Positions 1 through 63,852 of a stretch of DNA of 63,852 nucleotides are shown piece after piece. The translations under genes were made by a program, and so were the position numbers. The notes beneath the pieces were generated by a model. That model saw only the letters and a list, made by a program, of their open reading frames with translations. It did not search any database and was not told the origin of the DNA. Numbering within the stretch: the stretch's first letter is position 1; each line of letters starts with the position of its first letter. This DNA comes from a virus (lineage: Duplodnaviria > Caudoviricetes), in the IMG/VR virus record IMGVR_UViG_3300030389_002358, positions 1 through 63,852 of that record; one strand, given 5' to 3'.

Positions 1-162
1 CTATTATCTTGCCACCTAACAAAATCATAACCAACTACGTTATACATGCGTTGTGGTTGTATATCTTGTATTCTTATCTTAACGGTGTCACCCATTTCAG
101 TTAATGCTAGAACGTGAGTAACCATAACCTGATTACCTCTGTATAAAAGGTCTGAACAGCTT
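1..162. repeat. Terminal overlap, copy 1 (matches 63691-63852; circular assembly)
   Basis: 162-bp direct repeat with 3 mismatches (positions 78, 84, 132); it cuts through a gene that reads intact across the join. Confidence 0.95.
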
Positions 163-242
163 GACAACATAGCCGATATTAATATAATAAGTAATATTAA
201 TACTGCTATTGCCCTGCCTTTATCTCTTTGATCATCTGTCAT
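1..242 (-). CDS. N-terminal part of a 161-aa lipoprotein spanning the circular junction (possible o-spanin or outer-membrane lipoprotein)
   Basis: ATG at 242 gives MTDDQRDKGRAIAVLILLIILISAMLSSC, a hydrophobic signal with lipobox LSSC; it continues in frame into ORF 63447-63815 and lies directly downstream of the endolysin. Confidence 0.75.
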   Translation of the reverse strand, partial: MTDDQRDKGRAIAVLILLIILISAMLSSCSDLLYRGNQVMVTHVLALTEMGDTVKIRIQDIQPQRMYNVVGYDFVRWQDN

Positions 243-260
243 TTTAATTATTTATAATTT

Positions 261-719
261 TTAACCATATAAACTGTATTGGGTTTTGCCATCTTGTCTG
301 TACGCTACTAAACATTTGTTTCTGTTTTCACCTGGATTAACATAGCTAACGTGTACCCAATCAGGATTTTTATTATCACCAAACTCCCATATCATCTGAT
401 CAAAATCTAAGTTGCCACGTATGTAATTAAACATTTCTGCGTTTGTTTTGTATCCATACGTGTCATCTATATCAACCGCTTGACCAATCATATGCTGTGA
501 CTTTGTACTACCACCAATAGCTTTATTAAGCTCTGGTCCTCTATAAAAAGAGTTTATTCTTATAGGTCCACCGACCCAAGACCTTAGTGGTTCAAATATT
601 TTACTAGCCAACAGTTTCATATTATCTAAATGCTCTTCTGTTGGTGTGTTGTCTAAACCTAACCTCAAAGCTGTTGCGCTTCGAGTGGCTTCTTTCATAC
701 TTATGTGCTTGCTTATCAT
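261..719 (-). CDS. Endolysin, peptidase M15 family (Zn D-Ala-D-Ala peptidase-like)
   Basis: Motifs INSFYR..LNKAIGG...SQH..GQAVDI and WVHVSY. Confidence 0.9.
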   Translation of the reverse strand: MISKHISMKEATRSATALRLGLDNTPTEEHLDNMKLLASKIFEPLRSWVGGPIRINSFYRGPELNKAIGGSTKSQHMIGQAVDIDDTYGYKTNAEMFNYIRGNLDFDQMIWEFGDNKNPDWVHVSYVNPGENRNKCLVAYRQDGKTQYSLYG

Positions 720-729
720 AAATTATGAG

Positions 730-1032
730 TTATCTTTTATATACTTTATTCTCTAAATTATCTACTTTATCTTCTAGTTTTTCTATTTCTTTTTCTAAAT
801 AATCTACTTTTTGTTTTAATAGTAAACCATCAGATGTTTCTTTTGCTTCATAAGCAGGTAATTCTTTAGCTAGTTCTATTTCTTGCTTGAGATTATTATA
901 GCCCATAGTTCCGGATATAACAAAGCCTATGACAATAGCTATGCTTTTAACATCAATTTTGAAGTCTGGCTTTTTATCGCCGTCAATGTCAATACCTATA
1001 GTTTTATCGCCTAATTCTTCTATTTTTTTCAT
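730..1032 (-). CDS. Single-TM coiled-coil protein (possible i-spanin or lysis accessory)
   Basis: Hydrophobic segment SIAIVIGFVISGTMGY followed by a heptad coiled coil; adjacent to the endolysin. Confidence 0.45.
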   Translation of the reverse strand: MKKIEELGDKTIGIDIDGDKKPDFKIDVKSIAIVIGFVISGTMGYNNLKQEIELAKELPAYEAKETSDGLLLKQKVDYLEKEIEKLEDKVDNLENKVYKR

Positions 1033-1334
1033 TAAGAAAGTGATTTAAAAAAGTCATACATTTGTTTTCCTATTAAACTAAAAACACCTAAACCTAACGC
1101 GCTGCGCCATTTTATAGTGTCTTTTCTAAAATTTGAATTTTGTTTTACTTCTGCCCATATACCTCCGTTTGGATCGAATAAATTTTGTTTAATAAAGCGA
1201 AGATCTTTTTTAACTTCCGTGTGTGCTGTTTTATTATCTTCGTTTAAGTTGTTAATTTCTTTAAATATCTGTTCGATTTGATACTCAATTAACTGTAGTG
1301 TTTCTTTTGTAGTGGGGTTTTTTTGAGCTGCCAT
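1032..1334 (-). CDS. Coiled-coil protein with C-terminal hydrophobic helix (holin-like or lysis accessory)
   Basis: N-terminal coiled coil, C-terminal WRSALGLGVFSLIG; first gene of the lysis cluster. Confidence 0.4.
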   Translation of the reverse strand: MAAQKNPTTKETLQLIEYQIEQIFKEINNLNEDNKTAHTEVKKDLRFIKQNLFDPNGGIWAEVKQNSNFRKDTIKWRSALGLGVFSLIGKQMYDFFKSLS

Positions 1335-1337
1335 AAT

Positions 1338-1367
1338 TAATTATCACTTGTTTTTATTAAACATTTA
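1338..1367 (-). promoter_or_regulatory. Candidate class-2 (middle/late) promoter TAAA-N16-GTGATAA
   Basis: Similar elements head three other operons (27948-27973, 43958-43983, 51881-51908). Confidence 0.45.
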
Positions 1368-4300
1368 ATCTATTGTTCTTCGATTAATTACTCTATCTTG
1401 TTTTTTTATAGTTTTTTTATTTTTTATTCTTTTAGAATATATAACTTCTTTTTTAGGTTTTTTATCTGCTCCAATTTCCCAGTCTTGCCAACCACCTAAT
1501 AATGCTAACCTTTGCCAAGTTTCTAAATCATCATTTGTAGCGTTTACAACGTTATTTGTTTTCTTAACTAATCTATCAAGAGGTATGTTTGTTGCTGCTG
1601 ATATTACATTTGCACCTGCTAATAAAGCTGGATTGTCTATAGCAAAACCTTTTTCCATCATTTCTTCTTTTTCCCACTGATAAGATCTAGCGGCTTGGTT
1701 TATTTTAGAAAGCTTAGATGATACAGGTGGAGATATTCTTGTTAACTCATATCCTATTTTTTCGTATTTAGGATTTGGTTTTTCTGACTCATCAAGTATT
1801 CTTATTATAGCGTTTTTACCTACAGAAACAAAAGCCCCAGCTATACCTATACCTCTTAGTAAAGAATCTAACATACCGTTAGCTATACTTTTGTACTTAT
1901 CTTTTTCGTCTTCTTCATCTACATCACCAAATGCTATAGCAAACACTGCTTGCTGTAAAGCGTTAAATATTAAATTTTGTACAGCTCCATAATATATTAT
2001 TTTAGAAACATTAGTTTTCCAATCACCTCTTCTATTTTTAAGATCTGAAGCTGCTTTCTTTATTAATCTAGCGTACTGCATAGGTGTGTTACCAAAAGCT
2101 AATATTATTCTACCCAATGGACCAGCTTGTTGCATTGATATTCTATCGGGTCTACTAGACTGTTGAGACTCTTCAGCTATTTCTCTAAAATCTTTCATTG
2201 ATTGAGCTTCAGCTTCTTTTTTACTCATGCCTTGCTTAACGTATGTATCTATTCTGTTCCTATAAAAAGTCGCGCCACCAGATGCTATTGCAAAACTATC
2301 AGCTATTTGTGTTGGTAAAAATCCTATTTCTAATAATTTACTTATAGCGCCTCTTACGCCACTTTGCCTTGCCATGTTTGCTATATCAGCCTCGTTGACA
2401 TTTATTCTTAAACCTCTACGTCTATCAACTAAAAAATCAGAGTTCATTAGTTTCATAAAGTCTGACCAAAACTGTGGCTGATTAGCGTAAGCTTTACCAG
2501 CTTTAAATATATTATTATCTTTAAAATTAATAAAGTTAACAGCAGATATAGTTTGTAATAAAGCTGATCTAGTATTAAAAAACATTATAGTACCTATACT
2601 ATTTGTTAGCCAGTCTGTTACTTGCCCAGTAACATTGTCCGATTGAAAACTTCTATTCCTACCAGTTCTCATACGTTCTAAAATACCTTCTAAAGCTGCT
2701 CTGTGTGCACCACCAAAGGCTGCTTCCATCTTATTTAAATTTTTTTCAGAAAATATAATATCAACATTTTGTTGCCACTCGGCTAAATGCTTAGCTCTTT
2801 TAGTTCCACCTAAAGCAGACTGCAAGTCAGTTGTAATAGTTCCAGCTAACCAGCCAGAGTTTGGCTTAGCATACTCATCTCCTTTTTGTATATTAATTAA
2901 TTGATCACCAAATACTTTTAAATCTGGTTTACTCTCTACATAATCTGTTAAATCTTTTAAGTCTGTTTTACTTAGGCCAGGTATATCCATGCCTTGTTTG
3001 TTCCATATGTAAACTCTAACAGCTTGCTCATTAGTATATGCTTCACCTGGAACGTTTTTACGTAAATTTTTAGGTACAATACCTATTTGTTTTTTAAGTT
3101 CTTTATAATCATTCATTAAAGATATACGCTCTCTTGATATGTTACCCATTGCTGTAGCGTATGGATCTAATAAATTCTTTTTATACCAAGCCATTTGATT
3201 ATCACCTAACTTACCTTTTGCTAAAGTATTATATAGTAATCCTACAAAATCTTCAGCTGATGGTGGTATAAAAAACGTAAACCTACCTTTACTAGAACCA
3301 ACAGCGGCTGCCTTTGCTTTGCTATATATTTTATCTGCACCTATACCTGTTTTAGCTTCTATAATATCATTAAAGTCTCTATCTAGTTTACTTATTCTAT
3401 CACTGTAAGCTACTCTAGTTTTAGATTTTACATCTAATACTTCAAGCGCGTCTTGTACAGCTTTTACATTTTTATATACATCATCAGTAAAATAAAAATC
3501 ATTATAACCTTCCGCGGCTTTACTTATAACCCAGTTTGCTTTTGCTTGAGGCGTGCCGTCCTCTAAACCTTTTATATTTTTTATAGGTACTTCTAAACCT
3601 ATGCCTTTTAAAAATTCATATATAGCTTGCGCTGATGCTTGAGGCCTTGCTGTTAAAACGAATACATCTTTGTTACCAAACTTGTCTATAGCTTTTTTAA
3701 GTTTATTAGCTAGCGGACCAGGTTTACCATCAATGACTTTATTAAATTCACTAAAGTCAAACTGAGCGCCATCTGACTCTAAGCTAGAGTGTTGCTTTGC
3801 AAATTCAGCTGGCGTTATTTTTTTAACGCTGCCATCAGGCATGTTAACTATGACTAAACTTTTTGTTGTTGCCAACGTATCATCAAAGTCAAATACGCTA
3901 ATGCCTTTTTTAGGAGCGTTAACATTTTTAGCATTACGTAAAGCTTTGTCATAGTTGTTTAAATCGTTTTTTAAACCTTCATTATTTTTAGCTTTACTAT
4001 ATTTTACCGTTGTTTTATTTGTATTTTTCTTAAAAACATTTGTCTGGTTTTTTCCTATATTGCTATAAGACTTGCCATAGTTTCTTAACTGTTTTAAGGT
4101 TTGTTTACCTGAAAACAAGTCTTGCATTAATTCTTTTTGTGTAGACTGAGGTAATGTATTGTTATTAAAAAAGTATTCACCCAACGTTTGGTTTGTTGGT
4201 ATATAATATATATTATTTAAATCTATACCTGCCTCACTTAATCTTATAGTAGATAATAAACCAACATCTAGTTTTAAACCGTTGTCTATAGCCGTATAAA

Positions 4301-7300
4301 ATAAATCAGGCATAGTGCTCTTATAGTCAATATCTAATAGGTCGTTATTATCTCCTGAAATAAAACCTTGCATGTAACCATTTTTTATAGCAGAAGAAAC
4401 TTGATTCATATTGTCTCTGTTAACACCACCACTTAACATTGAGTTTGCTGCATTTTGCACCATGCTATGTTCTTCTACACCTACAACATTTAATAATGGT
4501 TTTTTAGTACCAGGCACAACCTCATATATCAACGATGGGGCGTTAGCCCTTAACGGTGATCCTTGAGAGTTTTGACCTGCTATATTTACCTCATCTAAAA
4601 ACCAAGCGTCTTTTTTGTTTTCCTTGTAATATTCGTTAAAGTCTCTATAAAATCCAATTAAATCATCAAGTTTTTTCTTTTCATTTTCTACATATCCAGG
4701 CTTTTTTGTTTCAGACAACCACGTTGTAGAAAGTTTTTTACCCGGTGCGTATTTTGGTTTTTTAAAAGAAGCTTGATTAACTTTTTGACCTTTAGCAATG
4801 TTATTATCCCATAATTCTTGAGTGCCAAATGGTGATCTATCAATCCCAAAAGTTAACGCTTTATTTAAAAATTCTCTATACTTTGGGTGTTGATTTAAAA
4901 AATTATTAGTTATTCTTGATAAACCTTTTAAAACAGTTTCACCTTTAAATGCTCTAATTTCTTTAGGTAGTTCTTTACTTCTATTATACAAAAGATATTT
5001 TCTGTTTTTATCTCTTGCGTTAGGCTTTATTTCTAAATCTAATCTCTCTTGCTTTCTAGTTTTCTTTGTGGTGCCAACAGTTATCTTATCAAAAATTCTA
5101 GTTTTACCAGCATCTTCTTTCATGCTTAACATGATCCTACTAGTTCCAGATTTTATATCTGCTTTTATTTGTTTTGTCGGTTTAGCTGTTTTAACAGGCG
5201 AATCATCAACTTTGTTTCTTGCTATTAAATTTGCTACGTTTTGTCCTTGTAATTTTGCAGCACCTTTTAATAGTTGACCTATGCTTCTGTTGTAATTATT
5301 GAGCTGTCCAGTAGGCGTTATGCCTAAATCTTGTTTAAATTTATTAACAACTTCTGTTGTTGGGTTTATAAACTCTTGTTTAAGTTCCCATATAAAAGGT
5401 TGCGATGTTTTACCTCTTGATCTTTTATTTGTTTTATTATAAAAATAATTTAATAACCTATTATTTATACCTAAACTTAAACCTAAAACATCTCTTGATA
5501 CATCTATATTTTCACCTAAAGCATCTATATCCGCAGAGCTACTACTCACGTTTTGCTCTGGTAATATCTTTATAAAGTTTTCTGCATTTTGACCTACTCT
5601 AAAAAAGTCTTGTATGTTGCCAGCTTCTGAATTTTCTGGTATACCATCAGTTATTTTTTTAGCATAAGTTAAGTTTTTAGTAGGATCTTTTATTTTACCC
5701 TCAGGAACGTTAAATATTTCTGAGGCAACTTTACTAGCATACTTATCGTTTACTTCTTTAAATGTTGTTGTCGCTACTTGCTCTGGTTTAATATCAACTA
5801 TTTTATTTATAGCATCAATTTTATCTGATACTCTTTCAAACTTTGTAGGATCTATCTTAGTAACACGTTGTGTTTCTGGTTCTTGTGTTGTTTCAGTTTG
5901 CGTGTCAGCTATTTGCCTAGCTTGAGGTGAGTCAATGCTAGTAGTTTCTTGTGTTATATTTCTAGCGTTTTCATATATTTGTTGCGCCTTGGGCGCTATT
6001 GTATTAGTAACAAACGTAGAAAACTTAGCAGTATTAGGGTTAAATCTATCTATAATACCTGGTAGTTCTGCTCTAGCCTCTGCCACTACATTTTCTCTGG
6101 CTATGTCACCTGCCCTTGTATCGTACCTTAATGCTTTTAATGCTAATAAATCAAACTGTTTTGTTAAAGCTGTTTCAGCTTGAGTCCTTTGCGTTTGTGT
6201 TGTGCTAGGTGATTTTATAGACTCTACTAATTCTTCTGGTGAAAGCTCGTCAAATAAACTTCTAGACTCTCTTATTGTTTGATCAGTTTGTTGTTGTTGA
6301 GTTTGATCAACCAATGTACCGGTAGCAGCTTGCTGTGTTAACTTTTGTTGAGCTCTTGTTAATTCACCTTTAACTATACTTTTATTATAATCCTTAATGA
6401 AGTTAAACACATCTCTTGAGTTATTAAACTTTATATCTTGCAAGCCAGCTTGCTGTAATATTCTTCTAATAAAATTACCTATCTTGTCAAATGTAGTTTC
6501 ATTGTATGTTATATTACCGTTTGCTACAGCGTCTGCAAATAGTGTTAATGTTTCTTCTGCTTGTACCTCTTGTGAAGTGTCTTGGTATTGGTCTAGCCTA
6601 TTTTTAAAATTACCTTCTTGTAGTAACTTTGTATCAATTTTATTTATCTCTGTCTTTAAAGCGTTTGATAAATTAATAGCTGCTTGTGAATTACCAGATA
6701 CTGTTTTAAATAAAATACCGTGTAATAACTCATGCGCTGCTACATTAACAGCTTGATCTGCTTTAGATATTTCTTTATTTATAACTATTGTTTGCTCTCC
6801 AGTCTCTGAGTCTTGTAATATAAAACCTTGTTGTGATGAGGCTTTTTTATCTAAATTTTTATCTTTTGCTATTTTATCAGCTGCATCTTGATTTTCAGCT
6901 ATTTCAATATTTATTTTATCTATAGTACCAATTATATCTGTGACTTTTTGCGTTACTATGTTTAGTCTATTTTCAGCACTAATTTCTGTTAATCTAGTAT
7001 CTACTTCTTTTAATCGTTTAACATCTTCAGCAACTAATGATTTATTATCGCCAGCTGATTTTATAGTTGATGCTAACTCGTTTCTTTCTTTAACTAGCGT
7101 TACTGTTTCATTTATTAAGTTATCACTAATTTTAGCTTCATTGGCTACAGATAAAGCTGATCTAATTCCATTAAAATTATTTAATATGTTGTCTGATTCT
7201 TGTTGAGTTAAATCTCCATCATCAACTTTTCTCTTTAATTCTAAATCTAATATTACGTCAGCATTTTTATTTTTAGCTATTTTTATATTATCATCTGTTA

Positions 7301-8606
7301 CATTTGTTTCAACAAAAGCATCATTTACTGAGTTAAAACTTGTTTCATTTAATGTATTCCTAATTGATTTGTTAACGCTAGCTCTTCTCGCAAGTTGTAT
7401 ACCGCTACTAACAGTTTGCGTTTTACCACCTACAAAACCACCTACTAAAAATATATCAACAGCTTCTTTATAAAAATTTGTAAAAGCATCTTTTTTGTCT
7501 AACACAACTTGATCAGCTAATCTATTAAAAAATTCAGTACCAACTTCACTGGAACCTTCAAGTCCATATTCTTTAGCTATTTGTTTAAAATGTTGTTTTA
7601 ATGTTTTTTGTACAAACGTTTTTGATTTACCTACTAAAGATTTAAATAAATTTATACCTAATCTTCTTGTTGTAAATTCTAATAATGCTTCTGATGCTCC
7701 TATCCAAGTTGAATATAGTAATCCTTTTATGTCGCCAACTCTACCTCCTTCTTCTGTTTGGTACCTGTCTGAAGCTTTTGCTGCTGATGTAGCAAATATA
7801 GATGGTAAGCCTACAACAGGTATGAAAGCTTGTGCTAATGAAGGTAAAGCTTCTATACCACCTGTTAATATCCTTGTTGCACCTTCAGCTATATTACCTT
7901 CTGCTAAAGTTTCACCTATACTTTTTTCATAGTTGCTAAATTGTGCTTCAAGCTTTTTTGCTTTTTTATCAAGATCTCTAGCGTCTAATAAGCCTTTAGT
8001 AGCGCCAACACCAAGGTCACCTGGCAAACCGCTAGGAACATTGTAAATAGCGTTTATATAAGCGCGCTCTACTTCAGGAGACATGCTTTCAAATCTTTTG
8101 TTTTCTTCTCTGCCTTTTTTTGAAAACCTATTAACTTGCTTTGTCAAAGTGTGTCGTACATTATTAACAAAATCTGGCACTATAGCAAATCCTTCTAACG
8201 CCCTTATGCTTGATGCCTCTAATTTTGGCAGCTGTTGAGATATAGCTTCACTGAAGTTAAACTCATCTACAATTCCTCTTTCTGCTCTAGTAAGAAACTC
8301 TGGTTCAGGCTCTTTTCTAGGCTCAATACCTTCTGTTGGTTTATCTCCTTTTAATTCATCAGCTGATAATCCAGATAAAATACTAGATCTGCTAGGCGTT
8401 GCAACAGGATCTTGTGACTCCAAAGAAATATCTTCCGAAGTTAAATCCCCACTTGGTGCTACATTTACTGGTGCCTCGTTCGCACCCACATCCGTGGCAC
8501 CGGTTAACTTTCCCTCGTCATACTTTTTTATTTCCTCAGCAATTTCATCATCTGTGAGGCCTTTAGCGACGAGGCTTTGTATAAATTCTTTCCTCTTTAA
8601 ATCCAT
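1365..8606 (-). CDS. Large internal/ejected virion polyprotein with zincin HExxH motif, sigma-70-like region and HAD phosphatase domain
   Basis: 2413 aa, last gene of the virion operon after two other core-protein genes; HELLH at 6720-6734; sigma-2-like ...IIDRFNPNTAKFSTFVTNTI at about 5965-6250; HAD motifs DFDDT/LTAR/K/TDD at about 3450-3910. Confidence 0.75.
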   Translation of the reverse strand: MDLKRKEFIQSLVAKGLTDDEIAEEIKKYDEGKLTGATDVGANEAPVNVAPSGDLTSEDISLESQDPVATPSRSSILSGLSADELKGDKPTEGIEPRKEPEPEFLTRAERGIVDEFNFSEAISQQLPKLEASSIRALEGFAIVPDFVNNVRHTLTKQVNRFSKKGREENKRFESMSPEVERAYINAIYNVPSGLPGDLGVGATKGLLDARDLDKKAKKLEAQFSNYEKSIGETLAEGNIAEGATRILTGGIEALPSLAQAFIPVVGLPSIFATSAAKASDRYQTEEGGRVGDIKGLLYSTWIGASEALLEFTTRRLGINLFKSLVGKSKTFVQKTLKQHFKQIAKEYGLEGSSEVGTEFFNRLADQVVLDKKDAFTNFYKEAVDIFLVGGFVGGKTQTVSSGIQLARRASVNKSIRNTLNETSFNSVNDAFVETNVTDDNIKIAKNKNADVILDLELKRKVDDGDLTQQESDNILNNFNGIRSALSVANEAKISDNLINETVTLVKERNELASTIKSAGDNKSLVAEDVKRLKEVDTRLTEISAENRLNIVTQKVTDIIGTIDKINIEIAENQDAADKIAKDKNLDKKASSQQGFILQDSETGEQTIVINKEISKADQAVNVAAHELLHGILFKTVSGNSQAAINLSNALKTEINKIDTKLLQEGNFKNRLDQYQDTSQEVQAEETLTLFADAVANGNITYNETTFDKIGNFIRRILQQAGLQDIKFNNSRDVFNFIKDYNKSIVKGELTRAQQKLTQQAATGTLVDQTQQQQTDQTIRESRSLFDELSPEELVESIKSPSTTQTQRTQAETALTKQFDLLALKALRYDTRAGDIARENVVAEARAELPGIIDRFNPNTAKFSTFVTNTIAPKAQQIYENARNITQETTSIDSPQARQIADTQTETTQEPETQRVTKIDPTKFERVSDKIDAINKIVDIKPEQVATTTFKEVNDKYASKVASEIFNVPEGKIKDPTKNLTYAKKITDGIPENSEAGNIQDFFRVGQNAENFIKILPEQNVSSSSADIDALGENIDVSRDVLGLSLGINNRLLNYFYNKTNKRSRGKTSQPFIWELKQEFINPTTEVVNKFKQDLGITPTGQLNNYNRSIGQLLKGAAKLQGQNVANLIARNKVDDSPVKTAKPTKQIKADIKSGTSRIMLSMKEDAGKTRIFDKITVGTTKKTRKQERLDLEIKPNARDKNRKYLLYNRSKELPKEIRAFKGETVLKGLSRITNNFLNQHPKYREFLNKALTFGIDRSPFGTQELWDNNIAKGQKVNQASFKKPKYAPGKKLSTTWLSETKKPGYVENEKKKLDDLIGFYRDFNEYYKENKKDAWFLDEVNIAGQNSQGSPLRANAPSLIYEVVPGTKKPLLNVVGVEEHSMVQNAANSMLSGGVNRDNMNQVSSAIKNGYMQGFISGDNNDLLDIDYKSTMPDLFYTAIDNGLKLDVGLLSTIRLSEAGIDLNNIYYIPTNQTLGEYFFNNNTLPQSTQKELMQDLFSGKQTLKQLRNYGKSYSNIGKNQTNVFKKNTNKTTVKYSKAKNNEGLKNDLNNYDKALRNAKNVNAPKKGISVFDFDDTLATTKSLVIVNMPDGSVKKITPAEFAKQHSSLESDGAQFDFSEFNKVIDGKPGPLANKLKKAIDKFGNKDVFVLTARPQASAQAIYEFLKGIGLEVPIKNIKGLEDGTPQAKANWVISKAAEGYNDFYFTDDVYKNVKAVQDALEVLDVKSKTRVAYSDRISKLDRDFNDIIEAKTGIGADKIYSKAKAAAVGSSKGRFTFFIPPSAEDFVGLLYNTLAKGKLGDNQMAWYKKNLLDPYATAMGNISRERISLMNDYKELKKQIGIVPKNLRKNVPGEAYTNEQAVRVYIWNKQGMDIPGLSKTDLKDLTDYVESKPDLKVFGDQLINIQKGDEYAKPNSGWLAGTITTDLQSALGGTKRAKHLAEWQQNVDIIFSEKNLNKMEAAFGGAHRAALEGILERMRTGRNRSFQSDNVTGQVTDWLTNSIGTIMFFNTRSALLQTISAVNFINFKDNNIFKAGKAYANQPQFWSDFMKLMNSDFLVDRRRGLRINVNEADIANMARQSGVRGAISKLLEIGFLPTQIADSFAIASGGATFYRNRIDTYVKQGMSKKEAEAQSMKDFREIAEESQQSSRPDRISMQQAGPLGRIILAFGNTPMQYARLIKKAASDLKNRRGDWKTNVSKIIYYGAVQNLIFNALQQAVFAIAFGDVDEEDEKDKYKSIANGMLDSLLRGIGIAGAFVSVGKNAIIRILDESEKPNPKYEKIGYELTRISPPVSSKLSKINQAARSYQWEKEEMMEKGFAIDNPALLAGANVISAATNIPLDRLVKKTNNVVNATNDDLETWQRLALLGGWQDWEIGADKKPKKEVIYSKRIKNKKTIKKQDRVINRRTID

Positions 8607-8616
8607 ATTATTTTAT

Positions 8617-10722
8617 TTAAAACTGTCCTTGTCTTTTTCTTGCTTCTAGTATTACCATGTAGTCATTAAATGTCATTGTCTGTCCGCTTGGAGCTTTAAT
8701 TATCTTGTTACCAAAGTCTATAGATCTAGCAGGTGTTTTTAAACTACCATCGTTATTATACTCTGGTTCTTTAACGTTGATTATTGTTCCGTCTTTAAAA
8801 TAATCATAAACTTCAGCTGGATTATTTTGTAATGTATACGTCACCCATTTGCTCATATCACCTTTTATTATTTTTGATTCACCTGGTATTCCTTGTATAG
8901 TAGTGTCACCAAACGTGCTAACATCAGCTTCAGTTGATCCAATGTCTCTACCAGAAGCATCTACTAAACCAGTGCTTCCATCATCTGCTAAATGATTAAG
9001 GAAGTTTAATAAACCATAATCTTTTGCTAATTGCTTATATTTAACTTCATATTGTCTTGACTCTTTACTTTCACCATCTGCTCTTGTTCCTATTTTTTGG
9101 TATAGTTTTTCAAAAGAAATTGGATCACTTAAATCAAATATTTCTGTTTGATCTCCTAAATCACCAAACTCTTGAACACCGTCTTTGTTAGTTTTTAACT
9201 TCATGTTTTTATTTGCTATATAAGAGAAAGCTATTTCTTTAGTATCAGGATTATATAAAACTTCTTTTATGTTTTTATCACCAACGTCAGTAGATATTTT
9301 TTGATTTAAAAATATATTATCTAAACTCTTGTCATAAGTAGTTCCAAACTGCTCATTAAAATTACCAACACTAACAACTCTAGGTGAGCCAGGAGGACCT
9401 GTAAAACTTGACTCATCAACTATAGGTGAGGCGCCACCTAAAAACGAAGTTATTTCTTCAAATTTTTTATCAGCATAAGTATCTATAGGTGTCACTTTAC
9501 TACCACTACTACCACTACTACCACCGCTACTACCTTGTGGTAATTGTGTTGGTTCTATATATTTACTAGCAACTCCACTACCAATAACTTCATTAATTAA
9601 ATACCTTTGCACCATGTTATCTTTAGCACCTTGTAGCACGTTTAAACTTTTGTCTATATCTTGATCTTTAACACCAAGCTCTTTTAAATAACCGGTTACT
9701 AAAGATATTTCATTTACCGGCGTGTCTAATATCATAGCTAATTTTTCAGCGTTTTCTTTATTATTAGCTAAAGCTATTAACTCTTGACCACCATCAATTT
9801 TTTCAAGCTCTTGTAATCTTACAGCATCGTTAAATTTAACCTTATTGTTAAAAATATCATCAATAATACTAGGATCGTCTGGGTTATTTTCATCTTGCTG
9901 TTTCATTTCAGACATAAATCTTTTAACTGTATCTTCTACAGATTTTCTACCTGTGTATAAAACACCATCTGCTCCAGTTGCTTTTCCACCAGCAAACCTT
10001 TCACTTAAATCTGTTCCTGTTGTTTTGATTAAAGTTTCTAATGTTGTATCGATACTTTCATTAATAGCTACCATAGATTTAGGATCGTTTTCACCTATAA
10101 GTCTTTGCACGTCTTGAGCGTCGTATGTTATTGTTTTACCTTCGTTTCTTGGATCATTTATAGTAACAGTAAAATCAAAGTCGTTGCTACCCTCGCCTTT
10201 GTATTTAAAATCAAAACCACCACCGTTTTTAAAATTACTTTGCATTGCTTTTACTACAGCCGCATATTCTAAATAAGAACCTGATCCATGATCGTAATCT
10301 TCATCTATTTCTAAATTATCTACAAATGTTCTTGTTGTTAAAGCATTTGCTGCTGCTATGTTTGCATTAAAGTTTGCGTTTGCAGCGTTTAAATCTAGTG
10401 TGTCTTTTCTATTTTCTTTTATATTTTGTCCAAAAAAACCTGGTTTGTCTAAGCCTTCAACGCTTAAACCTTCCTTTAAAAATAATTGTATATTTTGTTC
10501 TAATTTTTTCTGGAACTCAGCACCCACTTGACCTGATGCTTTAGCCGCTTCGCGCATCTTTTCTGCTTGACTAAATAAATCAGCTTCATACGCTTTTCTG
10601 TCTGCTATTTTATCATCAAAATAAGTTTTAACGTCTTTAAATGATTGTTGGAAAGCACCTGACATACCTCTGTTAAAACCTGTATAATCTTCACGAAAAA
10701 ATCTTGGATGTCTATAACTCAT
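8617..10722 (-). CDS. Probable internal virion (ejection) protein
   Basis: 701 aa, largely helical, lies between two other probable core-protein genes in podovirus order. Confidence 0.55.
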   Translation of the reverse strand: MSYRHPRFFREDYTGFNRGMSGAFQQSFKDVKTYFDDKIADRKAYEADLFSQAEKMREAAKASGQVGAEFQKKLEQNIQLFLKEGLSVEGLDKPGFFGQNIKENRKDTLDLNAANANFNANIAAANALTTRTFVDNLEIDEDYDHGSGSYLEYAAVVKAMQSNFKNGGGFDFKYKGEGSNDFDFTVTINDPRNEGKTITYDAQDVQRLIGENDPKSMVAINESIDTTLETLIKTTGTDLSERFAGGKATGADGVLYTGRKSVEDTVKRFMSEMKQQDENNPDDPSIIDDIFNNKVKFNDAVRLQELEKIDGGQELIALANNKENAEKLAMILDTPVNEISLVTGYLKELGVKDQDIDKSLNVLQGAKDNMVQRYLINEVIGSGVASKYIEPTQLPQGSSGGSSGSSGSKVTPIDTYADKKFEEITSFLGGASPIVDESSFTGPPGSPRVVSVGNFNEQFGTTYDKSLDNIFLNQKISTDVGDKNIKEVLYNPDTKEIAFSYIANKNMKLKTNKDGVQEFGDLGDQTEIFDLSDPISFEKLYQKIGTRADGESKESRQYEVKYKQLAKDYGLLNFLNHLADDGSTGLVDASGRDIGSTEADVSTFGDTTIQGIPGESKIIKGDMSKWVTYTLQNNPAEVYDYFKDGTIINVKEPEYNNDGSLKTPARSIDFGNKIIKAPSGQTMTFNDYMVILEARKRQGQF

Positions 10723-10728
10723 AATTTT

Positions 10729-11418
10729 TTATTCATCTTTTTTAAATAATTTTTGTAAATCGCCAGATGCAGCTGAACCAGCAAGAGTTCCACCTAACGC
10801 ACCAAAAGCTTGACCAAAACCTTGACTAGCTTGAGCTCTCAAGTTAGCAGCCTGCATTCTTGACTGATCTAATAAACCAGCTGTTCTGTCTAATTTCATT
10901 TGCTCTCTATCCTCTCTAACATTAAACTGAAACATGTCACCTCTCATACGCGCTGTATCTACTCTAGCACCTTCTTGTAATCTAGCAGCTTGAGCAGCCT
11001 GCGCGCCTTGTGCTCTTAGTCTAGCGTTTTGCGCTTCTTGTTGATCTATAGTAGCAGCTATACCTGCTTTACTTCTTAATGCAGCTTGTGCTAAAGCCGT
11101 AGCGCCACCAGCGCCAGCGCCTGTAGCTCTTAATGTATCTAACGTACCCGCCAAACTTAAATCAGCTTCTTCTGCTTGAAACTCAGCAGCTTGTGTTGAT
11201 ACTTGTAAGTTACCCATAGTGTTAGTTATAAGTGATGACCTATCTACTATATTTCTTGATGGGTCAATTATGTCTTGCCTACCAGCTTCTAATCTGTCTA
11301 AATCACGTTGTAATTTGCTAGCTCTACGTTGTTGTTTCCTAGCAGCACTTCTTGCCCCAAAACCTTGGACTAATCCGCCAATTAATGAAGATGCCGCTCC
11401 TGCTATTGCTGTTATCAT
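10729..11418 (-). CDS. Small ejection/DNA-pilot-like virion protein
   Basis: Ala/Gly/Gln-rich with Gly-rich hydrophobic termini (MITAIAGAASSLIGGLVQG; GFGQAFGALGG), typical of the first ejection protein after the nozzle gene. Confidence 0.65.
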   Translation of the reverse strand: MITAIAGAASSLIGGLVQGFGARSAARKQQRRASKLQRDLDRLEAGRQDIIDPSRNIVDRSSLITNTMGNLQVSTQAAEFQAEEADLSLAGTLDTLRATGAGAGGATALAQAALRSKAGIAATIDQQEAQNARLRAQGAQAAQAARLQEGARVDTARMRGDMFQFNVREDREQMKLDRTAGLLDQSRMQAANLRAQASQGFGQAFGALGGTLAGSAASGDLQKLFKKDE

Positions 11419-11427
11419 ATTTTTTAT

Positions 11428-12822
11428 TTATAATGTTATTTCGTTTGAAACTGCAAAAAGTTCTGCTTTATTATTACCTTCAGCATTAGGTTCCCAATAC
11501 TGTAGTTTAAACTGCGCGTGATAACCTTTTATCCCAGTGGTTGTGTTAAGCGTGTTAGTGTTAAACTTACTATTATAGTCACCACTAGCGTAAGGTACTT
11601 TTTGTCTTATATCTTTATAGTATTTACTTTCTTTTAATTCAAATCCCACGTTGATTAACATGTTATTCTCATCAGTTATAGTTACACCTTTCTTTGGTAT
11701 TTTATATGCTTCTTGTACTTGAGAATCAAATGTGTAACCTTCTTTACTTACGTTTTCAGTTTTACCTGATTCCATAGCCCATCCTGTTGTGCCTTCATAG
11801 TTTATTGTTTTAAACGTTTTTATGCTACTAGGCATATCGTTCATAATAAACTCTACATAAGATGGTTGTTGATATGTTGAACCATAAAATTTATTATAGT
11901 CAGCATCCGTATCATAATGTTTGTATATGTCTTTAGCGTTAAACGTATAAAATTCATTTGCTAAACTAAACCCAAAAGTAGGTTTAAAAGTATGTAATGA
12001 TACCCAACCACCAGACTTTTCAGAGTACGATAACGTAACATAATCTGTTTGAGCTGATAAAGTAGATCCGTCAGTTGTAAAGCTACCGTGTGTTATATTG
12101 TTTGAAGGTGAATTTTTTTGCATAGATATATAATACTGATCATATACCTCGTCATACATACCATATATCTTTGCGTCAGTTATTTTTAAATTATCTCTAA
12201 AAAAGTCTTTCATACCAGCAGCTGATATAGGCGTTAAGCCATCTTGTGATAATCTTAATATAACACCTCTGTTTTTATCAGAAAAATATTTTCTTGTTCC
12301 AAATACAGCAAAGCTTTCTGGGTTTGTACTTATACCATATTTACCAGCATATGCTACAACTTGGCCTATAACTTTAGAGCCTGAAACAGTTAACGCTCCA
12401 CCTTCAGCTGTAAATATAGCATCTTTATCTATTAATGCTCTACTAACTTTATTTTCTTGAAATATATTTAAATTAGTTTCTTCTGCATGAAGTTTTTGTA
12501 TACTACCGTGCGCTATATCTACAGCCCTTGTTATAGCGTCACCTATAGGAAACTCATTTGTTTTATTAACTTTTGTTTTTGAGTTATATATACCAGAATA
12601 TATCATAGCATTTGATCTTCTTCTAATATCATACTCATCATCTGTAGCGTAAGCTCTAGCTCCAAAATCAACTGATTTTCCATTAAACTCTCCTTTTATT
12701 CTAGCTTCTTCAATATGATAAACTCCAGGGTTATGAGTTTTATTTATAGTGCTAGCGTTTGTTGTTGTGCCACCGGCTAAAATAAAAGAGTTGTAGTATG
12801 ATATTTCTATTAATTGTGCCAT
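11428..12822 (-). CDS. Tail stabilization/nozzle-like protein (beta-rich, C-terminal-type half)
   Basis: Motifs YGISTNPESFA, YFSDKNRGVILRLSQDGLTPIS and SIKTFKTINYEG resemble nozzle proteins of Bacteroidota podophages. Confidence 0.65.
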   Translation of the reverse strand: MAQLIEISYYNSFILAGGTTTNASTINKTHNPGVYHIEEARIKGEFNGKSVDFGARAYATDDEYDIRRRSNAMIYSGIYNSKTKVNKTNEFPIGDAITRAVDIAHGSIQKLHAEETNLNIFQENKVSRALIDKDAIFTAEGGALTVSGSKVIGQVVAYAGKYGISTNPESFAVFGTRKYFSDKNRGVILRLSQDGLTPISAAGMKDFFRDNLKITDAKIYGMYDEVYDQYYISMQKNSPSNNITHGSFTTDGSTLSAQTDYVTLSYSEKSGGWVSLHTFKPTFGFSLANEFYTFNAKDIYKHYDTDADYNKFYGSTYQQPSYVEFIMNDMPSSIKTFKTINYEGTTGWAMESGKTENVSKEGYTFDSQVQEAYKIPKKGVTITDENNMLINVGFELKESKYYKDIRQKVPYASGDYNSKFNTNTLNTTTGIKGYHAQFKLQYWEPNAEGNNKAELFAVSNEITL

Positions 12823-12827
12823 ATTTC

Positions 12828-15800
12828 TTAATTAGTTGCGCATTCACTTGCATTTGCGATAGATGTTACTACGCCATCAGAATTTAATGTAACGCATTTA
12901 AGTTTATCACTACCACTAGTAGACGCATCATTAGTATAAAAATATTTACCAGCAGCAGCGTTATTATTGTTACTAGAATCAGTATATATTTGATTACCCA
13001 AGTTAACGCGTAGTTCACCTGAAACTACCGTTGGCATAGTTCCTGAGTTTGCTACAGCATAAAAATTTTGTACTATACCGTTACACACGTCGCAATCAGT
13101 ATTTACACCTTTAGTTAAAGTACCACTAACACTTGCTGTTGATTCGCTAATTAAAATATTAGCAGTTGATGTGTTGTTACTACTTAAACCGTCGTTAACA
13201 GTTACTGTCATTGTTCGATTACTGTTTGAAGAAGCATGAAACGCGTTAGAGGTGCTAGCGTTTTCCATTGCAGACAGCGCTTTAATAGTAAGAGTGTTAC
13301 CAGTAATGCTACTTGAAAAATAATTATTAAAATTAGTATTGCCTAATACATGAGTAACTGACAAACCTATATCGTCTTCTGTATCAATAGTAGATCCATT
13401 TTCAACAGTAAGAGTAGTTACAGTGTACCCACTTCCTCTGCTTACTGTTGGGTTTGGTATATTAACATTATGTCGAGGTACGCCATCTACATCACTAGCG
13501 TTTGTGCCTGAAACAACAGGTGGTGAATTTGTAACTGTTAAAGTTTTTGTACTATATACAGTACCAGAGTTTGGATCTGTAATAGAAAAAATAACGTTTA
13601 TTGTATCTGAGCTATTATCTTTTCTTCTAAAACCACCAGCTAATGTTACAACGCCAGTTGTTGAATTTATATTAAATCTACTTGTTACATTTTCACCAGC
13701 GCCTGTTGACGCATTTTGTATACCAAAAGATAAGTTATCTCCTGTTGTATTATCATCAGCATCGACTGTAACCACAGTACCGCCTATGGCTAATGATTCT
13801 GAAAACTCACCGTTTGTTGGGTTTATTGTAACATTGTCAGGTCCATTTTCTATAGAGTTAGCTTCTAATTGATCATCAAGATCTTCAACTAAACCGCATG
13901 TACCACTTTCATAAAAAATATCTATTTTAGATTCAAATGGTTTTGTTTCAAAAACCATCAAACCTTCCTTTTGACTAGAGTTACCTAAATCTATATTTGG
14001 ATCGTTAGGATACCCAATTGGTGTATCTGTATTTATATCGTTAGTAGTTAAAATAGCAACATCAACACCAGTCACGCCAATAGGCTCAACTTTTAAATTT
14101 GGTAGTTCAGCTACTAAAGGATCTCTGTCTTTACCATATACAAAATTATATATTCTTGGTTTATTAGGTAAGCTTAATGTCGCTGGCTTTATAACAGCAT
14201 TATCAGAAAATAAACCCTGCTCTGTTGCGGTGCCTATGCTTATAACATCTATAGGTTCTTGACTAACGCTACCCATTTTTGAGCTGCCTGTGCTGCCATT
14301 AGGTATTACTTTAGGGTATAAAAACGTATCAGATCCTGATATACCTTCTCTTGTAAAGTCTTGTTCAGATGGGTTTCTAGGTACTTTATTTATATTATCT
14401 CCATACAGAGTAAACCAAGATCTACCGCTACCTGTGTCATCAGCTTTACCATGTATCACTTGATTATTTACATTGTTAGTGGCATCGCTTGAATCAATTA
14501 GACCGTTATCAGCAAATGATGTTGTTGTTGTACCAATGTTCGACCAAGAGTTAGCAGCGTAGTTACCATACACATTATCATACTCTTGCTCTGTTTGCTT
14601 TACAACAACTCTGTATGAATACCAACCGTGAGGGTTATAATCAGCACTTGTTTTGTCACCATTGTATATATCTTTAACGTTTGCAAATAAAGCATCATCT
14701 TGAAACGATATTTTTAAAGCTTGACCATAAGCAACTCTATTTGAGCTCCAGCTGTAACCGCTATTAAATTTAGTTTTTTTATCTTCAACATCTGGTCCAA
14801 CAGTAAAAGTATCTGTAATATTATTAGTTGGCGTAGATGATAAAACAACAGGTGATTGTCTACCAAATTTATCTGCAAAAACTATACCTACTTGATAAGT
14901 TCTTCTTTGTTTTATGTTGTGATGTTTGTACGCCTTGTGCGTATACTGTAATAAGCCAGAAGCTTTTGTAGCAGAAGCACTAGAGTCCCACTCATCATCT
15001 GCTTTAGCTGTTGACACACCAATAAAATAGTTCATACCCTTTTTACTTGATTTGTCTTTTGGAAACTCATAATTTTCTACATAGTTACCAAACACAACTC
15101 TATTACCCACAACCTCTAATGATTTTGCTAATATAGGTACTTGATCAAACACTCTAGTTGTTTGGTCTTCAGGTAATACTTGAAATGGTTTTTCTGATTT
15201 GTAAACATGTTTTAATACTTGTCTAAAATATGTAGTGCTTCCTGAGACTTTAGGCTTTATACTGTATGATTCAAAAACATTACTTGCGTCATCTATTTTT
15301 ATATTTTTTACTACTTTAATAGCTCTGCTATCTGACTCTTTTAAAACTATTTGCACCTCAGATATTTTATAAGGATTAGCGTATGTAGTAAAGCTATCAC
15401 TAGTTGTACCTCTTTCGTTAGCGTTTGGAACAGGTATTCTTAATATAACTTTATTTATAGCGTTTTGCATTATATCTACCTTAGTTGTTTGCAATATATT
15501 TTGAGAACTTATAGGTACATTTGGCTCATTAGACGTAGCATTTCTTTCGTCGTCTTTACTTTTTATTTCACCGTTATTAAGAGGTTCAAAAACTATTTGC
15601 GTGAAAGGAGCGAATAGTGAGTACTCGCCGTCTTCATATTTATATCTATACGAAAACCTAACAAAATTTTCTCTTAAATAATCTGATTTTATATTACCGT
15701 TTGTTTTATCACCAGCCGTATCACTAGTCGCTGTGTTGCTTTCTGACCAAGCACCATTTTTATTTAACAACCTTATTGGCGTGTAAGGCGCATATCTTGC

Positions 15801-16346
15801 AACGCTTATCTCATCTTCTGTTGTGTAGTAGTTAGGATTTGTTGTATGTTCTTTAGCTTTTTTTATATTTATTCGTCTTGGTTGATTGTAATCATCTGTA
15901 AAAAATAATAAATCATCTATTATTTGAGCACCTGTTATTAAATGGTTTTTACTAAAATTTAAAAAGCTTCCTTCTAATATAACTTTGTTTTGTTCTGTTG
16001 TAATATCATATTCTATTATTTTACATACAGCAGAAGTGCTACGTGTTATATTTCTAATATTATCATTAAAATCTACTGATCCACTAAAATTAGTAACAAA
16101 GTATAATACTCTTTTATTTTTAACATCGCTAACATAACCTATAACTTCAGGCGAACCTGATATAGATGAGTTGCCAACGTTTTTAATTATATTACCCCTT
16201 ATGTTTTCAACAGCGCTAGCATCTGATCCTTCAGATTCTACTATGTTTATATTTTGAGCTTCTCTATATTCGCCTTTTTGTATAAGTCTCTCATCGAGGT
16301 CTTTGTTCATCTTTCCTCTTAGAAAGTTATTTTTTATTTCTGGCAT
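12828..16346 (-). CDS. Tail stabilization/nozzle-like protein with cadherin/Ig-like C-terminal extension
   Basis: N-terminus MPEIKNNFLRGKMNKDLDERL..GEYREAQN; RFSYRYKY.DGEYS and RTYQVGIV..DKFGRQSPV; cadherin-like segment at about 13515-13830. Confidence 0.65.
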   Translation of the reverse strand: MPEIKNNFLRGKMNKDLDERLIQKGEYREAQNINIVESEGSDASAVENIRGNIIKNVGNSSISGSPEVIGYVSDVKNKRVLYFVTNFSGSVDFNDNIRNITRSTSAVCKIIEYDITTEQNKVILEGSFLNFSKNHLITGAQIIDDLLFFTDDYNQPRRINIKKAKEHTTNPNYYTTEDEISVARYAPYTPIRLLNKNGAWSESNTATSDTAGDKTNGNIKSDYLRENFVRFSYRYKYEDGEYSLFAPFTQIVFEPLNNGEIKSKDDERNATSNEPNVPISSQNILQTTKVDIMQNAINKVILRIPVPNANERGTTSDSFTTYANPYKISEVQIVLKESDSRAIKVVKNIKIDDASNVFESYSIKPKVSGSTTYFRQVLKHVYKSEKPFQVLPEDQTTRVFDQVPILAKSLEVVGNRVVFGNYVENYEFPKDKSSKKGMNYFIGVSTAKADDEWDSSASATKASGLLQYTHKAYKHHNIKQRRTYQVGIVFADKFGRQSPVVLSSTPTNNITDTFTVGPDVEDKKTKFNSGYSWSSNRVAYGQALKISFQDDALFANVKDIYNGDKTSADYNPHGWYSYRVVVKQTEQEYDNVYGNYAANSWSNIGTTTTSFADNGLIDSSDATNNVNNQVIHGKADDTGSGRSWFTLYGDNINKVPRNPSEQDFTREGISGSDTFLYPKVIPNGSTGSSKMGSVSQEPIDVISIGTATEQGLFSDNAVIKPATLSLPNKPRIYNFVYGKDRDPLVAELPNLKVEPIGVTGVDVAILTTNDINTDTPIGYPNDPNIDLGNSSQKEGLMVFETKPFESKIDIFYESGTCGLVEDLDDQLEANSIENGPDNVTINPTNGEFSESLAIGGTVVTVDADDNTTGDNLSFGIQNASTGAGENVTSRFNINSTTGVVTLAGGFRRKDNSSDTINVIFSITDPNSGTVYSTKTLTVTNSPPVVSGTNASDVDGVPRHNVNIPNPTVSRGSGYTVTTLTVENGSTIDTEDDIGLSVTHVLGNTNFNNYFSSSITGNTLTIKALSAMENASTSNAFHASSNSNRTMTVTVNDGLSSNNTSTANILISESTASVSGTLTKGVNTDCDVCNGIVQNFYAVANSGTMPTVVSGELRVNLGNQIYTDSSNNNNAAAGKYFYTNDASTSGSDKLKCVTLNSDGVVTSIANASECATN

Positions 16347-16350
16347 TTAA

Positions 16351-17490
16351 TTAATGTTTAATATGTTTAGCTTTACCTTTCATTATATTAGTAAGCTCTT
16401 TTATATTTAAGTCAGACAATCTAAGCTTTGCATTTCTCATTGCTGCTCTTCTATCTCTTTTAGCTCTCATTACTTGATACTCAGGAACTGCTAGCTTGGT
16501 AGATAAAATAGCATGGTAAATATATTTGTATATAGCGTCTTCTGCTAACTTGTGTACTTTCATTTCAGCATCGGTTGCTAATCCATCAGAAACATATTTT
16601 ATATTTATTATTCTACCTGATAAATCATTACTAAAACCGAACTGACCATTTACCTCATCAACAACAAATACTCCATTAAAGTTAGCTTTAACTGGATCAA
16701 TACCATATCTACCGCTTCTGTTATATATTCTATTTGAAACATAATGTGTAAATAAATAATAATCATCATTAGCTAAATTACCTGAATATAAATTTAAATC
16801 AAAGTCTTTAAATCTTGTTTCTGTTATAGAAGGCGTAACTGTTAGTGTATCACCTTCACTAGTAAATAAATAATCACCAGTGGCGTCATCTTGAGCTATT
16901 GATTCACTTGGTCTAGATGTGTAATCTGCTGGGAATATTGGATGTTCTAATCCAGAGGTATCAACCCAAGATAACATAATGTAATTAACATAATCTTGAG
17001 GCATTGATATAGTTAAGTCTGGACCAACTTCTACTTCTTGTATTTTTTCAACTCTTGATATATCATAAGCAAACTCTTGTATACCTCTTTTAGCATGAAA
17101 TAAAATATCAGATTTTTTAGCTTTGTTTATAACTTTGCCATCACCAGTATAACCATATATAAAATTATTTACAATGTCAATTAACTTTATATACCTATAA
17201 TCACCTAAGTTTCTATCAGTAAATTTTACTAATACAGTATCACCAGCTACAGGTAAACTAGAAGTAAAATGTATAATACCATCACTAATTCCTGTGCCAG
17301 ATTTTGGATATGTATATTTATCTCTACCAACTTCTGTTCCATTAACAAAAACAATAAACGCGTTCTCATCAGCTGGTTTAGTATCTACTGTAAGTGTATA
17401 TTCACCACTGCTAGCCTGCGATGTGCTTGTGGTAAACTTTTGACTTGAAGTGTAATAATGTTCAGCTTTTGTTGTTCCTAGTAGTCCCAT
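16351..17490 (-). CDS. Tail ring/tubular (adaptor-like) structural protein
   Basis: Position between capsid and nozzle genes; MPQDYVNY..LSW motif; basic C-terminus. Confidence 0.55.
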   Translation of the reverse strand: MGLLGTTKAEHYYTSSQKFTTSTSQASSGEYTLTVDTKPADENAFIVFVNGTEVGRDKYTYPKSGTGISDGIIHFTSSLPVAGDTVLVKFTDRNLGDYRYIKLIDIVNNFIYGYTGDGKVINKAKKSDILFHAKRGIQEFAYDISRVEKIQEVEVGPDLTISMPQDYVNYIMLSWVDTSGLEHPIFPADYTSRPSESIAQDDATGDYLFTSEGDTLTVTPSITETRFKDFDLNLYSGNLANDDYYLFTHYVSNRIYNRSGRYGIDPVKANFNGVFVVDEVNGQFGFSNDLSGRIINIKYVSDGLATDAEMKVHKLAEDAIYKYIYHAILSTKLAVPEYQVMRAKRDRRAAMRNAKLRLSDLNIKELTNIMKGKAKHIKH

Positions 17491-17491
17491 A

Positions 17492-18508
17492 TTATTGTTG
17501 TTGTTTTGTCATTTCAGATCCTTGACTTATCTGAACAGCACTTTGTACTACACTAGGATCTTGTAATATAAACCCTGCGTAAGCTAAAATGCTTATTATT
17601 AATTCTGTTTCTTGTGATAAATGTAACTCAAAGTCTGTCGAGCCCTGTGTGCTAGTATTAAAAGTATCTCCTGTTTTTATAGTGTATACAATTGTGCCGC
17701 TACCGCCTACTCCGCTAAATGTAACTGTATCACCTACTTTAAAACCACTACCAGCGTTACCAACCACTAATGTTGTTGGATCATTACCAGCTACAGTTAA
17801 TGTTAAAGTAGCACCTGTTCCGCTGCCACTAGTGGTAAATGATGTATACGTGCCGTTAGTATATGATCCACTTTCTGTATAATTTGCTGCTGTGCTCGCT
17901 AGTGTTTTATTATTTATCAAACCACCTTCTACAAATACAGTGTTATCATAAACCTCAACGCCATAGTTAGCGTTTAATGTGTATCCAAATCTAGGATCAA
18001 CAGGCTTTTTAATATACTGAAGCTTAATATCACCTAAAGTCCAGCTGCTATCTGTTAACGCAGGTTCTACTATTATATCATTTGCTCTCTGATAATATAC
18101 AGGAAATGATGTTGATGGTTTTGTTAGCGGTGAAGATTTTAAATAAGCTAACCTTTTTTTATCGATTTTTTCTAATGTTACGTTTCCATTAGTTATTGTT
18201 GCGTCTATAGTTTTATATAAATCTGTTGGTAATGTACCAATACCGTCTGTTAGTGTTATGTCTGTTGATTTATAATGAACATCGATTTGTTCTTCTATTT
18301 TTTCGGCTAAATCAGCATAACCTTCGTTTGTACGATTAACGTTTTCTATGTTTAAAAATTTATTATATTGATAAAATAATTTATCTATTAATTCTAACTG
18401 TGCTTGCCTAGCTAAGTTATTAAACTCTACAGGCGTTAAATAACCTCTCTGCTCCTTGTTTAATATTGATAAAACAGACTTATATACTTTATTTACATTA
18501 ATCGCCAT
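17492..18508 (-). CDS. Tail ring/tubular (adaptor-like) structural protein with Gly/Thr-rich beta insertion
   Basis: Start refined to MAINVNKVY because the upstream ATG lies in a hairpin; NKEQRGYLTP.EFN and LPTDLYK motifs; STDFELH near the C-terminus. Confidence 0.6.
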   Translation of the reverse strand: MAINVNKVYKSVLSILNKEQRGYLTPVEFNNLARQAQLELIDKLFYQYNKFLNIENVNRTNEGYADLAEKIEEQIDVHYKSTDITLTDGIGTLPTDLYKTIDATITNGNVTLEKIDKKRLAYLKSSPLTKPSTSFPVYYQRANDIIVEPALTDSSWTLGDIKLQYIKKPVDPRFGYTLNANYGVEVYDNTVFVEGGLINNKTLASTAANYTESGSYTNGTYTSFTTSGSGTGATLTLTVAGNDPTTLVVGNAGSGFKVGDTVTFSGVGGSGTIVYTIKTGDTFNTSTQGSTDFELHLSQETELIISILAYAGFILQDPSVVQSAVQISQGSEMTKQQQ

Positions 18509-18526
18509 AATTTCTTTTTTATAGTA

Positions 18527-18552
18527 AGTGGTCACCTATAGAGATGACCACC
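18527..18552 (-). terminator. Hairpin (possible terminator or processing site)
   Basis: GTGGTCA-N10-TGACCAC inverted repeat between two genes; no clear U tract. Confidence 0.4.
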
Positions 18553-18566
18553 TCTATAAATGATTT

Positions 18567-19325
18567 TTATTTTAGTTTTTTCTCAACTGTTTTAAAAATA
18601 TCAATACCGTCGTCAGTTTTAAAATACGCAGCTAATGCTGAGTATGGATTTTCATCAAATGGTACTTTAATTAATGTTTTATCAGTTGATCCCCATTTAA
18701 ATGTTCTTTGATCATTAGATAATTTAATGATACCTTGTTCAACCGCCTTAATACCCATATTTCTAATATTGATATTTTCATCATTAGCGAGTTCTAAGAA
18801 CAATTGTGGGTTATTCTGTGCAAATATCAAAGCGTCACGTTTAAGCTCCTTAGAAGTCATCTTAGATACATCATTTCCAACCTCTGATCTTAATATTGCT
18901 TCCATGTGATCAACATCTAAAGTTTTTACTAAGTTCATAGCTTCTAGTTGTAATTCTAATATGTCTATGTCGCTTGCCGCTTCTACATCTGCGTCAAATT
19001 CTTTATATACCGATCCTGAATCAGGGTGGTATATTGAAAGAAACTGTTGTAATGTAGTTTGTTCTTTTTCAACAAATAAGTTTCCGTTTCTAAAAACAAT
19101 ATGACCAAGTCTTTGTGGCCCTTTCATTTCATCAACAAATACTGTGTTTTGGTTTCTACAATACTTTATTTCTCTTTCATAACCAGCTTCATTATCAAAC
19201 CAGTATAATCCTCTTGATTTCATCATATAAACCGGAGGTATTCTATCACCTACTAGCTCATATAATCTATCTTTTACTTGCCACTTATTAGTGGGCTTTT
19301 CTGTTACGTTTGTTGTTTTTTTCAT
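18567..19325 (-). CDS. Hypothetical protein downstream of the major capsid gene
   Basis: 252-aa ORF with a strong AT-rich leader. Confidence 0.7.
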   Translation of the reverse strand: MKKTTNVTEKPTNKWQVKDRLYELVGDRIPPVYMMKSRGLYWFDNEAGYEREIKYCRNQNTVFVDEMKGPQRLGHIVFRNGNLFVEKEQTTLQQFLSIYHPDSGSVYKEFDADVEAASDIDILELQLEAMNLVKTLDVDHMEAILRSEVGNDVSKMTSKELKRDALIFAQNNPQLFLELANDENINIRNMGIKAVEQGIIKLSNDQRTFKWGSTDKTLIKVPFDENPYSALAAYFKTDDGIDIFKTVEKKLK

Positions 19326-19344
19326 GATATAATATAATAAAAGT

Positions 19345-19385
19345 TAAAAAAATAAAGTGCTAGGCGCCGAAGCGCCTAACTCTTT
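19345..19385 (-). terminator. Intrinsic terminator after the major capsid gene
   Basis: TAGGCGC-TTCG-GCGCCTA stem with a cUUCGg tetraloop followed by a T-rich tract on the minus strand. Confidence 0.8.
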
Positions 19386-19400
19386 AAAAAATAATGTTAA

Positions 19401-20846
19401 TTATTTTATTAATACAAAGTTGTTTGCAGCTTGTACTACTAAACATCTTTCAGATAGGTAGTTAATCTCCATCTTATCGATGTTTGAACTAGTTGGTCCA
19501 CCAACTGATCCAGTCACCCAAGACTTTAATTTTCTATCATCTGCTTGTCCAGCTCTATATCTAACATGTAAGAAAGGTTTTCTTACGTTAGCTCCTACTT
19601 GCTGATCATATACTGAAGAAGTACCTGCAGGAATTAAAACTCCTTTGATATCTCCAATCATACCTCTTGTAGAAGAGTCGTTTAGATATTTCCAATCTGT
19701 TTTATAGAAGTCATATGAACCTCTTCTAAATCCTGTAAATCCAAGATTAAGTGCCATATCTTCAGAGTTTTCAAATACTCCGTAAGCAGTACCACCTTGT
19801 GATCCAACAGATATATTAGCTAATATATCATCAAATATTAGATTAGATGATCTATCTAAGTAAAGCATATTTTCTTCAATAGCTCCTTGCTTATCTAATT
19901 CAGCTAAAAGGTTATCAAAATCTGATAAACCATCGGCAGTTGCGTCTACTAAGTCAGTAGAAACAATACCTCTGTTTTCAATAGCAGAGAATAAACCTTC
20001 AGAACCTGCAACACCTACGTCAGAGTTTGCAGTAGCTGTACCAGATACCGCTGCTTTTTCAGCTTCAACTAATGACATCTCCATGTAATCATTGAATCTA
20101 GTTCTAGTGTCACCTGAAGATTTTAAATACCATAAGTATCCACCTTGTCCAGACTCACCAGCTACTTCGATCCAACCGATTTGAGCAGTGTCAGAACCAT
20201 TAATTTCAAAATGATCTTTAATAATCATTGGCTGATTAGTAAAAGTTTTGAAGTTAGGCTCAATAGAGTTTTGCATTGTATCAGTACCTTTATCAAACTC
20301 AGAACCGTATACAAAGAACTTAATAGCTACGGCAGTATCACTACCTGTTAATGTTGCTAAATCTTTGAAGTTTTGAGCACCATATGGTTTTAATGTTAAC
20401 TGATCAGTTGCGTTTTCAACACCCGTAGTACATAATGCTTTACATACTTTGGTTCCACCTGCACCAGTAATAGAAGCTACTACAGTAGCGCCTTTTCTTA
20501 CCGCGTGAGCTATGTTAGATCCTGACTGGTTGTCAATATCTTTGATAGCTGTTACAGCACCGTTTGTACAGTTGACTGTTGCTTTATAAGCTAAATGTAA
20601 TCTACCTTGCTCAGACCAAATAACTTGATCAGACTGTAAAGGCATTTCAGCACTTAGCATAGCTAGAAATCCAGATATAGTTCTGTTACCATATCTATCG
20701 ACTTCTTGCTCGTATAATTCAGGTAGATACTGTTGTGTCCACCCGTTACTTTGGATGTCTAAATAGTTAGATGCCAAAGTCATTTTTTGATAAGCTGGGC
20801 TTACCAAATTGGCCACCGCTGGGCCAGAAAAACTTGCTGTTGACAT
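19401..20846 (-). CDS. Major capsid protein
   Basis: 481 aa after portal and scaffold, followed by a terminator; QQYLPELYEQEVDRYGNR, WSEQGRLH and YLSERCL motifs. Confidence 0.85.
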   Translation of the reverse strand: MSTASFSGPAVANLVSPAYQKMTLASNYLDIQSNGWTQQYLPELYEQEVDRYGNRTISGFLAMLSAEMPLQSDQVIWSEQGRLHLAYKATVNCTNGAVTAIKDIDNQSGSNIAHAVRKGATVVASITGAGGTKVCKALCTTGVENATDQLTLKPYGAQNFKDLATLTGSDTAVAIKFFVYGSEFDKGTDTMQNSIEPNFKTFTNQPMIIKDHFEINGSDTAQIGWIEVAGESGQGGYLWYLKSSGDTRTRFNDYMEMSLVEAEKAAVSGTATANSDVGVAGSEGLFSAIENRGIVSTDLVDATADGLSDFDNLLAELDKQGAIEENMLYLDRSSNLIFDDILANISVGSQGGTAYGVFENSEDMALNLGFTGFRRGSYDFYKTDWKYLNDSSTRGMIGDIKGVLIPAGTSSVYDQQVGANVRKPFLHVRYRAGQADDRKLKSWVTGSVGGPTSSNIDKMEINYLSERCLVVQAANNFVLIK

Positions 20847-20873
20847 TTTTTTTAAATTTTAATGTTAAACTTG

Positions 20874-22040
20874 TTAATAATTTTTAAGTCGAAATTTTTG
20901 GTTGGAACTATTATCGCCGCTTATAACTCTCATTTTTTGGTTACCGATTTTAACTTGACCATCTGAAGTTTGTCTATTAACATTAATGTTTTTAGCTTCA
21001 CTAGTCATTTGCTTTACAGCATCGGCTTTACCTTGTTCATAAAAATGATTTGCCAAAGCGTCAGCGTTACGCGCAGAAAATAAAGCTTTGTGATAACCTT
21101 TAGCGTCTTGTAGTAAATTATCTTTACTAATATATCCACTAAAAGCTTTTAATACATCACTTTGCGCTTCTTTTGTTTGCGCCGCGTCTTTAACGTTGTA
21201 ACGATATTTCTTGTCCCCAACTTGAAAATCAAAACCTTTGAAGTTCTCATTAAATACTTTATCAGTTTCTTTATTAAAGTGTTTCTGTTGTTTTGCGTTT
21301 AGCTCTTCAACCTTAACCTGCTCATCATTATAACGATTGAAAAAATCTATAGCCTTTTGTTGTTCTGGAGCTAACCTTGAACCCAACTTGACTTCTTGGT
21401 AATATTTGCTCTTTAAACCTTCCAAATGGTTTTTAGCTTGTGCAACCGCTTCTTTATAAGCAAGCTTTTTTCGCTTTATGTCCCTTGGCTCATCTGTTTC
21501 TTCGTCATAGCTAAAATTATCTTCTAACATAAAATTAACTTCATCTGAAGACAAATGAGGTTTTGTAGATTTGTAATACTCTCGCAAGAGTGCTTCGTTA
21601 TCTACATTTGAGTAATCCGCGTTGAGTCGAACATAATCCTCTAACGTTCCACCAGTCTCATTCATAAAGTCTACGACTTTTTGTATGTTCTCTGGTAGTT
21701 CCACTTCTGGAGTTTTTTCTTCAATTTTTTCTTCAACCTCTTCTTCTTCTTCTACTTCTTCAGTAGTTTCAGGTTGCTCTTCTTCATCAGTTACTTCTTC
21801 AAGCACTAACTCTTCTTTTGTTTCTTCCTGTTTTTCTTCTTCAACAGGTTCTACATTAATCTTAGCATCAACTGGTTTTTCTTCTTCAGTAGTTTGATCT
21901 AAGTTCATTTTATAAGTACCGTCTTCCTGGAAGCCAGTATCTTTTTTAGGTTCTTCAGCTTTTTGCTCTTCAACTACAGTTTCTTCAACTTTAGTTTCTT
22001 CAGCTGTTTGCTCAACAACCTCTTCTTTGTTTTCTGCCAT
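20874..22040 (-). CDS. Capsid scaffolding protein
   Basis: Very acidic N-terminal half and helical C-terminal half; lies between portal and capsid genes. Confidence 0.75.
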   Translation of the reverse strand: MAENKEEVVEQTAEETKVEETVVEEQKAEEPKKDTGFQEDGTYKMNLDQTTEEEKPVDAKINVEPVEEEKQEETKEELVLEEVTDEEEQPETTEEVEEEEEVEEKIEEKTPEVELPENIQKVVDFMNETGGTLEDYVRLNADYSNVDNEALLREYYKSTKPHLSSDEVNFMLEDNFSYDEETDEPRDIKRKKLAYKEAVAQAKNHLEGLKSKYYQEVKLGSRLAPEQQKAIDFFNRYNDEQVKVEELNAKQQKHFNKETDKVFNENFKGFDFQVGDKKYRYNVKDAAQTKEAQSDVLKAFSGYISKDNLLQDAKGYHKALFSARNADALANHFYEQGKADAVKQMTSEAKNINVNRQTSDGQVKIGNQKMRVISGDNSSNQKFRLKNY

Positions 22041-22067
22041 AATATAATACTATATAATTAATAAAAT

Positions 22068-24485
22068 TTATCTTGGTTCAAATTGTTCCAAGTCAAATCC
22101 ACCTAAATTATCAAATCCAGAAGATTCAAATCTTTTAGCTGGTAAATCTTTTTTTCTTTGCTCAATCATTTCAGATTGTTGACTAGCTTGTATTCTAGTT
22201 CTTTCATCTTTACGATCTTCTTTGTACTTCTCTTTATCTTTAATTACACTTCTTTCTTGATCTTTAAGCCTCATATTTAAATTAAATTCTTTTTCCATTA
22301 AATCAAATTTAATTTGCGCTTCTTTTTCCATTTTCTCAATGTCAAGTTTGTTTTGCATTTGTGCTAGCTGTACTTTACTTTCAGTTACAACTTGTTGTTT
22401 TTGAGCTTCCGCTTGAGCTGCAGCTTGAGAAGACTGAGCGTTAGCATCAGCGTTTGCTTTTATATTTTGCTGAGCTATAGCTTGATCTCTTTCTTGTTTC
22501 TTTCTTCTTCTAAGTTTTAGTAATTGATTAGCTAACTTTAAATTCTTTACTTCTCTAATGTCAATAGCATCTTCAAGCTCTATAGCTTGTTGTTGTAATG
22601 CCATTTGTATATTATTTTCTAATCTTTGTTTTTCTTCTTCGTCTGGTTCTAATTCTAAGAATATGCCAAAATCATGTATATGTAATTCTTTAACTTGATT
22701 TAAAGTACCAACATTAAATCTACCTAGTGAATTTATAAACTGATTTCTACTGTTTGAATATTCTAATACGTCTGATACTCTTAATGAAACAGCCTCTGCT
22801 GTTTTTAAAGTTAAATAAATACCAGCATCTAATATGTGTTTTGTAGCTGTATTACTATTTGCCGCCGCTAATTTTTGTAAACCAATTAAAGACTTTTCAT
22901 TAGGCTTACTACCATCTCTTGCTTCATTTAAACCAGTTACATCACGAATCATTTGTAGATAATAATTATAAGCGTTTATTAAACTACCTATTTTAGCTTG
23001 ACCATTACTTGACTGTAATTCTTGTATAGGCATCCTACCATTATTAAAATCACCATCTTGCGTCATTGATCTGCCTATAACACTACCAGTTTGAAAATAC
23101 ATATTAAGTGCTTCTTGCGGGTTATAGTTTGTACCATTACCTAAATCTATTTCAGCTAAACCATCAGCATCTAAATAAACACCATCAGGTACCATACGTG
23201 ACATTACCTGTTGTAGTTTTAAATGCGTTAATTGTATCATATCAGCAAATGTAGTCATACGACTAACTAAAGATTCTGGTCTACCCTTGTACATACGAGG
23301 AGCAACTAAATTATAACTCATTGCTACCTTTGTTATATCTGATTTAGGCCTAGTCATATTTTCACACATTTTCCAGTCTAATAAAATATCATGGCCTAGT
23401 ATCTTAACACCTGCGTATAAAACTTCTATTGACCTTTGTACTCTTTCAAATCTAGCTCTTGAATCTTTTGGTGGGTTAAACGTATCATCTTTTTTCAAAG
23501 CTTTGCTTGCGCCGCTTGCTGTTTGTTTTACTTTGTAAACTTGATTATGAAATGTTTTATACTCAAAATACAATACATTAACATAATGTGTGTTTTGGCT
23601 GTCTTCAGGATAATAAACATACTTATCATATTTAGAGTCTGAATATTTTTTCTCTAAATCTTCTATTTGCTCGGTTGTTAGTTCTGGAAACTGTTTCTTT
23701 AAGTCTGTTATGCTAGTTCGCTTTACTTCGCCAAAATAATATAAATCATCAAAATATGGTGACTCGCTATAAGAATAAACTATTTTTGAAGGATCAGTGT
23801 ATTCTATTTTAATGCCTTCAGCTGTATTAAAACTATTTTTTACACACGCTATACCTAAAACAGCTAGATCATAGTCTAATCTCTTTTTAACTAAACTATA
23901 TTTGTTTAGATTCATTATATTGTCTAGCGCTTCTTCTTCTGCTATTTCAATTGATTGTTTATAATCAAGTTGCATGTGCACTGATAATTCTTCATCGTTT
24001 TCAGGTAATTTTTCAGGATCATTATTAAATGTATTTAAACCTGTTTGCGCTTGAACATTATCTTTAAATGTTTTAAACTGCATATCTTCTAACATATTTT
24101 CTATATAGTCAGTTCTTTTTTGTGCAGCTATTGGGTCTTGAGAAAATGCTTTTATTTTATATAATCTTTCAGATATACCATTAACAACAATATCTACAAA
24201 CTTAGGTATAATAGGTACAGGTTTCCAGTCTAAATTAAGATAAGATAAATCACCGTTTATAGATAATTCATCTTTATATTTTTGTATGCTTTGCTCGCCT
24301 CTTGCATATAATTTTAATTCGTGAAAATGATTAGCCGTATCATAGTATCTTGATCTACCTTGATCCTGCTTAAACCACTCGGATTCTATAGCCTTTGCAA
24401 CTTGCAAGCCATAATCTAAACTAGACTTTTCAATGTCTGGCACTGCCTGACTTGGAAAACTAGATTTACCTTTTGTTTTAATCAT
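22068..24485 (-). CDS. Portal protein
   Basis: 805 aa directly after the terminase; SYLNLDWKPVPIIPKFVDIVVNG and IRDVTGLNEARDG; long C-terminal coiled coil. Confidence 0.85.
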   Translation of the reverse strand: MIKTKGKSSFPSQAVPDIEKSSLDYGLQVAKAIESEWFKQDQGRSRYYDTANHFHELKLYARGEQSIQKYKDELSINGDLSYLNLDWKPVPIIPKFVDIVVNGISERLYKIKAFSQDPIAAQKRTDYIENMLEDMQFKTFKDNVQAQTGLNTFNNDPEKLPENDEELSVHMQLDYKQSIEIAEEEALDNIMNLNKYSLVKKRLDYDLAVLGIACVKNSFNTAEGIKIEYTDPSKIVYSYSESPYFDDLYYFGEVKRTSITDLKKQFPELTTEQIEDLEKKYSDSKYDKYVYYPEDSQNTHYVNVLYFEYKTFHNQVYKVKQTASGASKALKKDDTFNPPKDSRARFERVQRSIEVLYAGVKILGHDILLDWKMCENMTRPKSDITKVAMSYNLVAPRMYKGRPESLVSRMTTFADMIQLTHLKLQQVMSRMVPDGVYLDADGLAEIDLGNGTNYNPQEALNMYFQTGSVIGRSMTQDGDFNNGRMPIQELQSSNGQAKIGSLINAYNYYLQMIRDVTGLNEARDGSKPNEKSLIGLQKLAAANSNTATKHILDAGIYLTLKTAEAVSLRVSDVLEYSNSRNQFINSLGRFNVGTLNQVKELHIHDFGIFLELEPDEEEKQRLENNIQMALQQQAIELEDAIDIREVKNLKLANQLLKLRRRKKQERDQAIAQQNIKANADANAQSSQAAAQAEAQKQQVVTESKVQLAQMQNKLDIEKMEKEAQIKFDLMEKEFNLNMRLKDQERSVIKDKEKYKEDRKDERTRIQASQQSEMIEQRKKDLPAKRFESSGFDNLGGFDLEQFEPR

Positions 24486-26676
24486 TATTTATTATTTTTG
24501 ATAATGTTCCCTTATTATTGTATTTTGAAAAACCAAAATTAATTTTTGTTTTTAGTTTTTCACCTATTGGTGTATATAAATGTCTATTGCAACCCATTAT
24601 AGCTAAACCTGAACTAATAGTAGCATCAAACTTTGTTCTATTATTAATATCAAACTTAGACCATTCATTTAAAGTGTTATTAAATGGTAAGTTGTCTGAT
24701 TCACCTACATACTTTGATATATAACTCTCAATAGCTGAAGCGTGTGCTTGTTTAACATCTTCGCTTGAGTTTGGTATACCACCTATTTCTTTTTCTGTTA
24801 CAGATAATTTATTCCAAACTTTATCAGGTCTGTTCATGGAATAACCCCTGTAGCCTCTACGTTTTAAATAGTATAATAATCTTGGTTTATTATTTTCTGC
24901 TAACATTGGCATGCCATAAAAAAATAAAGCCATCAATACATCTTCAAAAAATATCTCTGCTGTTTGCGGCCTAGCTATATATTCTAAAAAAAATTTATTT
25001 GGTGGGCAATCTTCCATACTAAATTTAGTTAGCCCGTGTAAAGCTCCTTTAGAACCTTTGTTATCAACAGTGCCTGATATATCATAACTATCACAACCAA
25101 AAGCACCTATATGTTCGTTTAATGGAAATTTAAATCCATTTTTAATAAAGTATTTATTTTGTAAATTTAATGGCGGCACCCAAGATATATTAAATCTTCC
25201 ATTACTTAAATCAGGAACAAATACTACTTCAGTATCTTTTATACCATCTTTCCATTGAAAGTTACCTTTTATAGGTTTTTTATTATAATCATTATAATCT
25301 ATTTGTTCGTATATTTTTGCCAAGTTAAATATACTATTTTTTGTTTCGTCTCTAAACGCGTGTTCTTCAGTTCTTGGAAACTGTCTATAAAATTCATTTA
25401 AAGCATCTTGATCATTTTTTAAACCATCAGCTTCATTTTGCCAATGATCAATAACACCTATATCTATATAATCTCCATACGGACCTTTTATTTCTTTATC
25501 AGGTGTGTTAAAAACAGGTTGTCCATATTCGTCCATAAACCCTTCATAATTCCACTCCATAGGTATAAATAAACTATATAAGCCTGAACTCGTTTGTCCA
25601 TTTTTGTTTCTTTTAGTAACGTTTGACTCGTCATATATTTTTTTAAACTCTTTACCACCTTTATCCAATGAGTTACTTGTAGATCCCATCATACACTTAC
25701 CAATAACTCTACTACCTAATCTTAATGTTGTTTTAGTTACGCGCCAGTTATTTAATATGTTATTAGGTCTTTCCCACTTACCACTTTCATCATGTACTAA
25801 TAGTTTTAGTTTTTCACCATCATAACTGTTATCACCGGTATTTTTCCAGTCTATAGTTGTGTCAAGTCCATCTAACTCTTCTGGCTTTTGATCAGTGCTA
25901 GTTATATTACGCCTGGTAAGTTTTGAAGCTGGTACTCTATATGCTAATTCTGTTTTGGGCCTATCCATACCATCTTGTATCGGTTTGAAAAAGAACGGAT
26001 AATTAACGGATATTGGAACGACTTTATCAGTAAACATCTTTTTTGCATCGGGCCCAGACTTGGATAATATTCCAAACCTAGCATCGCTTGATATGGTTGC
26101 CATATTAACAGTTTCCCCTGATGCCATAAAGGAGAACCCAGATCTTCTATTTTTAAGATAACACATTCCGTAACATCTGGTATCCGCCTTACAAGCTTCC
26201 CAGAAAATGTAGAATAATCTGTTTGCTTCTCGGAAGTCTGGCTTCCCAACATCAATCTTTGACCACTGCAGGTACATATAATGAGTGCCAGTAATATAAG
26301 TAGGATTATCTTTGTTATAAAACCAAAAACCTTGTTCTCTTCTTGTAAATTCATTTTCAATATAATCTATATATTTATTTTTAAATGAATCAGGATATTC
26401 TCTCCAATCAAAAATAGTTTTTATTCTATGTAGTTCTTTTGGATAATTAGTAACTTGCCACTTGTTTTGTTTAAAACTATGGCAACGTTTAGGCGTTTTA
26501 GGTAAAGCTATTTTTAAATTTTGTATTTCATATATATCACCTATTTCACCTGTTTTAGATATAACAACAATATCGTGTTCTTTATTATATCCATATTTCC
26601 ATTTTTTACCTTTATTTAAGCGGTTAATGGTATTTGTTTTTATAGGTTTTATTATTGCATATAAACTATTATACAT
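24478..26676 (-). CDS. terL: Terminase large subunit
   Basis: Walker A-like KNRRSGFS, Walker B LLVHDESGKW, coupling motif MGST, RNase H-like GCDSYD and C-terminal FDATISSG. Confidence 0.9.
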   Translation of the reverse strand: MYNSLYAIIKPIKTNTINRLNKGKKWKYGYNKEHDIVVISKTGEIGDIYEIQNLKIALPKTPKRCHSFKQNKWQVTNYPKELHRIKTIFDWREYPDSFKNKYIDYIENEFTRREQGFWFYNKDNPTYITGTHYMYLQWSKIDVGKPDFREANRLFYIFWEACKADTRCYGMCYLKNRRSGFSFMASGETVNMATISSDARFGILSKSGPDAKKMFTDKVVPISVNYPFFFKPIQDGMDRPKTELAYRVPASKLTRRNITSTDQKPEELDGLDTTIDWKNTGDNSYDGEKLKLLVHDESGKWERPNNILNNWRVTKTTLRLGSRVIGKCMMGSTSNSLDKGGKEFKKIYDESNVTKRNKNGQTSSGLYSLFIPMEWNYEGFMDEYGQPVFNTPDKEIKGPYGDYIDIGVIDHWQNEADGLKNDQDALNEFYRQFPRTEEHAFRDETKNSIFNLAKIYEQIDYNDYNKKPIKGNFQWKDGIKDTEVVFVPDLSNGRFNISWVPPLNLQNKYFIKNGFKFPLNEHIGAFGCDSYDISGTVDNKGSKGALHGLTKFSMEDCPPNKFFLEYIARPQTAEIFFEDVLMALFFYGMPMLAENNKPRLLYYLKRRGYRGYSMNRPDKVWNKLSVTEKEIGGIPNSSEDVKQAHASAIESYISKYVGESDNLPFNNTLNEWSKFDINNRTKFDATISSGLAIMGCNRHLYTPIGEKLKTKINFGFSKYNNKGTLSKIINND

Positions 26677-26948
26677 TACTTTGATTTTCTTTCAGCAAAA
26701 CCTCCAAATGATTTTGGTTGATTTTCTATTGGTTTATCTTCTAATATATTTTTTTCTGTTTCTATTCTGTTGAGTATTTCAAACGCATCGAATATAGCTA
26801 GCTTTTTAGTTGCAGCAGCGTTTTTTAATCTATCAGCAGAAACATCATCATCACTATCAACTATTTTTTCTTTAGCAACCTTTATTAGTTCATCAACTGC
26901 TTTGTATCCAGCTTCTATTATTTTCTTTTTCTTCTGGTTTAGATTCAT
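26676..26948 (-). CDS. Small helical protein, candidate terminase small subunit
   Basis: 90 aa, translationally coupled upstream of terL. Confidence 0.45.
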   Translation of the reverse strand: MNLNQKKKKIIEAGYKAVDELIKVAKEKIVDSDDDVSADRLKNAAATKKLAIFDAFEILNRIETEKNILEDKPIENQPKSFGGFAERKSK

Positions 26949-27447
26949 ATTTAATTGTAATAAAATTTGTTTTTAATCTGTATAGTTTATCATCATCAAT
27001 CATAAACTCATATTCACCACTAGGCCTATAACCAACTATATCACCTTTTTTGTACTTATCAGAATATTGTACTTCTCCTATTAAATCATCTAATGGTTTA
27101 ACAAAAGTGTAACCTGGAAGAGCTTTCCATTTATTATTAGATTTATATGCGTATATTTGCGTATCATCTATTTTATATAAATTTTCTTTTATGTAACTAC
27201 TACTGTTTTTTTCTTTGCCTCTAGCGTCATGCCATCTTCTAAAAACATTATGATGGACTATTACCTCATCTCCAATATTAACACATGTATTAAATTGTGT
27301 TGGTAATCCTACGATTATACCTTGTCTACTAATATATTGATGAGAAAATATTTCAGTATTTAAAATAATTTCTTTGTCACCAATTTTTTTAGTATTGTTA
27401 TATCGCTTCGCTTTAGGTTTTATCAAAAAATAAAACGTGCTTTTCAT
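26893..27447 (-). CDS. GroES-like (tandem cpn10-fold) protein
   Basis: Two GroES-like segments: FLIKP...GIIVGLP...VNIGDEVIVH and TFVKP...GEV...KKGDIVGY...YEFMIDDDKLYRL. Confidence 0.5.
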   Translation of the reverse strand: MKSTFYFLIKPKAKRYNNTKKIGDKEIILNTEIFSHQYISRQGIIVGLPTQFNTCVNIGDEVIVHHNVFRRWHDARGKEKNSSSYIKENLYKIDDTQIYAYKSNNKWKALPGYTFVKPLDDLIGEVQYSDKYKKGDIVGYRPSGEYEFMIDDDKLYRLKTNFITIKYESKPEEKENNRSWIQSS

Positions 27448-27665
27448 TAGTATTCAAGATTATATTCAACAGATATAGCCATGTTTTTATTAAAGTCTTT
27501 CCAAGGAATAACATCTTTATTTTTTTCAATAAAAATACTATACTTAGTTTCATTTTCTACTATATCGCAAATGACGTGCCCTCCGTAGACTTCTTGGCCT
27601 ACGGAGTAATGCATTGCGTCATTTTTATAATCTTTACCAATACTAATCTTCCGTATTAGTTTCAT
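27447..27665 (-). CDS. Hypothetical protein
   Basis: 72-aa ORF coupled to both neighbours. Confidence 0.7.
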   Translation of the reverse strand: MKLIRKISIGKDYKNDAMHYSVGQEVYGGHVICDIVENETKYSIFIEKNKDVIPWKDFNKNMAISVEYNLEY

Positions 27666-27912
27666 CAGTATTTTCCTGAGGTATTTCAGTTATGCTACCG
27701 TCTTGTATATTAATACTAACTTTACCATACTCTTCTTCTAGCGTTTTTTGAAACTCGCTTAATTCAGCTTGCATACCAGCTATATTATGTAGCAAAGCGT
27801 GCTTTTGAGACTCAATACCACCTAATTGTAGTTGAGCTTGGTTTATTGTATTAACTTTACCTTGAAGATCTTTTAAATGTTCTTCAGATATTTTTTCTAC
27901 TTTTTTATTCAT
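27643..27912 (-). CDS. Coiled-coil helical-hairpin protein
   Basis: 89 aa with heptad pattern and C-terminal EEYGKVSINIQDG. Confidence 0.65.
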   Translation of the reverse strand: MNKKVEKISEEHLKDLQGKVNTINQAQLQLGGIESQKHALLHNIAGMQAELSEFQKTLEEEYGKVSINIQDGSITEIPQENTDETNTED

Positions 27913-27947
27913 AATTTATTAAATTTAAGTTAAAATTTACTTTATTA

Positions 27948-27973
27948 TTATCACATAAATAACGTGTTTATTA
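27948..27973 (-). promoter_or_regulatory. Candidate class-2 promoter TAAT-N15-GTGATAA heading the packaging/head operon
   Basis: Intergenic; resembles the elements at 1338-1367, 43958-43983 and 51881-51908. Confidence 0.45.
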
Positions 27974-27987
27974 ACACGCTAGTTTCA

Positions 27988-28359
27988 CTAGGCGTCTGTA
28001 TAAGTTTTATACGCGTCTAATGCTTTAATCGCAGCGTACGCTTGTGCTACTGGATTTTTACCACTTGCTTTAACGTCAACGTCAAAACCACCATTGATAT
28101 TATCAATAATTACGTTTGGCGTATTTGTTCTAGCATCTTTATCTTTATATACCGCAGCACTCCAACCACCGTTTATATTTTTTACCCACTTTGTTTCCAT
28201 AACGGCTTCACTTTTTACAGAGCCGTCTTCATTGTACTTCATAGGAGTTTTTTCAGTAGTTTCTGAATTTATATAACTACTAGTATTTACACTAGTAACC
28301 ATAACATATGCTTTTGCAATATCGATACCCTTGTATGTATATTTACCTTCTAAAGCCAT
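27988..28359 (-). CDS. Hypothetical protein (possible tail-fibre assembly protein)
   Basis: 123 aa directly downstream of the tail fibre gene; C-terminal AQAYAAIK. Confidence 0.55.
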   Translation of the reverse strand: MALEGKYTYKGIDIAKAYVMVTSVNTSSYINSETTEKTPMKYNEDGSVKSEAVMETKWVKNINGGWSAAVYKDKDARTNTPNVIIDNINGGFDVDVKASGKNPVAQAYAAIKALDAYKTYTDA

Positions 28360-28412
28360 TATTCTCTATTTTAATTGTTAAACAAATTAGCTGTTACCAG
28401 CTAAATATCTTA

Positions 28413-31400
28413 TTACTTGTTTTCTAGTTCTTTTACTCTAGCTTCAAGCTCTTGTATTGATTTAAGTAATACTGGTACTAATTTACTATAATCAACGCCT
28501 TGCATTTGCTCGCCATCTTTTTCTCTTGTTACAGCGCTTGGAACAACTTCTTGCAACTCATGAGCTAAAACACCATAACCTCTAGTATCACTTTCTTTCC
28601 ATTTAAAGTCATACATTTTAATTTTAGATGTTATGTCTAGTCCATCAAAATCTTTTAAATCTTCTTTTAATCTATAATCAGAAGTTGTATTATAAGCACA
28701 CACTGATGTGCTACCACCAGTTACAATTTCACCAGAAGTAGAACCTTCTGTTACAAATCTTATAAACTCTCTTCCAGCTGTTGATCCATCGCTATGCTTA
28801 ACTAGTGCTATGTTTGGCGTTGATTCATCTGAAACACTAACCATTACCCCGCTATCATTAGCGCCGCTAGGGAACCTGATACCTGTGCCTGATGTAGATG
28901 CTGTGTTTAAAGTACCGGTTGGAGAGCTTGGATTAATGTAAATGTTACCTTGATCAAATATAAGCATGTCATCAAAAGCCGAGTTATTATTGACCATGCA
29001 GAAATTATATCTTACATTACCGCTAGTTACAGTTTGTTTTAACTGTAATCTATATTGATCTTTTGTACCGTCTGTGTATGCAAGGCGAATTATTTCAGCG
29101 TTGTTAGCGTTACTAGCTGCTGCTATATGTAATGGTGCGTCAGGGCTTGATATACCTATACCAACATCATTATTTGTGTCAATAACAAGTCCAGTTCCAA
29201 TGGCAGATCTTAAATGAAGATTATTATACGAGTTAGATTCATTTATACCTATTATTTGAAACTGACTCACACCTGAGTCTACACTTGTTTCTTGAAACTT
29301 TAAACCAAAGTTTCTACTTCCTTGGAATAAACCAATAGTTCCAGCGTTAGGTTTTTTATTGTAAAAAGCTCCTGTTGTTGATACGCTATAATCATTTCTA
29401 CTAAGAACAAGATCTGCTTTTGAGGTAAAGCTAGCATAATTATCTACATCGCCTGGATCAGTAGCGTCTGCTATAAAATCTTTTACAACCCAACCGCTAC
29501 TTGTTTGCGCCTGATCAATTAAAAATACATCAACAGTATTTGTAGCATTTGCTATATAAACCTGTAGCGCAGCTCCGTCATAAGTACCATGATCTTTTAT
29601 TCTTAATTGTGTAAATATTTCTGTGCTAAACCCGCTATTCATTAACACAGTTAACTGATTAGAAGCGTCTGTTCCAAAGTGATGAGCTGCGTAAAATTCT
29701 ACAGCTTGATGTCTACTACTGGTTTGATCTACTAATCTAAATCTACCTTGCGCTCTGTCTCCAGTGTTAGTTGCTATAGTATACCAACCTGCTGCTAAGT
29801 TAGTAGCTGAGTGTTTTGAAGCATAATTTTTTCCTGTACCACCTGTTATAGTATCTGTAACTGTTACTGTGTTTGAGCTTACACCACCACCTTGAACTGT
29901 TATTCCATTAGCAAACGTTGCAACGCCACCTTCTTCTGCTTCTATAGTATCACCGCATATTTGAACTTTATTAGCAACTGAAGCATCAGCTGTTATATTT
30001 AATATACCACTATTATAAACTATTTCAGCGGCATTATTACCTGATCCAGTAACTCCTCCAAATATTATTTTTTTAGCGGCAGCCATGCTCACATTCTCTG
30101 TAAAATTAGCATTACCATTTACTTGAAATTTAAAGCCTGCGGCAACACTACCACCAATACCAACACCAGCGCTCTCACCACCATGAGGTTGCAAGTGAAG
30201 ATCGTAATATGTAGCTGTATTAGTTCTTCTTTGCATTATCTCACCTATACCACTACCATGCGTTGCAAATAAAGTACCATAAGCTACATCTGAATTAGAA
30301 AATATAGCTGTTGTGTTTGTTGGATTAGTTGCTGAAGTGTCTGGAGCAGTTGTTGCGCCACTTACGTGTAGCATTGTACCTGTATATGGACTAAACGTGT
30401 CAACTCCAACTTGACCATCTGTTACAACATAACCGTTTATAGTTGCGTTTCCTGCAAAAGTTGCATCTTGATTTAAATCTAATTTAAGAGCTTCTGTTGT
30501 ATTAGTATGAAATCTCATGATTTCATTATTTTGCTCGTAGGTAATCATACCCCTGTATTCTTCTGCGCCATCAGCTCTACCATCAGCAAAATATATACTA
30601 CCATAATTACCAGCACTTGAACCACTAAATATTGTTAACCCTTGATTTCCACTACCACTACCAACTACTAAATTGGATGCGTTAGCGTGAAAATCTGTTG
30701 ATGCTCCACTAGTACTAACGTTCCCTCCAAAAGTTGACGAACCATCCGCTAGAAAAGATAATTGAAATAAAGTTGAGCCACTTGTTTGATTTAAAAACTC
30801 TAAAGCATTAGTACTATTTTGGTATCGCATATTCCACTTATTAGTACCATTTTCTCTCCATCTAAAATCAATATCATTTGTGGTGTTAGGTGTTTCTAAT
30901 ATCAACTGCGTGCTAGACTCTTTAATATGTAGCTTACCGGCCGGATCGTTAGTTCCGATTCCTACGTTTCCACCTGAAGGTTGTAAATTTAAATTACCAG
31001 CATTTGCAACGCCTTGTTCTATTGTTTGAAAATTAAATTTCCTATCAGCGGCTGCTGAAGCACCTACAGTAGTTACTTGTAATGTTGAATAATTACTTGT
31101 TTCTGATGAAGTTCCTATATGCATAACTTCTGCCGTACCTGTATTTGTTTTAGTTGCGTTTCTAGCTATAGATAAAATAGCCTCAGGAGAATCAGTTCCA
31201 ATTCCTACATTGCCACTAGAATCAATACGTAAACGCTCGTTGCTAGAGCCACTACCACCTGTATGAAATACTAAATCTTGTCCTGAGTTTGAGGCAAGAT
31301 GAGTGCTTGCAGATGTACTATACAAAAAGAAATCAACTCCGGTTCTACCTAATAGTATTTGACCACCTGAAGTTCCTCTTATATCTAAAGTTTTGTAGTT

Positions 31401-34400
31401 TGTAGAATTAGTTGGGGTTGTAATTCCTAGTCCTAAATTTCCCTCACTAGAGAGCCTCATTTGCTCTGTTATACTACTAAGATGTTTTCTTGTTGAAAAT
31501 GTCAAAGCACTCGCATAATTAGTGTCTGTAGCGTTTTCTTTTATTCCTCTTATCTCTCCGAATATTGTATCAGTACCGTTAGAATGAAATTTACCACCAA
31601 GTCCAATACCACCACCAACTCCAGTAGCATAAGCAGTATCATCAAATACTTGCATAACTTCATAACCACCAGTACCATTAGATGGATTATTTACAGCAGT
31701 ACCTACAACGTGAAGTGGAACTATTGGTGATGCCGTTCCAATTCCTACTTTTCCAGTCTCAAACAAAAAGTTTCTACTACTATTATGGTTTTTAAATTTC
31801 AAACCATAACTACCTACCAATACAGATGAAGATGTATTTGTTGGACCATCAGTATCAGTAAATTCAAGTCTTAGTCCATGTTCACCTTGCCCTGAACTTG
31901 ATTTTGTTAAAACCAAAGTATTTGTAGGAGAACTATTATTTATTCCTACATTACCAGTTGATTTTACTGTCATCTTATTATTTGCACCACTTCCACCACC
32001 AACATAAAGATTAAATGCTGTGTTATTAACAAAGTTTAAAAATCCACCAGTACCACCACTATTTTGGAATATTAAATCTACATAAGAACTAGAACTTACA
32101 AATCTTCCAACGGTATTTTCACCAGAAACATGAAGTTTAGATGACGGGCTATCAGTTCCAATTCCAACATTTCCACCATGCGTGATACGCATTTTTTCAT
32201 CAGCATGTCCAACAGGCGCAGCGTCATCGTTACTATCTACACAGAATATTAAATTACCTATACCGTTACTTTGACTTGACGTGTCATCATCTGATATAAA
32301 ACCTACAGCACCTTTAATTTGTGTGTTGCCTAATTCAAAACCTAAACCAACTTTTCTATCATCTCCAAAAGTATCATGTTGTAATACCGCTGCTGCCGCA
32401 ATGCTATTACCACCCGTAAATACATTTAATGCTGCACCTGGCGATGCTGTTCCTATTCCAACTTTTCCACTTCCTTCTGCTTCAACAAAGAAAGCATGTG
32501 TACTGTTATTTGCTTCTACTCTAAAATCAACATCAACACTTGCTTCATTTACTACAACCTCATTTTGTGTTCCATTTTGTTTCATTGAAACTAGATGAAC
32601 ATTATCACCATAAAAATCTATAACACCATCAGAACTTTCTTTTATATATGTAGTACCATTATTATCAAATAATAATGCTTTTCCTGTTTTTAATGTAACA
32701 TCACCTTCAAAAGTTGCTAACTTGTTACTATCTAACGTCAACGCAAGTTCATTATCACCATTTAATACAGTGTTAAATATTAATGAAGCATCTCTTGAAC
32801 TACTTGTACTTGTCCAAGTTCCTTCTGCTTTACTACCCATTTGACCAGCCACATAATAAGGAGAGTTATCACTTCCTTGAACTCTAAAATCTATTAATGT
32901 TTTAGTATCAGCTATTGCGTTTGTATAATTACGTACAAGTAAAGATGTACCAGAAGCGGTAGCATTTGTAAACGTAGCAACTCCAGTGGCACCAAGTGTT
33001 AAAACTGGCGTTGCAACATTATCAGTATGAAAGTCCATTGTTTCACTACCTTGTAAATATCTTATTTGGCCTCTTTTTTCTGTGGCATCATCCGCTGTAC
33101 CATCTGCAAAGAATATTGAACCATAACCGCTAGTTCCACTATGTATTGTCATACCAGTATTACCACTACCACCACCAACTACAAGATCATCAGCATCAGC
33201 GTGAAAATCAGATGCTGTAGCGCCTATACCAACTTTATTACTAAACTTCGCGTTACCAGTTGCTCTAGCTATTCTTAAAAATTCTGCATTAGTGCCACTT
33301 ACTCTTCTTTCAAAGCTAAAATCTCCATCAGTGGCTCTATGAAGTATTCTCATGCCATGATCATTGTCTGAGTGTATTTCAAGTCCTGGTATTGTGTCTG
33401 AATTACCGTGCGCACTTATACCACCACCCTCACGTATACGGAATTGACCAGCAGCACCTGACGCTCCTATAGTAACAAAATCCGCTGTACCACCACCTAT
33501 TGATTCACATTTAAATAACCACGATTCGTTTCCTGTTTGTGTTATACTTAAAAACGTTCCATTATCTTGCAAGCTAGGCATGGTAATTACGTTAGTTTCT
33601 GCAGATAAACGTAAAGTTCCTGTGCTACCAGTTGTAATAAGTGAACCAGCAGTTAAACTACCTGATATTGTAGCATTACCAGTAAGGCTACCATCCCACT
33701 CTCCTGTAACACCTGTTAAATTACTACCATCACCGTATAATGTATCTGCATATATATTTGCAAATCTTACGGTGTTGGTACCTAAGTCGTAAGAACTATC
33801 TGCGTAAGGCTTTAGCGCATCGCTATCAAATCTAGCTCTATGAGTATCTGCTACTCTAAATATAATACTGTCATCAGTAGAAAACATTATTCTATTATGA
33901 TCATCTCTACCAATATCTGCAGTTGTTCTAATATTTCCTCCAAAAGTTGCGTGTTTACCGCTTTTAGCAATACTTAAAGCATCGCTACCGTCTATTTGAA
34001 ATTTTATACCACCAGTTGATGAGTGTTCATTATTAAGTGTAAATCCTCCATCAGATGAATTATATAATTCTAATTCTGTTTTTCTTGTAGTACCACCGCT
34101 ACTAAAATCTGCTATTATTTTTTTACTTGCTGTACCTAAAGTTACATCCCCTGCAAAAGTTGCGTTTCCTGTTTCTCTGTCTAAAATAAGCGCGTTATCA
34201 CTTAAACCATAAGCGTAAAAGTGTAAGTCACGATTCGTTCCTTGATTGACTATTTGCCAGTCGTTTGTAGCAGAGTTAGAACCTGATTTTGAACTCATAA
34301 CTATACCACCATCATTAGCAGTATTTTTCCCTATAAGCACATATTCATTGCTAGTTTGATAACTTTGATTAACTTTTAATGTGTCAGCAACATCCACATC

Positions 34401-37400
34401 TCCTGCAAAAGTTGCGTTTTGAGATTTATCTAGTGTAAGCGCTGTTGTTAAAGCCTCACCACCATCAGCTGTAGTATAAAATATCATTTTACTAGGAGAA
34501 TCACCATTTGCTACAGCTTGACCATCTGCTACTACAGCTATAGCACCCATTTGTGCAAAATCAGTTCCATCAAATCCTTGCCACCTTATTAAACCACCTT
34601 GACCATTAGGTAAAGCTACTGTTGGCGCAGAAGCATCTCTTGCTCTCAATGATATTAAATTAGCTGTACCATCTCTTCTACCTTCTACAATTAATGAGCC
34701 TCCTTCACCAGCACCACTACCACCGTCAGGGTTTGAATCATCATTAACGTGAACTTTACCATGAAAGGTTGCGTTTTGAGATGTATCTATATCTAATGCT
34801 ATAGTACCACTTGTACCTATTCTTAATTGGTCATCTGTAGTTGTAAATAATGATAACTTATTATTACCCGCAGCTAATATTCCTTTTGTATTGCTTGATT
34901 CAAGGGCTAGCAAAGCACCATTTGTAGAATTTTCGTATACGTGTAATATTTGTGCTGCCTCATCCCATCCACTGCCTGAAGGACTTGACGTTCCCACACC
35001 AACATTTTGGTGGAAAATAGCATCACCACCCGCTTCAAATGTAGCTACTATTGTACCATTTGGAGATCCATCTCCTGCTATATCATTTGTGTTGTTAGTA
35101 AAAAATCTAAACGCACCACCAGTTGCTGTATTACCAGCTACTAAATCATTATTACCATTGTTACCTAACTGTAAATATGCCCAACCAAGATTACCTCTGT
35201 AATTAGCAGTGTTATTATATAATAATTTTAATGTTTCATTGCTACCGCCAAGCGTAATGCCATTGTTAAAGGTTGCAAGGCCTGAACTTGTAATTGTTCC
35301 TCCAAAAGTTGCGTTGTGACTTTCTAATTTTAAACTTGCACTACCTTGTGAGCCCGCTGCATATGTAAAGAACTCTAATGATGAATCTTCACTACCATCT
35401 GAAACATCAGTCATCATGCCTCTTATCAATACTGATTCTATTTGTTCACCAGCATCATTATCACCATACATGTAAATTCTACCAGTCTCGTCATTATCTG
35501 CTGGACTTGCAGAGTCTTTAATTAATCTTAATTGTGGGGCTTGACCATCTGCGTTAGTATTTTTTACAGTTAAAAATGGCTTTGTGCTTGTTGATGATTC
35601 TAAAGTTACATCACCTGCAAAAGTTGCATCCCCTGCGTTTGTAACTTTAAACTGTTCTGATGTACCACCGCCATACCAAATTAAAGGTTGATTTGAAGTT
35701 GTGTTATAATTTAAACTTATTTGACCACCACTAGTTCCAGATATTTTTGCAGCAGCGCCATTAAACTCTAAGTCATTACCATTTATTCTTACATCATCCG
35801 CGAAAGTTGCTTTATTTGAATTATCAAATGTAAGACCAGCACTATTAACACCTATTTCCAAAACAGCACTTGACGCTGTGTCTGCTGTAGGTATTCTAAA
35901 CTGTATAAAACCATCGGCTAAAGCACCGCTATAATCTTCAAGTTGTAGCCTCGTTATTCTATTTGTTGTATTTGTACCCCTTAATCTTAATACAGCATCA
36001 TTGCTAGCACCTTGATTTTGCTTGACATGTAAAGCTGCGCTTGGCTCAGTAAAAGATTCTCCAATACCTATATAACCATTAGAATGTCTTATAGCCATCC
36101 TAGTAGTATAACTACCGCCACCTTTAAATTCTACATTACCTGCGCCGCTCCAGCCATACTGCAAAGTATTTCCACTTTGTACTCTAGCTATTGTTCTTTC
36201 TGTATTACTAGTATCTTTTGCTCTTAGCTCATTGCTATTATTTAAAACAATATTTTTAGTAGAACCTGTTAAAGTTATATTTCCATCAAAGTCTACATCA
36301 CCGGCAAAAGTTGCAGATGTATTACTAGTTAAAACTAAGTTATCAACTTCTCCGTTACCTCCTAATCCTAAAGTACCTCCATCATCAGTAACACCAGCTC
36401 TTGCTCTTATTGCACCATTAGAATAAATACCAGCTGTATTATCTACGTATAGGTAATTATGTGATACTTTAACTATACCATCATTTCTAACGTACATTAA
36501 TTCTTGATCATCAGCGCTTCTTAATCTAAGGTTATACGATTGATCATCACTAGTAGGTCCTTTAACTTCTAATTTAGCGTCTGGATCTGTTACTCCAATT
36601 CCTACTTTTCCGTCTTCCTGTATTCTTACTAACTCACTACCACTACCTGATTCTCCATTTGTGTAAAACGCAAAATATCTATTAGTATCATCATTATCTG
36701 TGTCAATATTAAATGTCATTAACTCTTTAGCGTTAATATGACCAGACGCTGTATCTGCTTTACCTAAATGTAATATACCACCCTCAACAGTTACAGCCCC
36801 TGCAAAAGTTGCTGCACTCGTTGTTAATGTAAATTTGTCTCCTGTTCCTAATGTACCACCACTTGAAATTTTAAATGAATTATCAGTATTATCTTTTCCT
36901 ATTGCCCAATTATCAGTGTTATTACCTGACGCATCATCAGTACCAAATGTAACTTGTGAATCACCATTTGCAGAAATTAATAATTGTGTGCCTCCATTTC
37001 TTCTTGATAATGAATAACCTTCTGCGTCATTTGTTATTTGAGTTACTTTACCATTTATTGTGTGAGCGTCACCAAAATTATCACCAATAGTTGAGTTTCC
37101 ATATACAGATAAAGTTCCTTCTATAAGCGCATTACCTGCAAAAGTTGTATCTAAACTTGAAGCAAAGGTTGCTATTGTATTGTTAGCACTGTTTTTAATT
37201 CTAACTGAACCACCACTAACACCCGCAATAAAATTAGATGCGGTTATGTCTCCACCTGATACGGTAACATCTCCTGCAAAAGTTGCATCACCATTATGAT
37301 CAACAGTAAGTTTATCTGTGCCGCCTTTATCTAAAGTAAGTAAATTACCAGTACCATCACCTCTGACATATAAAACATCACCCGTAGAACTAGCATTATC

Positions 37401-40169
37401 TGACCTTACAGAAACTACAGCTTGAGTATCTACGCCAGTATGATTAGCGTTTGTGTAAAAATATGCAGTAGCTTTATCTGTTAAATTTGTACTATCAATT
37501 TGAAACTTTCTTGATGGAGCAGTAACATTTATTCCTACGTTACCACCACTTGTTATAACCATTTTTTCAGTAGAGTCGTTGGTTAAAAATCTAATATCAG
37601 TTATAGAACCACCAAACTGAACATCATCACTACTGTCTAATGTTAATATATTTCTTTCAGCACCAGCATTGTTTTTAAAACGAAGATTTACGCTATTATT
37701 TAAAACAAGGTTACCAGTCATTGTATCACCTGCTTTAGCTACTTTAGTTGCAATACTATTTGTTACTGTTGTACTAAAGTTTGCATCGTCACCTAACGCT
37801 GCTGCTAGTTCGTTTAATGTATCTAAAGCTGCTGGTGATGAGTCTACTAAGTTTGTTACAGCTGTATCTACGTATGCTGTTGTAGCTACTTTAGTTGAGT
37901 TATCACTTGCTGACTGAGTTGTTGCTGTTGTTGCAGTATTGATTGTACCATTTAAATCACCATTAAATGTTGTGGCTGTTACGTTATTTGGAAAAGTTGC
38001 GTTTTGTGATGCTGATATGGAAAGACCTAAAGTTCCATTTGTAAATACTCTAAATGGATTTGTTCCTGATTTTAATATATCTGCGTCAGTGCTTAAAGTT
38101 ATATCACCTGTCATAGTGCCACCAGCTTTTGGTAAAGCTGCGTTAGCAGTAGTCGTAGTAGATGTTAACACAGCATCTCTTGCTGCTATATCTACACCAT
38201 CAACTGTACCGCTAACAACTATGTTTCCTGTAACATCAATACCACCGGTTGTTGTTTCTATTTTTAATGAATTATCATAGTAGAGTTTTACAGCGCCATC
38301 TTTGTAGAATAATCCCATTTTACCATTAGAAAATGAGCCATCACTTATTAGTCCAATAAAAGTACCGTTTGTATCAAAATATAAATTACCTTCGTTTAAA
38401 TCTCTTACGTAACTGTTATTTCCATCATGATACATTACTAAATCTCCTGACGCTCCAAACTTTAATCTATTATTAGAACCACCACTACTATCTCCAAATT
38501 GTATTAGATTTCCATTTGGATCTAGCGTTCCACCTAGTTGCGGTGTTGTATCTTCAACCACGTTATTTATAGATACAGCTTGTACCCGTGCGTCTGTATA
38601 ATAAAGATTACTACTACCTTCTCCAATATCATCAGTGTCTAATGTTAATGTACCACCTAAAGCTAAACTGTTTGAATTTATTGTTACGCTAGAATTAGCT
38701 AGAGAACTATTTGGAATACTTGATAAGGCAAAGTCAATGTGATTATTAGCGTCGTCGTATGTTACAGCGATGCCACCAGTTTCATCACCACCAAGCATGC
38801 TACCAATAACATCTTGAACTTGTTCGTTAGTTAGTTGAGTAGCAGCTATAGTTAATGCATTACCAGCATCATCATAAGTTAACGTTATATTAGAACCAGC
38901 TGTTAATAATGAATTAACTCTGTCATCAACTCTTTCATTAGTAAAGTATAAATTGCTACTGCCCTCTGTTATTTCATCTGTATTATCTTTTGTTGCTACA
39001 GCTGCATTTATTCTATCGTCTATAGCAGCTGATGTCATTATGCTTGTATCATTATCTGCAAAAGACTCAGAAGCTGTTTGCACAGCTGATATGTTTACGC
39101 TATCAAGTTGTATTGGTCTTGAAAAAATAACGTTTTGAGAAGAGTGATCAAAACGCATTAACTCTGTCATTACACTTGAGTCTGACGATGAGCTTATACG
39201 AAATATTAAATCTTTATTAAGGCCTTGTTTTTGAAACTCAATATCACCATTATTAGTATGGTATATTCTTAAATCAGCGTTAGCACCTATAGTAAACATA
39301 CCGCTATCATCAACTTTTAAATTACCTGTAGTTGTCTGATGGGTATTGGAAACGGTAGTAACGATAATTGAGTCTGGTAAACCTATTTGTATTTGATTAC
39401 CTGATCCCGCTGTTTCTATTTCATTTGAAGTACCAACTATAGATAATGTTTCACTGTCTAAGTCAATTGATAATGCGCCGCCGGTATCGCCTTGAAAGTC
39501 TAAATCTTGCGCAGTTATTTGTGAATCAACATAAGATTTTATTTGGGCTTGTGTAGATAAACCATTACCATTATCTGATACAGCGCCAGTTACTATTGCT
39601 AGCGAGGCTGTTGGGCCTGTACCGTTTGTTATTGTTAATTGATTTGTTGTTGTTGATTGTACCTGTGTTAGGTTACTTGCACCAATTGCTGATGGTGCTA
39701 TAGCATATATTTCTCCTGATGTTATGCTACCTTTTGCTGCTATAGGAACAGATAGTGTTAGCGTTTTAAAGTCACCATCTGTAGATATGTTTGTTATAGT
39801 AAATACACCAAAGTTGTTTTGATTATCAACATTGGATATAATTACATTTTTATTTAATAAACTTTGAATAAAATCTGCCTTAGTATTGCTTGGATCATTA
39901 AAAGAAAATACACTTATTCTTATAGTTCTCGTTGCATTAGTTTCAAAGTTTGTTTGACTTGGTGCATCTAAATAACCAGAAGCCTGACCTATTGAAGTGT
40001 CGTATTTAAATGTTATCTGGTCAGCTACTCCTGCCGCGTTGGTTGCTCTTAAAAAATCAGTTATACTAGCAAAAGTATAATTTCTTGTGCCACCACCCGA
40101 GTCAGAACCAAGCAGCTTATCATTATTACTTAATGATTGATCAGCTTGTATATTTTTTATTTTGGGCAT
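28413..40169 (-). CDS. Giant modular tail fibre/spike with C-terminal peptidase S74 intramolecular chaperone
   Basis: 3918 aa; repeated (N/D)ATFAG(D/N)V and G(N/K)VGIGT junctions; LDTLNELAAALGDD and TDEITEGSSNLYFT motifs; C-terminal TSDYRLKED...GVLAHEL...VDYSKLVPVLLKSIQEL. Confidence 0.9.
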   Translation of the reverse strand: MPKIKNIQADQSLSNNDKLLGSDSGGGTRNYTFASITDFLRATNAAGVADQITFKYDTSIGQASGYLDAPSQTNFETNATRTIRISVFSFNDPSNTKADFIQSLLNKNVIISNVDNQNNFGVFTITNISTDGDFKTLTLSVPIAAKGSITSGEIYAIAPSAIGASNLTQVQSTTTNQLTITNGTGPTASLAIVTGAVSDNGNGLSTQAQIKSYVDSQITAQDLDFQGDTGGALSIDLDSETLSIVGTSNEIETAGSGNQIQIGLPDSIIVTTVSNTHQTTTGNLKVDDSGMFTIGANADLRIYHTNNGDIEFQKQGLNKDLIFRISSSSDSSVMTELMRFDHSSQNVIFSRPIQLDSVNISAVQTASESFADNDTSIMTSAAIDDRINAAVATKDNTDEITEGSSNLYFTNERVDDRVNSLLTAGSNITLTYDDAGNALTIAATQLTNEQVQDVIGSMLGGDETGGIAVTYDDANNHIDFALSSIPNSSLANSSVTINSNSLALGGTLTLDTDDIGEGSSNLYYTDARVQAVSINNVVEDTTPQLGGTLDPNGNLIQFGDSSGGSNNRLKFGASGDLVMYHDGNNSYVRDLNEGNLYFDTNGTFIGLISDGSFSNGKMGLFYKDGAVKLYYDNSLKIETTTGGIDVTGNIVVSGTVDGVDIAARDAVLTSTTTTANAALPKAGGTMTGDITLSTDADILKSGTNPFRVFTNGTLGLSISASQNATFPNNVTATTFNGDLNGTINTATTATTQSASDNSTKVATTAYVDTAVTNLVDSSPAALDTLNELAAALGDDANFSTTVTNSIATKVAKAGDTMTGNLVLNNSVNLRFKNNAGAERNILTLDSSDDVQFGGSITDIRFLTNDSTEKMVITSGGNVGINVTAPSRKFQIDSTNLTDKATAYFYTNANHTGVDTQAVVSVRSDNASSTGDVLYVRGDGTGNLLTLDKGGTDKLTVDHNGDATFAGDVTVSGGDITASNFIAGVSGGSVRIKNSANNTIATFASSLDTTFAGNALIEGTLSVYGNSTIGDNFGDAHTINGKVTQITNDAEGYSLSRRNGGTQLLISANGDSQVTFGTDDASGNNTDNWAIGKDNTDNSFKISSGGTLGTGDKFTLTTSAATFAGAVTVEGGILHLGKADTASGHINAKELMTFNIDTDNDDTNRYFAFYTNGESGSGSELVRIQEDGKVGIGVTDPDAKLEVKGPTSDDQSYNLRLRSADDQELMYVRNDGIVKVSHNYLYVDNTAGIYSNGAIRARAGVTDDGGTLGLGGNGEVDNLVLTSNTSATFAGDVDFDGNITLTGSTKNIVLNNSNELRAKDTSNTERTIARVQSGNTLQYGWSGAGNVEFKGGGSYTTRMAIRHSNGYIGIGESFTEPSAALHVKQNQGASNDAVLRLRGTNTTNRITRLQLEDYSGALADGFIQFRIPTADTASSAVLEIGVNSAGLTFDNSNKATFADDVRINGNDLEFNGAAAKISGTSGGQISLNYNTTSNQPLIWYGGGTSEQFKVTNAGDATFAGDVTLESSTSTKPFLTVKNTNADGQAPQLRLIKDSASPADNDETGRIYMYGDNDAGEQIESVLIRGMMTDVSDGSEDSSLEFFTYAAGSQGSASLKLESHNATFGGTITSSGLATFNNGITLGGSNETLKLLYNNTANYRGNLGWAYLQLGNNGNNDLVAGNTATGGAFRFFTNNTNDIAGDGSPNGTIVATFEAGGDAIFHQNVGVGTSSPSGSGWDEAAQILHVYENSTNGALLALESSNTKGILAAGNNKLSLFTTTDDQLRIGTSGTIALDIDTSQNATFHGKVHVNDDSNPDGGSGAGEGGSLIVEGRRDGTANLISLRARDASAPTVALPNGQGGLIRWQGFDGTDFAQMGAIAVVADGQAVANGDSPSKMIFYTTADGGEALTTALTLDKSQNATFAGDVDVADTLKVNQSYQTSNEYVLIGKNTANDGGIVMSSKSGSNSATNDWQIVNQGTNRDLHFYAYGLSDNALILDRETGNATFAGDVTLGTASKKIIADFSSGGTTRKTELELYNSSDGGFTLNNEHSSTGGIKFQIDGSDALSIAKSGKHATFGGNIRTTADIGRDDHNRIMFSTDDSIIFRVADTHRARFDSDALKPYADSSYDLGTNTVRFANIYADTLYGDGSNLTGVTGEWDGSLTGNATISGSLTAGSLITTGSTGTLRLSAETNVITMPSLQDNGTFLSITQTGNESWLFKCESIGGGTADFVTIGASGAAGQFRIREGGGISAHGNSDTIPGLEIHSDNDHGMRILHRATDGDFSFERRVSGTNAEFLRIARATGNAKFSNKVGIGATASDFHADADDLVVGGGSGNTGMTIHSGTSGYGSIFFADGTADDATEKRGQIRYLQGSETMDFHTDNVATPVLTLGATGVATFTNATASGTSLLVRNYTNAIADTKTLIDFRVQGSDNSPYYVAGQMGSKAEGTWTSTSSSRDASLIFNTVLNGDNELALTLDSNKLATFEGDVTLKTGKALLFDNNGTTYIKESSDGVIDFYGDNVHLVSMKQNGTQNEVVVNEASVDVDFRVEANNSTHAFFVEAEGSGKVGIGTASPGAALNVFTGGNSIAAAAVLQHDTFGDDRKVGLGFELGNTQIKGAVGFISDDDTSSQSNGIGNLIFCVDSNDDAAPVGHADEKMRITHGGNVGIGTDSPSSKLHVSGENTVGRFVSSSSYVDLIFQNSGGTGGFLNFVNNTAFNLYVGGGSGANNKMTVKSTGNVGINNSSPTNTLVLTKSSSGQGEHGLRLEFTDTDGPTNTSSSVLVGSYGLKFKNHNSSRNFLFETGKVGIGTASPIVPLHVVGTAVNNPSNGTGGYEVMQVFDDTAYATGVGGGIGLGGKFHSNGTDTIFGEIRGIKENATDTNYASALTFSTRKHLSSITEQMRLSSEGNLGLGITTPTNSTNYKTLDIRGTSGGQILLGRTGVDFFLYSTSASTHLASNSGQDLVFHTGGSGSSNERLRIDSSGNVGIGTDSPEAILSIARNATKTNTGTAEVMHIGTSSETSNYSTLQVTTVGASAAADRKFNFQTIEQGVANAGNLNLQPSGGNVGIGTNDPAGKLHIKESSTQLILETPNTTNDIDFRWRENGTNKWNMRYQNSTNALEFLNQTSGSTLFQLSFLADGSSTFGGNVSTSGASTDFHANASNLVVGSGSGNQGLTIFSGSSAGNYGSIYFADGRADGAEEYRGMITYEQNNEIMRFHTNTTEALKLDLNQDATFAGNATINGYVVTDGQVGVDTFSPYTGTMLHVSGATTAPDTSATNPTNTTAIFSNSDVAYGTLFATHGSGIGEIMQRRTNTATYYDLHLQPHGGESAGVGIGGSVAAGFKFQVNGNANFTENVSMAAAKKIIFGGVTGSGNNAAEIVYNSGILNITADASVANKVQICGDTIEAEEGGVATFANGITVQGGGVSSNTVTVTDTITGGTGKNYASKHSATNLAAGWYTIATNTGDRAQGRFRLVDQTSSRHQAVEFYAAHHFGTDASNQLTVLMNSGFSTEIFTQLRIKDHGTYDGAALQVYIANATNTVDVFLIDQAQTSSGWVVKDFIADATDPGDVDNYASFTSKADLVLSRNDYSVSTTGAFYNKKPNAGTIGLFQGSRNFGLKFQETSVDSGVSQFQIIGINESNSYNNLHLRSAIGTGLVIDTNNDVGIGISSPDAPLHIAAASNANNAEIIRLAYTDGTKDQYRLQLKQTVTSGNVRYNFCMVNNNSAFDDMLIFDQGNIYINPSSPTGTLNTASTSGTGIRFPSGANDSGVMVSVSDESTPNIALVKHSDGSTAGREFIRFVTEGSTSGEIVTGGSTSVCAYNTTSDYRLKEDLKDFDGLDITSKIKMYDFKWKESDTRGYGVLAHELQEVVPSAVTREKDGEQMQGVDYSKLVPVLLKSIQELEARVKELENK
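30451..37286. repeat. Dispersed 14-bp repeat CCTGCAAAAGTTGC inside the tail fibre gene
   Basis: Exact copies at 30451, 34150, 34402, 35614, 36799 and 37273; near copies at 30724, 32704, 33937, 35299, 36301 and 37135. Confidence 0.9.
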
Positions 40170-40571
40170 TTATTTTTGTTTATTAAACTTTTCAAAACTT
40201 CGACCGCCGAAATAGGCCCCGATCACAGTGATCAAAACCAATTGAAGTAAATCTGTCCACTTCTGCTCGACGTTAAATGTTATCGACCCACTGTCGATGA
40301 ATACCATGAGCACGGTCGTCACTATTAGGAATATAAGAACGAGAGGACGAACTGAACGCGTTAACCAGTTTCCGTGCTCTAAATCTGCTTGCCACCTTTC
40401 GGTTACATTTTTTTGCATTGCTGCTTCAGCGTCAATAAATATCTGCGTCATTTCTTTTTCAAATGCTGCTTTCTCGTCTTTTGTTCTTATGAATCTGTCA
40501 GCCACGCCAGCTAATTTGTCAACTACGCTACCTCCAGCTTTACCGAATATTTTAGCTATTATTTCACTCAT
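40170..40571 (-). CDS. Holin-like protein (3TM / GTA-holin type)
   Basis: RWQAD...WLTRSVRPLVL followed by TM helices and C-terminal GAYFGGRSFEK. Confidence 0.75.
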   Translation of the reverse strand: MSEIIAKIFGKAGGSVVDKLAGVADRFIRTKDEKAAFEKEMTQIFIDAEAAMQKNVTERWQADLEHGNWLTRSVRPLVLIFLIVTTVLMVFIDSGSITFNVEQKWTDLLQLVLITVIGAYFGGRSFEKFNKQK

Positions 40572-40572
40572 T

Positions 40573-40740
40573 TTATTTTATTTTACAATTGTGCATGTTT
40601 ATAAACCAATTAGCAAGCTGCACATCTCGCTTTGTTGCGTCTTTACGTGACTTTAGCTTTTTAACTTTACCGCAGGTTACGTCGCCTCCGTATAATTTAT
40701 TTATACGAGCTTTTAAAACACCGCGGTAAGCTTTAGCCAT
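40573..40740 (-). CDS. Small basic protein (55 aa, below the ORF-track cutoff)
   Basis: MAKAYRGVLKARINKLYGGDVTCGKVKKLK...ANWFINMHNCKIK; fills the gap exactly between coupled genes. Confidence 0.7.
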   Translation of the reverse strand: MAKAYRGVLKARINKLYGGDVTCGKVKKLKSRKDATKRDVQLANWFINMHNCKIK

Positions 40741-41291
40741 TACCTTCTTCTTTCTTCCATTCGGCTAGCTCTTCTGTTAAGCCTATCAGCTTTTAAGTTT
40801 CTTCTAGCATCTTTTCTACGTTTTCTAGCTGCAGATAAATTACTTGAAGCGTTACTCTTTTCTTGTTTTTCTTCTTTATCTTCTTTATCTTTGAAAACTT
40901 CTATATTAACTTTACTAGCGCCAAAATTTGGTGTTCCACCTCTAAAAATATTACTCGGCCCATAGTGTTTATTTGCCGGTGCGGTTTCCATCATGTTCAT
41001 TGTTTTATTACTAAAGTTACCTGGAGAGTAATTTTCAGCATAACCCATGTTTTTAGGATGTGGTCCACCACCACTCATTTCAGGTCCAATATACTTTAAT
41101 TTATCTGGGTTTGCTTCAGCTAGTTTTTTAAGTCCCGCTGACGCTGGCATTGTATGTCCATCTTCTGGTGAGTGTCCATCTTTTGGTTCGTACATATCTG
41201 GATGAGACATATGTGGCTTATCATAGTGATTTTTTACGTTATAATTTTCTGGAAACTTTAACGGATCTTTATGTTTTCCTGTTCCTGGCAT
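40740..41291 (-). CDS. Hypothetical low-complexity protein
   Basis: 183 aa, Pro/His/Met-rich with an Arg-rich C-terminus. Confidence 0.65.
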   Translation of the reverse strand: MPGTGKHKDPLKFPENYNVKNHYDKPHMSHPDMYEPKDGHSPEDGHTMPASAGLKKLAEANPDKLKYIGPEMSGGGPHPKNMGYAENYSPGNFSNKTMNMMETAPANKHYGPSNIFRGGTPNFGASKVNIEVFKDKEDKEEKQEKSNASSNLSAARKRRKDARRNLKADRLNRRASRMEERRR

Positions 41292-41309
41292 AATTTTAAA
41301 ATTTATTTG

Positions 41310-41750
41310 TTAACGATCTTTATCTTTAATCATATCATCAATAGCTTTGTTATAAACTTTATCAGTATATGACTTGTTTTTAAAAAAAATATTTCGCTCA
41401 CTAGTAGGTAGATCTTCTTGACCTAATAGCACGCGATATATTCTGCTTATTAATTGCGAACATTTAAATGAGGTTTTAAAAATAGAAAATTTAATTGTAG
41501 TGCGGTTACGATGCCTCCAAACCTCTATCCAACCTTCAGATCTTAATTTATCCCAACGTTGTTTATTCCATGATAGCGTGTATGTTCCATCGATAAATTC
41601 TTGACGTGTAAACCTTTGCTTACAGTCTAAATATATTAATAATTCCAGTTCAGCGTCTGTTAGTTTATAAGTTTTACAGGCCCATTTTCTAACAAGCCTG
41701 TAATACTTAAATAACTGCATATCCCTCAAGTCGGATGCACTTAGTTTCAT
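41310..41750 (-). CDS. Hypothetical protein, possible winged-HTH
   Basis: YKLTDAELELLIYL...WDKLRSEGWI pattern resembles MarR-like winged HTH. Confidence 0.5.
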   Translation of the reverse strand: MKLSASDLRDMQLFKYYRLVRKWACKTYKLTDAELELLIYLDCKQRFTRQEFIDGTYTLSWNKQRWDKLRSEGWIEVWRHRNRTTIKFSIFKTSFKCSQLISRIYRVLLGQEDLPTSERNIFFKNKSYTDKVYNKAIDDMIKDKDR

Positions 41751-42004
41751 TCCACTATGACTACGTCCCCGTGTTTAATAACAAAATAATACTTGTTATC
41801 AAACTCAATACCGTGACCAGCGTGTTTATCATACCATATAATATCATTTTCATGTATACCATTTATAGTATCACCAACGCTAATTACTTTACCTTTAGAA
41901 TACCTAACATCTTCACTTTGTGATTCACTTAATATAAAACCACTATCAGACTTAGGTTCTTCTTTAATTTTTTCAATAACTATATAATAATTAACTGCTT
42001 TCAT
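41747..42004 (-). CDS. groES: Co-chaperonin GroES
   Basis: IVIEKI...SGFIL...GKVISVG...DIIWY; coupled to groEL. Confidence 0.85.
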   Translation of the reverse strand: MKAVNYYIVIEKIKEEPKSDSGFILSESQSEDVRYSKGKVISVGDTINGIHENDIIWYDKHAGHGIEFDNKYYFVIKHGDVVIVE

Positions 42005-43565
42005 TATCTTGTAATATTCTAACGTTACTAATTATACAGTCTGCAGATATAATAGTGCTTGCAACTGATGCTGCGTTTTTTAATGCTGATTTAGTTACTA
42101 AAACAGGATCAATAACACCACACTTTACCATATCTACTATTTTACCATCTATGACATTAACCCCGTAACCTTTTTTAAGTTTTTCTTCAGGCACATCTAT
42201 ATTAGCATTTTCTAATATAACCTGAAACGGTGTTGTTATAGCTTGTAATAATATTTCTTCGCCTATATTTTCTGGCTTAATAGAGTTTGCCGCGTTTAAT
42301 AAAGCTATACCACCGCCAGGCACTATACCTTCTTTTAATGCTGCCTTTGTCGCGTGTACAGCATCTTCAACTCTATCTTTCTTTTCTTTTAGCTCTACTT
42401 CGCTATCAGCACCTACATATACGATACCAACAGATCCATTTAATATAGCTAATCTTTCTTCTTGTTTATTTTTTAAGTAAGGATTTTTATCTTCCTTCTT
42501 AATAATATCTTTTACTTGTTTTATACGTTCTTTTAAGTGTTTACCTGATTTATTTATAGTGAACACTGTATGCTTATCATCTGTTACTACTTTAGCCGCT
42601 TCACCTAAACAATCAGGATTAATTAACTCAAAGTCATCACCAAGTTCTTCGTTAATAACTTTAGCGCCTGTTACTATAGCTAAATCTTCTATAGTATCTT
42701 CTTTTGTAGGTCCAAAGCCAGGTAAATCAATAAAGTTAACTTTTATATTACCTTTTACTTTATTAGTTAACAACGCTGCTTTTGGCTGCTGCTCAACTTC
42801 TCCTATTATTAATAAAGGTTTATTACCTTTAATACAATATTCTAATATGTTTTGTATCTTTCTTATATTAGGTATAGGTGATGAAGATATAAGTATTGCA
42901 GGATTTTCTAACGTACACGTGCCTTTATCTTTATCAGTTATTAAATACTGTGATTTTAAAGGAGATTTTATTTGCACGCCATCAACAACATCAACATATG
43001 TTTCTCCTGTTGGCGACTCTTCCATTAATACTATACCGTCGTTACCTACTTTTTTATACGCTTCTGCAATAATATCACCAAGCTCTTTGTCATTGTTAGT
43101 AGATATTGCAGCAACTTGTTGTAATAAATCATCATTAACGGCAACACTTTGCTTGTCCAAATTATTGATAACTTTGTTAACGCCTGATTTAATACCTTCT
43201 TTAATCGTTCTAGTATTTTCTTCTTCATGTTGTTCGGCTATTTTTAATAGTGAATGAGCAAGGATAGTAGCTGTTGTAGTACCATCACCTGCTTCTTTCA
43301 CTGTATTGTTAGCAGCTTCCTTTATTAGAGTAGCTCCTATGTTTTCAACCGGATCATATAAGACAACAGATTGGGCTACTGTTACACCGTCTTTTGTAAT
43401 CACCGGTTTGCCTAATGCGTCTTCATATATAACACATTTTCCCGAGGCTCCCAATGTAGATTTAACTGCATTGTTGAGTTTATCTACACCGTAAATAATT
43501 CTGCGTTTAGCGTGTAAGCCAAAGTCTAGATTTTTGACTATTTGGCTAGGTTGATTATATTCCAT
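41991..43565 (-). CDS. groEL: Chaperonin GroEL
   Basis: ITKDGVTVA, AGDGTTTATIL, EKKDRVEDA, EGIVPGGG and GVIDP motifs; lacks the C-terminal GGM tail. Confidence 0.97.
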   Translation of the reverse strand: MEYNQPSQIVKNLDFGLHAKRRIIYGVDKLNNAVKSTLGASGKCVIYEDALGKPVITKDGVTVAQSVVLYDPVENIGATLIKEAANNTVKEAGDGTTTATILAHSLLKIAEQHEEENTRTIKEGIKSGVNKVINNLDKQSVAVNDDLLQQVAAISTNNDKELGDIIAEAYKKVGNDGIVLMEESPTGETYVDVVDGVQIKSPLKSQYLITDKDKGTCTLENPAILISSSPIPNIRKIQNILEYCIKGNKPLLIIGEVEQQPKAALLTNKVKGNIKVNFIDLPGFGPTKEDTIEDLAIVTGAKVINEELGDDFELINPDCLGEAAKVVTDDKHTVFTINKSGKHLKERIKQVKDIIKKEDKNPYLKNKQEERLAILNGSVGIVYVGADSEVELKEKKDRVEDAVHATKAALKEGIVPGGGIALLNAANSIKPENIGEEILLQAITTPFQVILENANIDVPEEKLKKGYGVNVIDGKIVDMVKCGVIDPVLVTKSALKNAASVASTIISADCIISNVRILQDNESS

Positions 43566-43586
43566 TAAATTAAATTTATTATGTTA

Positions 43587-43880
43587 CTACTTAAACGTCT
43601 TAACTACCTTAGGTCCTTTTATAAAGTCTAACCTTTTAGTATAATGCTCGATGCTACCATCAATCGCTGACTCAGCTGAATCTATTGTTTCACGTCTTGT
43701 TACGTCGTGCCACTCGTCTTCTACCATGTCTTTATACTCTGTTTGGTAATAACCGTTAGGTAATTGTGTAATTCTCCAATTTTTTTTGTCCGATAGGTGT
43801 GACCAAAAGTTTTTGGTTTCTTCGGTAATAGCCGGAGTGGAGTTAGACCAGCTATTGGTTTTGTAATAAAAATACGTCAT
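43587..43880 (-). CDS. Hypothetical protein
   Basis: Start refined to MTYFYYK (A-rich leader); NWRITQLPNGYYQTE. Confidence 0.65.
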   Translation of the reverse strand: MTYFYYKTNSWSNSTPAITEETKNFWSHLSDKKNWRITQLPNGYYQTEYKDMVEDEWHDVTRRETIDSAESAIDGSIEHYTKRLDFIKGPKVVKTFK

Positions 43881-43957
43881 TGTTTTGGTTTTTATTAGGT
43901 TATGCGAAAACATTGGTTACATGTAAGGTGGTTTTCGCTTACACCTTACTATAATAT

Positions 43958-43983
43958 ATATTACATAGTTTTGTTTTATTTTA
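43958..43983 (-). promoter_or_regulatory. Candidate class-2 promoter TAAA-N15-GTAATAT heading the leftward operon
   Basis: Resembles three other operon-head elements; followed by a GTAAGGTG/CACCTTAC leader hairpin at 43923-43949. Confidence 0.45.
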
Positions 43984-43986
43984 AAG

Positions 43987-44031
43987 GTGACATTTGCCTG
44001 TTACTAATTATATCTATATAGCTACTGTCAT
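43987..44031 (-). promoter_or_regulatory. 45-bp element with inverted ends, copy A (operator or origin site)
   Basis: Reverse complement ATGACAGTAGCTATATAGATATAATTAGTAACAGGCAAATGTCAC aligns without gaps to 50461-50505. Confidence 0.7.
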
Positions 44032-44099
44032 ATAAAAATATGTTTGAGATGTAGTGAGTATTTGTGTTGCCACTACACTATACGCACTTACTTTGTATA

Positions 44100-44172
44100 T
44101 AAAAAACATTTTTTGTAAAGTGGGGGCCCCCTAATGTATACATTTTTGTAAAAACTTTTTACATTTTTGTAT
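44100..44172. repeat. GGGGGCCCCC palindrome flanked by ACATTTTT(T)GTA repeats
   Basis: Palindrome at 44122-44131; repeats at 44106, 44140 and 44161; lies at the strand switch. Confidence 0.7.
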
Positions 44173-44210
44173 ATACACACTATTTTTTTTATAATTATAA
44201 TACTAAGTTT

Positions 44211-44242
44211 TACAATAAAAGTACGAACATGTGTAGATAATA
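44211..44242 (+). promoter_or_regulatory. Early 32-bp motif, copy 1
   Basis: TACAATAAAAGTACGA-N9-GATAATA. Confidence 0.65.
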
Positions 44243-44338
44243 TATATGAGTTTAAAAAATAATAAATATGTTTAATAAAGTGAGTGAGTGCGGTATACTA
44301 CTAATAACAAAATTACAAGTAAACAAACTTACTACTTT

Positions 44339-44370
44339 TACAAACTAAATACAAACTTATAAAGATAATA
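44339..44370 (+). promoter_or_regulatory. Early 32-bp motif, copy 2
   Basis: TACAAACTAAATACAA-N9-GATAATA, 24 nt before ATG 44395. Confidence 0.75.
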
Positions 44371-44394
44371 TTAATAACTAATAAATAAATAACT

Positions 44395-44622
44395 ATGAAC
44401 ACTATTACTTCTAAAAGATTTGTAATAAGAAAAAGTCTTCTTGATACAAACACTAACATAACTTTTACTAACAAAGATGGTCATGAAATTACTTACAATC
44501 ACGATAAAGTATTTTCAATAATGAAAGACAACTTAACTAAATTACCATGTTGGTTAAAGTACAAAAGTTACACTGCGACGAATAATATTCCAGTTATACT
44601 AAGAGGTAAGTCACTACAGTAA
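44395..44622 (+). CDS. Early hypothetical protein
   Basis: 75-aa ORF behind motif copy 2. Confidence 0.7.
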   Translation: MNTITSKRFVIRKSLLDTNTNITFTNKDGHEITYNHDKVFSIMKDNLTKLPCWLKYKSYTATNNIPVILRGKSLQ

Positions 44623-44639
44623 AAGTAGTGATTACCACA

Positions 44640-44685
44640 TCTCTTCTTGGAGCAGAGGTGGGTTTCGATTACCCACAAGAGAACT
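44640..44685 (+). ncRNA. Mini tRNA-like element (acceptor-like stem plus T-arm only)
   Basis: TCTCTT...AAGAGA stem; GTGGGT-TTCGATT-ACCCAC T-arm; ends ACT. Confidence 0.45.
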
Positions 44686-44808
44686 ATGAATAAATTAATA
44701 AAACAAATAAAAGAAAAGTTTCCTTTTAATAAAGAAACTGACTGTAGAGAAAAGTATAATGAAACTATACAAGATTATTTATACGAAGAAATAATAACTA
44801 AATTATGA
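44686..44808 (+). CDS. Small early protein (40 aa)
   Basis: MNKLIKQIKEKFPFNKETDCREKY...; ATGA overlap with the next ORF. Confidence 0.55.
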   Translation: MNKLIKQIKEKFPFNKETDCREKYNETIQDYLYEEIITKL

Positions 44809-44900
44809 ATATAAATTTAAAAGAGTTAATTGAGAATATAGTATTCTTATTAACACTAACATTACTAACATATGTTTCACTTATAATAGTAAACTCATGA
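44805..44900 (+). CDS. Small single-TM early protein (31 aa)
   Basis: MNINLKELIENIVFLLTLTLLTYVSLIIVNS; ATGA coupling at both ends. Confidence 0.55.
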   Translation: MNINLKELIENIVFLLTLTLLTYVSLIIVNS

Positions 44901-45001
44901 AAGTAATTGATGGAATGGTATACCTACATGAAATAGATAAGTGGGTTTTTGTTGAAGAATATAAAGAATACGTACAATGGCGAAAGAAAAAGACAGAGTA
45001 A
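44897..45001 (+). CDS. Small early protein (34 aa)
   Basis: MKVIDGMVYLHEIDKWVFVEEYKEYVQWRKKKTE; ATGA coupling. Confidence 0.55.
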   Translation: MKVIDGMVYLHEIDKWVFVEEYKEYVQWRKKKTE

Positions 45002-45084
45002 CTATACTCACAAGCGAGCAAATACAAATGATTATTGACGAGTGGGATGATAAATACAATGTAAATACGAATATAGTTAGATAA
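44977..45084 (+). CDS. Small early protein (35 aa)
   Basis: MAKEKDRVTILTSEQIQMIIDEWDDKYNVNTNIVR; overlaps motif copy 3. Confidence 0.4.
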   Translation: MAKEKDRVTILTSEQIQMIIDEWDDKYNVNTNIVR

Positions 45085-45086
45085 TA
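45055..45086 (+). promoter_or_regulatory. Early 32-bp motif, copy 3
   Basis: TACAATGTAAATACGA-N9-GATAATA, 13 nt before ATG 45100. Confidence 0.75.
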
Positions 45087-45099
45087 ATAATAAAAATCT

Positions 45100-45252
45100 A
45101 TGAACACAATACAATTTACTAATCACAACGTAACTAATCAACCACAAACTATTATTTTAACTAAAAATAATAAAAAAGAGTATTACAATAGAATACCTTA
45201 TGCAAAGAAATACACTAATTATATAACAATAAATGGAATAAGTTATGCATAG
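45100..45252 (+). CDS. Small early protein (50 aa)
   Basis: MNTIQFTNHNVTNQPQTIILTK...; behind motif copy 3. Confidence 0.55.
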   Translation: MNTIQFTNHNVTNQPQTIILTKNNKKEYYNRIPYAKKYTNYITINGISYA

Positions 45253-45415
45253 ATACAACGCTTATCAATCAATAAAGCTTGGTAAAAACACAACAGAAAG
45301 AGATTTATACGAATTATTTGGCGACGCTGTTGTTAAATATGATGAAAACGGCAAAGAAATAAAAGATTACTTTAAAATTAAATACAGAAATGGCTGGAAC
45401 AATAAACAAATATGA
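45245..45415 (+). CDS. Small early protein (56 aa)
   Basis: MHRYNAYQSIKLGKNTTERDLYELFGDAVVKYDENGKE...; overlaps both neighbours. Confidence 0.5.
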   Translation: MHRYNAYQSIKLGKNTTERDLYELFGDAVVKYDENGKEIKDYFKIKYRNGWNNKQI

Positions 45416-45833
45416 ACAAGAACAGCAAGCACTACAAGATGCTTTTGCTAGAAATATGTTACTACGCTGGGATATACGCGAAGTAACTACGCGAAGACAA
45501 GCACTAAATGGCACTCGAGCTTTCGAGTTTCCTGTTAGTTGCTTCAGTAAACAAATGATAGCGTACAACGGCGCACACAGATTACCTAAAACTAAACTAC
45601 GTATGGCGGTTTATAAGTCAGGTATGGTAAGAAAACTTAACGGCGCGTGGTGTCCTTACCCAGTAAATAAAAGATATAAAAGGCTACATAAGTATACTGT
45701 AATGCGTAGCGATGGTAAAAAAAGCTGGATGGAAACTAGACAGTGTATTGAAAACGCTTATGAAAAACATTTAAATATGATGGTTAGCTTTAACTATATG
45801 TTAAAATATTACTTAAAAAACTATGCTAAGTAA
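45390..45833 (+). CDS. Early hypothetical protein
   Basis: 147-aa ORF. Confidence 0.7.
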   Translation: MAGTINKYEQEQQALQDAFARNMLLRWDIREVTTRRQALNGTRAFEFPVSCFSKQMIAYNGAHRLPKTKLRMAVYKSGMVRKLNGAWCPYPVNKRYKRLHKYTVMRSDGKKSWMETRQCIENAYEKHLNMMVSFNYMLKYYLKNYAK

Positions 45834-46029
45834 ACTAAGTATTGAAGAATTTGAACATTTAGCAGAAGAAAATGCTAAAGAAATTATTAAAGATATTGAA
45901 AGAGTATGTCACTGGTCACTAGATGGTTACAAACTTAATCAACCAAACAAAGTACAGCACACATTAATGAAAGCTACAGCTAGAAATGTAGCAATTAAAA
46001 TGGGTGTAGCAAAAAAATATACAAACTAA
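45823..46029 (+). CDS. Early hypothetical protein
   Basis: 68-aa ORF coupled to the previous gene. Confidence 0.6.
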   Translation: MLSKLSIEEFEHLAEENAKEIIKDIERVCHWSLDGYKLNQPNKVQHTLMKATARNVAIKMGVAKKYTN

Positions 46030-46051
46030 ATACAATAACTATTAGATAATA
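46020..46051 (+). promoter_or_regulatory. Early 32-bp motif, copy 4
   Basis: TACAAACTAAATACAA-N9-GATAATA, 5 nt before ATG 46057 (would give a leaderless transcript). Confidence 0.75.
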
Positions 46052-46056
46052 TATGT

Positions 46057-46278
46057 ATGATATGCAAAAAATGCAATAAAAATATAATACCTCAAGCACG
46101 GTTGGCCCTAGGGTATACCACTTGCGTCTCATGTAGCACGGTTGAACCTTATGGCTGCATAGCGATAACATACCACAAAACCGGCAACTCTATACAAATA
46201 ATGCCGAAGGCACAGGCGAAACGTATACGTAAGCTAACCGAGCGCCGAGGTTATGGCACAATGCTAAAAAACGTATAG
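46057..46278 (+). CDS. DksA/TraR-type C4 zinc-finger protein
   Basis: CKKC...IPQARLALGYTTCVSC matches the CxxC..I...RL......CxxC pattern. Confidence 0.7.
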   Translation: MICKKCNKNIIPQARLALGYTTCVSCSTVEPYGCIAITYHKTGNSIQIMPKAQAKRIRKLTERRGYGTMLKNV

Positions 46279-46319
46279 TTATATATTTATACATGCGAGC
46301 AAACTTTCGAGACTCGCAA

Positions 46320-46398
46320 GGTCAGGTATGGGTTTCACGTAGTCTCATAGAGCGACGTAAACAATACAGTAATGAAGGTTCGATTCCTTCACTGACCA
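46320..46398 (+). ncRNA. Non-canonical tRNA-like RNA
   Basis: GGTCAG/CTGACC acceptor stem plus discriminator A; GAAGG-TTCGATT-CCTTC T-arm; a long irregular hairpin replaces the D and anticodon arms. Confidence 0.55.
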
Positions 46399-46402
46399 CT
46401 TA

Positions 46403-46517
46403 AACAGTAGGTACCAAGCCTGGAAAAGTTGGGGAGGCGATGTAACTTCGTTCAGGAGTGAGCCCACAGTGAACAATTTTAAGGGTGCAGCGTTACCGAG
46501 TCGCAATGCCTACTGTT
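46403..46517 (+). ncRNA. Candidate structured RNA
   Basis: 11-bp closing stem AACAGTAGGTA/TGCCTACTGTT with nested GCGA/TCGC, GTAAC/GTTAC and GTTCA/TGAAC; GC-rich and intergenic. Confidence 0.5.
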
Positions 46518-46524
46518 ACCTTAT

Positions 46525-46556
46525 TACAAACTAAATACGACAATAGTCGGATAATA
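46525..46556 (+). promoter_or_regulatory. Early 32-bp motif, copy 5
   Basis: TACAAACTAAATACGA-N9-GATAATA, 14 nt before ATG 46571. Confidence 0.8.
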
Positions 46557-46570
46557 ATAATAAACAAATT

Positions 46571-46810
46571 ATGAGTAAAATTAAATCAATTTACGAAAAA
46601 CTAAACACAGGCGTAAAAGTTGATTTAACAGCTAGTGCTAAAAAGTACGAAACTGCTAAATTACTTAAATATACGCTTATGTCTAAATCGTTATGGTCTG
46701 AGCTTACTGTTAAAAACATAAACGAGCTTATATCATACACAAGTTTAACTAGCCATAAAATGTCACCATATGACTTTATTTACGGCGAAAATATAATTAA
46801 AGATGAGTAA
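46571..46810 (+). CDS. Early hypothetical protein
   Basis: 79-aa ORF behind motif copy 5. Confidence 0.7.
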   Translation: MSKIKSIYEKLNTGVKVDLTASAKKYETAKLLKYTLMSKSLWSELTVKNINELISYTSLTSHKMSPYDFIYGENIIKDE

Positions 46811-47264
46811 AATACTAACACCAGATATAGTTAGAGCAGAGCTAGAAAAAGATGGCATACCATTTGGCTTGCAAGATGAAGAAGCTTGGGCTAAACTTCA
46901 AGAAGATATGTTAGGTAAGCTAGATACAGACTCAAGTTGGGCTAAAGGCCATGAGTCTTTAATATTGCACTCAGATCAAACAAAAGACTGCTATGATATA
47001 TACATATGTACAGACAACCATGACAACTATTTAAACATAAATGAAGATGTTTATTACTATGAAGATGGTATTGAATGGTCTGAAAGAATATTAGAATATT
47101 TACAGTCTTACGGTGATGTTTGGGTTGATCCTTCAGTATGGGAAGACTTTGAACATGACTTCTTTACTGTTTGCACAGAAGCTTATCAAGACTTGTTTGA
47201 AAAGAAGTTTGATGATAAAAAGCATGAATTACTAGATGAACAATACGATGAGTACAAAGAATAA
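46803..47264 (+). CDS. Highly acidic early protein (possible nucleic-acid mimic)
   Basis: 153 aa, visibly Asp/Glu- and aromatic-rich. Confidence 0.65.
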   Translation: MSKILTPDIVRAELEKDGIPFGLQDEEAWAKLQEDMLGKLDTDSSWAKGHESLILHSDQTKDCYDIYICTDNHDNYLNINEDVYYYEDGIEWSERILEYLQSYGDVWVDPSVWEDFEHDFFTVCTEAYQDLFEKKFDDKKHELLDEQYDEYKE

Positions 47265-47538
47265 ACAAGAAAAACCTAAATGGTTTAAAGGCGCTTGGTA
47301 TACACAGGGTGATATAGTAAAAAATCCTTTTTCAGGCGCAAAGTGTTTAATATCAGGCCCAGAGCTATCTATGTATGACTTTATTAAAGGTGCTGAGTAT
47401 ACCATTAATATACACGCGCGCGAAAATAATAATTACATAGAAGATCCTGCGATAATTAAATTACAAGAAGAAATGTACATGGGTATAGACTGGTTTAGAT
47501 CAGAAAACCCTACTGCATACATGACATTACTAGATTAA
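47236..47538 (+). CDS. Early hypothetical protein
   Basis: 100 aa; VKNPFSG...SMYDFIKG and WFRSENPTAYMTLLD. Confidence 0.7.
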   Translation: MNNTMSTKNKQEKPKWFKGAWYTQGDIVKNPFSGAKCLISGPELSMYDFIKGAEYTINIHARENNNYIEDPAIIKLQEEMYMGIDWFRSENPTAYMTLLD

Positions 47539-47542
47539 AACT

Positions 47543-47851
47543 ATGACACAGAAAGAATTTAATAAATTAAGACAACAAATTGATCTCATGGCTGATCATA
47601 TAATGAGAGATAAAGGCCCTGAGTATACACTAATGCATGACGATGTACTAAATAATTTTAAAAGTACAGCTAAGCGACTAAATACTAGCGCGTTAAAAGT
47701 ATGGGCTACATACTTTGATAAGCAAGTAAATAGTATATTTTCGCATGTTAACCATGCTAATATAACGAAAGCAGAGTCTATTGATAGTAGGTTTGCTGAT
47801 ATTATTAACTATGCTAAGCTTGGCTTAGCTTTATTTAAAGATGAAAGGTGA
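47543..47851 (+). CDS. DUF1599 / nucleotide-modification-associated domain 1-like protein
   Basis: K..EY....D.L.NF...K...ESI..RFADIINY pattern. Confidence 0.55.
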   Translation: MTQKEFNKLRQQIDLMADHIMRDKGPEYTLMHDDVLNNFKSTAKRLNTSALKVWATYFDKQVNSIFSHVNHANITKAESIDSRFADIINYAKLGLALFKDER

Positions 47852-48018
47852 TGCCTATGTTAAAAGATCAAGTAAACAAACTACTTACAATATTGATTGA
47901 TGACTTTAAATTTAGAATAGAAGCATCAAGTAGCGAAATAGACAGTGATAAATGGTCAACATTTCACAGTCAATTAACTAAAATGAGAAACACAATTAAA
48001 AGAGGAGGAATAAAATGA
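47851..48018 (+). CDS. Small hypothetical protein (55 aa)
   Basis: MPMLKDQVNKLLTILIDDFKFRIE...; coupled at both ends. Confidence 0.55.
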   Translation: MPMLKDQVNKLLTILIDDFKFRIEASSSEIDSDKWSTFHSQLTKMRNTIKRGGIK

Positions 48019-48506
48019 GTACAAGAAACTTAACAATGGTAGTTGAAAGAGACTACGCAAGTAGCCATGAAAAAGGCTTCGCACAAAATCCTTGGAACTT
48101 AAGTGACAAAAGCTATGTAAATATGTATTTACATCACGATGGTTACCCTGAGTGGCAGGGCGTGCAATTAGCTAATTGGGTATTAGCAAATAAAGAAATT
48201 AATGACAGTAGCAAGTTAGCTGCTAAATTAGTACACGATCATTATTATGACAGTTGCTATTTATATGAAGATCCACAAGTTATAGATCACAACTACACAT
48301 ATGTAATATGGACAGGTGACAACAATGATATATGGATAAGCTGCTATGATCAATACAAAAGTGAAAACGTGTTTGTATTGACACCAGATAAAATAATAGA
48401 AAGATATAAAAGAGATGAGCCTTTTACTATGGACTACACTGACTTTGCTGCCGGTGAAACTAGATTGGGCCCAAGCACAACATTACACCCAACGGGTTAT
48501 GATTAA
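48015..48506 (+). CDS. Phage hypothetical protein (MSTR...YxHxDGYP type)
   Basis: MSTRNL...MYLHHDGYPEWQG motif. Confidence 0.7.
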   Translation: MSTRNLTMVVERDYASSHEKGFAQNPWNLSDKSYVNMYLHHDGYPEWQGVQLANWVLANKEINDSSKLAAKLVHDHYYDSCYLYEDPQVIDHNYTYVIWTGDNNDIWISCYDQYKSENVFVLTPDKIIERYKRDEPFTMDYTDFAAGETRLGPSTTLHPTGYD

Positions 48507-48536
48507 CAAACTAAATACGAATAACTTTGGATAATA
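48505..48536 (+). promoter_or_regulatory. Early 32-bp motif, copy 6
   Basis: AACAAACTAAATACGA-N9-GATAATA; overlaps the TTG start of ORF 48527. Confidence 0.7.
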
Positions 48537-48745
48537 AAATTGAAATATTACAAAAAACGTTTGAAATAAGAGCAGAGCTATCTGATCTTCATTGGCACTG
48601 GGATAGTTTAATTAAACTAGAACAGTCATTTGTTGATGAAGAAGAATACGAAAAAGCTCAAATAGCTTTAATGCAAAGAGGTACTCTACACAGACGTATA
48701 GCAAAATTAGAAAAACAACTTAAAAAATATGAAGACACACTTTAA
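48527..48745 (+). CDS. Small coiled-coil protein (UVR-like motif)
   Basis: FVDEEEYEKAQI; the TTG start is uncertain. Confidence 0.5.
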   Translation: MDNKIEILQKTFEIRAELSDLHWHWDSLIKLEQSFVDEEEYEKAQIALMQRGTLHRRIAKLEKQLKKYEDTL

Positions 48746-49595
48746 ACCTATGCTAGCGCATAAATTCGATAACGATCGAGTTGACTGGTCTCAACCGGTT
48801 TACATACAACCTAAACTCGATGGCATCAGATGTATCATGACTTCTGATGGCTGTTACTCTCGTAATGGTAAAAAATTCATGAATGTACAACACTTATACA
48901 CAAAAGCTATAAAAGATTTATTTAAAGTAAATCCACTGCTTGTGCTCGATGGCGAGTTATATAATCACGATCTAAGAGATAATTTTGAAAAGATAGTATC
49001 TCTTGTCAGAAAACAAAAACCAACGTCAGATGACAGAAAAGAAGCACGTAATTTAATACAATACCATGTGTATGATTTTGTTATGGCATACAAAGGCAGG
49101 CTAGACTTAATAGAGTCTGATATGAACAGGTATGAAAAACGTATGCATCAACTAGTATGCAGCGATATGTACGGTAAACATATAAGATATGTACACGCGC
49201 AAAGAGTTGCAAACTTTCATACAGCTAAAAAGTTACATATTAAATACAAGTCACAAGGTTACGAAGGCTCGATATTAAGGCTTAACGGCCCTTATAAATG
49301 CGGTAGATCATACGATCTAATGAAGTTTAAAGACTTCAGCGATACCGAAGCTAAAATTGTTGACTGGGTTGAAGGTAAAGGCAAAAGGCGCGGTACTATT
49401 GGCAAATTTATTGCCATTGATAGTAGTGGTGTAAAGTTTGGTATGCCGGTTATGGATAATTTTAATTATCTACAAAGAAATTTTAATGAAATGAAAAGTT
49501 ATGTAGGTAAAATTGCTACCTTTACATACTTTGAAAAAACAAAAGCGGGTTCATACAGGCACCCGTTATTTAAATGTATAAGAAATTATGAATGA
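48729..49595 (+). CDS. lig: ATP-dependent DNA ligase
   Basis: Adenylation motif QPKLDGIRC, VLDGELY, YHVYD, GYEGSILR, LMKFK and C-terminal RHP. Confidence 0.95.
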   Translation: MKTHFKPMLAHKFDNDRVDWSQPVYIQPKLDGIRCIMTSDGCYSRNGKKFMNVQHLYTKAIKDLFKVNPLLVLDGELYNHDLRDNFEKIVSLVRKQKPTSDDRKEARNLIQYHVYDFVMAYKGRLDLIESDMNRYEKRMHQLVCSDMYGKHIRYVHAQRVANFHTAKKLHIKYKSQGYEGSILRLNGPYKCGRSYDLMKFKDFSDTEAKIVDWVEGKGKRRGTIGKFIAIDSSGVKFGMPVMDNFNYLQRNFNEMKSYVGKIATFTYFEKTKAGSYRHPLFKCIRNYE

Positions 49596-49616
49596 TGAAT
49601 TAATAAGAGAAACATT

Positions 49617-49817
49617 ATGAATAGAATAAAAACAATATTAATAATATATTATCCTATAATATTATCATTTATATCTTTTCTATATTCTGTTGGGCTATGG
49701 TTTAGCGGTCAACAGTTAGAAGGTATATTTGTAGGTATATGGGTACCGTCTATACTATGTTTTGCAATATGTATAAGACAAAGAAGAAACGACTGGTTTA
49801 AACAATTTATAAGATGA
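49617..49817 (+). CDS. Small 2-TM membrane protein
   Basis: Two hydrophobic helices; EGIFVGIWVPSIL. Confidence 0.7.
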   Translation: MNRIKTILIIYYPIILSFISFLYSVGLWFSGQQLEGIFVGIWVPSILCFAICIRQRRNDWFKQFIR

Positions 49818-50116
49818 CACCTGACGTTCCAGTACCGTTTAGCATGTTTGTGATAGGTTTTATCATATTCGTGTTATACATTGTAGGTTTTGTAGCTATG
49901 ATATTATCAGCTTCTAAAAAACAACAAGAAATATTAGAAAATGATCCAGAGCTACAAGCTTACTATAAATCATTACAGCAAGACTCAGATTTTACTAGTT
50001 ACGCTAATGAAAATATACACAGGAAATTTAATCCACACGCACCTGAAAATAAATATTATTTAAATAAAATTAAAGGTGGTAAGAAAAACGTTGGTAAAAA
50101 AATGTTTTGGGATTAA
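49814..50116 (+). CDS. Single-TM membrane protein
   Basis: N-terminal hydrophobic helix MFVIGFIIFVLYIVGFVAMI. Confidence 0.65.
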   Translation: MTPDVPVPFSMFVIGFIIFVLYIVGFVAMILSASKKQQEILENDPELQAYYKSLQQDSDFTSYANENIHRKFNPHAPENKYYLNKIKGGKKNVGKKMFWD

Positions 50117-50129
50117 CTAAATTTTAAAT

Positions 50130-50477
50130 ATGAATATATTAAAAATAATAATAGTTACAGCAACTATATATCATGCTACGCCAGAACAAACGGATAGCAC
50201 TCCGTATATAACCGCTAGCAATAAATTTATTGATATGTGTGATCCACAGAAACATAGATGGATAGCGGTATCAAGAGATTTAGAGAAAAAAGGCTTAGTA
50301 TTTGGCGTAAAAGTCAAAATCACAGGAGCTGGTCATCTTGATGGTATATGGACTGTACAAGATCGAATGAATAGAAGATGGACTAATCGTATTGACTTTT
50401 TAGTCAATAAAGATTTAAAAGGTGGTAAATGGGAAAATGTCAAAGTTGAAATAATCAACTATGACAAAAGGTTATAA
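50130..50477 (+). CDS. 3D-domain (MltA-like double-psi barrel) protein
   Basis: VTATIY...QTDSTPYITAS, IAVSRDL, GVKV and VQDRMN...RIDFL. Confidence 0.75.
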   Translation: MNILKIIIVTATIYHATPEQTDSTPYITASNKFIDMCDPQKHRWIAVSRDLEKKGLVFGVKVKITGAGHLDGIWTVQDRMNRRWTNRIDFLVNKDLKGGKWENVKVEIINYDKRL

Positions 50478-50505
50478 ATATTATATAGTAACAAGCTAAT
50501 GTCAC
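50461..50505 (+). promoter_or_regulatory. 45-bp element with inverted ends, copy B, overlapping the start of the HTH gene
   Basis: ATGACAAAAGGTTATAAATATTATATAGTAACAAGCTAATGTCAC; contains ATG 50499. Confidence 0.7.
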
Positions 50506-51104
50506 ATGATAGAAATATAAAGTGGTTAAATGATAGGTACATTGTGTACAGGAGAGATCCTGTAAATGATATACCTACTATTGAAACCGAACAATATAAA
50601 TATTACAAAGATGGTACATATGAGTGTTATCACTTGTTTAATAGCAAGGCTAAAATAACTACATACAAATCATTGAAGTGGCATATGCTTGTGTTATATT
50701 ATCTTAATAAATACATCGAACTAAAACATGTTTTTAGATTTATAGCCAACAAAGAAAATGGTTTTGTTACCTTCTTCATTAAACAGCGATTATTAGATGA
50801 AATGATAGAAGATGTATTAAAACAGGGTGGTGATCCACCCTCAAACAAGCTACGTAAAGTAGTATTTAAACCGTACTCTGGGTTAGACCTGAGTAGTAAG
50901 TTAAAAATTGTAGGTAAATTAATAGGTAGATCAAGCATAGATAAAGAGATGATATATCAAGCTATGTTAAACTTAAATCACTGGGGTAAAAAAATTACTA
51001 TCAGTGGTATTGCTACTTTACTTAATTGCTGTACAAGAACTATTTATCGTCACATGTGTGATGAATTAAAACAAGAAAAACAAATATTAAATGAAGAAGT
51101 ATAA
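50499..51104 (+). CDS. DNA-binding protein with C-terminal HTH (regulator or replication initiator)
   Basis: KITISGIATLLNCCTRTIYRH helix-turn-helix. Confidence 0.7.
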   Translation: MSHDRNIKWLNDRYIVYRRDPVNDIPTIETEQYKYYKDGTYECYHLFNSKAKITTYKSLKWHMLVLYYLNKYIELKHVFRFIANKENGFVTFFIKQRLLDEMIEDVLKQGGDPPSNKLRKVVFKPYSGLDLSSKLKIVGKLIGRSSIDKEMIYQAMLNLNHWGKKITISGIATLLNCCTRTIYRHMCDELKQEKQILNEEV

Positions 51105-51858
51105 TTTAGAAAATTATATTCGATATAAAGAAGATGTAAAAGATAAGATTAGTAGATTGCCAACAGTGACAAATGGTGATTATACTAAACTAACAGATGA
51201 AGAGTTAATTATTATGTTTTTACCTTTAGTAGAAAACGTAGCAAGAAAATTTTCAACAAGTCAACAAGCTTCAGGTGTAATGACTATACTTGATTTAATA
51301 CAAGAAGGCAATGCTGGTTTAGTATTAGCTGTAAGTAAACTTGAAAGACAAATGTTAGCTGAATCTGAAGATCAAGAAAAAACTTTAAAATCATTTTTAT
51401 CTAAACGTATTAAAGGTGCTATACGTAGGGCAGTTGATATTAATAGAGGTAACATGAGAATACCAGAGCACAAACTTAATGAAATACGTAAGAACTTTGG
51501 TAAAAACAGAAAAATGGTTGAAATGTTTTTTAATAGTATATTTTTAAGTATCGATGAAAAACCAAATCAAGACGAGAATTATGCTTATCAAATACCTGAT
51601 AAGTCAGAACCTTATAATGCTAATTTACTTAATATGTATTTAAAAGGTTTGCTTAAAAAACACCTCAATAATAAAGAGTATGAAGTGTTAAGATTAAGCT
51701 ATGGTCTTGATTGTGAGAAGCATAATGCAGTTGACATAGCATCTAAAATAGGTGTAAGTGGCACAAGTGCTTATGTTAGAATATCACAGCTAAAAAAGCA
51801 AGCAGTTCAAAAGTTAATTAACAATGTTGATTACACGCAAGTGCTTGATTATCTGTGA
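51091..51858 (+). CDS. Sigma-70 family RNA polymerase sigma factor
   Basis: Region 2 LPLVENVARKF...DLIQEGNAGL...IKGAIRRA...MRIP; region 4 EVLRLSYGL...DIASKIGVS...RISQLKKQAVQKL. Confidence 0.9.
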   Translation: MKKYNLENYIRYKEDVKDKISRLPTVTNGDYTKLTDEELIIMFLPLVENVARKFSTSQQASGVMTILDLIQEGNAGLVLAVSKLERQMLAESEDQEKTLKSFLSKRIKGAIRRAVDINRGNMRIPEHKLNEIRKNFGKNRKMVEMFFNSIFLSIDEKPNQDENYAYQIPDKSEPYNANLLNMYLKGLLKKHLNNKEYEVLRLSYGLDCEKHNAVDIASKIGVSGTSAYVRISQLKKQAVQKLINNVDYTQVLDYL

Positions 51859-51880
51859 GTTATGTGGTCAAATATTTATG

Positions 51881-51908
51881 TAAATGGTGATCACTAATGT
51901 GTAATTAT
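51881..51908 (+). promoter_or_regulatory. Candidate class-2 promoter TAAA-N16-GTAATTA heading the replication operon
   Basis: Intergenic just after the sigma gene; resembles three other operon-head elements. Confidence 0.45.
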
Positions 51909-51933
51909 AAATAAGACAATTTAATTTTATAAT

Positions 51934-52458
51934 ATGACTTTACAACAAAAACTGGCTCAAATACAAACTGAGCTCAAGGCTAAAAAGAGTAGATTTAACT
52001 CTTTTGGAAAGTATTATTTCAGGTCAGCTGAAGATATACTTGAATCGATAAAGCCTTTCTTACTAAAGTACAATGTTACTGTTACGGTAGACGAGAAGTT
52101 CATAGGAACTGACGTGCCTGACGGTGTTCCTGTACTAAAATCAACAGCTACATTACACGACGAAAAAGGTATGACGTTATCAACGTCTGCTATAGTCGGC
52201 GTAGACTTAATGCAAAAGGGTATGCAAACTCCACAACAATTTGGTAGTGCGTCCTCTTATGGTAAGAAATATGCTTTAGGTAATTTATTTTTAATAGATG
52301 ATACTCAAGACAGCGATGCTACTAATACGCACGGTAAAGACAAACTACAAGACATAGAAAAAGCTGTTAGTTATGTTAAAGCCGGCGGTAAAATAGACGC
52401 TATAAAAAAGAAGTATCAACTAACGCCTCAACAAGAGGAAGCACTAAAAACAGTGTAA
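51934..52458 (+). CDS. erf: ERF-family single-strand annealing protein
   Basis: FGKYYFRSAEDILE and QQFGSASSYGKKYAL..LFLIDD..DSDA. Confidence 0.9.
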   Translation: MTLQQKLAQIQTELKAKKSRFNSFGKYYFRSAEDILESIKPFLLKYNVTVTVDEKFIGTDVPDGVPVLKSTATLHDEKGMTLSTSAIVGVDLMQKGMQTPQQFGSASSYGKKYALGNLFLIDDTQDSDATNTHGKDKLQDIEKAVSYVKAGGKIDAIKKKYQLTPQQEEALKTV

Positions 52459-53190
52459 ATGAAAAAAGAAAATATCATTGCAAAGTTGAGAGATGATACC
52501 CATTATTATGGAGACTTTGGTAAAAAGTTTTTAAGTAATTCAGATATAATGACGTTGTTAAAAAACCCATTAGCTTTTGGATTACCAAGTAAACCAACAC
52601 CTGCTTTTTTAGTTGGTAGTTATTTTCATACTGCAATACTGGAACCTGATAAACTTAAAAAGTTTAAAATAATTCCATCAACAACTAGAAATACTAAGGT
52701 GTATAAAGAAATGTCAGGTGGTGAATTATGTTTACTACAACATGAAGTTGATCACATAGAGGTTATGACAGAAAAAATGATGAGCAATAAAGTTTGCCGT
52801 GGATTAATAAACAGCAGCAACATAGAGTACGAAGTACCAGGTGTTAGTAAGCTATTTAAATTCACGTGGAAGGGTAAGGCTGACATAATAAATCATGATG
52901 ATAAATTAGTTGTAGATATTAAAACAACAGCTGATATTAATAAATTTAAAAGCTCAGCTTATCGTTATAATTACGATAGCCAAGCTTTCATATATCGAAA
53001 ATTGTTTGGGTACGATATGATATTTATAGTGATAGATAAAAGTACACATCAGTTAGGTATATTTGATTGTTCAGACACATTTTACGAGTCTGGTCAAGAT
53101 AAAGTTTTAAGAGCAGAAGAAGCTTATGATCTGTTCTTTAAAACTAAGGATTTTAATCCAAAACAATATTTCATAAGCAAAACACTTTAA
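52459..53190 (+). CDS. PD-(D/E)XK exonuclease (RecE C-terminal-like)
   Basis: LSNS, GSYFHTAILEP, WKGKADI, VVDIKTT and YNYDSQAFIY. Confidence 0.85.
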   Translation: MKKENIIAKLRDDTHYYGDFGKKFLSNSDIMTLLKNPLAFGLPSKPTPAFLVGSYFHTAILEPDKLKKFKIIPSTTRNTKVYKEMSGGELCLLQHEVDHIEVMTEKMMSNKVCRGLINSSNIEYEVPGVSKLFKFTWKGKADIINHDDKLVVDIKTTADINKFKSSAYRYNYDSQAFIYRKLFGYDMIFIVIDKSTHQLGIFDCSDTFYESGQDKVLRAEEAYDLFFKTKDFNPKQYFISKTL

Positions 53191-53199
53191 TTTAATATT

Positions 53200-53367
53200 A
53201 TGGCAAGAACAAGAAAAAGAACATGCGATGTAACTGGCATGACTACAAGCGTTAACAACTTTTATACTAATCAAAGTCACGTTAAAGCTGTAGATAATTT
53301 AAGAAGGCTTACTGGTGCTACAAAGCAGCAGATGTCAAGGATGTTTAACCAAATAGCAACATATTAA
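53200..53367 (+). CDS. Small protein (55 aa)
   Basis: MARTRKRTCDVTGMTT...; fills the gap and has an AT-rich leader. Confidence 0.65.
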   Translation: MARTRKRTCDVTGMTTSVNNFYTNQSHVKAVDNLRRLTGATKQQMSRMFNQIATY

Positions 53368-53369
53368 TT

Positions 53370-53684
53370 ATGGCAAGTATAATAGCAACAAGTATTAACT
53401 TATCAGAAATACCTAAAGATAAAATAATTGAAGGTAAAAAAGGTAAGTATTTACCAATTACTATTACACTAAATGATGAGGTAGATCAGTTTGGCAATCA
53501 AGGTCCTGTTTGTGTACAGCAAACTAAAGACGAAAGAGATGCTAAGACTGCTAAAACTTATTTAGGTAATGTTAAAGTAGTGTGGACCAATGACAACAAC
53601 GTTGGCGTTGCTCCAAAACAAGAACAAATGGCGCAAGCGACACCAGCTGCAGCAGCTTCGTCGCCAGATGATTTACCGTTTTAA
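53370..53684 (+). CDS. Single-stranded DNA-binding protein-like
   Basis: C-terminal DDLPF tail; lies between exonuclease and primase genes. Confidence 0.75.
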   Translation: MASIIATSINLSEIPKDKIIEGKKGKYLPITITLNDEVDQFGNQGPVCVQQTKDERDAKTAKTYLGNVKVVWTNDNNVGVAPKQEQMAQATPAAAASSPDDLPF

Positions 53685-53693
53685 ATATTATAG

Positions 53694-55424
53694 ATGCAAG
53701 TAGAAAACACAGAGATCAATGGTTTTAAGATTAACGAGTTTAATCAATATCATCTTGCAGTGGGTAAGACACAGGGGATTTGTCCTCTGTGTTCTCACGA
53801 CAGGAAACCTGAGAACCGTAAGAAGAAATGTGCTTCTTATGACTGGGAACGTGGTCTCGGTACTTGCCACAACTGTAATTCAACTTTTCAACTACACACT
53901 TACGAACGTAAGGGAGCTAGCGATCGTGAATACGTTCGACCAAGTTTTTCTACAAAAACTCACAAAGCTCCTAGTAGTAAAGTTATAAAATGGTTTAAGT
54001 CAAGAGGAATATCTCAGGATACTTTAGAAGATTTAAATGTTTCTGAAGGTCCTGAGTTTATGCCTCAAACTGGCAAGCAAGAGAACACGATAAAGTTTAA
54101 TTACTTTATGGGTAATAAACTTGTTAATGTTAAATATAGAGACGGTGCTAAAAACTTTAAATTATATAAAGGCGCCGAAAAAATATTTTACAATATAAAC
54201 AGTATCGTTAATCATCAAACTTGTGTTATAGTAGAAGGTGAAATAGATGCCCTGTCTTTACATGAAGCAGGTGTAAGAAATGTTGTATCTGTTCCAAACG
54301 GTGCTACGCTAAATCACAATAACTTAGATTATCTAGACAATTGTATAGATTATTTTGAAGATAAAGAAAAAATAATATTAGCTGTTGACGCTGATGAACC
54401 TGGCACTATGTTAAAACAAGAGTTTATACGTAGGTTAGGAGCTGAAAACTGTTATTTAGTAGATTTTAACGACTGTAAAGATGCTAATGATTACTTAGTA
54501 AAATACGGTGCTAAAGAGTTAAGGTCAATTATAAACAGTGCTCAACAAGTACCATTAGAAAATGTAACAACACTTAAAAATGTAGAAAATGATTTAAAAG
54601 ATTTTGTTAAGCACGGTTTTAAACCTGGCTTTCAAGTTGGCTTAGAAAACTTTGATGATATATTTAGTACCTATACAGGTCAGTTTATAACTGTAACAGG
54701 TATACCATCATCAGGCAAATCAGACTTTGTAGATCAAATGGTCGTAGGTTATAATAAAATGTATGGCTGGAAGACAGCATTCGCAAGCCCTGAAAATCAA
54801 CCTATATATTTACATGCACATAAACTTATGCGTAAATGTTGGGGCGATATGCCTTCACCTGGTGATATAGGTGGCAGCACTTGGAAAAAAGTTTCAAACC
54901 ATGTTAACGATAATTTTTATTTCATAGACATGGATAAGTATAGTTTAGAGTCTGTATTACGTAAAGGCGCTGAGCTAGTTAAACGTAAAGGTATCAAGTG
55001 TTTAGTCATTGATCCTTACAATAAAATAAGAGACGCGAACGCAGTGTCAGATGATGTTAATAGATATACTATGGACTACTTATCAAAGATAGAGCAGTTC
55101 TGTAAAAAGTATGATGTCTTAACATTTATAGTAGCACATCCGACAAAAATGATGCGTGATCAAAACGGTAAAATACAAGAGCCCACAATGTATAATATAA
55201 AAGGTGGTGGTGAGTGGTATGATGCAAGTTATCATGGGTTATTAGTACATAGAGATTATGAGGCTAAAAATACTAAAGTAAAAGTATTAAAAGTTAAGTT
55301 TCAAAATCTAGGTGAAAACGGTGCTGAATCGTTTTTTACTTGGGAGCCTAAATCAGGTTCTTTTGTACCGCAAGTTAATGTATTAGATAAAGAAAAAAAT
55401 GACAGCGGCCTTCCATGGGAGTAA
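53694..55424 (+). CDS. Primase-helicase (T7 gp4/Twinkle-like)
   Basis: Zn finger CPLC...CHNC; TOPRIM IVEGEIDALS and DADEPG; Walker A GIPSSGKS; VIDPYN and VAHP. Confidence 0.95.
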   Translation: MQVENTEINGFKINEFNQYHLAVGKTQGICPLCSHDRKPENRKKKCASYDWERGLGTCHNCNSTFQLHTYERKGASDREYVRPSFSTKTHKAPSSKVIKWFKSRGISQDTLEDLNVSEGPEFMPQTGKQENTIKFNYFMGNKLVNVKYRDGAKNFKLYKGAEKIFYNINSIVNHQTCVIVEGEIDALSLHEAGVRNVVSVPNGATLNHNNLDYLDNCIDYFEDKEKIILAVDADEPGTMLKQEFIRRLGAENCYLVDFNDCKDANDYLVKYGAKELRSIINSAQQVPLENVTTLKNVENDLKDFVKHGFKPGFQVGLENFDDIFSTYTGQFITVTGIPSSGKSDFVDQMVVGYNKMYGWKTAFASPENQPIYLHAHKLMRKCWGDMPSPGDIGGSTWKKVSNHVNDNFYFIDMDKYSLESVLRKGAELVKRKGIKCLVIDPYNKIRDANAVSDDVNRYTMDYLSKIEQFCKKYDVLTFIVAHPTKMMRDQNGKIQEPTMYNIKGGGEWYDASYHGLLVHRDYEAKNTKVKVLKVKFQNLGENGAESFFTWEPKSGSFVPQVNVLDKEKNDSGLPWE

Positions 55425-55431
55425 ATACTCA

Positions 55432-55671
55432 ATGGGTAAATATAATAGAAACAAACAGGAAGATGAAGCTAGGCTATGGTGTATGGAAAACGATATATGT
55501 ATAACACCTAGGCAGCTTAAGTGGGGTGAAAAAGTTTGGGTTGTTGATATAGAAAAAGGAAAATATCCTAATCGTAAACTGTTAGGTACTTCTGATCCAT
55601 ATGGACCAAATACAATATGGGAAAAGGTATCAGAGTATCAACTATATTACTATAAAAAATATGCGAAATAA
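55432..55671 (+). CDS. Hypothetical protein
   Basis: Start refined to MGKYNRNK; coupled to the next gene. Confidence 0.6.
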   Translation: MGKYNRNKQEDEARLWCMENDICITPRQLKWGEKVWVVDIEKGKYPNRKLLGTSDPYGPNTIWEKVSEYQLYYYKKYAK

Positions 55672-56302
55672 TTTTTACAATGCAAATGAAGCTTTTAATT
55701 ATCTTTGGCACTACATACAAAAACAAGGTGTAGACTTTGATAATACTAAGGCTATATTTAATTGTGGTTTCACGTTGCAAGCACCGGTAGAAAACCACAT
55801 AACAAATAAACTACGTGATTGGAAACATGATTACGCTGAAGCTGAATGGCAATGGTACTTATCAGGCGATCCTAGTATAGATAAGCTAGGTAAAATATAT
55901 GGTAAGATACCTCCAATATGGGAACGTATGGCTGATGCAAAACGAGAAGTACGATCTAATTATGGTTGGCAGTGGAACAGAGAAGATCAGTTAGATCAGG
56001 TTATTCAAAAATTAAAAGATAAACCTGACACACGTCACGCTGTAGTTAGTATTTATGATGGCAAAGAAATAGACAGATATAGATATGACACGCCATGTAC
56101 TTACGCGGTTCAATTCACGTTAATAAATAATAAACTTTGTATGTCTGTTTACATGCGATCTAATGATCTCTGGTACGGCTTTTGTAACGATCAATACTGT
56201 TTTAGTATGTTGCAAAAATTAGTTGCAGAGAGATTGTCTATTGATGTCGGGTGGTATTATCATCATGCACATAACATGCATATTTATAACGACAAATTAT
56301 GA
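55661..56302 (+). CDS. Thymidylate-synthase-family enzyme, probably dCMP hydroxymethylase/methylase type
   Basis: Catalytic PC; MRSNDLWYGFCND with Asp at the ThyA Asn177 position; HIY; start refined to MRNNFY. Confidence 0.75.
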   Translation: MRNNFYNANEAFNYLWHYIQKQGVDFDNTKAIFNCGFTLQAPVENHITNKLRDWKHDYAEAEWQWYLSGDPSIDKLGKIYGKIPPIWERMADAKREVRSNYGWQWNREDQLDQVIQKLKDKPDTRHAVVSIYDGKEIDRYRYDTPCTYAVQFTLINNKLCMSVYMRSNDLWYGFCNDQYCFSMLQKLVAERLSIDVGWYYHHAHNMHIYNDKL

Positions 56303-57072
56303 AGTATTTTATTTATCATATTCCTGGTAAAAAAATTGGTGTTACCTGTGACCTTAATAACCGGGTCACGTTACAACAAGGTTATTCACCTAATGAATAT
56401 GAAGTATTAGAAAGCTCTGAAGATTTAGATTATATATCTGAAAGAGAATTAAAATTACAGAAACAATATGGTTACCGTGTAGATATGGTACCGTATAAAA
56501 AACTTAAATCAAAAACAACTATGAATTTAAATGTAACAGAACAAACAACTACCTTTCCTTGTCCTGTAGATAAACTAAAAGGTAGATTATTTGATATTAT
56601 AGGTCACTCATGGTCAACTGATCATGGTGATTTTACAATAGATCAAGACTCAATAAAGTGGATAATAGATAATGTTAAAATGTCTATGTATAATACTGAA
56701 AGATCATACGTATATAATAAAGCTTTTGCGGTTTGGCGAGATAACAAGTCAACTGTTAAGTGTTCAAAAAGACCTCTTAAAATGTTTTCAAACATTAGAA
56801 GTTGGGCAGAAGAAAGAGGTATATATACAAAGGGTGATTCAAAAACTCAATTAATTAAATTACAAGAGGAGATGGGTGAGTTAGCTAAAGCTATACTAGA
56901 AAACGATAAGCCAGAAGTTATAGATGCTATTGGTGATATGGTTGTGGTGTTAACTAACTTAGCACATTTGAATAACGTACATATTGAAAGCTGTATAGCT
57001 GAAGCATACAACGTTATAAGCAAGAGAAAAGGTAAAATGATTAATGGAACATTTGTTAAAGATGAAGGTTAA
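56299..57072 (+). CDS. Fusion of an N-terminal GIY-YIG-like domain and a C-terminal MazG-like NTP pyrophosphohydrolase
   Basis: FIYHIPGKKIGVTCDLNNR...ERE at the N-terminus; KLQEEMGELA...DAIGDMVVVL...KRKGKMINGTFVKD at the C-terminus. Confidence 0.75.
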   Translation: MKYFIYHIPGKKIGVTCDLNNRVTLQQGYSPNEYEVLESSEDLDYISERELKLQKQYGYRVDMVPYKKLKSKTTMNLNVTEQTTTFPCPVDKLKGRLFDIIGHSWSTDHGDFTIDQDSIKWIIDNVKMSMYNTERSYVYNKAFAVWRDNKSTVKCSKRPLKMFSNIRSWAEERGIYTKGDSKTQLIKLQEEMGELAKAILENDKPEVIDAIGDMVVVLTNLAHLNNVHIESCIAEAYNVISKRKGKMINGTFVKDEG

Positions 57073-57286
57073 TACACAAGACAAAATAGTACAAGCTGTT
57101 ATAGCTAAAATGGATAAACGTAGTTTAGTTGGTCAACAAAAGTACGGGCAAACAATGCATAACGAAATAACAACTAATAAAAAAAATCTATATGATTTTT
57201 TAGTTGATGTTCAAGAAGAAATAATGGATGCGTTGTTATACATTGAAGCTGCAAAAACATGTATAGATAATGAGACGAAAGATTAG
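57062..57286 (+). CDS. Small all-alpha NTP-pyrophosphatase-like protein
   Basis: RS..GQQKYG...QEEIMDALLY; start refined to 57062. Confidence 0.55.
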   Translation: MKVNTQDKIVQAVIAKMDKRSLVGQQKYGQTMHNEITTNKKNLYDFLVDVQEEIMDALLYIEAAKTCIDNETKD

Positions 57287-57719
57287 AAGAAAACGTGGTC
57301 CTGTTGTAAGTAAAAAAATTACTTACGACGGTATCAAGTTTGCTTCAGGTTTAGAAAAATATATGTATGCTTTGTTAAAGAAAAACAAGATAACAACAGC
57401 TTATGAAGGTACTACATATACTATATTTCCTAGCTTTGATTTTAAAAAAGAAAGCTTTGAGAGATGTGCTAATGGCAAGGGTGAGTTTAAAAACAGGGGT
57501 AACAAAAAAGTTTTAGCAATAACTTATACGCCTGATTTTATAGGACCTGGCTATATAATTGAGTGTAAAGGTAGAGCTAACGAAAGTTTTCCTTTACGGT
57601 GGAAGATGTTTAAGAATTATGTTGAGCAACATTTATGCGCAACATTATATAAACCGCAAAATCAAAAAGAATGCGAAGAAGTAATAACATTAATAAAACA
57701 AAGGAAGAAAAACAATTAG
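57270..57719 (+). CDS. PD-(D/E)XK endonuclease, T7 endonuclease I-like resolvase
   Basis: YDGIKFASGLE, YTPDF and IIECKG. Confidence 0.8.
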   Translation: MRRKIRRKRGPVVSKKITYDGIKFASGLEKYMYALLKKNKITTAYEGTTYTIFPSFDFKKESFERCANGKGEFKNRGNKKVLAITYTPDFIGPGYIIECKGRANESFPLRWKMFKNYVEQHLCATLYKPQNQKECEEVITLIKQRKKNN

Positions 57720-57841
57720 CTAGAAGAAAATATGCTGAGCGTCAAGTTGATAAGTGGGTTAAATGGAGCTGGGATATGAGAGGTAAAGTATTATGGAGAG
57801 AGTTAGTACAAAAATTAAAACAGTATAACTTAGATGGCTAG
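57671..57841 (+). CDS. Small hypothetical protein (56 aa)
   Basis: MRRSNN...LARRKYAERQVDKWVKWSW; bridges the gap to the next ORF. Confidence 0.5.
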   Translation: MRRSNNINKTKEEKQLARRKYAERQVDKWVKWSWDMRGKVLWRELVQKLKQYNLDG

Positions 57842-57974
57842 AAGATTAAACTTACAAACATACAGGTTGAAGCCTAAAAAGAAAAGACCTGGGGTCCATA
57901 GTAAAAATAGAAACACAAAACAAAAACACGGTAAGTATTATGCTGGACCAAAGTACCGTGGACAAGGGAGATAA
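57834..57974 (+). CDS. Small basic protein ending YRGQGR (46 aa)
   Basis: MARRLNLQTYRLKPKKKRPGVHSKNRNTKQKHGKYYAGPKYRGQGR. Confidence 0.7.
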   Translation: MARRLNLQTYRLKPKKKRPGVHSKNRNTKQKHGKYYAGPKYRGQGR

Positions 57975-57975
57975 C

Positions 57976-58125
57976 ATGGAATTAAAAAGATGGGAATTAA
58001 GCTTTGGTATATTTACAGGGCTTTTATTTGGATATAGATCATATCCTGATCAAGAAAATAATAAAATAGATCACGTATTTTATATATTTTTATTTGATAT
58101 TTGTTTAACATTAGAATACAATTAA
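57976..58125 (+). CDS. Small hydrophobic protein (49 aa)
   Basis: MELKRWELSFGIFTGLLFGYRSY...; start refined from 57940. Confidence 0.6.
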   Translation: MELKRWELSFGIFTGLLFGYRSYPDQENNKIDHVFYIFLFDICLTLEYN

Positions 58126-58126
58126 T

Positions 58127-59095
58127 ATGGGATTATTTGACAAGCGTATAGCATATAAACCTTTTGAGTACCCTGAGTATTATAACGAGGGTTGGTTGAA
58201 ACAAGCTCAAGCATTTTGGTTACACACTGAAATACCTATGTCAGGTGATGTAAAAGACTGGAACGAAAAATTAACTAACGCAGAAAAAAATTTAGTTGGT
58301 AATATACTGCTAGGTTTTGCGCAAACTGAATGCGCTGTATCAGACTATTGGACACAAAAAGTAGTATCATGGTTTCCTAAACATGAGATACAACAAATGG
58401 CAATGATGTTTGGTAGTCAAGAAACAATACACGCTGTAGCGTATAGCTATTTAAACGAAACATTAGGCCTTGAAAACTTTGAAGCGTTTTTACACGAACC
58501 TGCAACAGCAGAACGTTTTGATAATTTAGTTTCATATGATGGTACAGATCCTATAGAAATAGGTAGATCACTTGCTATATTTTCTGCGTTTGCAGAAGGT
58601 GTTAGTTTATATTCTGCTTTTGCTGTATTGTATAGTTTTCAAATGAGAAACTTATTAAAAGGTATAGGCCAACAAATGAAATGGTCTGTTAGAGATGAAA
58701 GTCTACACTCACGTATGGGTTGTAGATTATTTAGACATATGTGTGAAGAAAAAGACTTTTTAAAAGAGTCATGTAAACCACATATTGTAGAAGCAGCACA
58801 CGTGATGCATGATGCTGAAATGAAATACATAGATAAGATGTTTGAAGCTGGAGACATTGAAGGCTTAAAATCTTATGACTTAAAACAATTTATAAAGAAA
58901 AGATTAAATGAAAAACTGGTGGAGCTTGGGTACGAAGAGCTCTCGAAAGAATTTAAATACGACAAAGGAGCCGCAAAAGAGCTTAGTTGGTTTTATCATC
59001 TTACTGGTGGTCATACCCATACTGACTTTTTTGCTATTAGGCCTACAGACTATAGCAAAGCAAATGAAGGAGAAGACTTCGAAAATATCTGGTAA
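58127..59095 (+). CDS. nrdB: Ribonucleotide reductase class I beta subunit
   Basis: FWLHTEIP, ETIHAVAYS, EGVSLYSAF and RDESLHS di-metal/tyrosyl motifs. Confidence 0.95.
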   Translation: MGLFDKRIAYKPFEYPEYYNEGWLKQAQAFWLHTEIPMSGDVKDWNEKLTNAEKNLVGNILLGFAQTECAVSDYWTQKVVSWFPKHEIQQMAMMFGSQETIHAVAYSYLNETLGLENFEAFLHEPATAERFDNLVSYDGTDPIEIGRSLAIFSAFAEGVSLYSAFAVLYSFQMRNLLKGIGQQMKWSVRDESLHSRMGCRLFRHMCEEKDFLKESCKPHIVEAAHVMHDAEMKYIDKMFEAGDIEGLKSYDLKQFIKKRLNEKLVELGYEELSKEFKYDKGAAKELSWFYHLTGGHTHTDFFAIRPTDYSKANEGEDFENIW

Positions 59096-59100
59096 ATAAT

Positions 59101-60822
59101 ATGTGGAGTAATAGATGGAAAAAAGGCGTTGATTACCCAGAGTGGGCAGACGCTGAAGTGTATAAAAAAACTATAACTGGTGGTTATCTATATAACGGAG
59201 AAACACCTCGTGAAGCGTATGAACGTGTGGCAACAACAGTTGCAAGGCGTTTAAGGAAGCCAGAAATGGCTGATACATTTTTTGATTATATTTGGAAAGG
59301 TTGGTTGTGTTTAGCATCACCTGTATTGTCAAACACTGGCACAGAAAGAGGTTTGCCCATATCTTGTTTTGGCATTGATGTTGCTGATAGTATATTAGAT
59401 ATAGGTACCAAAAACCTAGAGATGATGTTACTAGCTAAACATGGTGGTGGTGTTGGTATTGGTATAAATCAAATAAGGCCAGCGGGCGCTGAGATTACAA
59501 TGAACGGTACGTCAGATGGCGTTGTACCTTTTTGTAAGATATATGACTCAACTATACTAGCTACTAATCAAGGGGCTGTAAGAAGAGGCGCTGCATCAGT
59601 TAATTTAAATATAGATCACAAAGACTGGGAAGACTGGTTAGAAATAAGGGAACCTAAAGGTGACGTTAATAGACAATCATTAAACCTACATCAATGTACT
59701 ATAATAGGTGATAAGTTTATGCGTAAACTTAGAGACGGTGATAAAGTTGCAAGGCGTAAATGGGGTAAATTACTTCAGAAACGTAAAGCAACTGGTGAGC
59801 CTTATATAATGTTTAAAGGTAATGTTAACAAACAAAACCCTAGCATGTATAAGGATAATGCTTTGAAAGTGTTTATGACAAACATATGTTCAGAGATAGT
59901 ATTACATACAGATGAAAACCATAGTTTTGTTTGTTGTTTATCTAGTTTAAATCTAGCTAAATATCACGAGTGGAAAGACTCAAACTTAATATATGATAGT
60001 GTATGGTTTTTAGATGGAGTATTAGAGGAATTTATACAAAAAGCAAAAAATAGGAGAGGATTTGAAAACGCTGTAAGGTTTGCAGAAAAAGGTAGAGCAC
60101 TTGGTTTAGGTGTTTTAGGTTGGCATACTTATTTACAACAAAAAGGTTTTCCTTTTGAAGGCTTATTAGCACAATATGAAACAAGAAGAATATTTAGTCA
60201 AATTAAAATTGAAAGCGAAAGAGCTAGCATGGCACTTGCAGAAGCGTTTGGTGAACCGTTATGGTGCGTGGGCACCGGATTTCGTAATAGCCATCTTCGT
60301 GCTATTGCACCTACCGTTTCTAATTCAAAGCTTGCTGGTAATATTAGTCCAGGAATCGAGCCTTGGGCGGCTAATGTATTTACGGACCAAAGCGCGAAAG
60401 GTACGTTCATACGCAAAAATCCTACTCTTGTTAAAGAACTGGAGAAACATAATTTAAATACTAAAAAAATATGGGATCAAATTTTGCAGGACGGTGGTTC
60501 AATACAAGGTGTAAAACAATTAGACAACGTTACATGCGGAGAGCACGATACACCTATAAAAGACGTATACAAAACATTTAAGGAAATAAATCAACTAGAA
60601 TTAGTTAATCAAGCTGGTATAAGACAACAGTATATAGATCAGTCTGTTAGTTTAAATTTAGCTTTTCCTTCACAAGCAGATCCTAAATGGATAAATAAAG
60701 TACATTTAGAGGCTTGGAAAAAAGGTATTAAGACTTTGTATTATATGCGTACCGAGTCGGTACTTAGAGGAGATATAGCTGAAACAGCTATGAGTGAAGA
60801 TTGTTTAAGTTGTGATGGATAA
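59101..60822 (+). CDS. nrdA: Ribonucleotide reductase class I alpha subunit (no ATP cone)
   Basis: SPVLSN, ISCF, GGGVG, TNICSEI, CCLSSLN, IAPTVS, IDQSVSLN, KTLYY and C-terminal CLSCDG. Confidence 0.95.
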   Translation: MWSNRWKKGVDYPEWADAEVYKKTITGGYLYNGETPREAYERVATTVARRLRKPEMADTFFDYIWKGWLCLASPVLSNTGTERGLPISCFGIDVADSILDIGTKNLEMMLLAKHGGGVGIGINQIRPAGAEITMNGTSDGVVPFCKIYDSTILATNQGAVRRGAASVNLNIDHKDWEDWLEIREPKGDVNRQSLNLHQCTIIGDKFMRKLRDGDKVARRKWGKLLQKRKATGEPYIMFKGNVNKQNPSMYKDNALKVFMTNICSEIVLHTDENHSFVCCLSSLNLAKYHEWKDSNLIYDSVWFLDGVLEEFIQKAKNRRGFENAVRFAEKGRALGLGVLGWHTYLQQKGFPFEGLLAQYETRRIFSQIKIESERASMALAEAFGEPLWCVGTGFRNSHLRAIAPTVSNSKLAGNISPGIEPWAANVFTDQSAKGTFIRKNPTLVKELEKHNLNTKKIWDQILQDGGSIQGVKQLDNVTCGEHDTPIKDVYKTFKEINQLELVNQAGIRQQYIDQSVSLNLAFPSQADPKWINKVHLEAWKKGIKTLYYMRTESVLRGDIAETAMSEDCLSCDG

Positions 60823-60846
60823 AAATAGGGGCGTAAGCCCCTTTTT
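60821..60846. terminator. Bidirectional intrinsic terminator
   Basis: AAAAAT-AGGGGC-GTAA-GCCCCT-TTT between convergent operons. Confidence 0.85.
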
Positions 60847-60849
60847 ATA

Positions 60850-61167
60850 TTATTCGTTTTTCCAAATAATATAATTACTGTTACGCCAAAATTCATTTGT
60901 ATTTCTAGCATCAATAATAACAGATGGTTTATCTATAAAAAAACCACTGTCTTCTACTGCTTTTTGTAAAGCATAAAAATCTACGTAATGATCTTTTTTA
61001 AAATTTATTTCAAATGTTGTTTTTTCAATATCAGCATTTACACTTTCTACGAAGTATACTTTTTCAACAGACTTTTGAATACTGAAAGAGCACATACTGC
61101 AAGTTAATCCTATAACTTTTAATGTTATGCTATTTAAAGCTAAAGCTAGTATAAATAATTTAATCAT
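60850..61167 (-). CDS. Heavy-metal-associated (HMA, CopZ/MerP-like) domain protein
   Basis: LKVIGLTCSMCSFSIQKSV...AVEDSGF; short hydrophobic N-terminus. Confidence 0.8.
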   Translation of the reverse strand: MIKLFILALALNSITLKVIGLTCSMCSFSIQKSVEKVYFVESVNADIEKTTFEINFKKDHYVDFYALQKAVEDSGFFIDKPSVIIDARNTNEFWRNSNYIIWKNE

Positions 61168-61172
61168 AGTTT

Positions 61173-61427
61173 TTATTTAGCGCCACAAGGTTTACCATTA
61201 GCTATATTAACCCATCTTTCTTTTTGAAACCAATCACGTAGCGTTGCACCTTTTTTACGAGCGCCTTTTACATTTGATTTACTAGATCTTTTATATTTTC
61301 CTTGAGCAGCAGCCGTGCGCTTAGCACGTATAACTTTTTGCCTTTCAGCCTTGCTCATGCTTTTATATTTAGCGTATGGTAAGCACACTTTTTTTGTGCC
61401 ACCACCTTTTATTTTACTTTTTGGCAT
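61173..61427 (-). CDS. Small basic protein
   Basis: Start refined to MPKSK; CLP...MSKAER...KR and LRDWFQKERWVNI...CG. Confidence 0.65.
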   Translation of the reverse strand: MPKSKIKGGGTKKVCLPYAKYKSMSKAERQKVIRAKRTAAAQGKYKRSSKSNVKGARKKGATLRDWFQKERWVNIANGKPCGAK

Positions 61428-61566
61428 GAACTTTTTGCATTTTAAAGTTAAACGATAAACTAGCTCCTTTGTGTGGCTTGTAACCACCTTTAGGGTTTTT
61501 CATTAATTTAGGTGCACCAGATCTTTGCTTCATCCAGTGATAACCTTTTGGTGCTTTTACTTTCAT
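61414..61566 (-). CDS. Small basic protein (50 aa)
   Basis: MKVKAPKGYHWMKQRSGAPKLMKNPKGGYKPHKGAS... Confidence 0.65.
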   Translation of the reverse strand: MKVKAPKGYHWMKQRSGAPKLMKNPKGGYKPHKGASLSFNFKMQKVHAKK

Positions 61567-61572
61567 GTTGTT

Positions 61573-61932
61573 TTATTTTTTAGTTTTGTGTATAGCTTCT
61601 TTTTCCCATGGTAAATCTCTTCTTTTTGTGTCTATTTTACTTGTAGGTATTGTTATAGTTTCTGAGTTTCTACCAGGTTTCCATTTATATCTTAGGCTAT
61701 TAAAATCTAATCTACCTTCTTCCATTTGTTTTTTATGTACTTTCTCGTGCCTTATAGTATCAGACATTTGTTTTGGTGTTATATTTTTATTTACGTGTAT
61801 TATTTTAGATTCGTTTATATAACCAAAGTGTCTATTACTAGGCATATCAACCAGCTTTATAACGTTGTCTAACTTATTAGAAGTTGGATGTAGATTTAAC
61901 AAACGGTTAAATGATTTTAATTTAAAAGCCAT
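61573..61932 (-). CDS. Small zincin-like metallopeptidase
   Basis: IRHEKVH (HExxH) with downstream LPWEKEA. Confidence 0.65.
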   Translation of the reverse strand: MAFKLKSFNRLLNLHPTSNKLDNVIKLVDMPSNRHFGYINESKIIHVNKNITPKQMSDTIRHEKVHKKQMEEGRLDFNSLRYKWKPGRNSETITIPTSKIDTKRRDLPWEKEAIHKTKK

Positions 61933-62039
61933 TATTTCCTTCTTATTCTACCTCGTACTCTACGTCTACCTGAAACACAGTGACTTAAAGGTAGTAAAAT
62001 ACTTAGTATATTTTTATTTTTTTTTGTTTTTTTAATCAT
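61932..62039 (-). CDS. Small basic peptide (35 aa)
   Basis: MIKKTKKNKNILSILLPLSHCVSGRRRVRGRIRRK; coupled at both ends. Confidence 0.5.
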   Translation of the reverse strand: MIKKTKKNKNILSILLPLSHCVSGRRRVRGRIRRK

Positions 62040-62281
62040 TACTTTTTCTTTAATCTTTTTACTGCTTTATTTCTAGCACACTTCATTTTAGCAGCGTAGC
62101 TAGGGTTACGCTTTCTGTTAAATACTATTTGTTGATTTAAACTACCAACAATTTTTCTTACGTTTCCTTTTCTTGACTTTATCATCCAGCTAGCTAAAGC
62201 AGAACAAGATAAACTTTTCATCTTACCTTTAGCATCTGGAGCGTCAGAGTCTTTCCATGTAGGTCTTTTATGTTTTGCCAT
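62039..62281 (-). CDS. Small basic protein
   Basis: 80 aa, Lys/Arg-rich. Confidence 0.7.
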   Translation of the reverse strand: MAKHKRPTWKDSDAPDAKGKMKSLSCSALASWMIKSRKGNVRKIVGSLNQQIVFNRKRNPSYAAKMKCARNKAVKRLKKK

Positions 62282-62549
62282 GTTTTCTTTTTAATGCTAG
62301 TTTACATCTTTTAGCTATACGAGCTTGTTCTCTTTTGCCCGCAACTTTAGATCTTTGTTCAACAACAGTTAGTATCTGTATTTTTCTAGCATATGGTTTA
62401 CTTATACGTTTTACTTTTGCACACGTAGCTCTTGCGTCAGCTGGTGTTGCGAACTTTATACTAACAGTATCTTTAGGGTTTTCATCTGTATATAATCTTC
62501 TACCACTACCCTTAGGTTTTTTACCCGTGCCTTTTACTGGATCTGGCAT
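62268..62549 (-). CDS. Small basic protein
   Basis: GTGKKPKGSGRRLYTDENPKDTV. Confidence 0.7.
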   Translation of the reverse strand: MPDPVKGTGKKPKGSGRRLYTDENPKDTVSIKFATPADARATCAKVKRISKPYARKIQILTVVEQRSKVAGKREQARIAKRCKLALKRKHGKT

Positions 62550-62686
62550 TACTTTTTAGATTTACCCATTTTACCTGGACCACCAGCTTTAGTACATCTT
62601 ACGCCCCAACCAGAAGCATAAGCGCTAGGCCATACCTTAAATTTTCTTTTTGCTGCAGCTTTACAAGCTGGACTAATTTTTCCCAT
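62549..62686 (-). CDS. Small basic protein with PSAYA motif (45 aa)
   Basis: MGKISPACKAAAKRKFKVWPSAYASGWGVRC...; coupled at both ends. Confidence 0.65.
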   Translation of the reverse strand: MGKISPACKAAAKRKFKVWPSAYASGWGVRCTKAGGPGKMGKSKK

Positions 62687-62901
62687 TACTTTTTAATTTT
62701 CTCAAATGAACTTATACCAAAGCAGCCTAATGTAACCCATACAAATGAGTTATAAACTACTTCGTTTATTATTAAATCTTTGTCTGCTATAAGACTTGTC
62801 ATTAAGTCAGCTATAGCAAAACAAACCATTACTACAAATGAAATAAAACCAACTAGGTTTTTTTCATTAATATCGTTTTTATCCTTAAACAATGCCCACA
62901 T
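62686..62901 (-). CDS. 2-TM membrane protein (holin-like)
   Basis: Two hydrophobic helices and C-terminal GISSFEKIKK; start refined to MWALFK. Confidence 0.6.
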   Translation of the reverse strand: MWALFKDKNDINEKNLVGFISFVVMVCFAIADLMTSLIADKDLIINEVVYNSFVWVTLGCFGISSFEKIKK

Positions 62902-62972
62902 ATTACCAATCATTTTTAAACGCATCGTATAAAAAATAAAATATACAAAACGCTACTATTAAAACTATTATA

Positions 62973-63143
62973 CTAACCATTTTTTCTGTAGGGAAATAAA
63001 GCATTCATTGCTTTACGTCTACCCTCACAGCCACAAGGTATGTTCAAACCTTCAGAAACTCTTTCTACCATGTTTTTTATACCTGTCTTTGTTGTAAAAT
63101 TTTCTATCGAGTCGCCTAAACCCTTTGGATTTTTTCTTATCAT
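62973..63143 (-). CDS. Small protein with KGLGD...CGC motif (56 aa)
   Basis: MIRKNPKGLGDSIENFTTKTGIK...PCGCEGRRKAMNALFPY. Confidence 0.65.
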   Translation of the reverse strand: MIRKNPKGLGDSIENFTTKTGIKNMVERVSEGLNIPCGCEGRRKAMNALFPYRKNG

Positions 63144-63148
63144 AATAT

Positions 63149-63445
63149 TTAATATTTACCTCTTACACCTTTAGGACTTGATTTTTTACTACCACCGCTA
63201 CCTGCCCATAAGTTTTTACAAGCCCAGTATCTAGCTGTTAATTTATCTTTAGCTTGACTACATTTATGTCTAGCTCTAAAACTTTTTCTTGCCGCTGCAG
63301 AATAATTATGACCATAGCCCTTCGCGCCAAAATGTATTAATCTTTTTTTACCACCCGCACAAGCAAGTACCATACGTTTTTTACCAGCCTTTGTTGAGCT
63401 ACGTACTTGGTTGCATTTCATTTTTGATGTATCTACTCTTGCCAT
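63149..63445 (-). CDS. Small basic protein
   Basis: LIHFG...RKSFRARHKC...TARYWAC; start refined to MARVDT. Confidence 0.7.
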   Translation of the reverse strand: MARVDTSKMKCNQVRSSTKAGKKRMVLACAGGKKRLIHFGAKGYGHNYSAAARKSFRARHKCSQAKDKLTARYWACKNLWAGSGGSKKSSPKGVRGKY

Positions 63446-63446
63446 G

Positions 63447-63852
63447 TTAATTAACTTTTTTACCACCAGATCTAGCTGGATTACTTGCTACAGGAGCACC
63501 ACTACCACCTGTTGTATTACCACCATAACTTTGCGTTCCTGATGAACTACCTACACTTATTGGAGCACTATTATTAACGTTTGGATACGGTGTTATTTGT
63601 CCATACGTTCCGTTAGCTCTACCATGGTATCTCCACCTATCATTATAATATCTGTAGTCATAATGATGATCATAACCTGGCACGTAAAACCTATTATCTT
63701 GCCACCTAACAAAATCATAACCAACTACGTTATACATGCGTTGTGGTTGTATATCTTGTATTCTTATTTTAACAGTGTCACCCATTTCAGTTAATGCTAG
63801 AACGTGAGTAACCATAACCTGGTTACCTCTGTATAAAAGGTCTGAACAGCTT
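63447..63852 (-). CDS. C-terminal part of the junction-spanning lipoprotein
   Basis: In frame with 1-242 across the circular join; Tyr-rich, then Gly/Ser-rich tail. Confidence 0.75.
   Translation of the reverse strand, partial: SCSDLLYRGNQVMVTHVLALTEMGDTVKIRIQDIQPQRMYNVVGYDFVRWQDNRFYVPGYDHHYDYRYYNDRWRYHGRANGTYGQITPYPNVNNSAPISVGSSSGTQSYGGNTTGGSGAPVASNPARSGGKKVN
63691..63852. repeat. Terminal overlap, copy 2
   Basis: Matches 1-162 except at 63768, 63774 and 63822. Confidence 0.95.

Follow-up and report, generated by a model that had tools for sequence, protein, structure and literature searches.

Modified cytosine is a known defence trick of phages, and a handful of residues discriminates between the activities of the ThyA-family enzymes related to it. 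The change N177D makes dCMP the substrate, and D177 is enriched in cytosine-modified contigs from the environment (PMC8670742), while L143D/E leads to a hydroxymethyl product and D169N to a 5-hydroxy one (PMC13326640). PMC6400193 proposes as the signature of dCMP hydroxymethylases (dCH) an Asp at the third position ahead of the catalytic Cys (Cys-3), a Ser-x-Tyr motif and the lack of a C-terminal tail, and PMC5175136 assigns the choice of deoxyribose to Ser167 and Arg126.

Among the described systems, T4 gp42 (PDB 1b49, 1b5d and 6a9a) shares with the phage enzyme studied here its superfamily, its fold and the residues at the E58, S-x-Y, D(Cys-3), Cys, T147, R166, S167, D169, D177(179), H and Y positions, and likewise lacks a C-terminal tail sealing the folate site. 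However, both proteins are only about 25% identical and fall in different tree clades, gp42 being longer (246 versus 213 aa, with 28 versus 4 residues after the conserved Tyr), and our enzyme carries a His at the second phosphate-binding Arg. The best PDB match, both in sequence and in structure, is MilA, the CMP 5-hydroxymethylase of mildiomycin biosynthesis (PDB 5jnh and 5b6d), which has in common the cytosine-specificity Asp and the Asp at Cys-3 but is about 100 residues longer. The nearest homologue from a cultured phage (45% identity) is BF486P2_00032 of a Bacteroides phage, annotated as a deoxycytidylate 5-hydroxymethyltransferase, for which, as for BF486P2 DNA, no experimental report was found in the literature. 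Its signature and the motif around D177 are those of our protein, and its host also comes from the Bacteroidota; in contrast, it has 226 aa, and BF486P2 carries another, divergent paralogue together with a nearby gene of the dUTPase family, but lacks a MazG fusion.

Here we describe an uncultured ocean phage whose DNA probably contains modified cytosine, since it encodes a shortened relative of thymidylate synthase with the sequence hallmarks published for a 5-hydroxymethyl-dCMP maker. The window, that is, the whole stretch of DNA analysed, comprises 63,852 nucleotides (IMG/VR record IMGVR_UViG_3300030389_002358), and the features discussed below are collected in Table 1. On balance, we regard it as likely that the product of one of its ORFs is a minimal dCMP 5-hydroxymethylase, of the same type as T4 gp42, which together with a candidate MazG dCTPase and enzymes of the host would give rise to virion DNA with 5-hydroxymethylcytosine (5hmC). 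This reading is built on the family, fold, signature residues and conservation of the protein, on the linkage of its gene and on a genome-wide lack of 4-mer avoidance.

Table 1. Features of the hydroxymethylase cassette and its surroundings, with positions in the window.
Feature	Positions	Strand	Remarks
Primase/helicase	53694..55424	+	PHROG 239 E 2.1e-84; Toprim and DnaB_C Pfam matches
90-aa ORF, no function assigned	55399..55671	+	Overlaps hydroxymethylase start; tblastn match in 37/80 loci
Predicted dCMP 5-hydroxymethylase, ThyA family	55661..56302	+	213 aa + stop; PF00303
S99-N-Y101 codons	55955..55963	+	Equivalent to T4 dCH Ser94-x-Tyr96; second part of hydroxymethylase signature
D143-T-P-C146 codons	56087..56098	+	Predicted water-activating Asp 3 residues before catalytic Cys; hydroxymethylase signature
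D177 codon	56189..56191	+	E. coli ThyA N177 / T4 dCH D179 position; cytosine over uracil
Three-part protein with C-terminal MazG domain	56299..57072	+	257 aa; Pfam PRA-PH/MazG over cut-off
Conserved 80-aa protein, PHROG 11184, no function assigned	57044..57286	+	In 75/80 related loci
Ribonucleotide reductase small subunit (deoxynucleotide supply)	58127..59095	+	PF00268 E 7.1e-57
Ribonucleotide reductase large subunit	59101..60822	+	PF02867 E 4.3e-91

The predicted hydroxymethylase matches the Pfam family PF00303 (Thymidylat_synt) with an E-value of 1.2e-25 (90.6 bits versus a cut-off of 24.3), and this curated cut-off, the fold and the residues C146, R166, H207 and Y209 place it in the thymidylate synthase superfamily. 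A start at 55661 rather than at the upstream ATG 55601 is favoured because most relatives in the databases are 213 aa long. By sequence, its best PDB matches are MilA (E 4.5e-23) and T4 dCMP hydroxymethylase (E 1.3e-16). The AlphaFold2 model (pLDDT 97.4, pTM 0.93) retrieved with Foldseek 396 PDB matches at E <= 0.001, and all those listed belong to the ThyA family, including MilA (TMq 0.91, rmsd 1.7 A), T4 dCH (TMq about 0.8) and 9iqc, a riboflavin-dependent monooxygenase with dCMP and FAD (TMq 0.86). In the phylogeny proposed in the earlier note (FastTree, 129 sequences, 231 columns), the query groups solely with the protein of the Bacteroides phage (a clade of 6 with support 0.72), outside any characterised clade; the deep nodes are not resolved (supports 0.0-0.88), and the tree cannot assign a function. 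A megablast search with 8 kb against cultured phages gave no match.

Relatives of this protein bear the name 'thymidylate synthase' in the databases, the gene lies beside those for ribonucleotide reductase, and one terminase-related freshwater phage carries a ThyX at the same genome region, all of which would suit an ordinary thymidylate synthase supplying dTMP for an AT-rich genome. Yet we find this hardly tenable, as none of the canonical features N177, L143, H147 and C-terminal tail is retained (D177, D143, T147 and a 4-residue tail stand in their place), and the thymidylate-synthase equivalogs of NCBIfam all score far under their cut-offs (best 79.4 bits versus 327). Correcting the annotation from 'thymidylate synthase' to predicted 'dCMP hydroxymethylase' is well supported, the kind being already described for environmental phages (PMC8670742).

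The key residues of the protein are E62, S99, Y101, R125, H126, D143, C146, T147, R166, S167, D169, D177, H207 and Y209. The motif on which the earlier note had drawn, R-S-N-D-L-W-Y-G-F-C-N-D at 56156-56191, is indeed in the frame of the ORF (+), and its last residue, claimed there as the dCMP-specificity Asp of a 'thymidylate synthase', occupies in a MAFFT alignment the column of N177 of E. coli ThyA (taken for these alignments from NC_000913.3) and pairs with the specificity Asp of both MilA and T4. Like T4 gp42, the protein combines D177, the Asp at Cys-3 and S-x-Y with the absence of a folate-sealing tail: 4 residues follow Y209, whereas E. coli ThyA has 55, the T4-type enzyme 28 and RB69 gp48 12, the tail thus being shorter than in every characterised enzyme compared. 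In one alignment with controls, query and T4-type gp42 agree at 13 of the 14 tabulated positions, the exception being the His at the R127 position, which is present in 119/120 family members (SPO1 gp29 carries a Gln there). The control enzymes of this alignment gave the patterns expected from the literature: L143/H147/N177 in E. coli ThyA and RB69 td, D143/N177 in the dUMP hydroxymethylase SPO1 gp29, and E143/N169/D177 in the 5hodCMP synthase RB69 gp48.

These residues are kept throughout the family. D177 occurs in 120/120 close members, as well as in 118/118 full-length sequences (the query and, of the 150 nearest representatives of 50%-identity clusters, the 117 left after dropping 33 under 190 aa), so that an Asp at that position is not due to chance. 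Among the close members, D169 and Y101 are equally invariant (120/120 each), and D143, C146 and S99 are each found in 119/120. Judged from this pattern, the signature residues are under purifying selection, and every published discriminating residue in the ORF agrees with the T4 gp42 dCMP hydroxymethylase. With D177 the expected substrate is a cytosine, with S167 and R125 its sugar is expected to be deoxyribose and not ribose, and D143 together with S99-x-Y101 favours the transfer of a hydroxymethyl and not a methyl group, and so 5hmC over 5-methylcytosine, a choice left open in the earlier note.

Three other products deserve consideration in the light of the same residues. A dCMP methyltransferase would make 5-methyl-dCMP and, eventually, 5-methylcytosine DNA such as that reported for Xanthomonas phage XP12; a single Asn-to-Asp change is enough to give a canonical thymidylate synthase the activity of a dCMP methylase, according to work cited in PMC8670742. 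This appears improbable for an enzyme with an Asp at the Leu143 position, an S-x-Y and no tail sealing the folate site for hydride transfer, features that are taken as marks of hydroxymethylation in PMC13326640 and PMC6400193. Still less probable is a MilA-like hydroxymethylase acting on the ribonucleotide CMP and serving something other than DNA: despite being the top PDB match by sequence and structure, MilA owes its ribose preference to Ala176 and Lys133 (PMC5175136), whereas the Ala at Ser167 and the Lys at Arg126 typical of MilA/BcmA are replaced in our protein by S167 and R125, as in deoxy-specific enzymes, and its gene sits within a phage module for replication and ribonucleotide reduction. 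Finally, a 5-hydroxy-dCMP synthase that depends on flavin, of the kind of RB69 gp48 / DLP3 gp80, would share the fold, as the match to 9iqc indicates, the N177D change and an acidic residue at position 143. The diagnostic Asn in place of E. coli Asp169 (rule from PMC13326640) is, however, absent from the query and from all 120 family members, which keep D169, in contrast to the N169 of the RB69 gp48 control, so that the ORF is not such a synthase by this rule; no glycosyltransferase cluster was found either, and we give this activity only a very slight chance.

We return then to the predicted dCMP hydroxymethylase, whose stop codon overlaps the ATG of the next gene (ATGA, a 4-nt overlap). This gene encodes a fusion protein with a small beta-beta-alpha-beta-alpha domain weakly similar to T5orf172/MUG113 (residues 1-60), an alpha/beta domain with no family assigned (residues 75-150) and a MazG nucleotide pyrophosphatase domain (residues about 160-257), which is a candidate dCTPase. 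The latter scores over the Pfam cut-offs for PF01503 (30.1 bits versus 21.3) and PF03819 (24.9 bits versus 22), finds 1vmg in a PDB profile search (E 9.8e-8) and keeps E190, E191, E194, D209 and D213, the catalytic/metal-binding acidic residues, invariant in 21 sequences. In the model of the fusion (pLDDT 81.6), residues 154-257 reach VIA Z-scores of 8.8-9.1 with MazG-type structures (9.0-9.1 over residues 160-257), and the fold matches MazG and dCTP pyrophosphatase structures such as 7mu5 and 5ie9, the entries given as best matches for the RB69 gp56 dCTPase (PMC13326640 Table 1). By profile, acidic residues and four-helix fold, this is thus a MazG / all-alpha NTP pyrophosphatase domain. The Foldseek and VIA lists for the whole fusion were filled by matches to this domain.

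When mammalian DCTPP1 and phage MazG-like pyrophosphatases stand in structurally for the T-even gp56 dCTPase, the C-terminal domain of the fusion compares with it as an all-alpha domain of the MazG type, and it also resembles the MazG-like enzyme of cyanophage S-2L (7ody, Z 9.0). Unlike gp56, which matches Pfam dUTPase_2 and not MazG (a MazG profile gave no match in either T4 or RB69), the pyrophosphatase of the fusion sits behind two extra domains, and its dCTPase role is predicted. The MazG family of this domain comprises 1281 phage records, many from temperate Firmicutes phages; it is consequently not specific to base replacement, and neither its presence, common in phages without such an enzyme context, nor its fold demonstrates removal of dCTP. 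As for the N-terminal part, T5orf172/MUG113 is matched, below cut-off, in 3/6 fusion homologues, and in the protein atlas the region clusters with T5orf172 in 11-48% of the members, both being weak leads. T4 endonuclease II is a nuclease acting on unmodified host DNA, and by analogy the small first domain of the fusion, which weakly resembles GIY-YIG, might do the same.

The claim of the earlier note that two NTP-pyrophosphatase-like genes follow the enzyme holds for the fusion, which ends in a genuine MazG domain, and was dropped for the 80-aa protein located behind it. For the latter, Pfam gave no match at E <= 0.01, and none relevant at E <= 10 among 18 members, a PDB profile search returned one chance-level row only, hhalign against the MazG family yielded a probability of 0.5% and the protein atlas contained unnamed clusters only. 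This family shows 24 invariant columns, among them an acidic stretch (E58, E59 and D62) that makes a distant kinship with pyrophosphatases possible. For the small ORF overlapping the hydroxymethylase start, Pfam and PHROGs indicated no family.

The gene for the MazG fusion lies directly 3' of the hydroxymethylase gene in 80/80 related IMG/VR loci. Two of those loci, L055 and L069, correspond to a different phage backbone with another terminase type. A beta-glucosyltransferase-like gene adjoins the cassette in L055, but it is no more than a lead, with a Pfam E-value of 4e-4, below cut-off, and no PDB or named PHROG support; the window contains no homologue of it.

The pathway that we infer, including the substrate and product of the enzyme, the specificity of the MazG domain, the part played by enzymes of the host and the presence of a modified base in DNA, would run as follows. 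Deoxynucleotides would come from the phage ribonucleotide reductase, and the translationally coupled MazG protein would hydrolyse dCTP to dCMP, depleting the canonical nucleotide and feeding the hydroxymethylase, as does gp56 in T-even phages. In the hydroxymethylase, dCMP would be held by D177 and attacked at C6 by Cys146, and methylene-tetrahydrofolate would add one carbon at C5, the exocyclic methylene being then hydroxylated by a water molecule activated by D143; no hydride would be transferred, because the enzyme lacks a C-terminal tail to seal the folate site. Kinases and the replicative polymerase of the host would make and incorporate 5hm-dCTP. The virion DNA would thus carry 5hmC at some fraction, with no glycosylation gene recognised, and restriction would be blunted.

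With respect to T4, no dNMP kinase, glucosyltransferase or phage polymerase was found to accompany the enzyme. Pfam and PHROGs searches of the called ORFs and a Walker-A scan bear out the earlier note on this point, no kinase-like Walker A motif appearing in the genome scan, and the complete T-even type set for cytosine replacement (dNMP kinase, DNA glucosyltransferase and own polymerase) is absent from the annotated genome ORFs. The primase/helicase is the sole replication enzyme of its class found. The ORFs come from a simple longest-ORF script and all but one of 50 aa were scanned, about forty remaining without annotation, which could hide a divergent kinase, glucosyltransferase or polymerase. 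In E. coli, a related 5hodCMP synthase without its kinase led to trace incorporation only (PMC13326640). Since no dNMP kinase was found here, substitution could be low unless a kinase of the host accepts 5hm-dCMP.

The same gap is what favours a different reading, where 5hm-dCMP is made but the DNA is little or not substituted, and the hydroxymethylase and MazG reshape the nucleotide pools instead, either draining dCTP/dCMP for an AT-rich genome (33% G+C) or opposing a dCTP-directed defence of the host. In line with it, the preferred substrates of a cyanophage MazG are dGTP and dCTP, and recycling of host nucleotides for an AT-rich genome has been proposed for it (PMC6850273). A hydroxymethylase would nevertheless be an odd means of draining a pool, and D177-type enzymes went together with cytosine-modified contigs in environmental viromes (PMC8670742). 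We consider pool reshaping unlikely, though less so than the other alternatives.

Restriction sites also speak against mere pool reshaping. None of five terminase-related phages has a PF00303 gene (0/5), and all avoid GATC (observed/expected 0/202, 118/206, 112/230, 52/184 and 74/183) as well as other C-containing 4-mers. The window, in contrast, shows no 4-mer avoidance (GATC 178/177, CCGG 28/26), and neither do 78 loci of the lineage, related to each other, for GATC (2733/2448). This suggests, indirectly, protected DNA in the lineage, even if the contrast with the enzyme-less relatives is confounded by the hosts. Among the 6-mer palindromes with a C, several fall short of expectation in the window (GATATC 1 versus 16.5 expected, AGTACT 3 versus 15.4), indicating that some restriction pressure remains.

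If the proposal of 5hmC DNA is true, a widespread group of marine phages carries a base made by the smallest known enzyme of its family, dispensing with the kinase, polymerase and sugar transferases of the T-even pathway, which would show how little a phage needs for base replacement. It would also bear on the sequencing and enzyme cutting of marine viromes, and would offer a compact hydroxymethylase for biotechnology. A bolder version, which we put forward tentatively and judge more apt to fail than to hold, is that the two-gene cassette (a 213-aa hydroxymethylase and a T5orf172-like/MazG fusion) suffices for bare, unglycosylated 5hmC in a very common ocean phage lineage, and that 5hmC is regular in marine viral DNA. 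With neither a polymerase nor a nucleotide kinase found in the lineage itself, processing of 5hm-dC nucleotides would fall to the replicase of the host and to its kinases, of the Flavobacteria type. In openly accessible main texts, no publication turned up that deals with this lineage or with the hydroxymethylase-MazG pair, and no RNA run is listed among the sequencing runs with the lineage. It is present in 513 IMG/VR stretches and in 20 sequencing runs from 16 studies.

The motif that led an earlier note to read the gene as a "thymidylate synthase" with a dCMP-specificity aspartate lies in frame within the coding region (see the table), and its last Asp is D177, in the same column as N177 of E. 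coli ThyA; across residues 143-209, the protein's own numbering coincides with that of E. coli ThyA. The predicted product, P0001, matches the Pfam family Thymidylat_synt (E 1.2e-25), and every NCBIfam equivalog model for thymidylate synthase scores far under its cut-off on it. Its top PDB sequence matches are two cytosine hydroxymethylases, MilA (E 4.5e-23) and the T4 dCMP hydroxymethylase, or dCH (E 1.3e-16), with the true thymidylate synthases ranking lower. An AlphaFold2 model built from 60 sequences is very confident (pLDDT 97.4, pTM 0.93), and the short 213-aa protein is therefore a complete domain; the model aligns structurally with MilA (TMq 0.91, rmsd 1.7 A) as well as with T4 dCH (TMq ~0.8).

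The residues that discriminate among these enzymes were taken from PMC8670742, PMC13326640, PMC6400193 and PMC5175136, and were read in one alignment together with control enzymes. Asp177 is described as the mark of ThyA-family enzymes on cytosine-modified environmental phage contigs (PMC8670742). According to PMC13326640, enzymes with Asp or Glu instead of Leu143 yield hydroxymethyl and not methyl products, and Asn in place of Asp169 is the hallmark of the recently discovered flavin-dependent 5-hydroxy-dCMP synthases. The signature proposed for dCH consists of an Asp three residues before the catalytic Cys, a Ser-x-Tyr motif and the absence of a C-terminal tail (PMC6400193), while deoxyribose is reported to be selected by Ser167 and Arg126, and ribose by the Ala and Lys of MilA (PMC5175136). 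The controls match the published pattern exactly: E. coli ThyA and RB69 td carry L143, H147, D169 and N177; the dUMP hydroxymethylase SPO1 gp29, D143 and N177; the 5-hydroxy-dCMP synthase RB69 gp48, E143, N169 and D177; and the T4-type gp42, D143, T147, D169 and D177. P0001 shows S99-x-Y101, D143, C146, T147, R166, S167, D169, D177, H207 and Y209, the residue pattern of T4-type gp42, from which it departs at the R127 position alone, with His here and Gln in SPO1 gp29. Beyond Y209 the chain has only 4 more residues, compared with 55 for E. coli ThyA, 28 for the T4-type enzyme and 12 for RB69 gp48. The core of the cytosine-modification reading is thus supported and, from these signature residues, the predicted product can be sharpened to 5-hydroxymethyl-dCMP; the second of two pyrophosphatases included in that reading is not supported.

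This protein family is very large, since all 8,000 candidates scored in a word-indexed search were significant, and an exhaustive search recovered 8,028 cluster representatives at E <= 0.001. Among 120 close relatives (70-100% identity), D177 and D169 are conserved in 120 and D143, C146, S99 and H126 in 119. In a full-length set of 118, made up of the query and those 117 of the 150 top representatives that reach 190 aa (33 were shorter), Asp177 and Asp169 occur in all 118 and Asp or Glu at position 143 in 113. In a phylogeny built with FastTree from 129 sequences and 231 columns, the query groups solely with a protein of Bacteroides phage BF486P2 (support 0.72), its nearest cultured homologue at 45% identity. 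The tree does not settle the deep branching, and the functional call is therefore based on the signature residues rather than on where the protein falls in it. BF486P2 itself carries two ThyA-family paralogues (5126-5887 and 7959-8639 of its locus), both with D143 and D177, with a dUTPase-family gene between them; one has Leu instead of the conserved Glu58-equivalent, and Gln at the R127 position.

The next gene, whose ATG overlaps the hydroxymethylase stop, bears out the first of the two claimed pyrophosphatases: its C-terminal 100 residues form a MazG-type pyrophosphatase domain with Pfam matches above cut-off, a PDB profile match to 1vmg (E 9.8e-8) and invariant E190, E191, E194, D209 and D213. 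This domain gives VIA Z values of 9.0-9.1 to MazG-type structures, the cyanophage S-2L enzyme among them. With the whole fusion, Foldseek returned human DCTPP1 (7mu5) and Bacillus MazG (5ie9) at probability 1.00 but with E values of just 0.03-0.04. These two entries also appear as the closest structural matches for the RB69 gp56 dCTPase (PMC13326640, Table 1). The Pfam match of gp56 is dUTPase_2 and not MazG, the family of the fusion's C-terminal domain. Both families belong to one superfamily. The domain type alone occurs in 1,281 phage records, none covering 80% of the fusion, and is so widespread that finding it does not by itself point to dCTP removal. The model of the fusion (pLDDT 81.6) contains two more domains: a beta-beta-alpha-beta-alpha unit in residues 1-60, whose likeness to T5orf172/MUG113 is weak and below cut-off (3 of 6 homologues; the atlas leads agree), and a further one in residues 75-150, with no family given. 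The second claimed pyrophosphatase, an 80-aa gene, is not supported: no such signal appeared in five tests. Its invariant columns include an acidic stretch (E58, E59, D62).

Linkage was assessed in the best 80 of 513 confirmed IMG/VR relatives. The MazG fusion directly follows the hydroxymethylase in all 80 loci; the 80-aa gene, DUF1064 and nrdB each occur in 75. As 78 of the 80 share the window's backbone, they were counted as one lineage. The other two viral loci (L055, at 2961-7392, and L069) carry the same pair, 73% and 45% identical, but their small phage backbone is unlike the window's and has another terminase type. The presence of the pair in two unlike backbones argues that hydroxymethylase and MazG fusion travel as a cassette. 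In both loci the pair lies directly behind four genes, which encode a DUF6378 protein, a 315-aa protein that matches T4 beta-glucosyltransferase weakly and below cut-off, a 300-aa protein of unknown function and a PLP-dependent enzyme. Together with the pair they are a candidate 5hmC hypermodification cluster; none of the four has a homologue in the window.

The reported lack of a DNA polymerase, dNMP kinase and glycosyltransferase holds: neither these nor ThyX were found by Pfam or PHROGs in the ORFs of a simple gene call, all but one of 50 aa being covered, and a motif scan found a kinase-style Walker A in a plausible gene only in the primase/helicase. From these absences we infer a minimal pathway relying on host enzymes. 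E. coli polymerases are reported to place 5-hydroxycytosine-type nucleotides into plasmid DNA, but a related modified nucleotide reached only trace level when the phage kinase was absent (PMC13326640); replacement of cytosine in this phage may thus be slight unless 5hm-dCMP is accepted by the host kinase.

Five terminase-related phages of Flavobacteriia type (phi13:2, phi38:1, elemoD, Gundel_1 and MW202828.1) have no PF00303 gene, and MW202828.1 encodes ThyX in the corresponding region. Four-base palindromes were compared with a second-order Markov expectation. All five strongly avoid GATC (observed/expected 0/202 in MW202828.1, and 118/206, 112/230, 52/184 and 74/183), and in several of them other C-containing sites are wholly absent, for example CATG (0/147) and GGCC (0/24) in elemoD, CGCG (0/35) in phi38:1 and CCGG (0/26) in MW202828.1. 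The window is without such avoidance (GATC 178/177, CCGG 28/26, CGCG 41/53), as are the 78 lineage loci when pooled, kin to one another as they are (GATC 2733/2448, CCGG 447/445). Cytosine modification would give this pattern, an indirect indication that host differences may confound. Even so, a few six-base palindromes are still depleted in the window: GATATC (1 vs 16.5 expected), AGTACT (3 vs 15.4), TCTAGA (4 vs 13.6), GAATTC (0 vs 6.2) and GGATCC (0 vs 5.8). These may be sites of enzymes not blocked by the presumed modification.

This kind of system is well known from T-even phages, and Asp177 enzymes have been linked to modified environmental phage DNA (PMC8670742). The present cassette is of moderate interest for being so minimal and for how common it is in the sea.

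The window covers the entire record, a virus genome of 63,852 bp and 33% G+C that is rated ~99% complete. Its ends, 1-162 and 63691-63852, carry one and the same 162-base stretch (98% identity, 3 differences), a sign of a circular or terminally redundant molecule whose overlap was probably assembled from slightly different variants. A structural arm encodes the portal, large terminase, virion proteins, a fibre-like 3,917-aa protein, GroEL/GroES-like chaperonins, holin and endolysin; a replication and nucleotide arm encodes a ligase, a sigma-like factor, Erf, an exonuclease, the primase/helicase, the hydroxymethylase, the MazG fusion, a DUF1064 protein and both ribonucleotide reductase subunits. 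For the large terminase, identity reaches 63% with the freshwater metagenomic podovirus MW202828.1 and 34-46% with Flavobacterium, Cellulophaga and Tenacibaculum phages, matches that make a marine Flavobacteriia-type host likely. Near-identical DNA occurs in 20 listed runs, which come from 16 studies and are all labelled as marine, seawater or aquatic metagenomes.

Features of the viral genome discussed in the text
Feature	Position	Strand	Remarks
Predicted dCMP 5-hydroxymethylase (P0001)	55661-56302	+	motif with specificity Asp at 56156-56191
MazG fusion	56299-57072	+	MazG domain at C-terminus
80-aa conserved cassette partner, no recognisable family	57044-57286	+	24 invariant columns, 18 relatives
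GroEL-like chaperonin with adjoining GroES-like gene	41747-43565	-	GroEL-like: PHROG 5725, E 3e-136
Second GroES-like gene, beside terminase	26893-27447	-	
Giant ORF, 3,917 aa	28413-40169	-	tail-fibre-like matches confined to C-terminal end
Giant ORF, 2,412 aa	1365-8606	-	no family match
104-aa HMA-domain (heavy-metal-associated) protein	60850-61167	-	E 4.8e-9; plus weak thioredoxin-like match

The HMA-domain gene comes immediately after the ribonucleotide reductase pair and is oppositely oriented. Among close relatives (L004-L083), the nrdB-nrdA spacing ranges from ~1.0 kb to ~2.7 kb, which suggests that some of these genomes have acquired insertions, for instance homing endonucleases or inteins.
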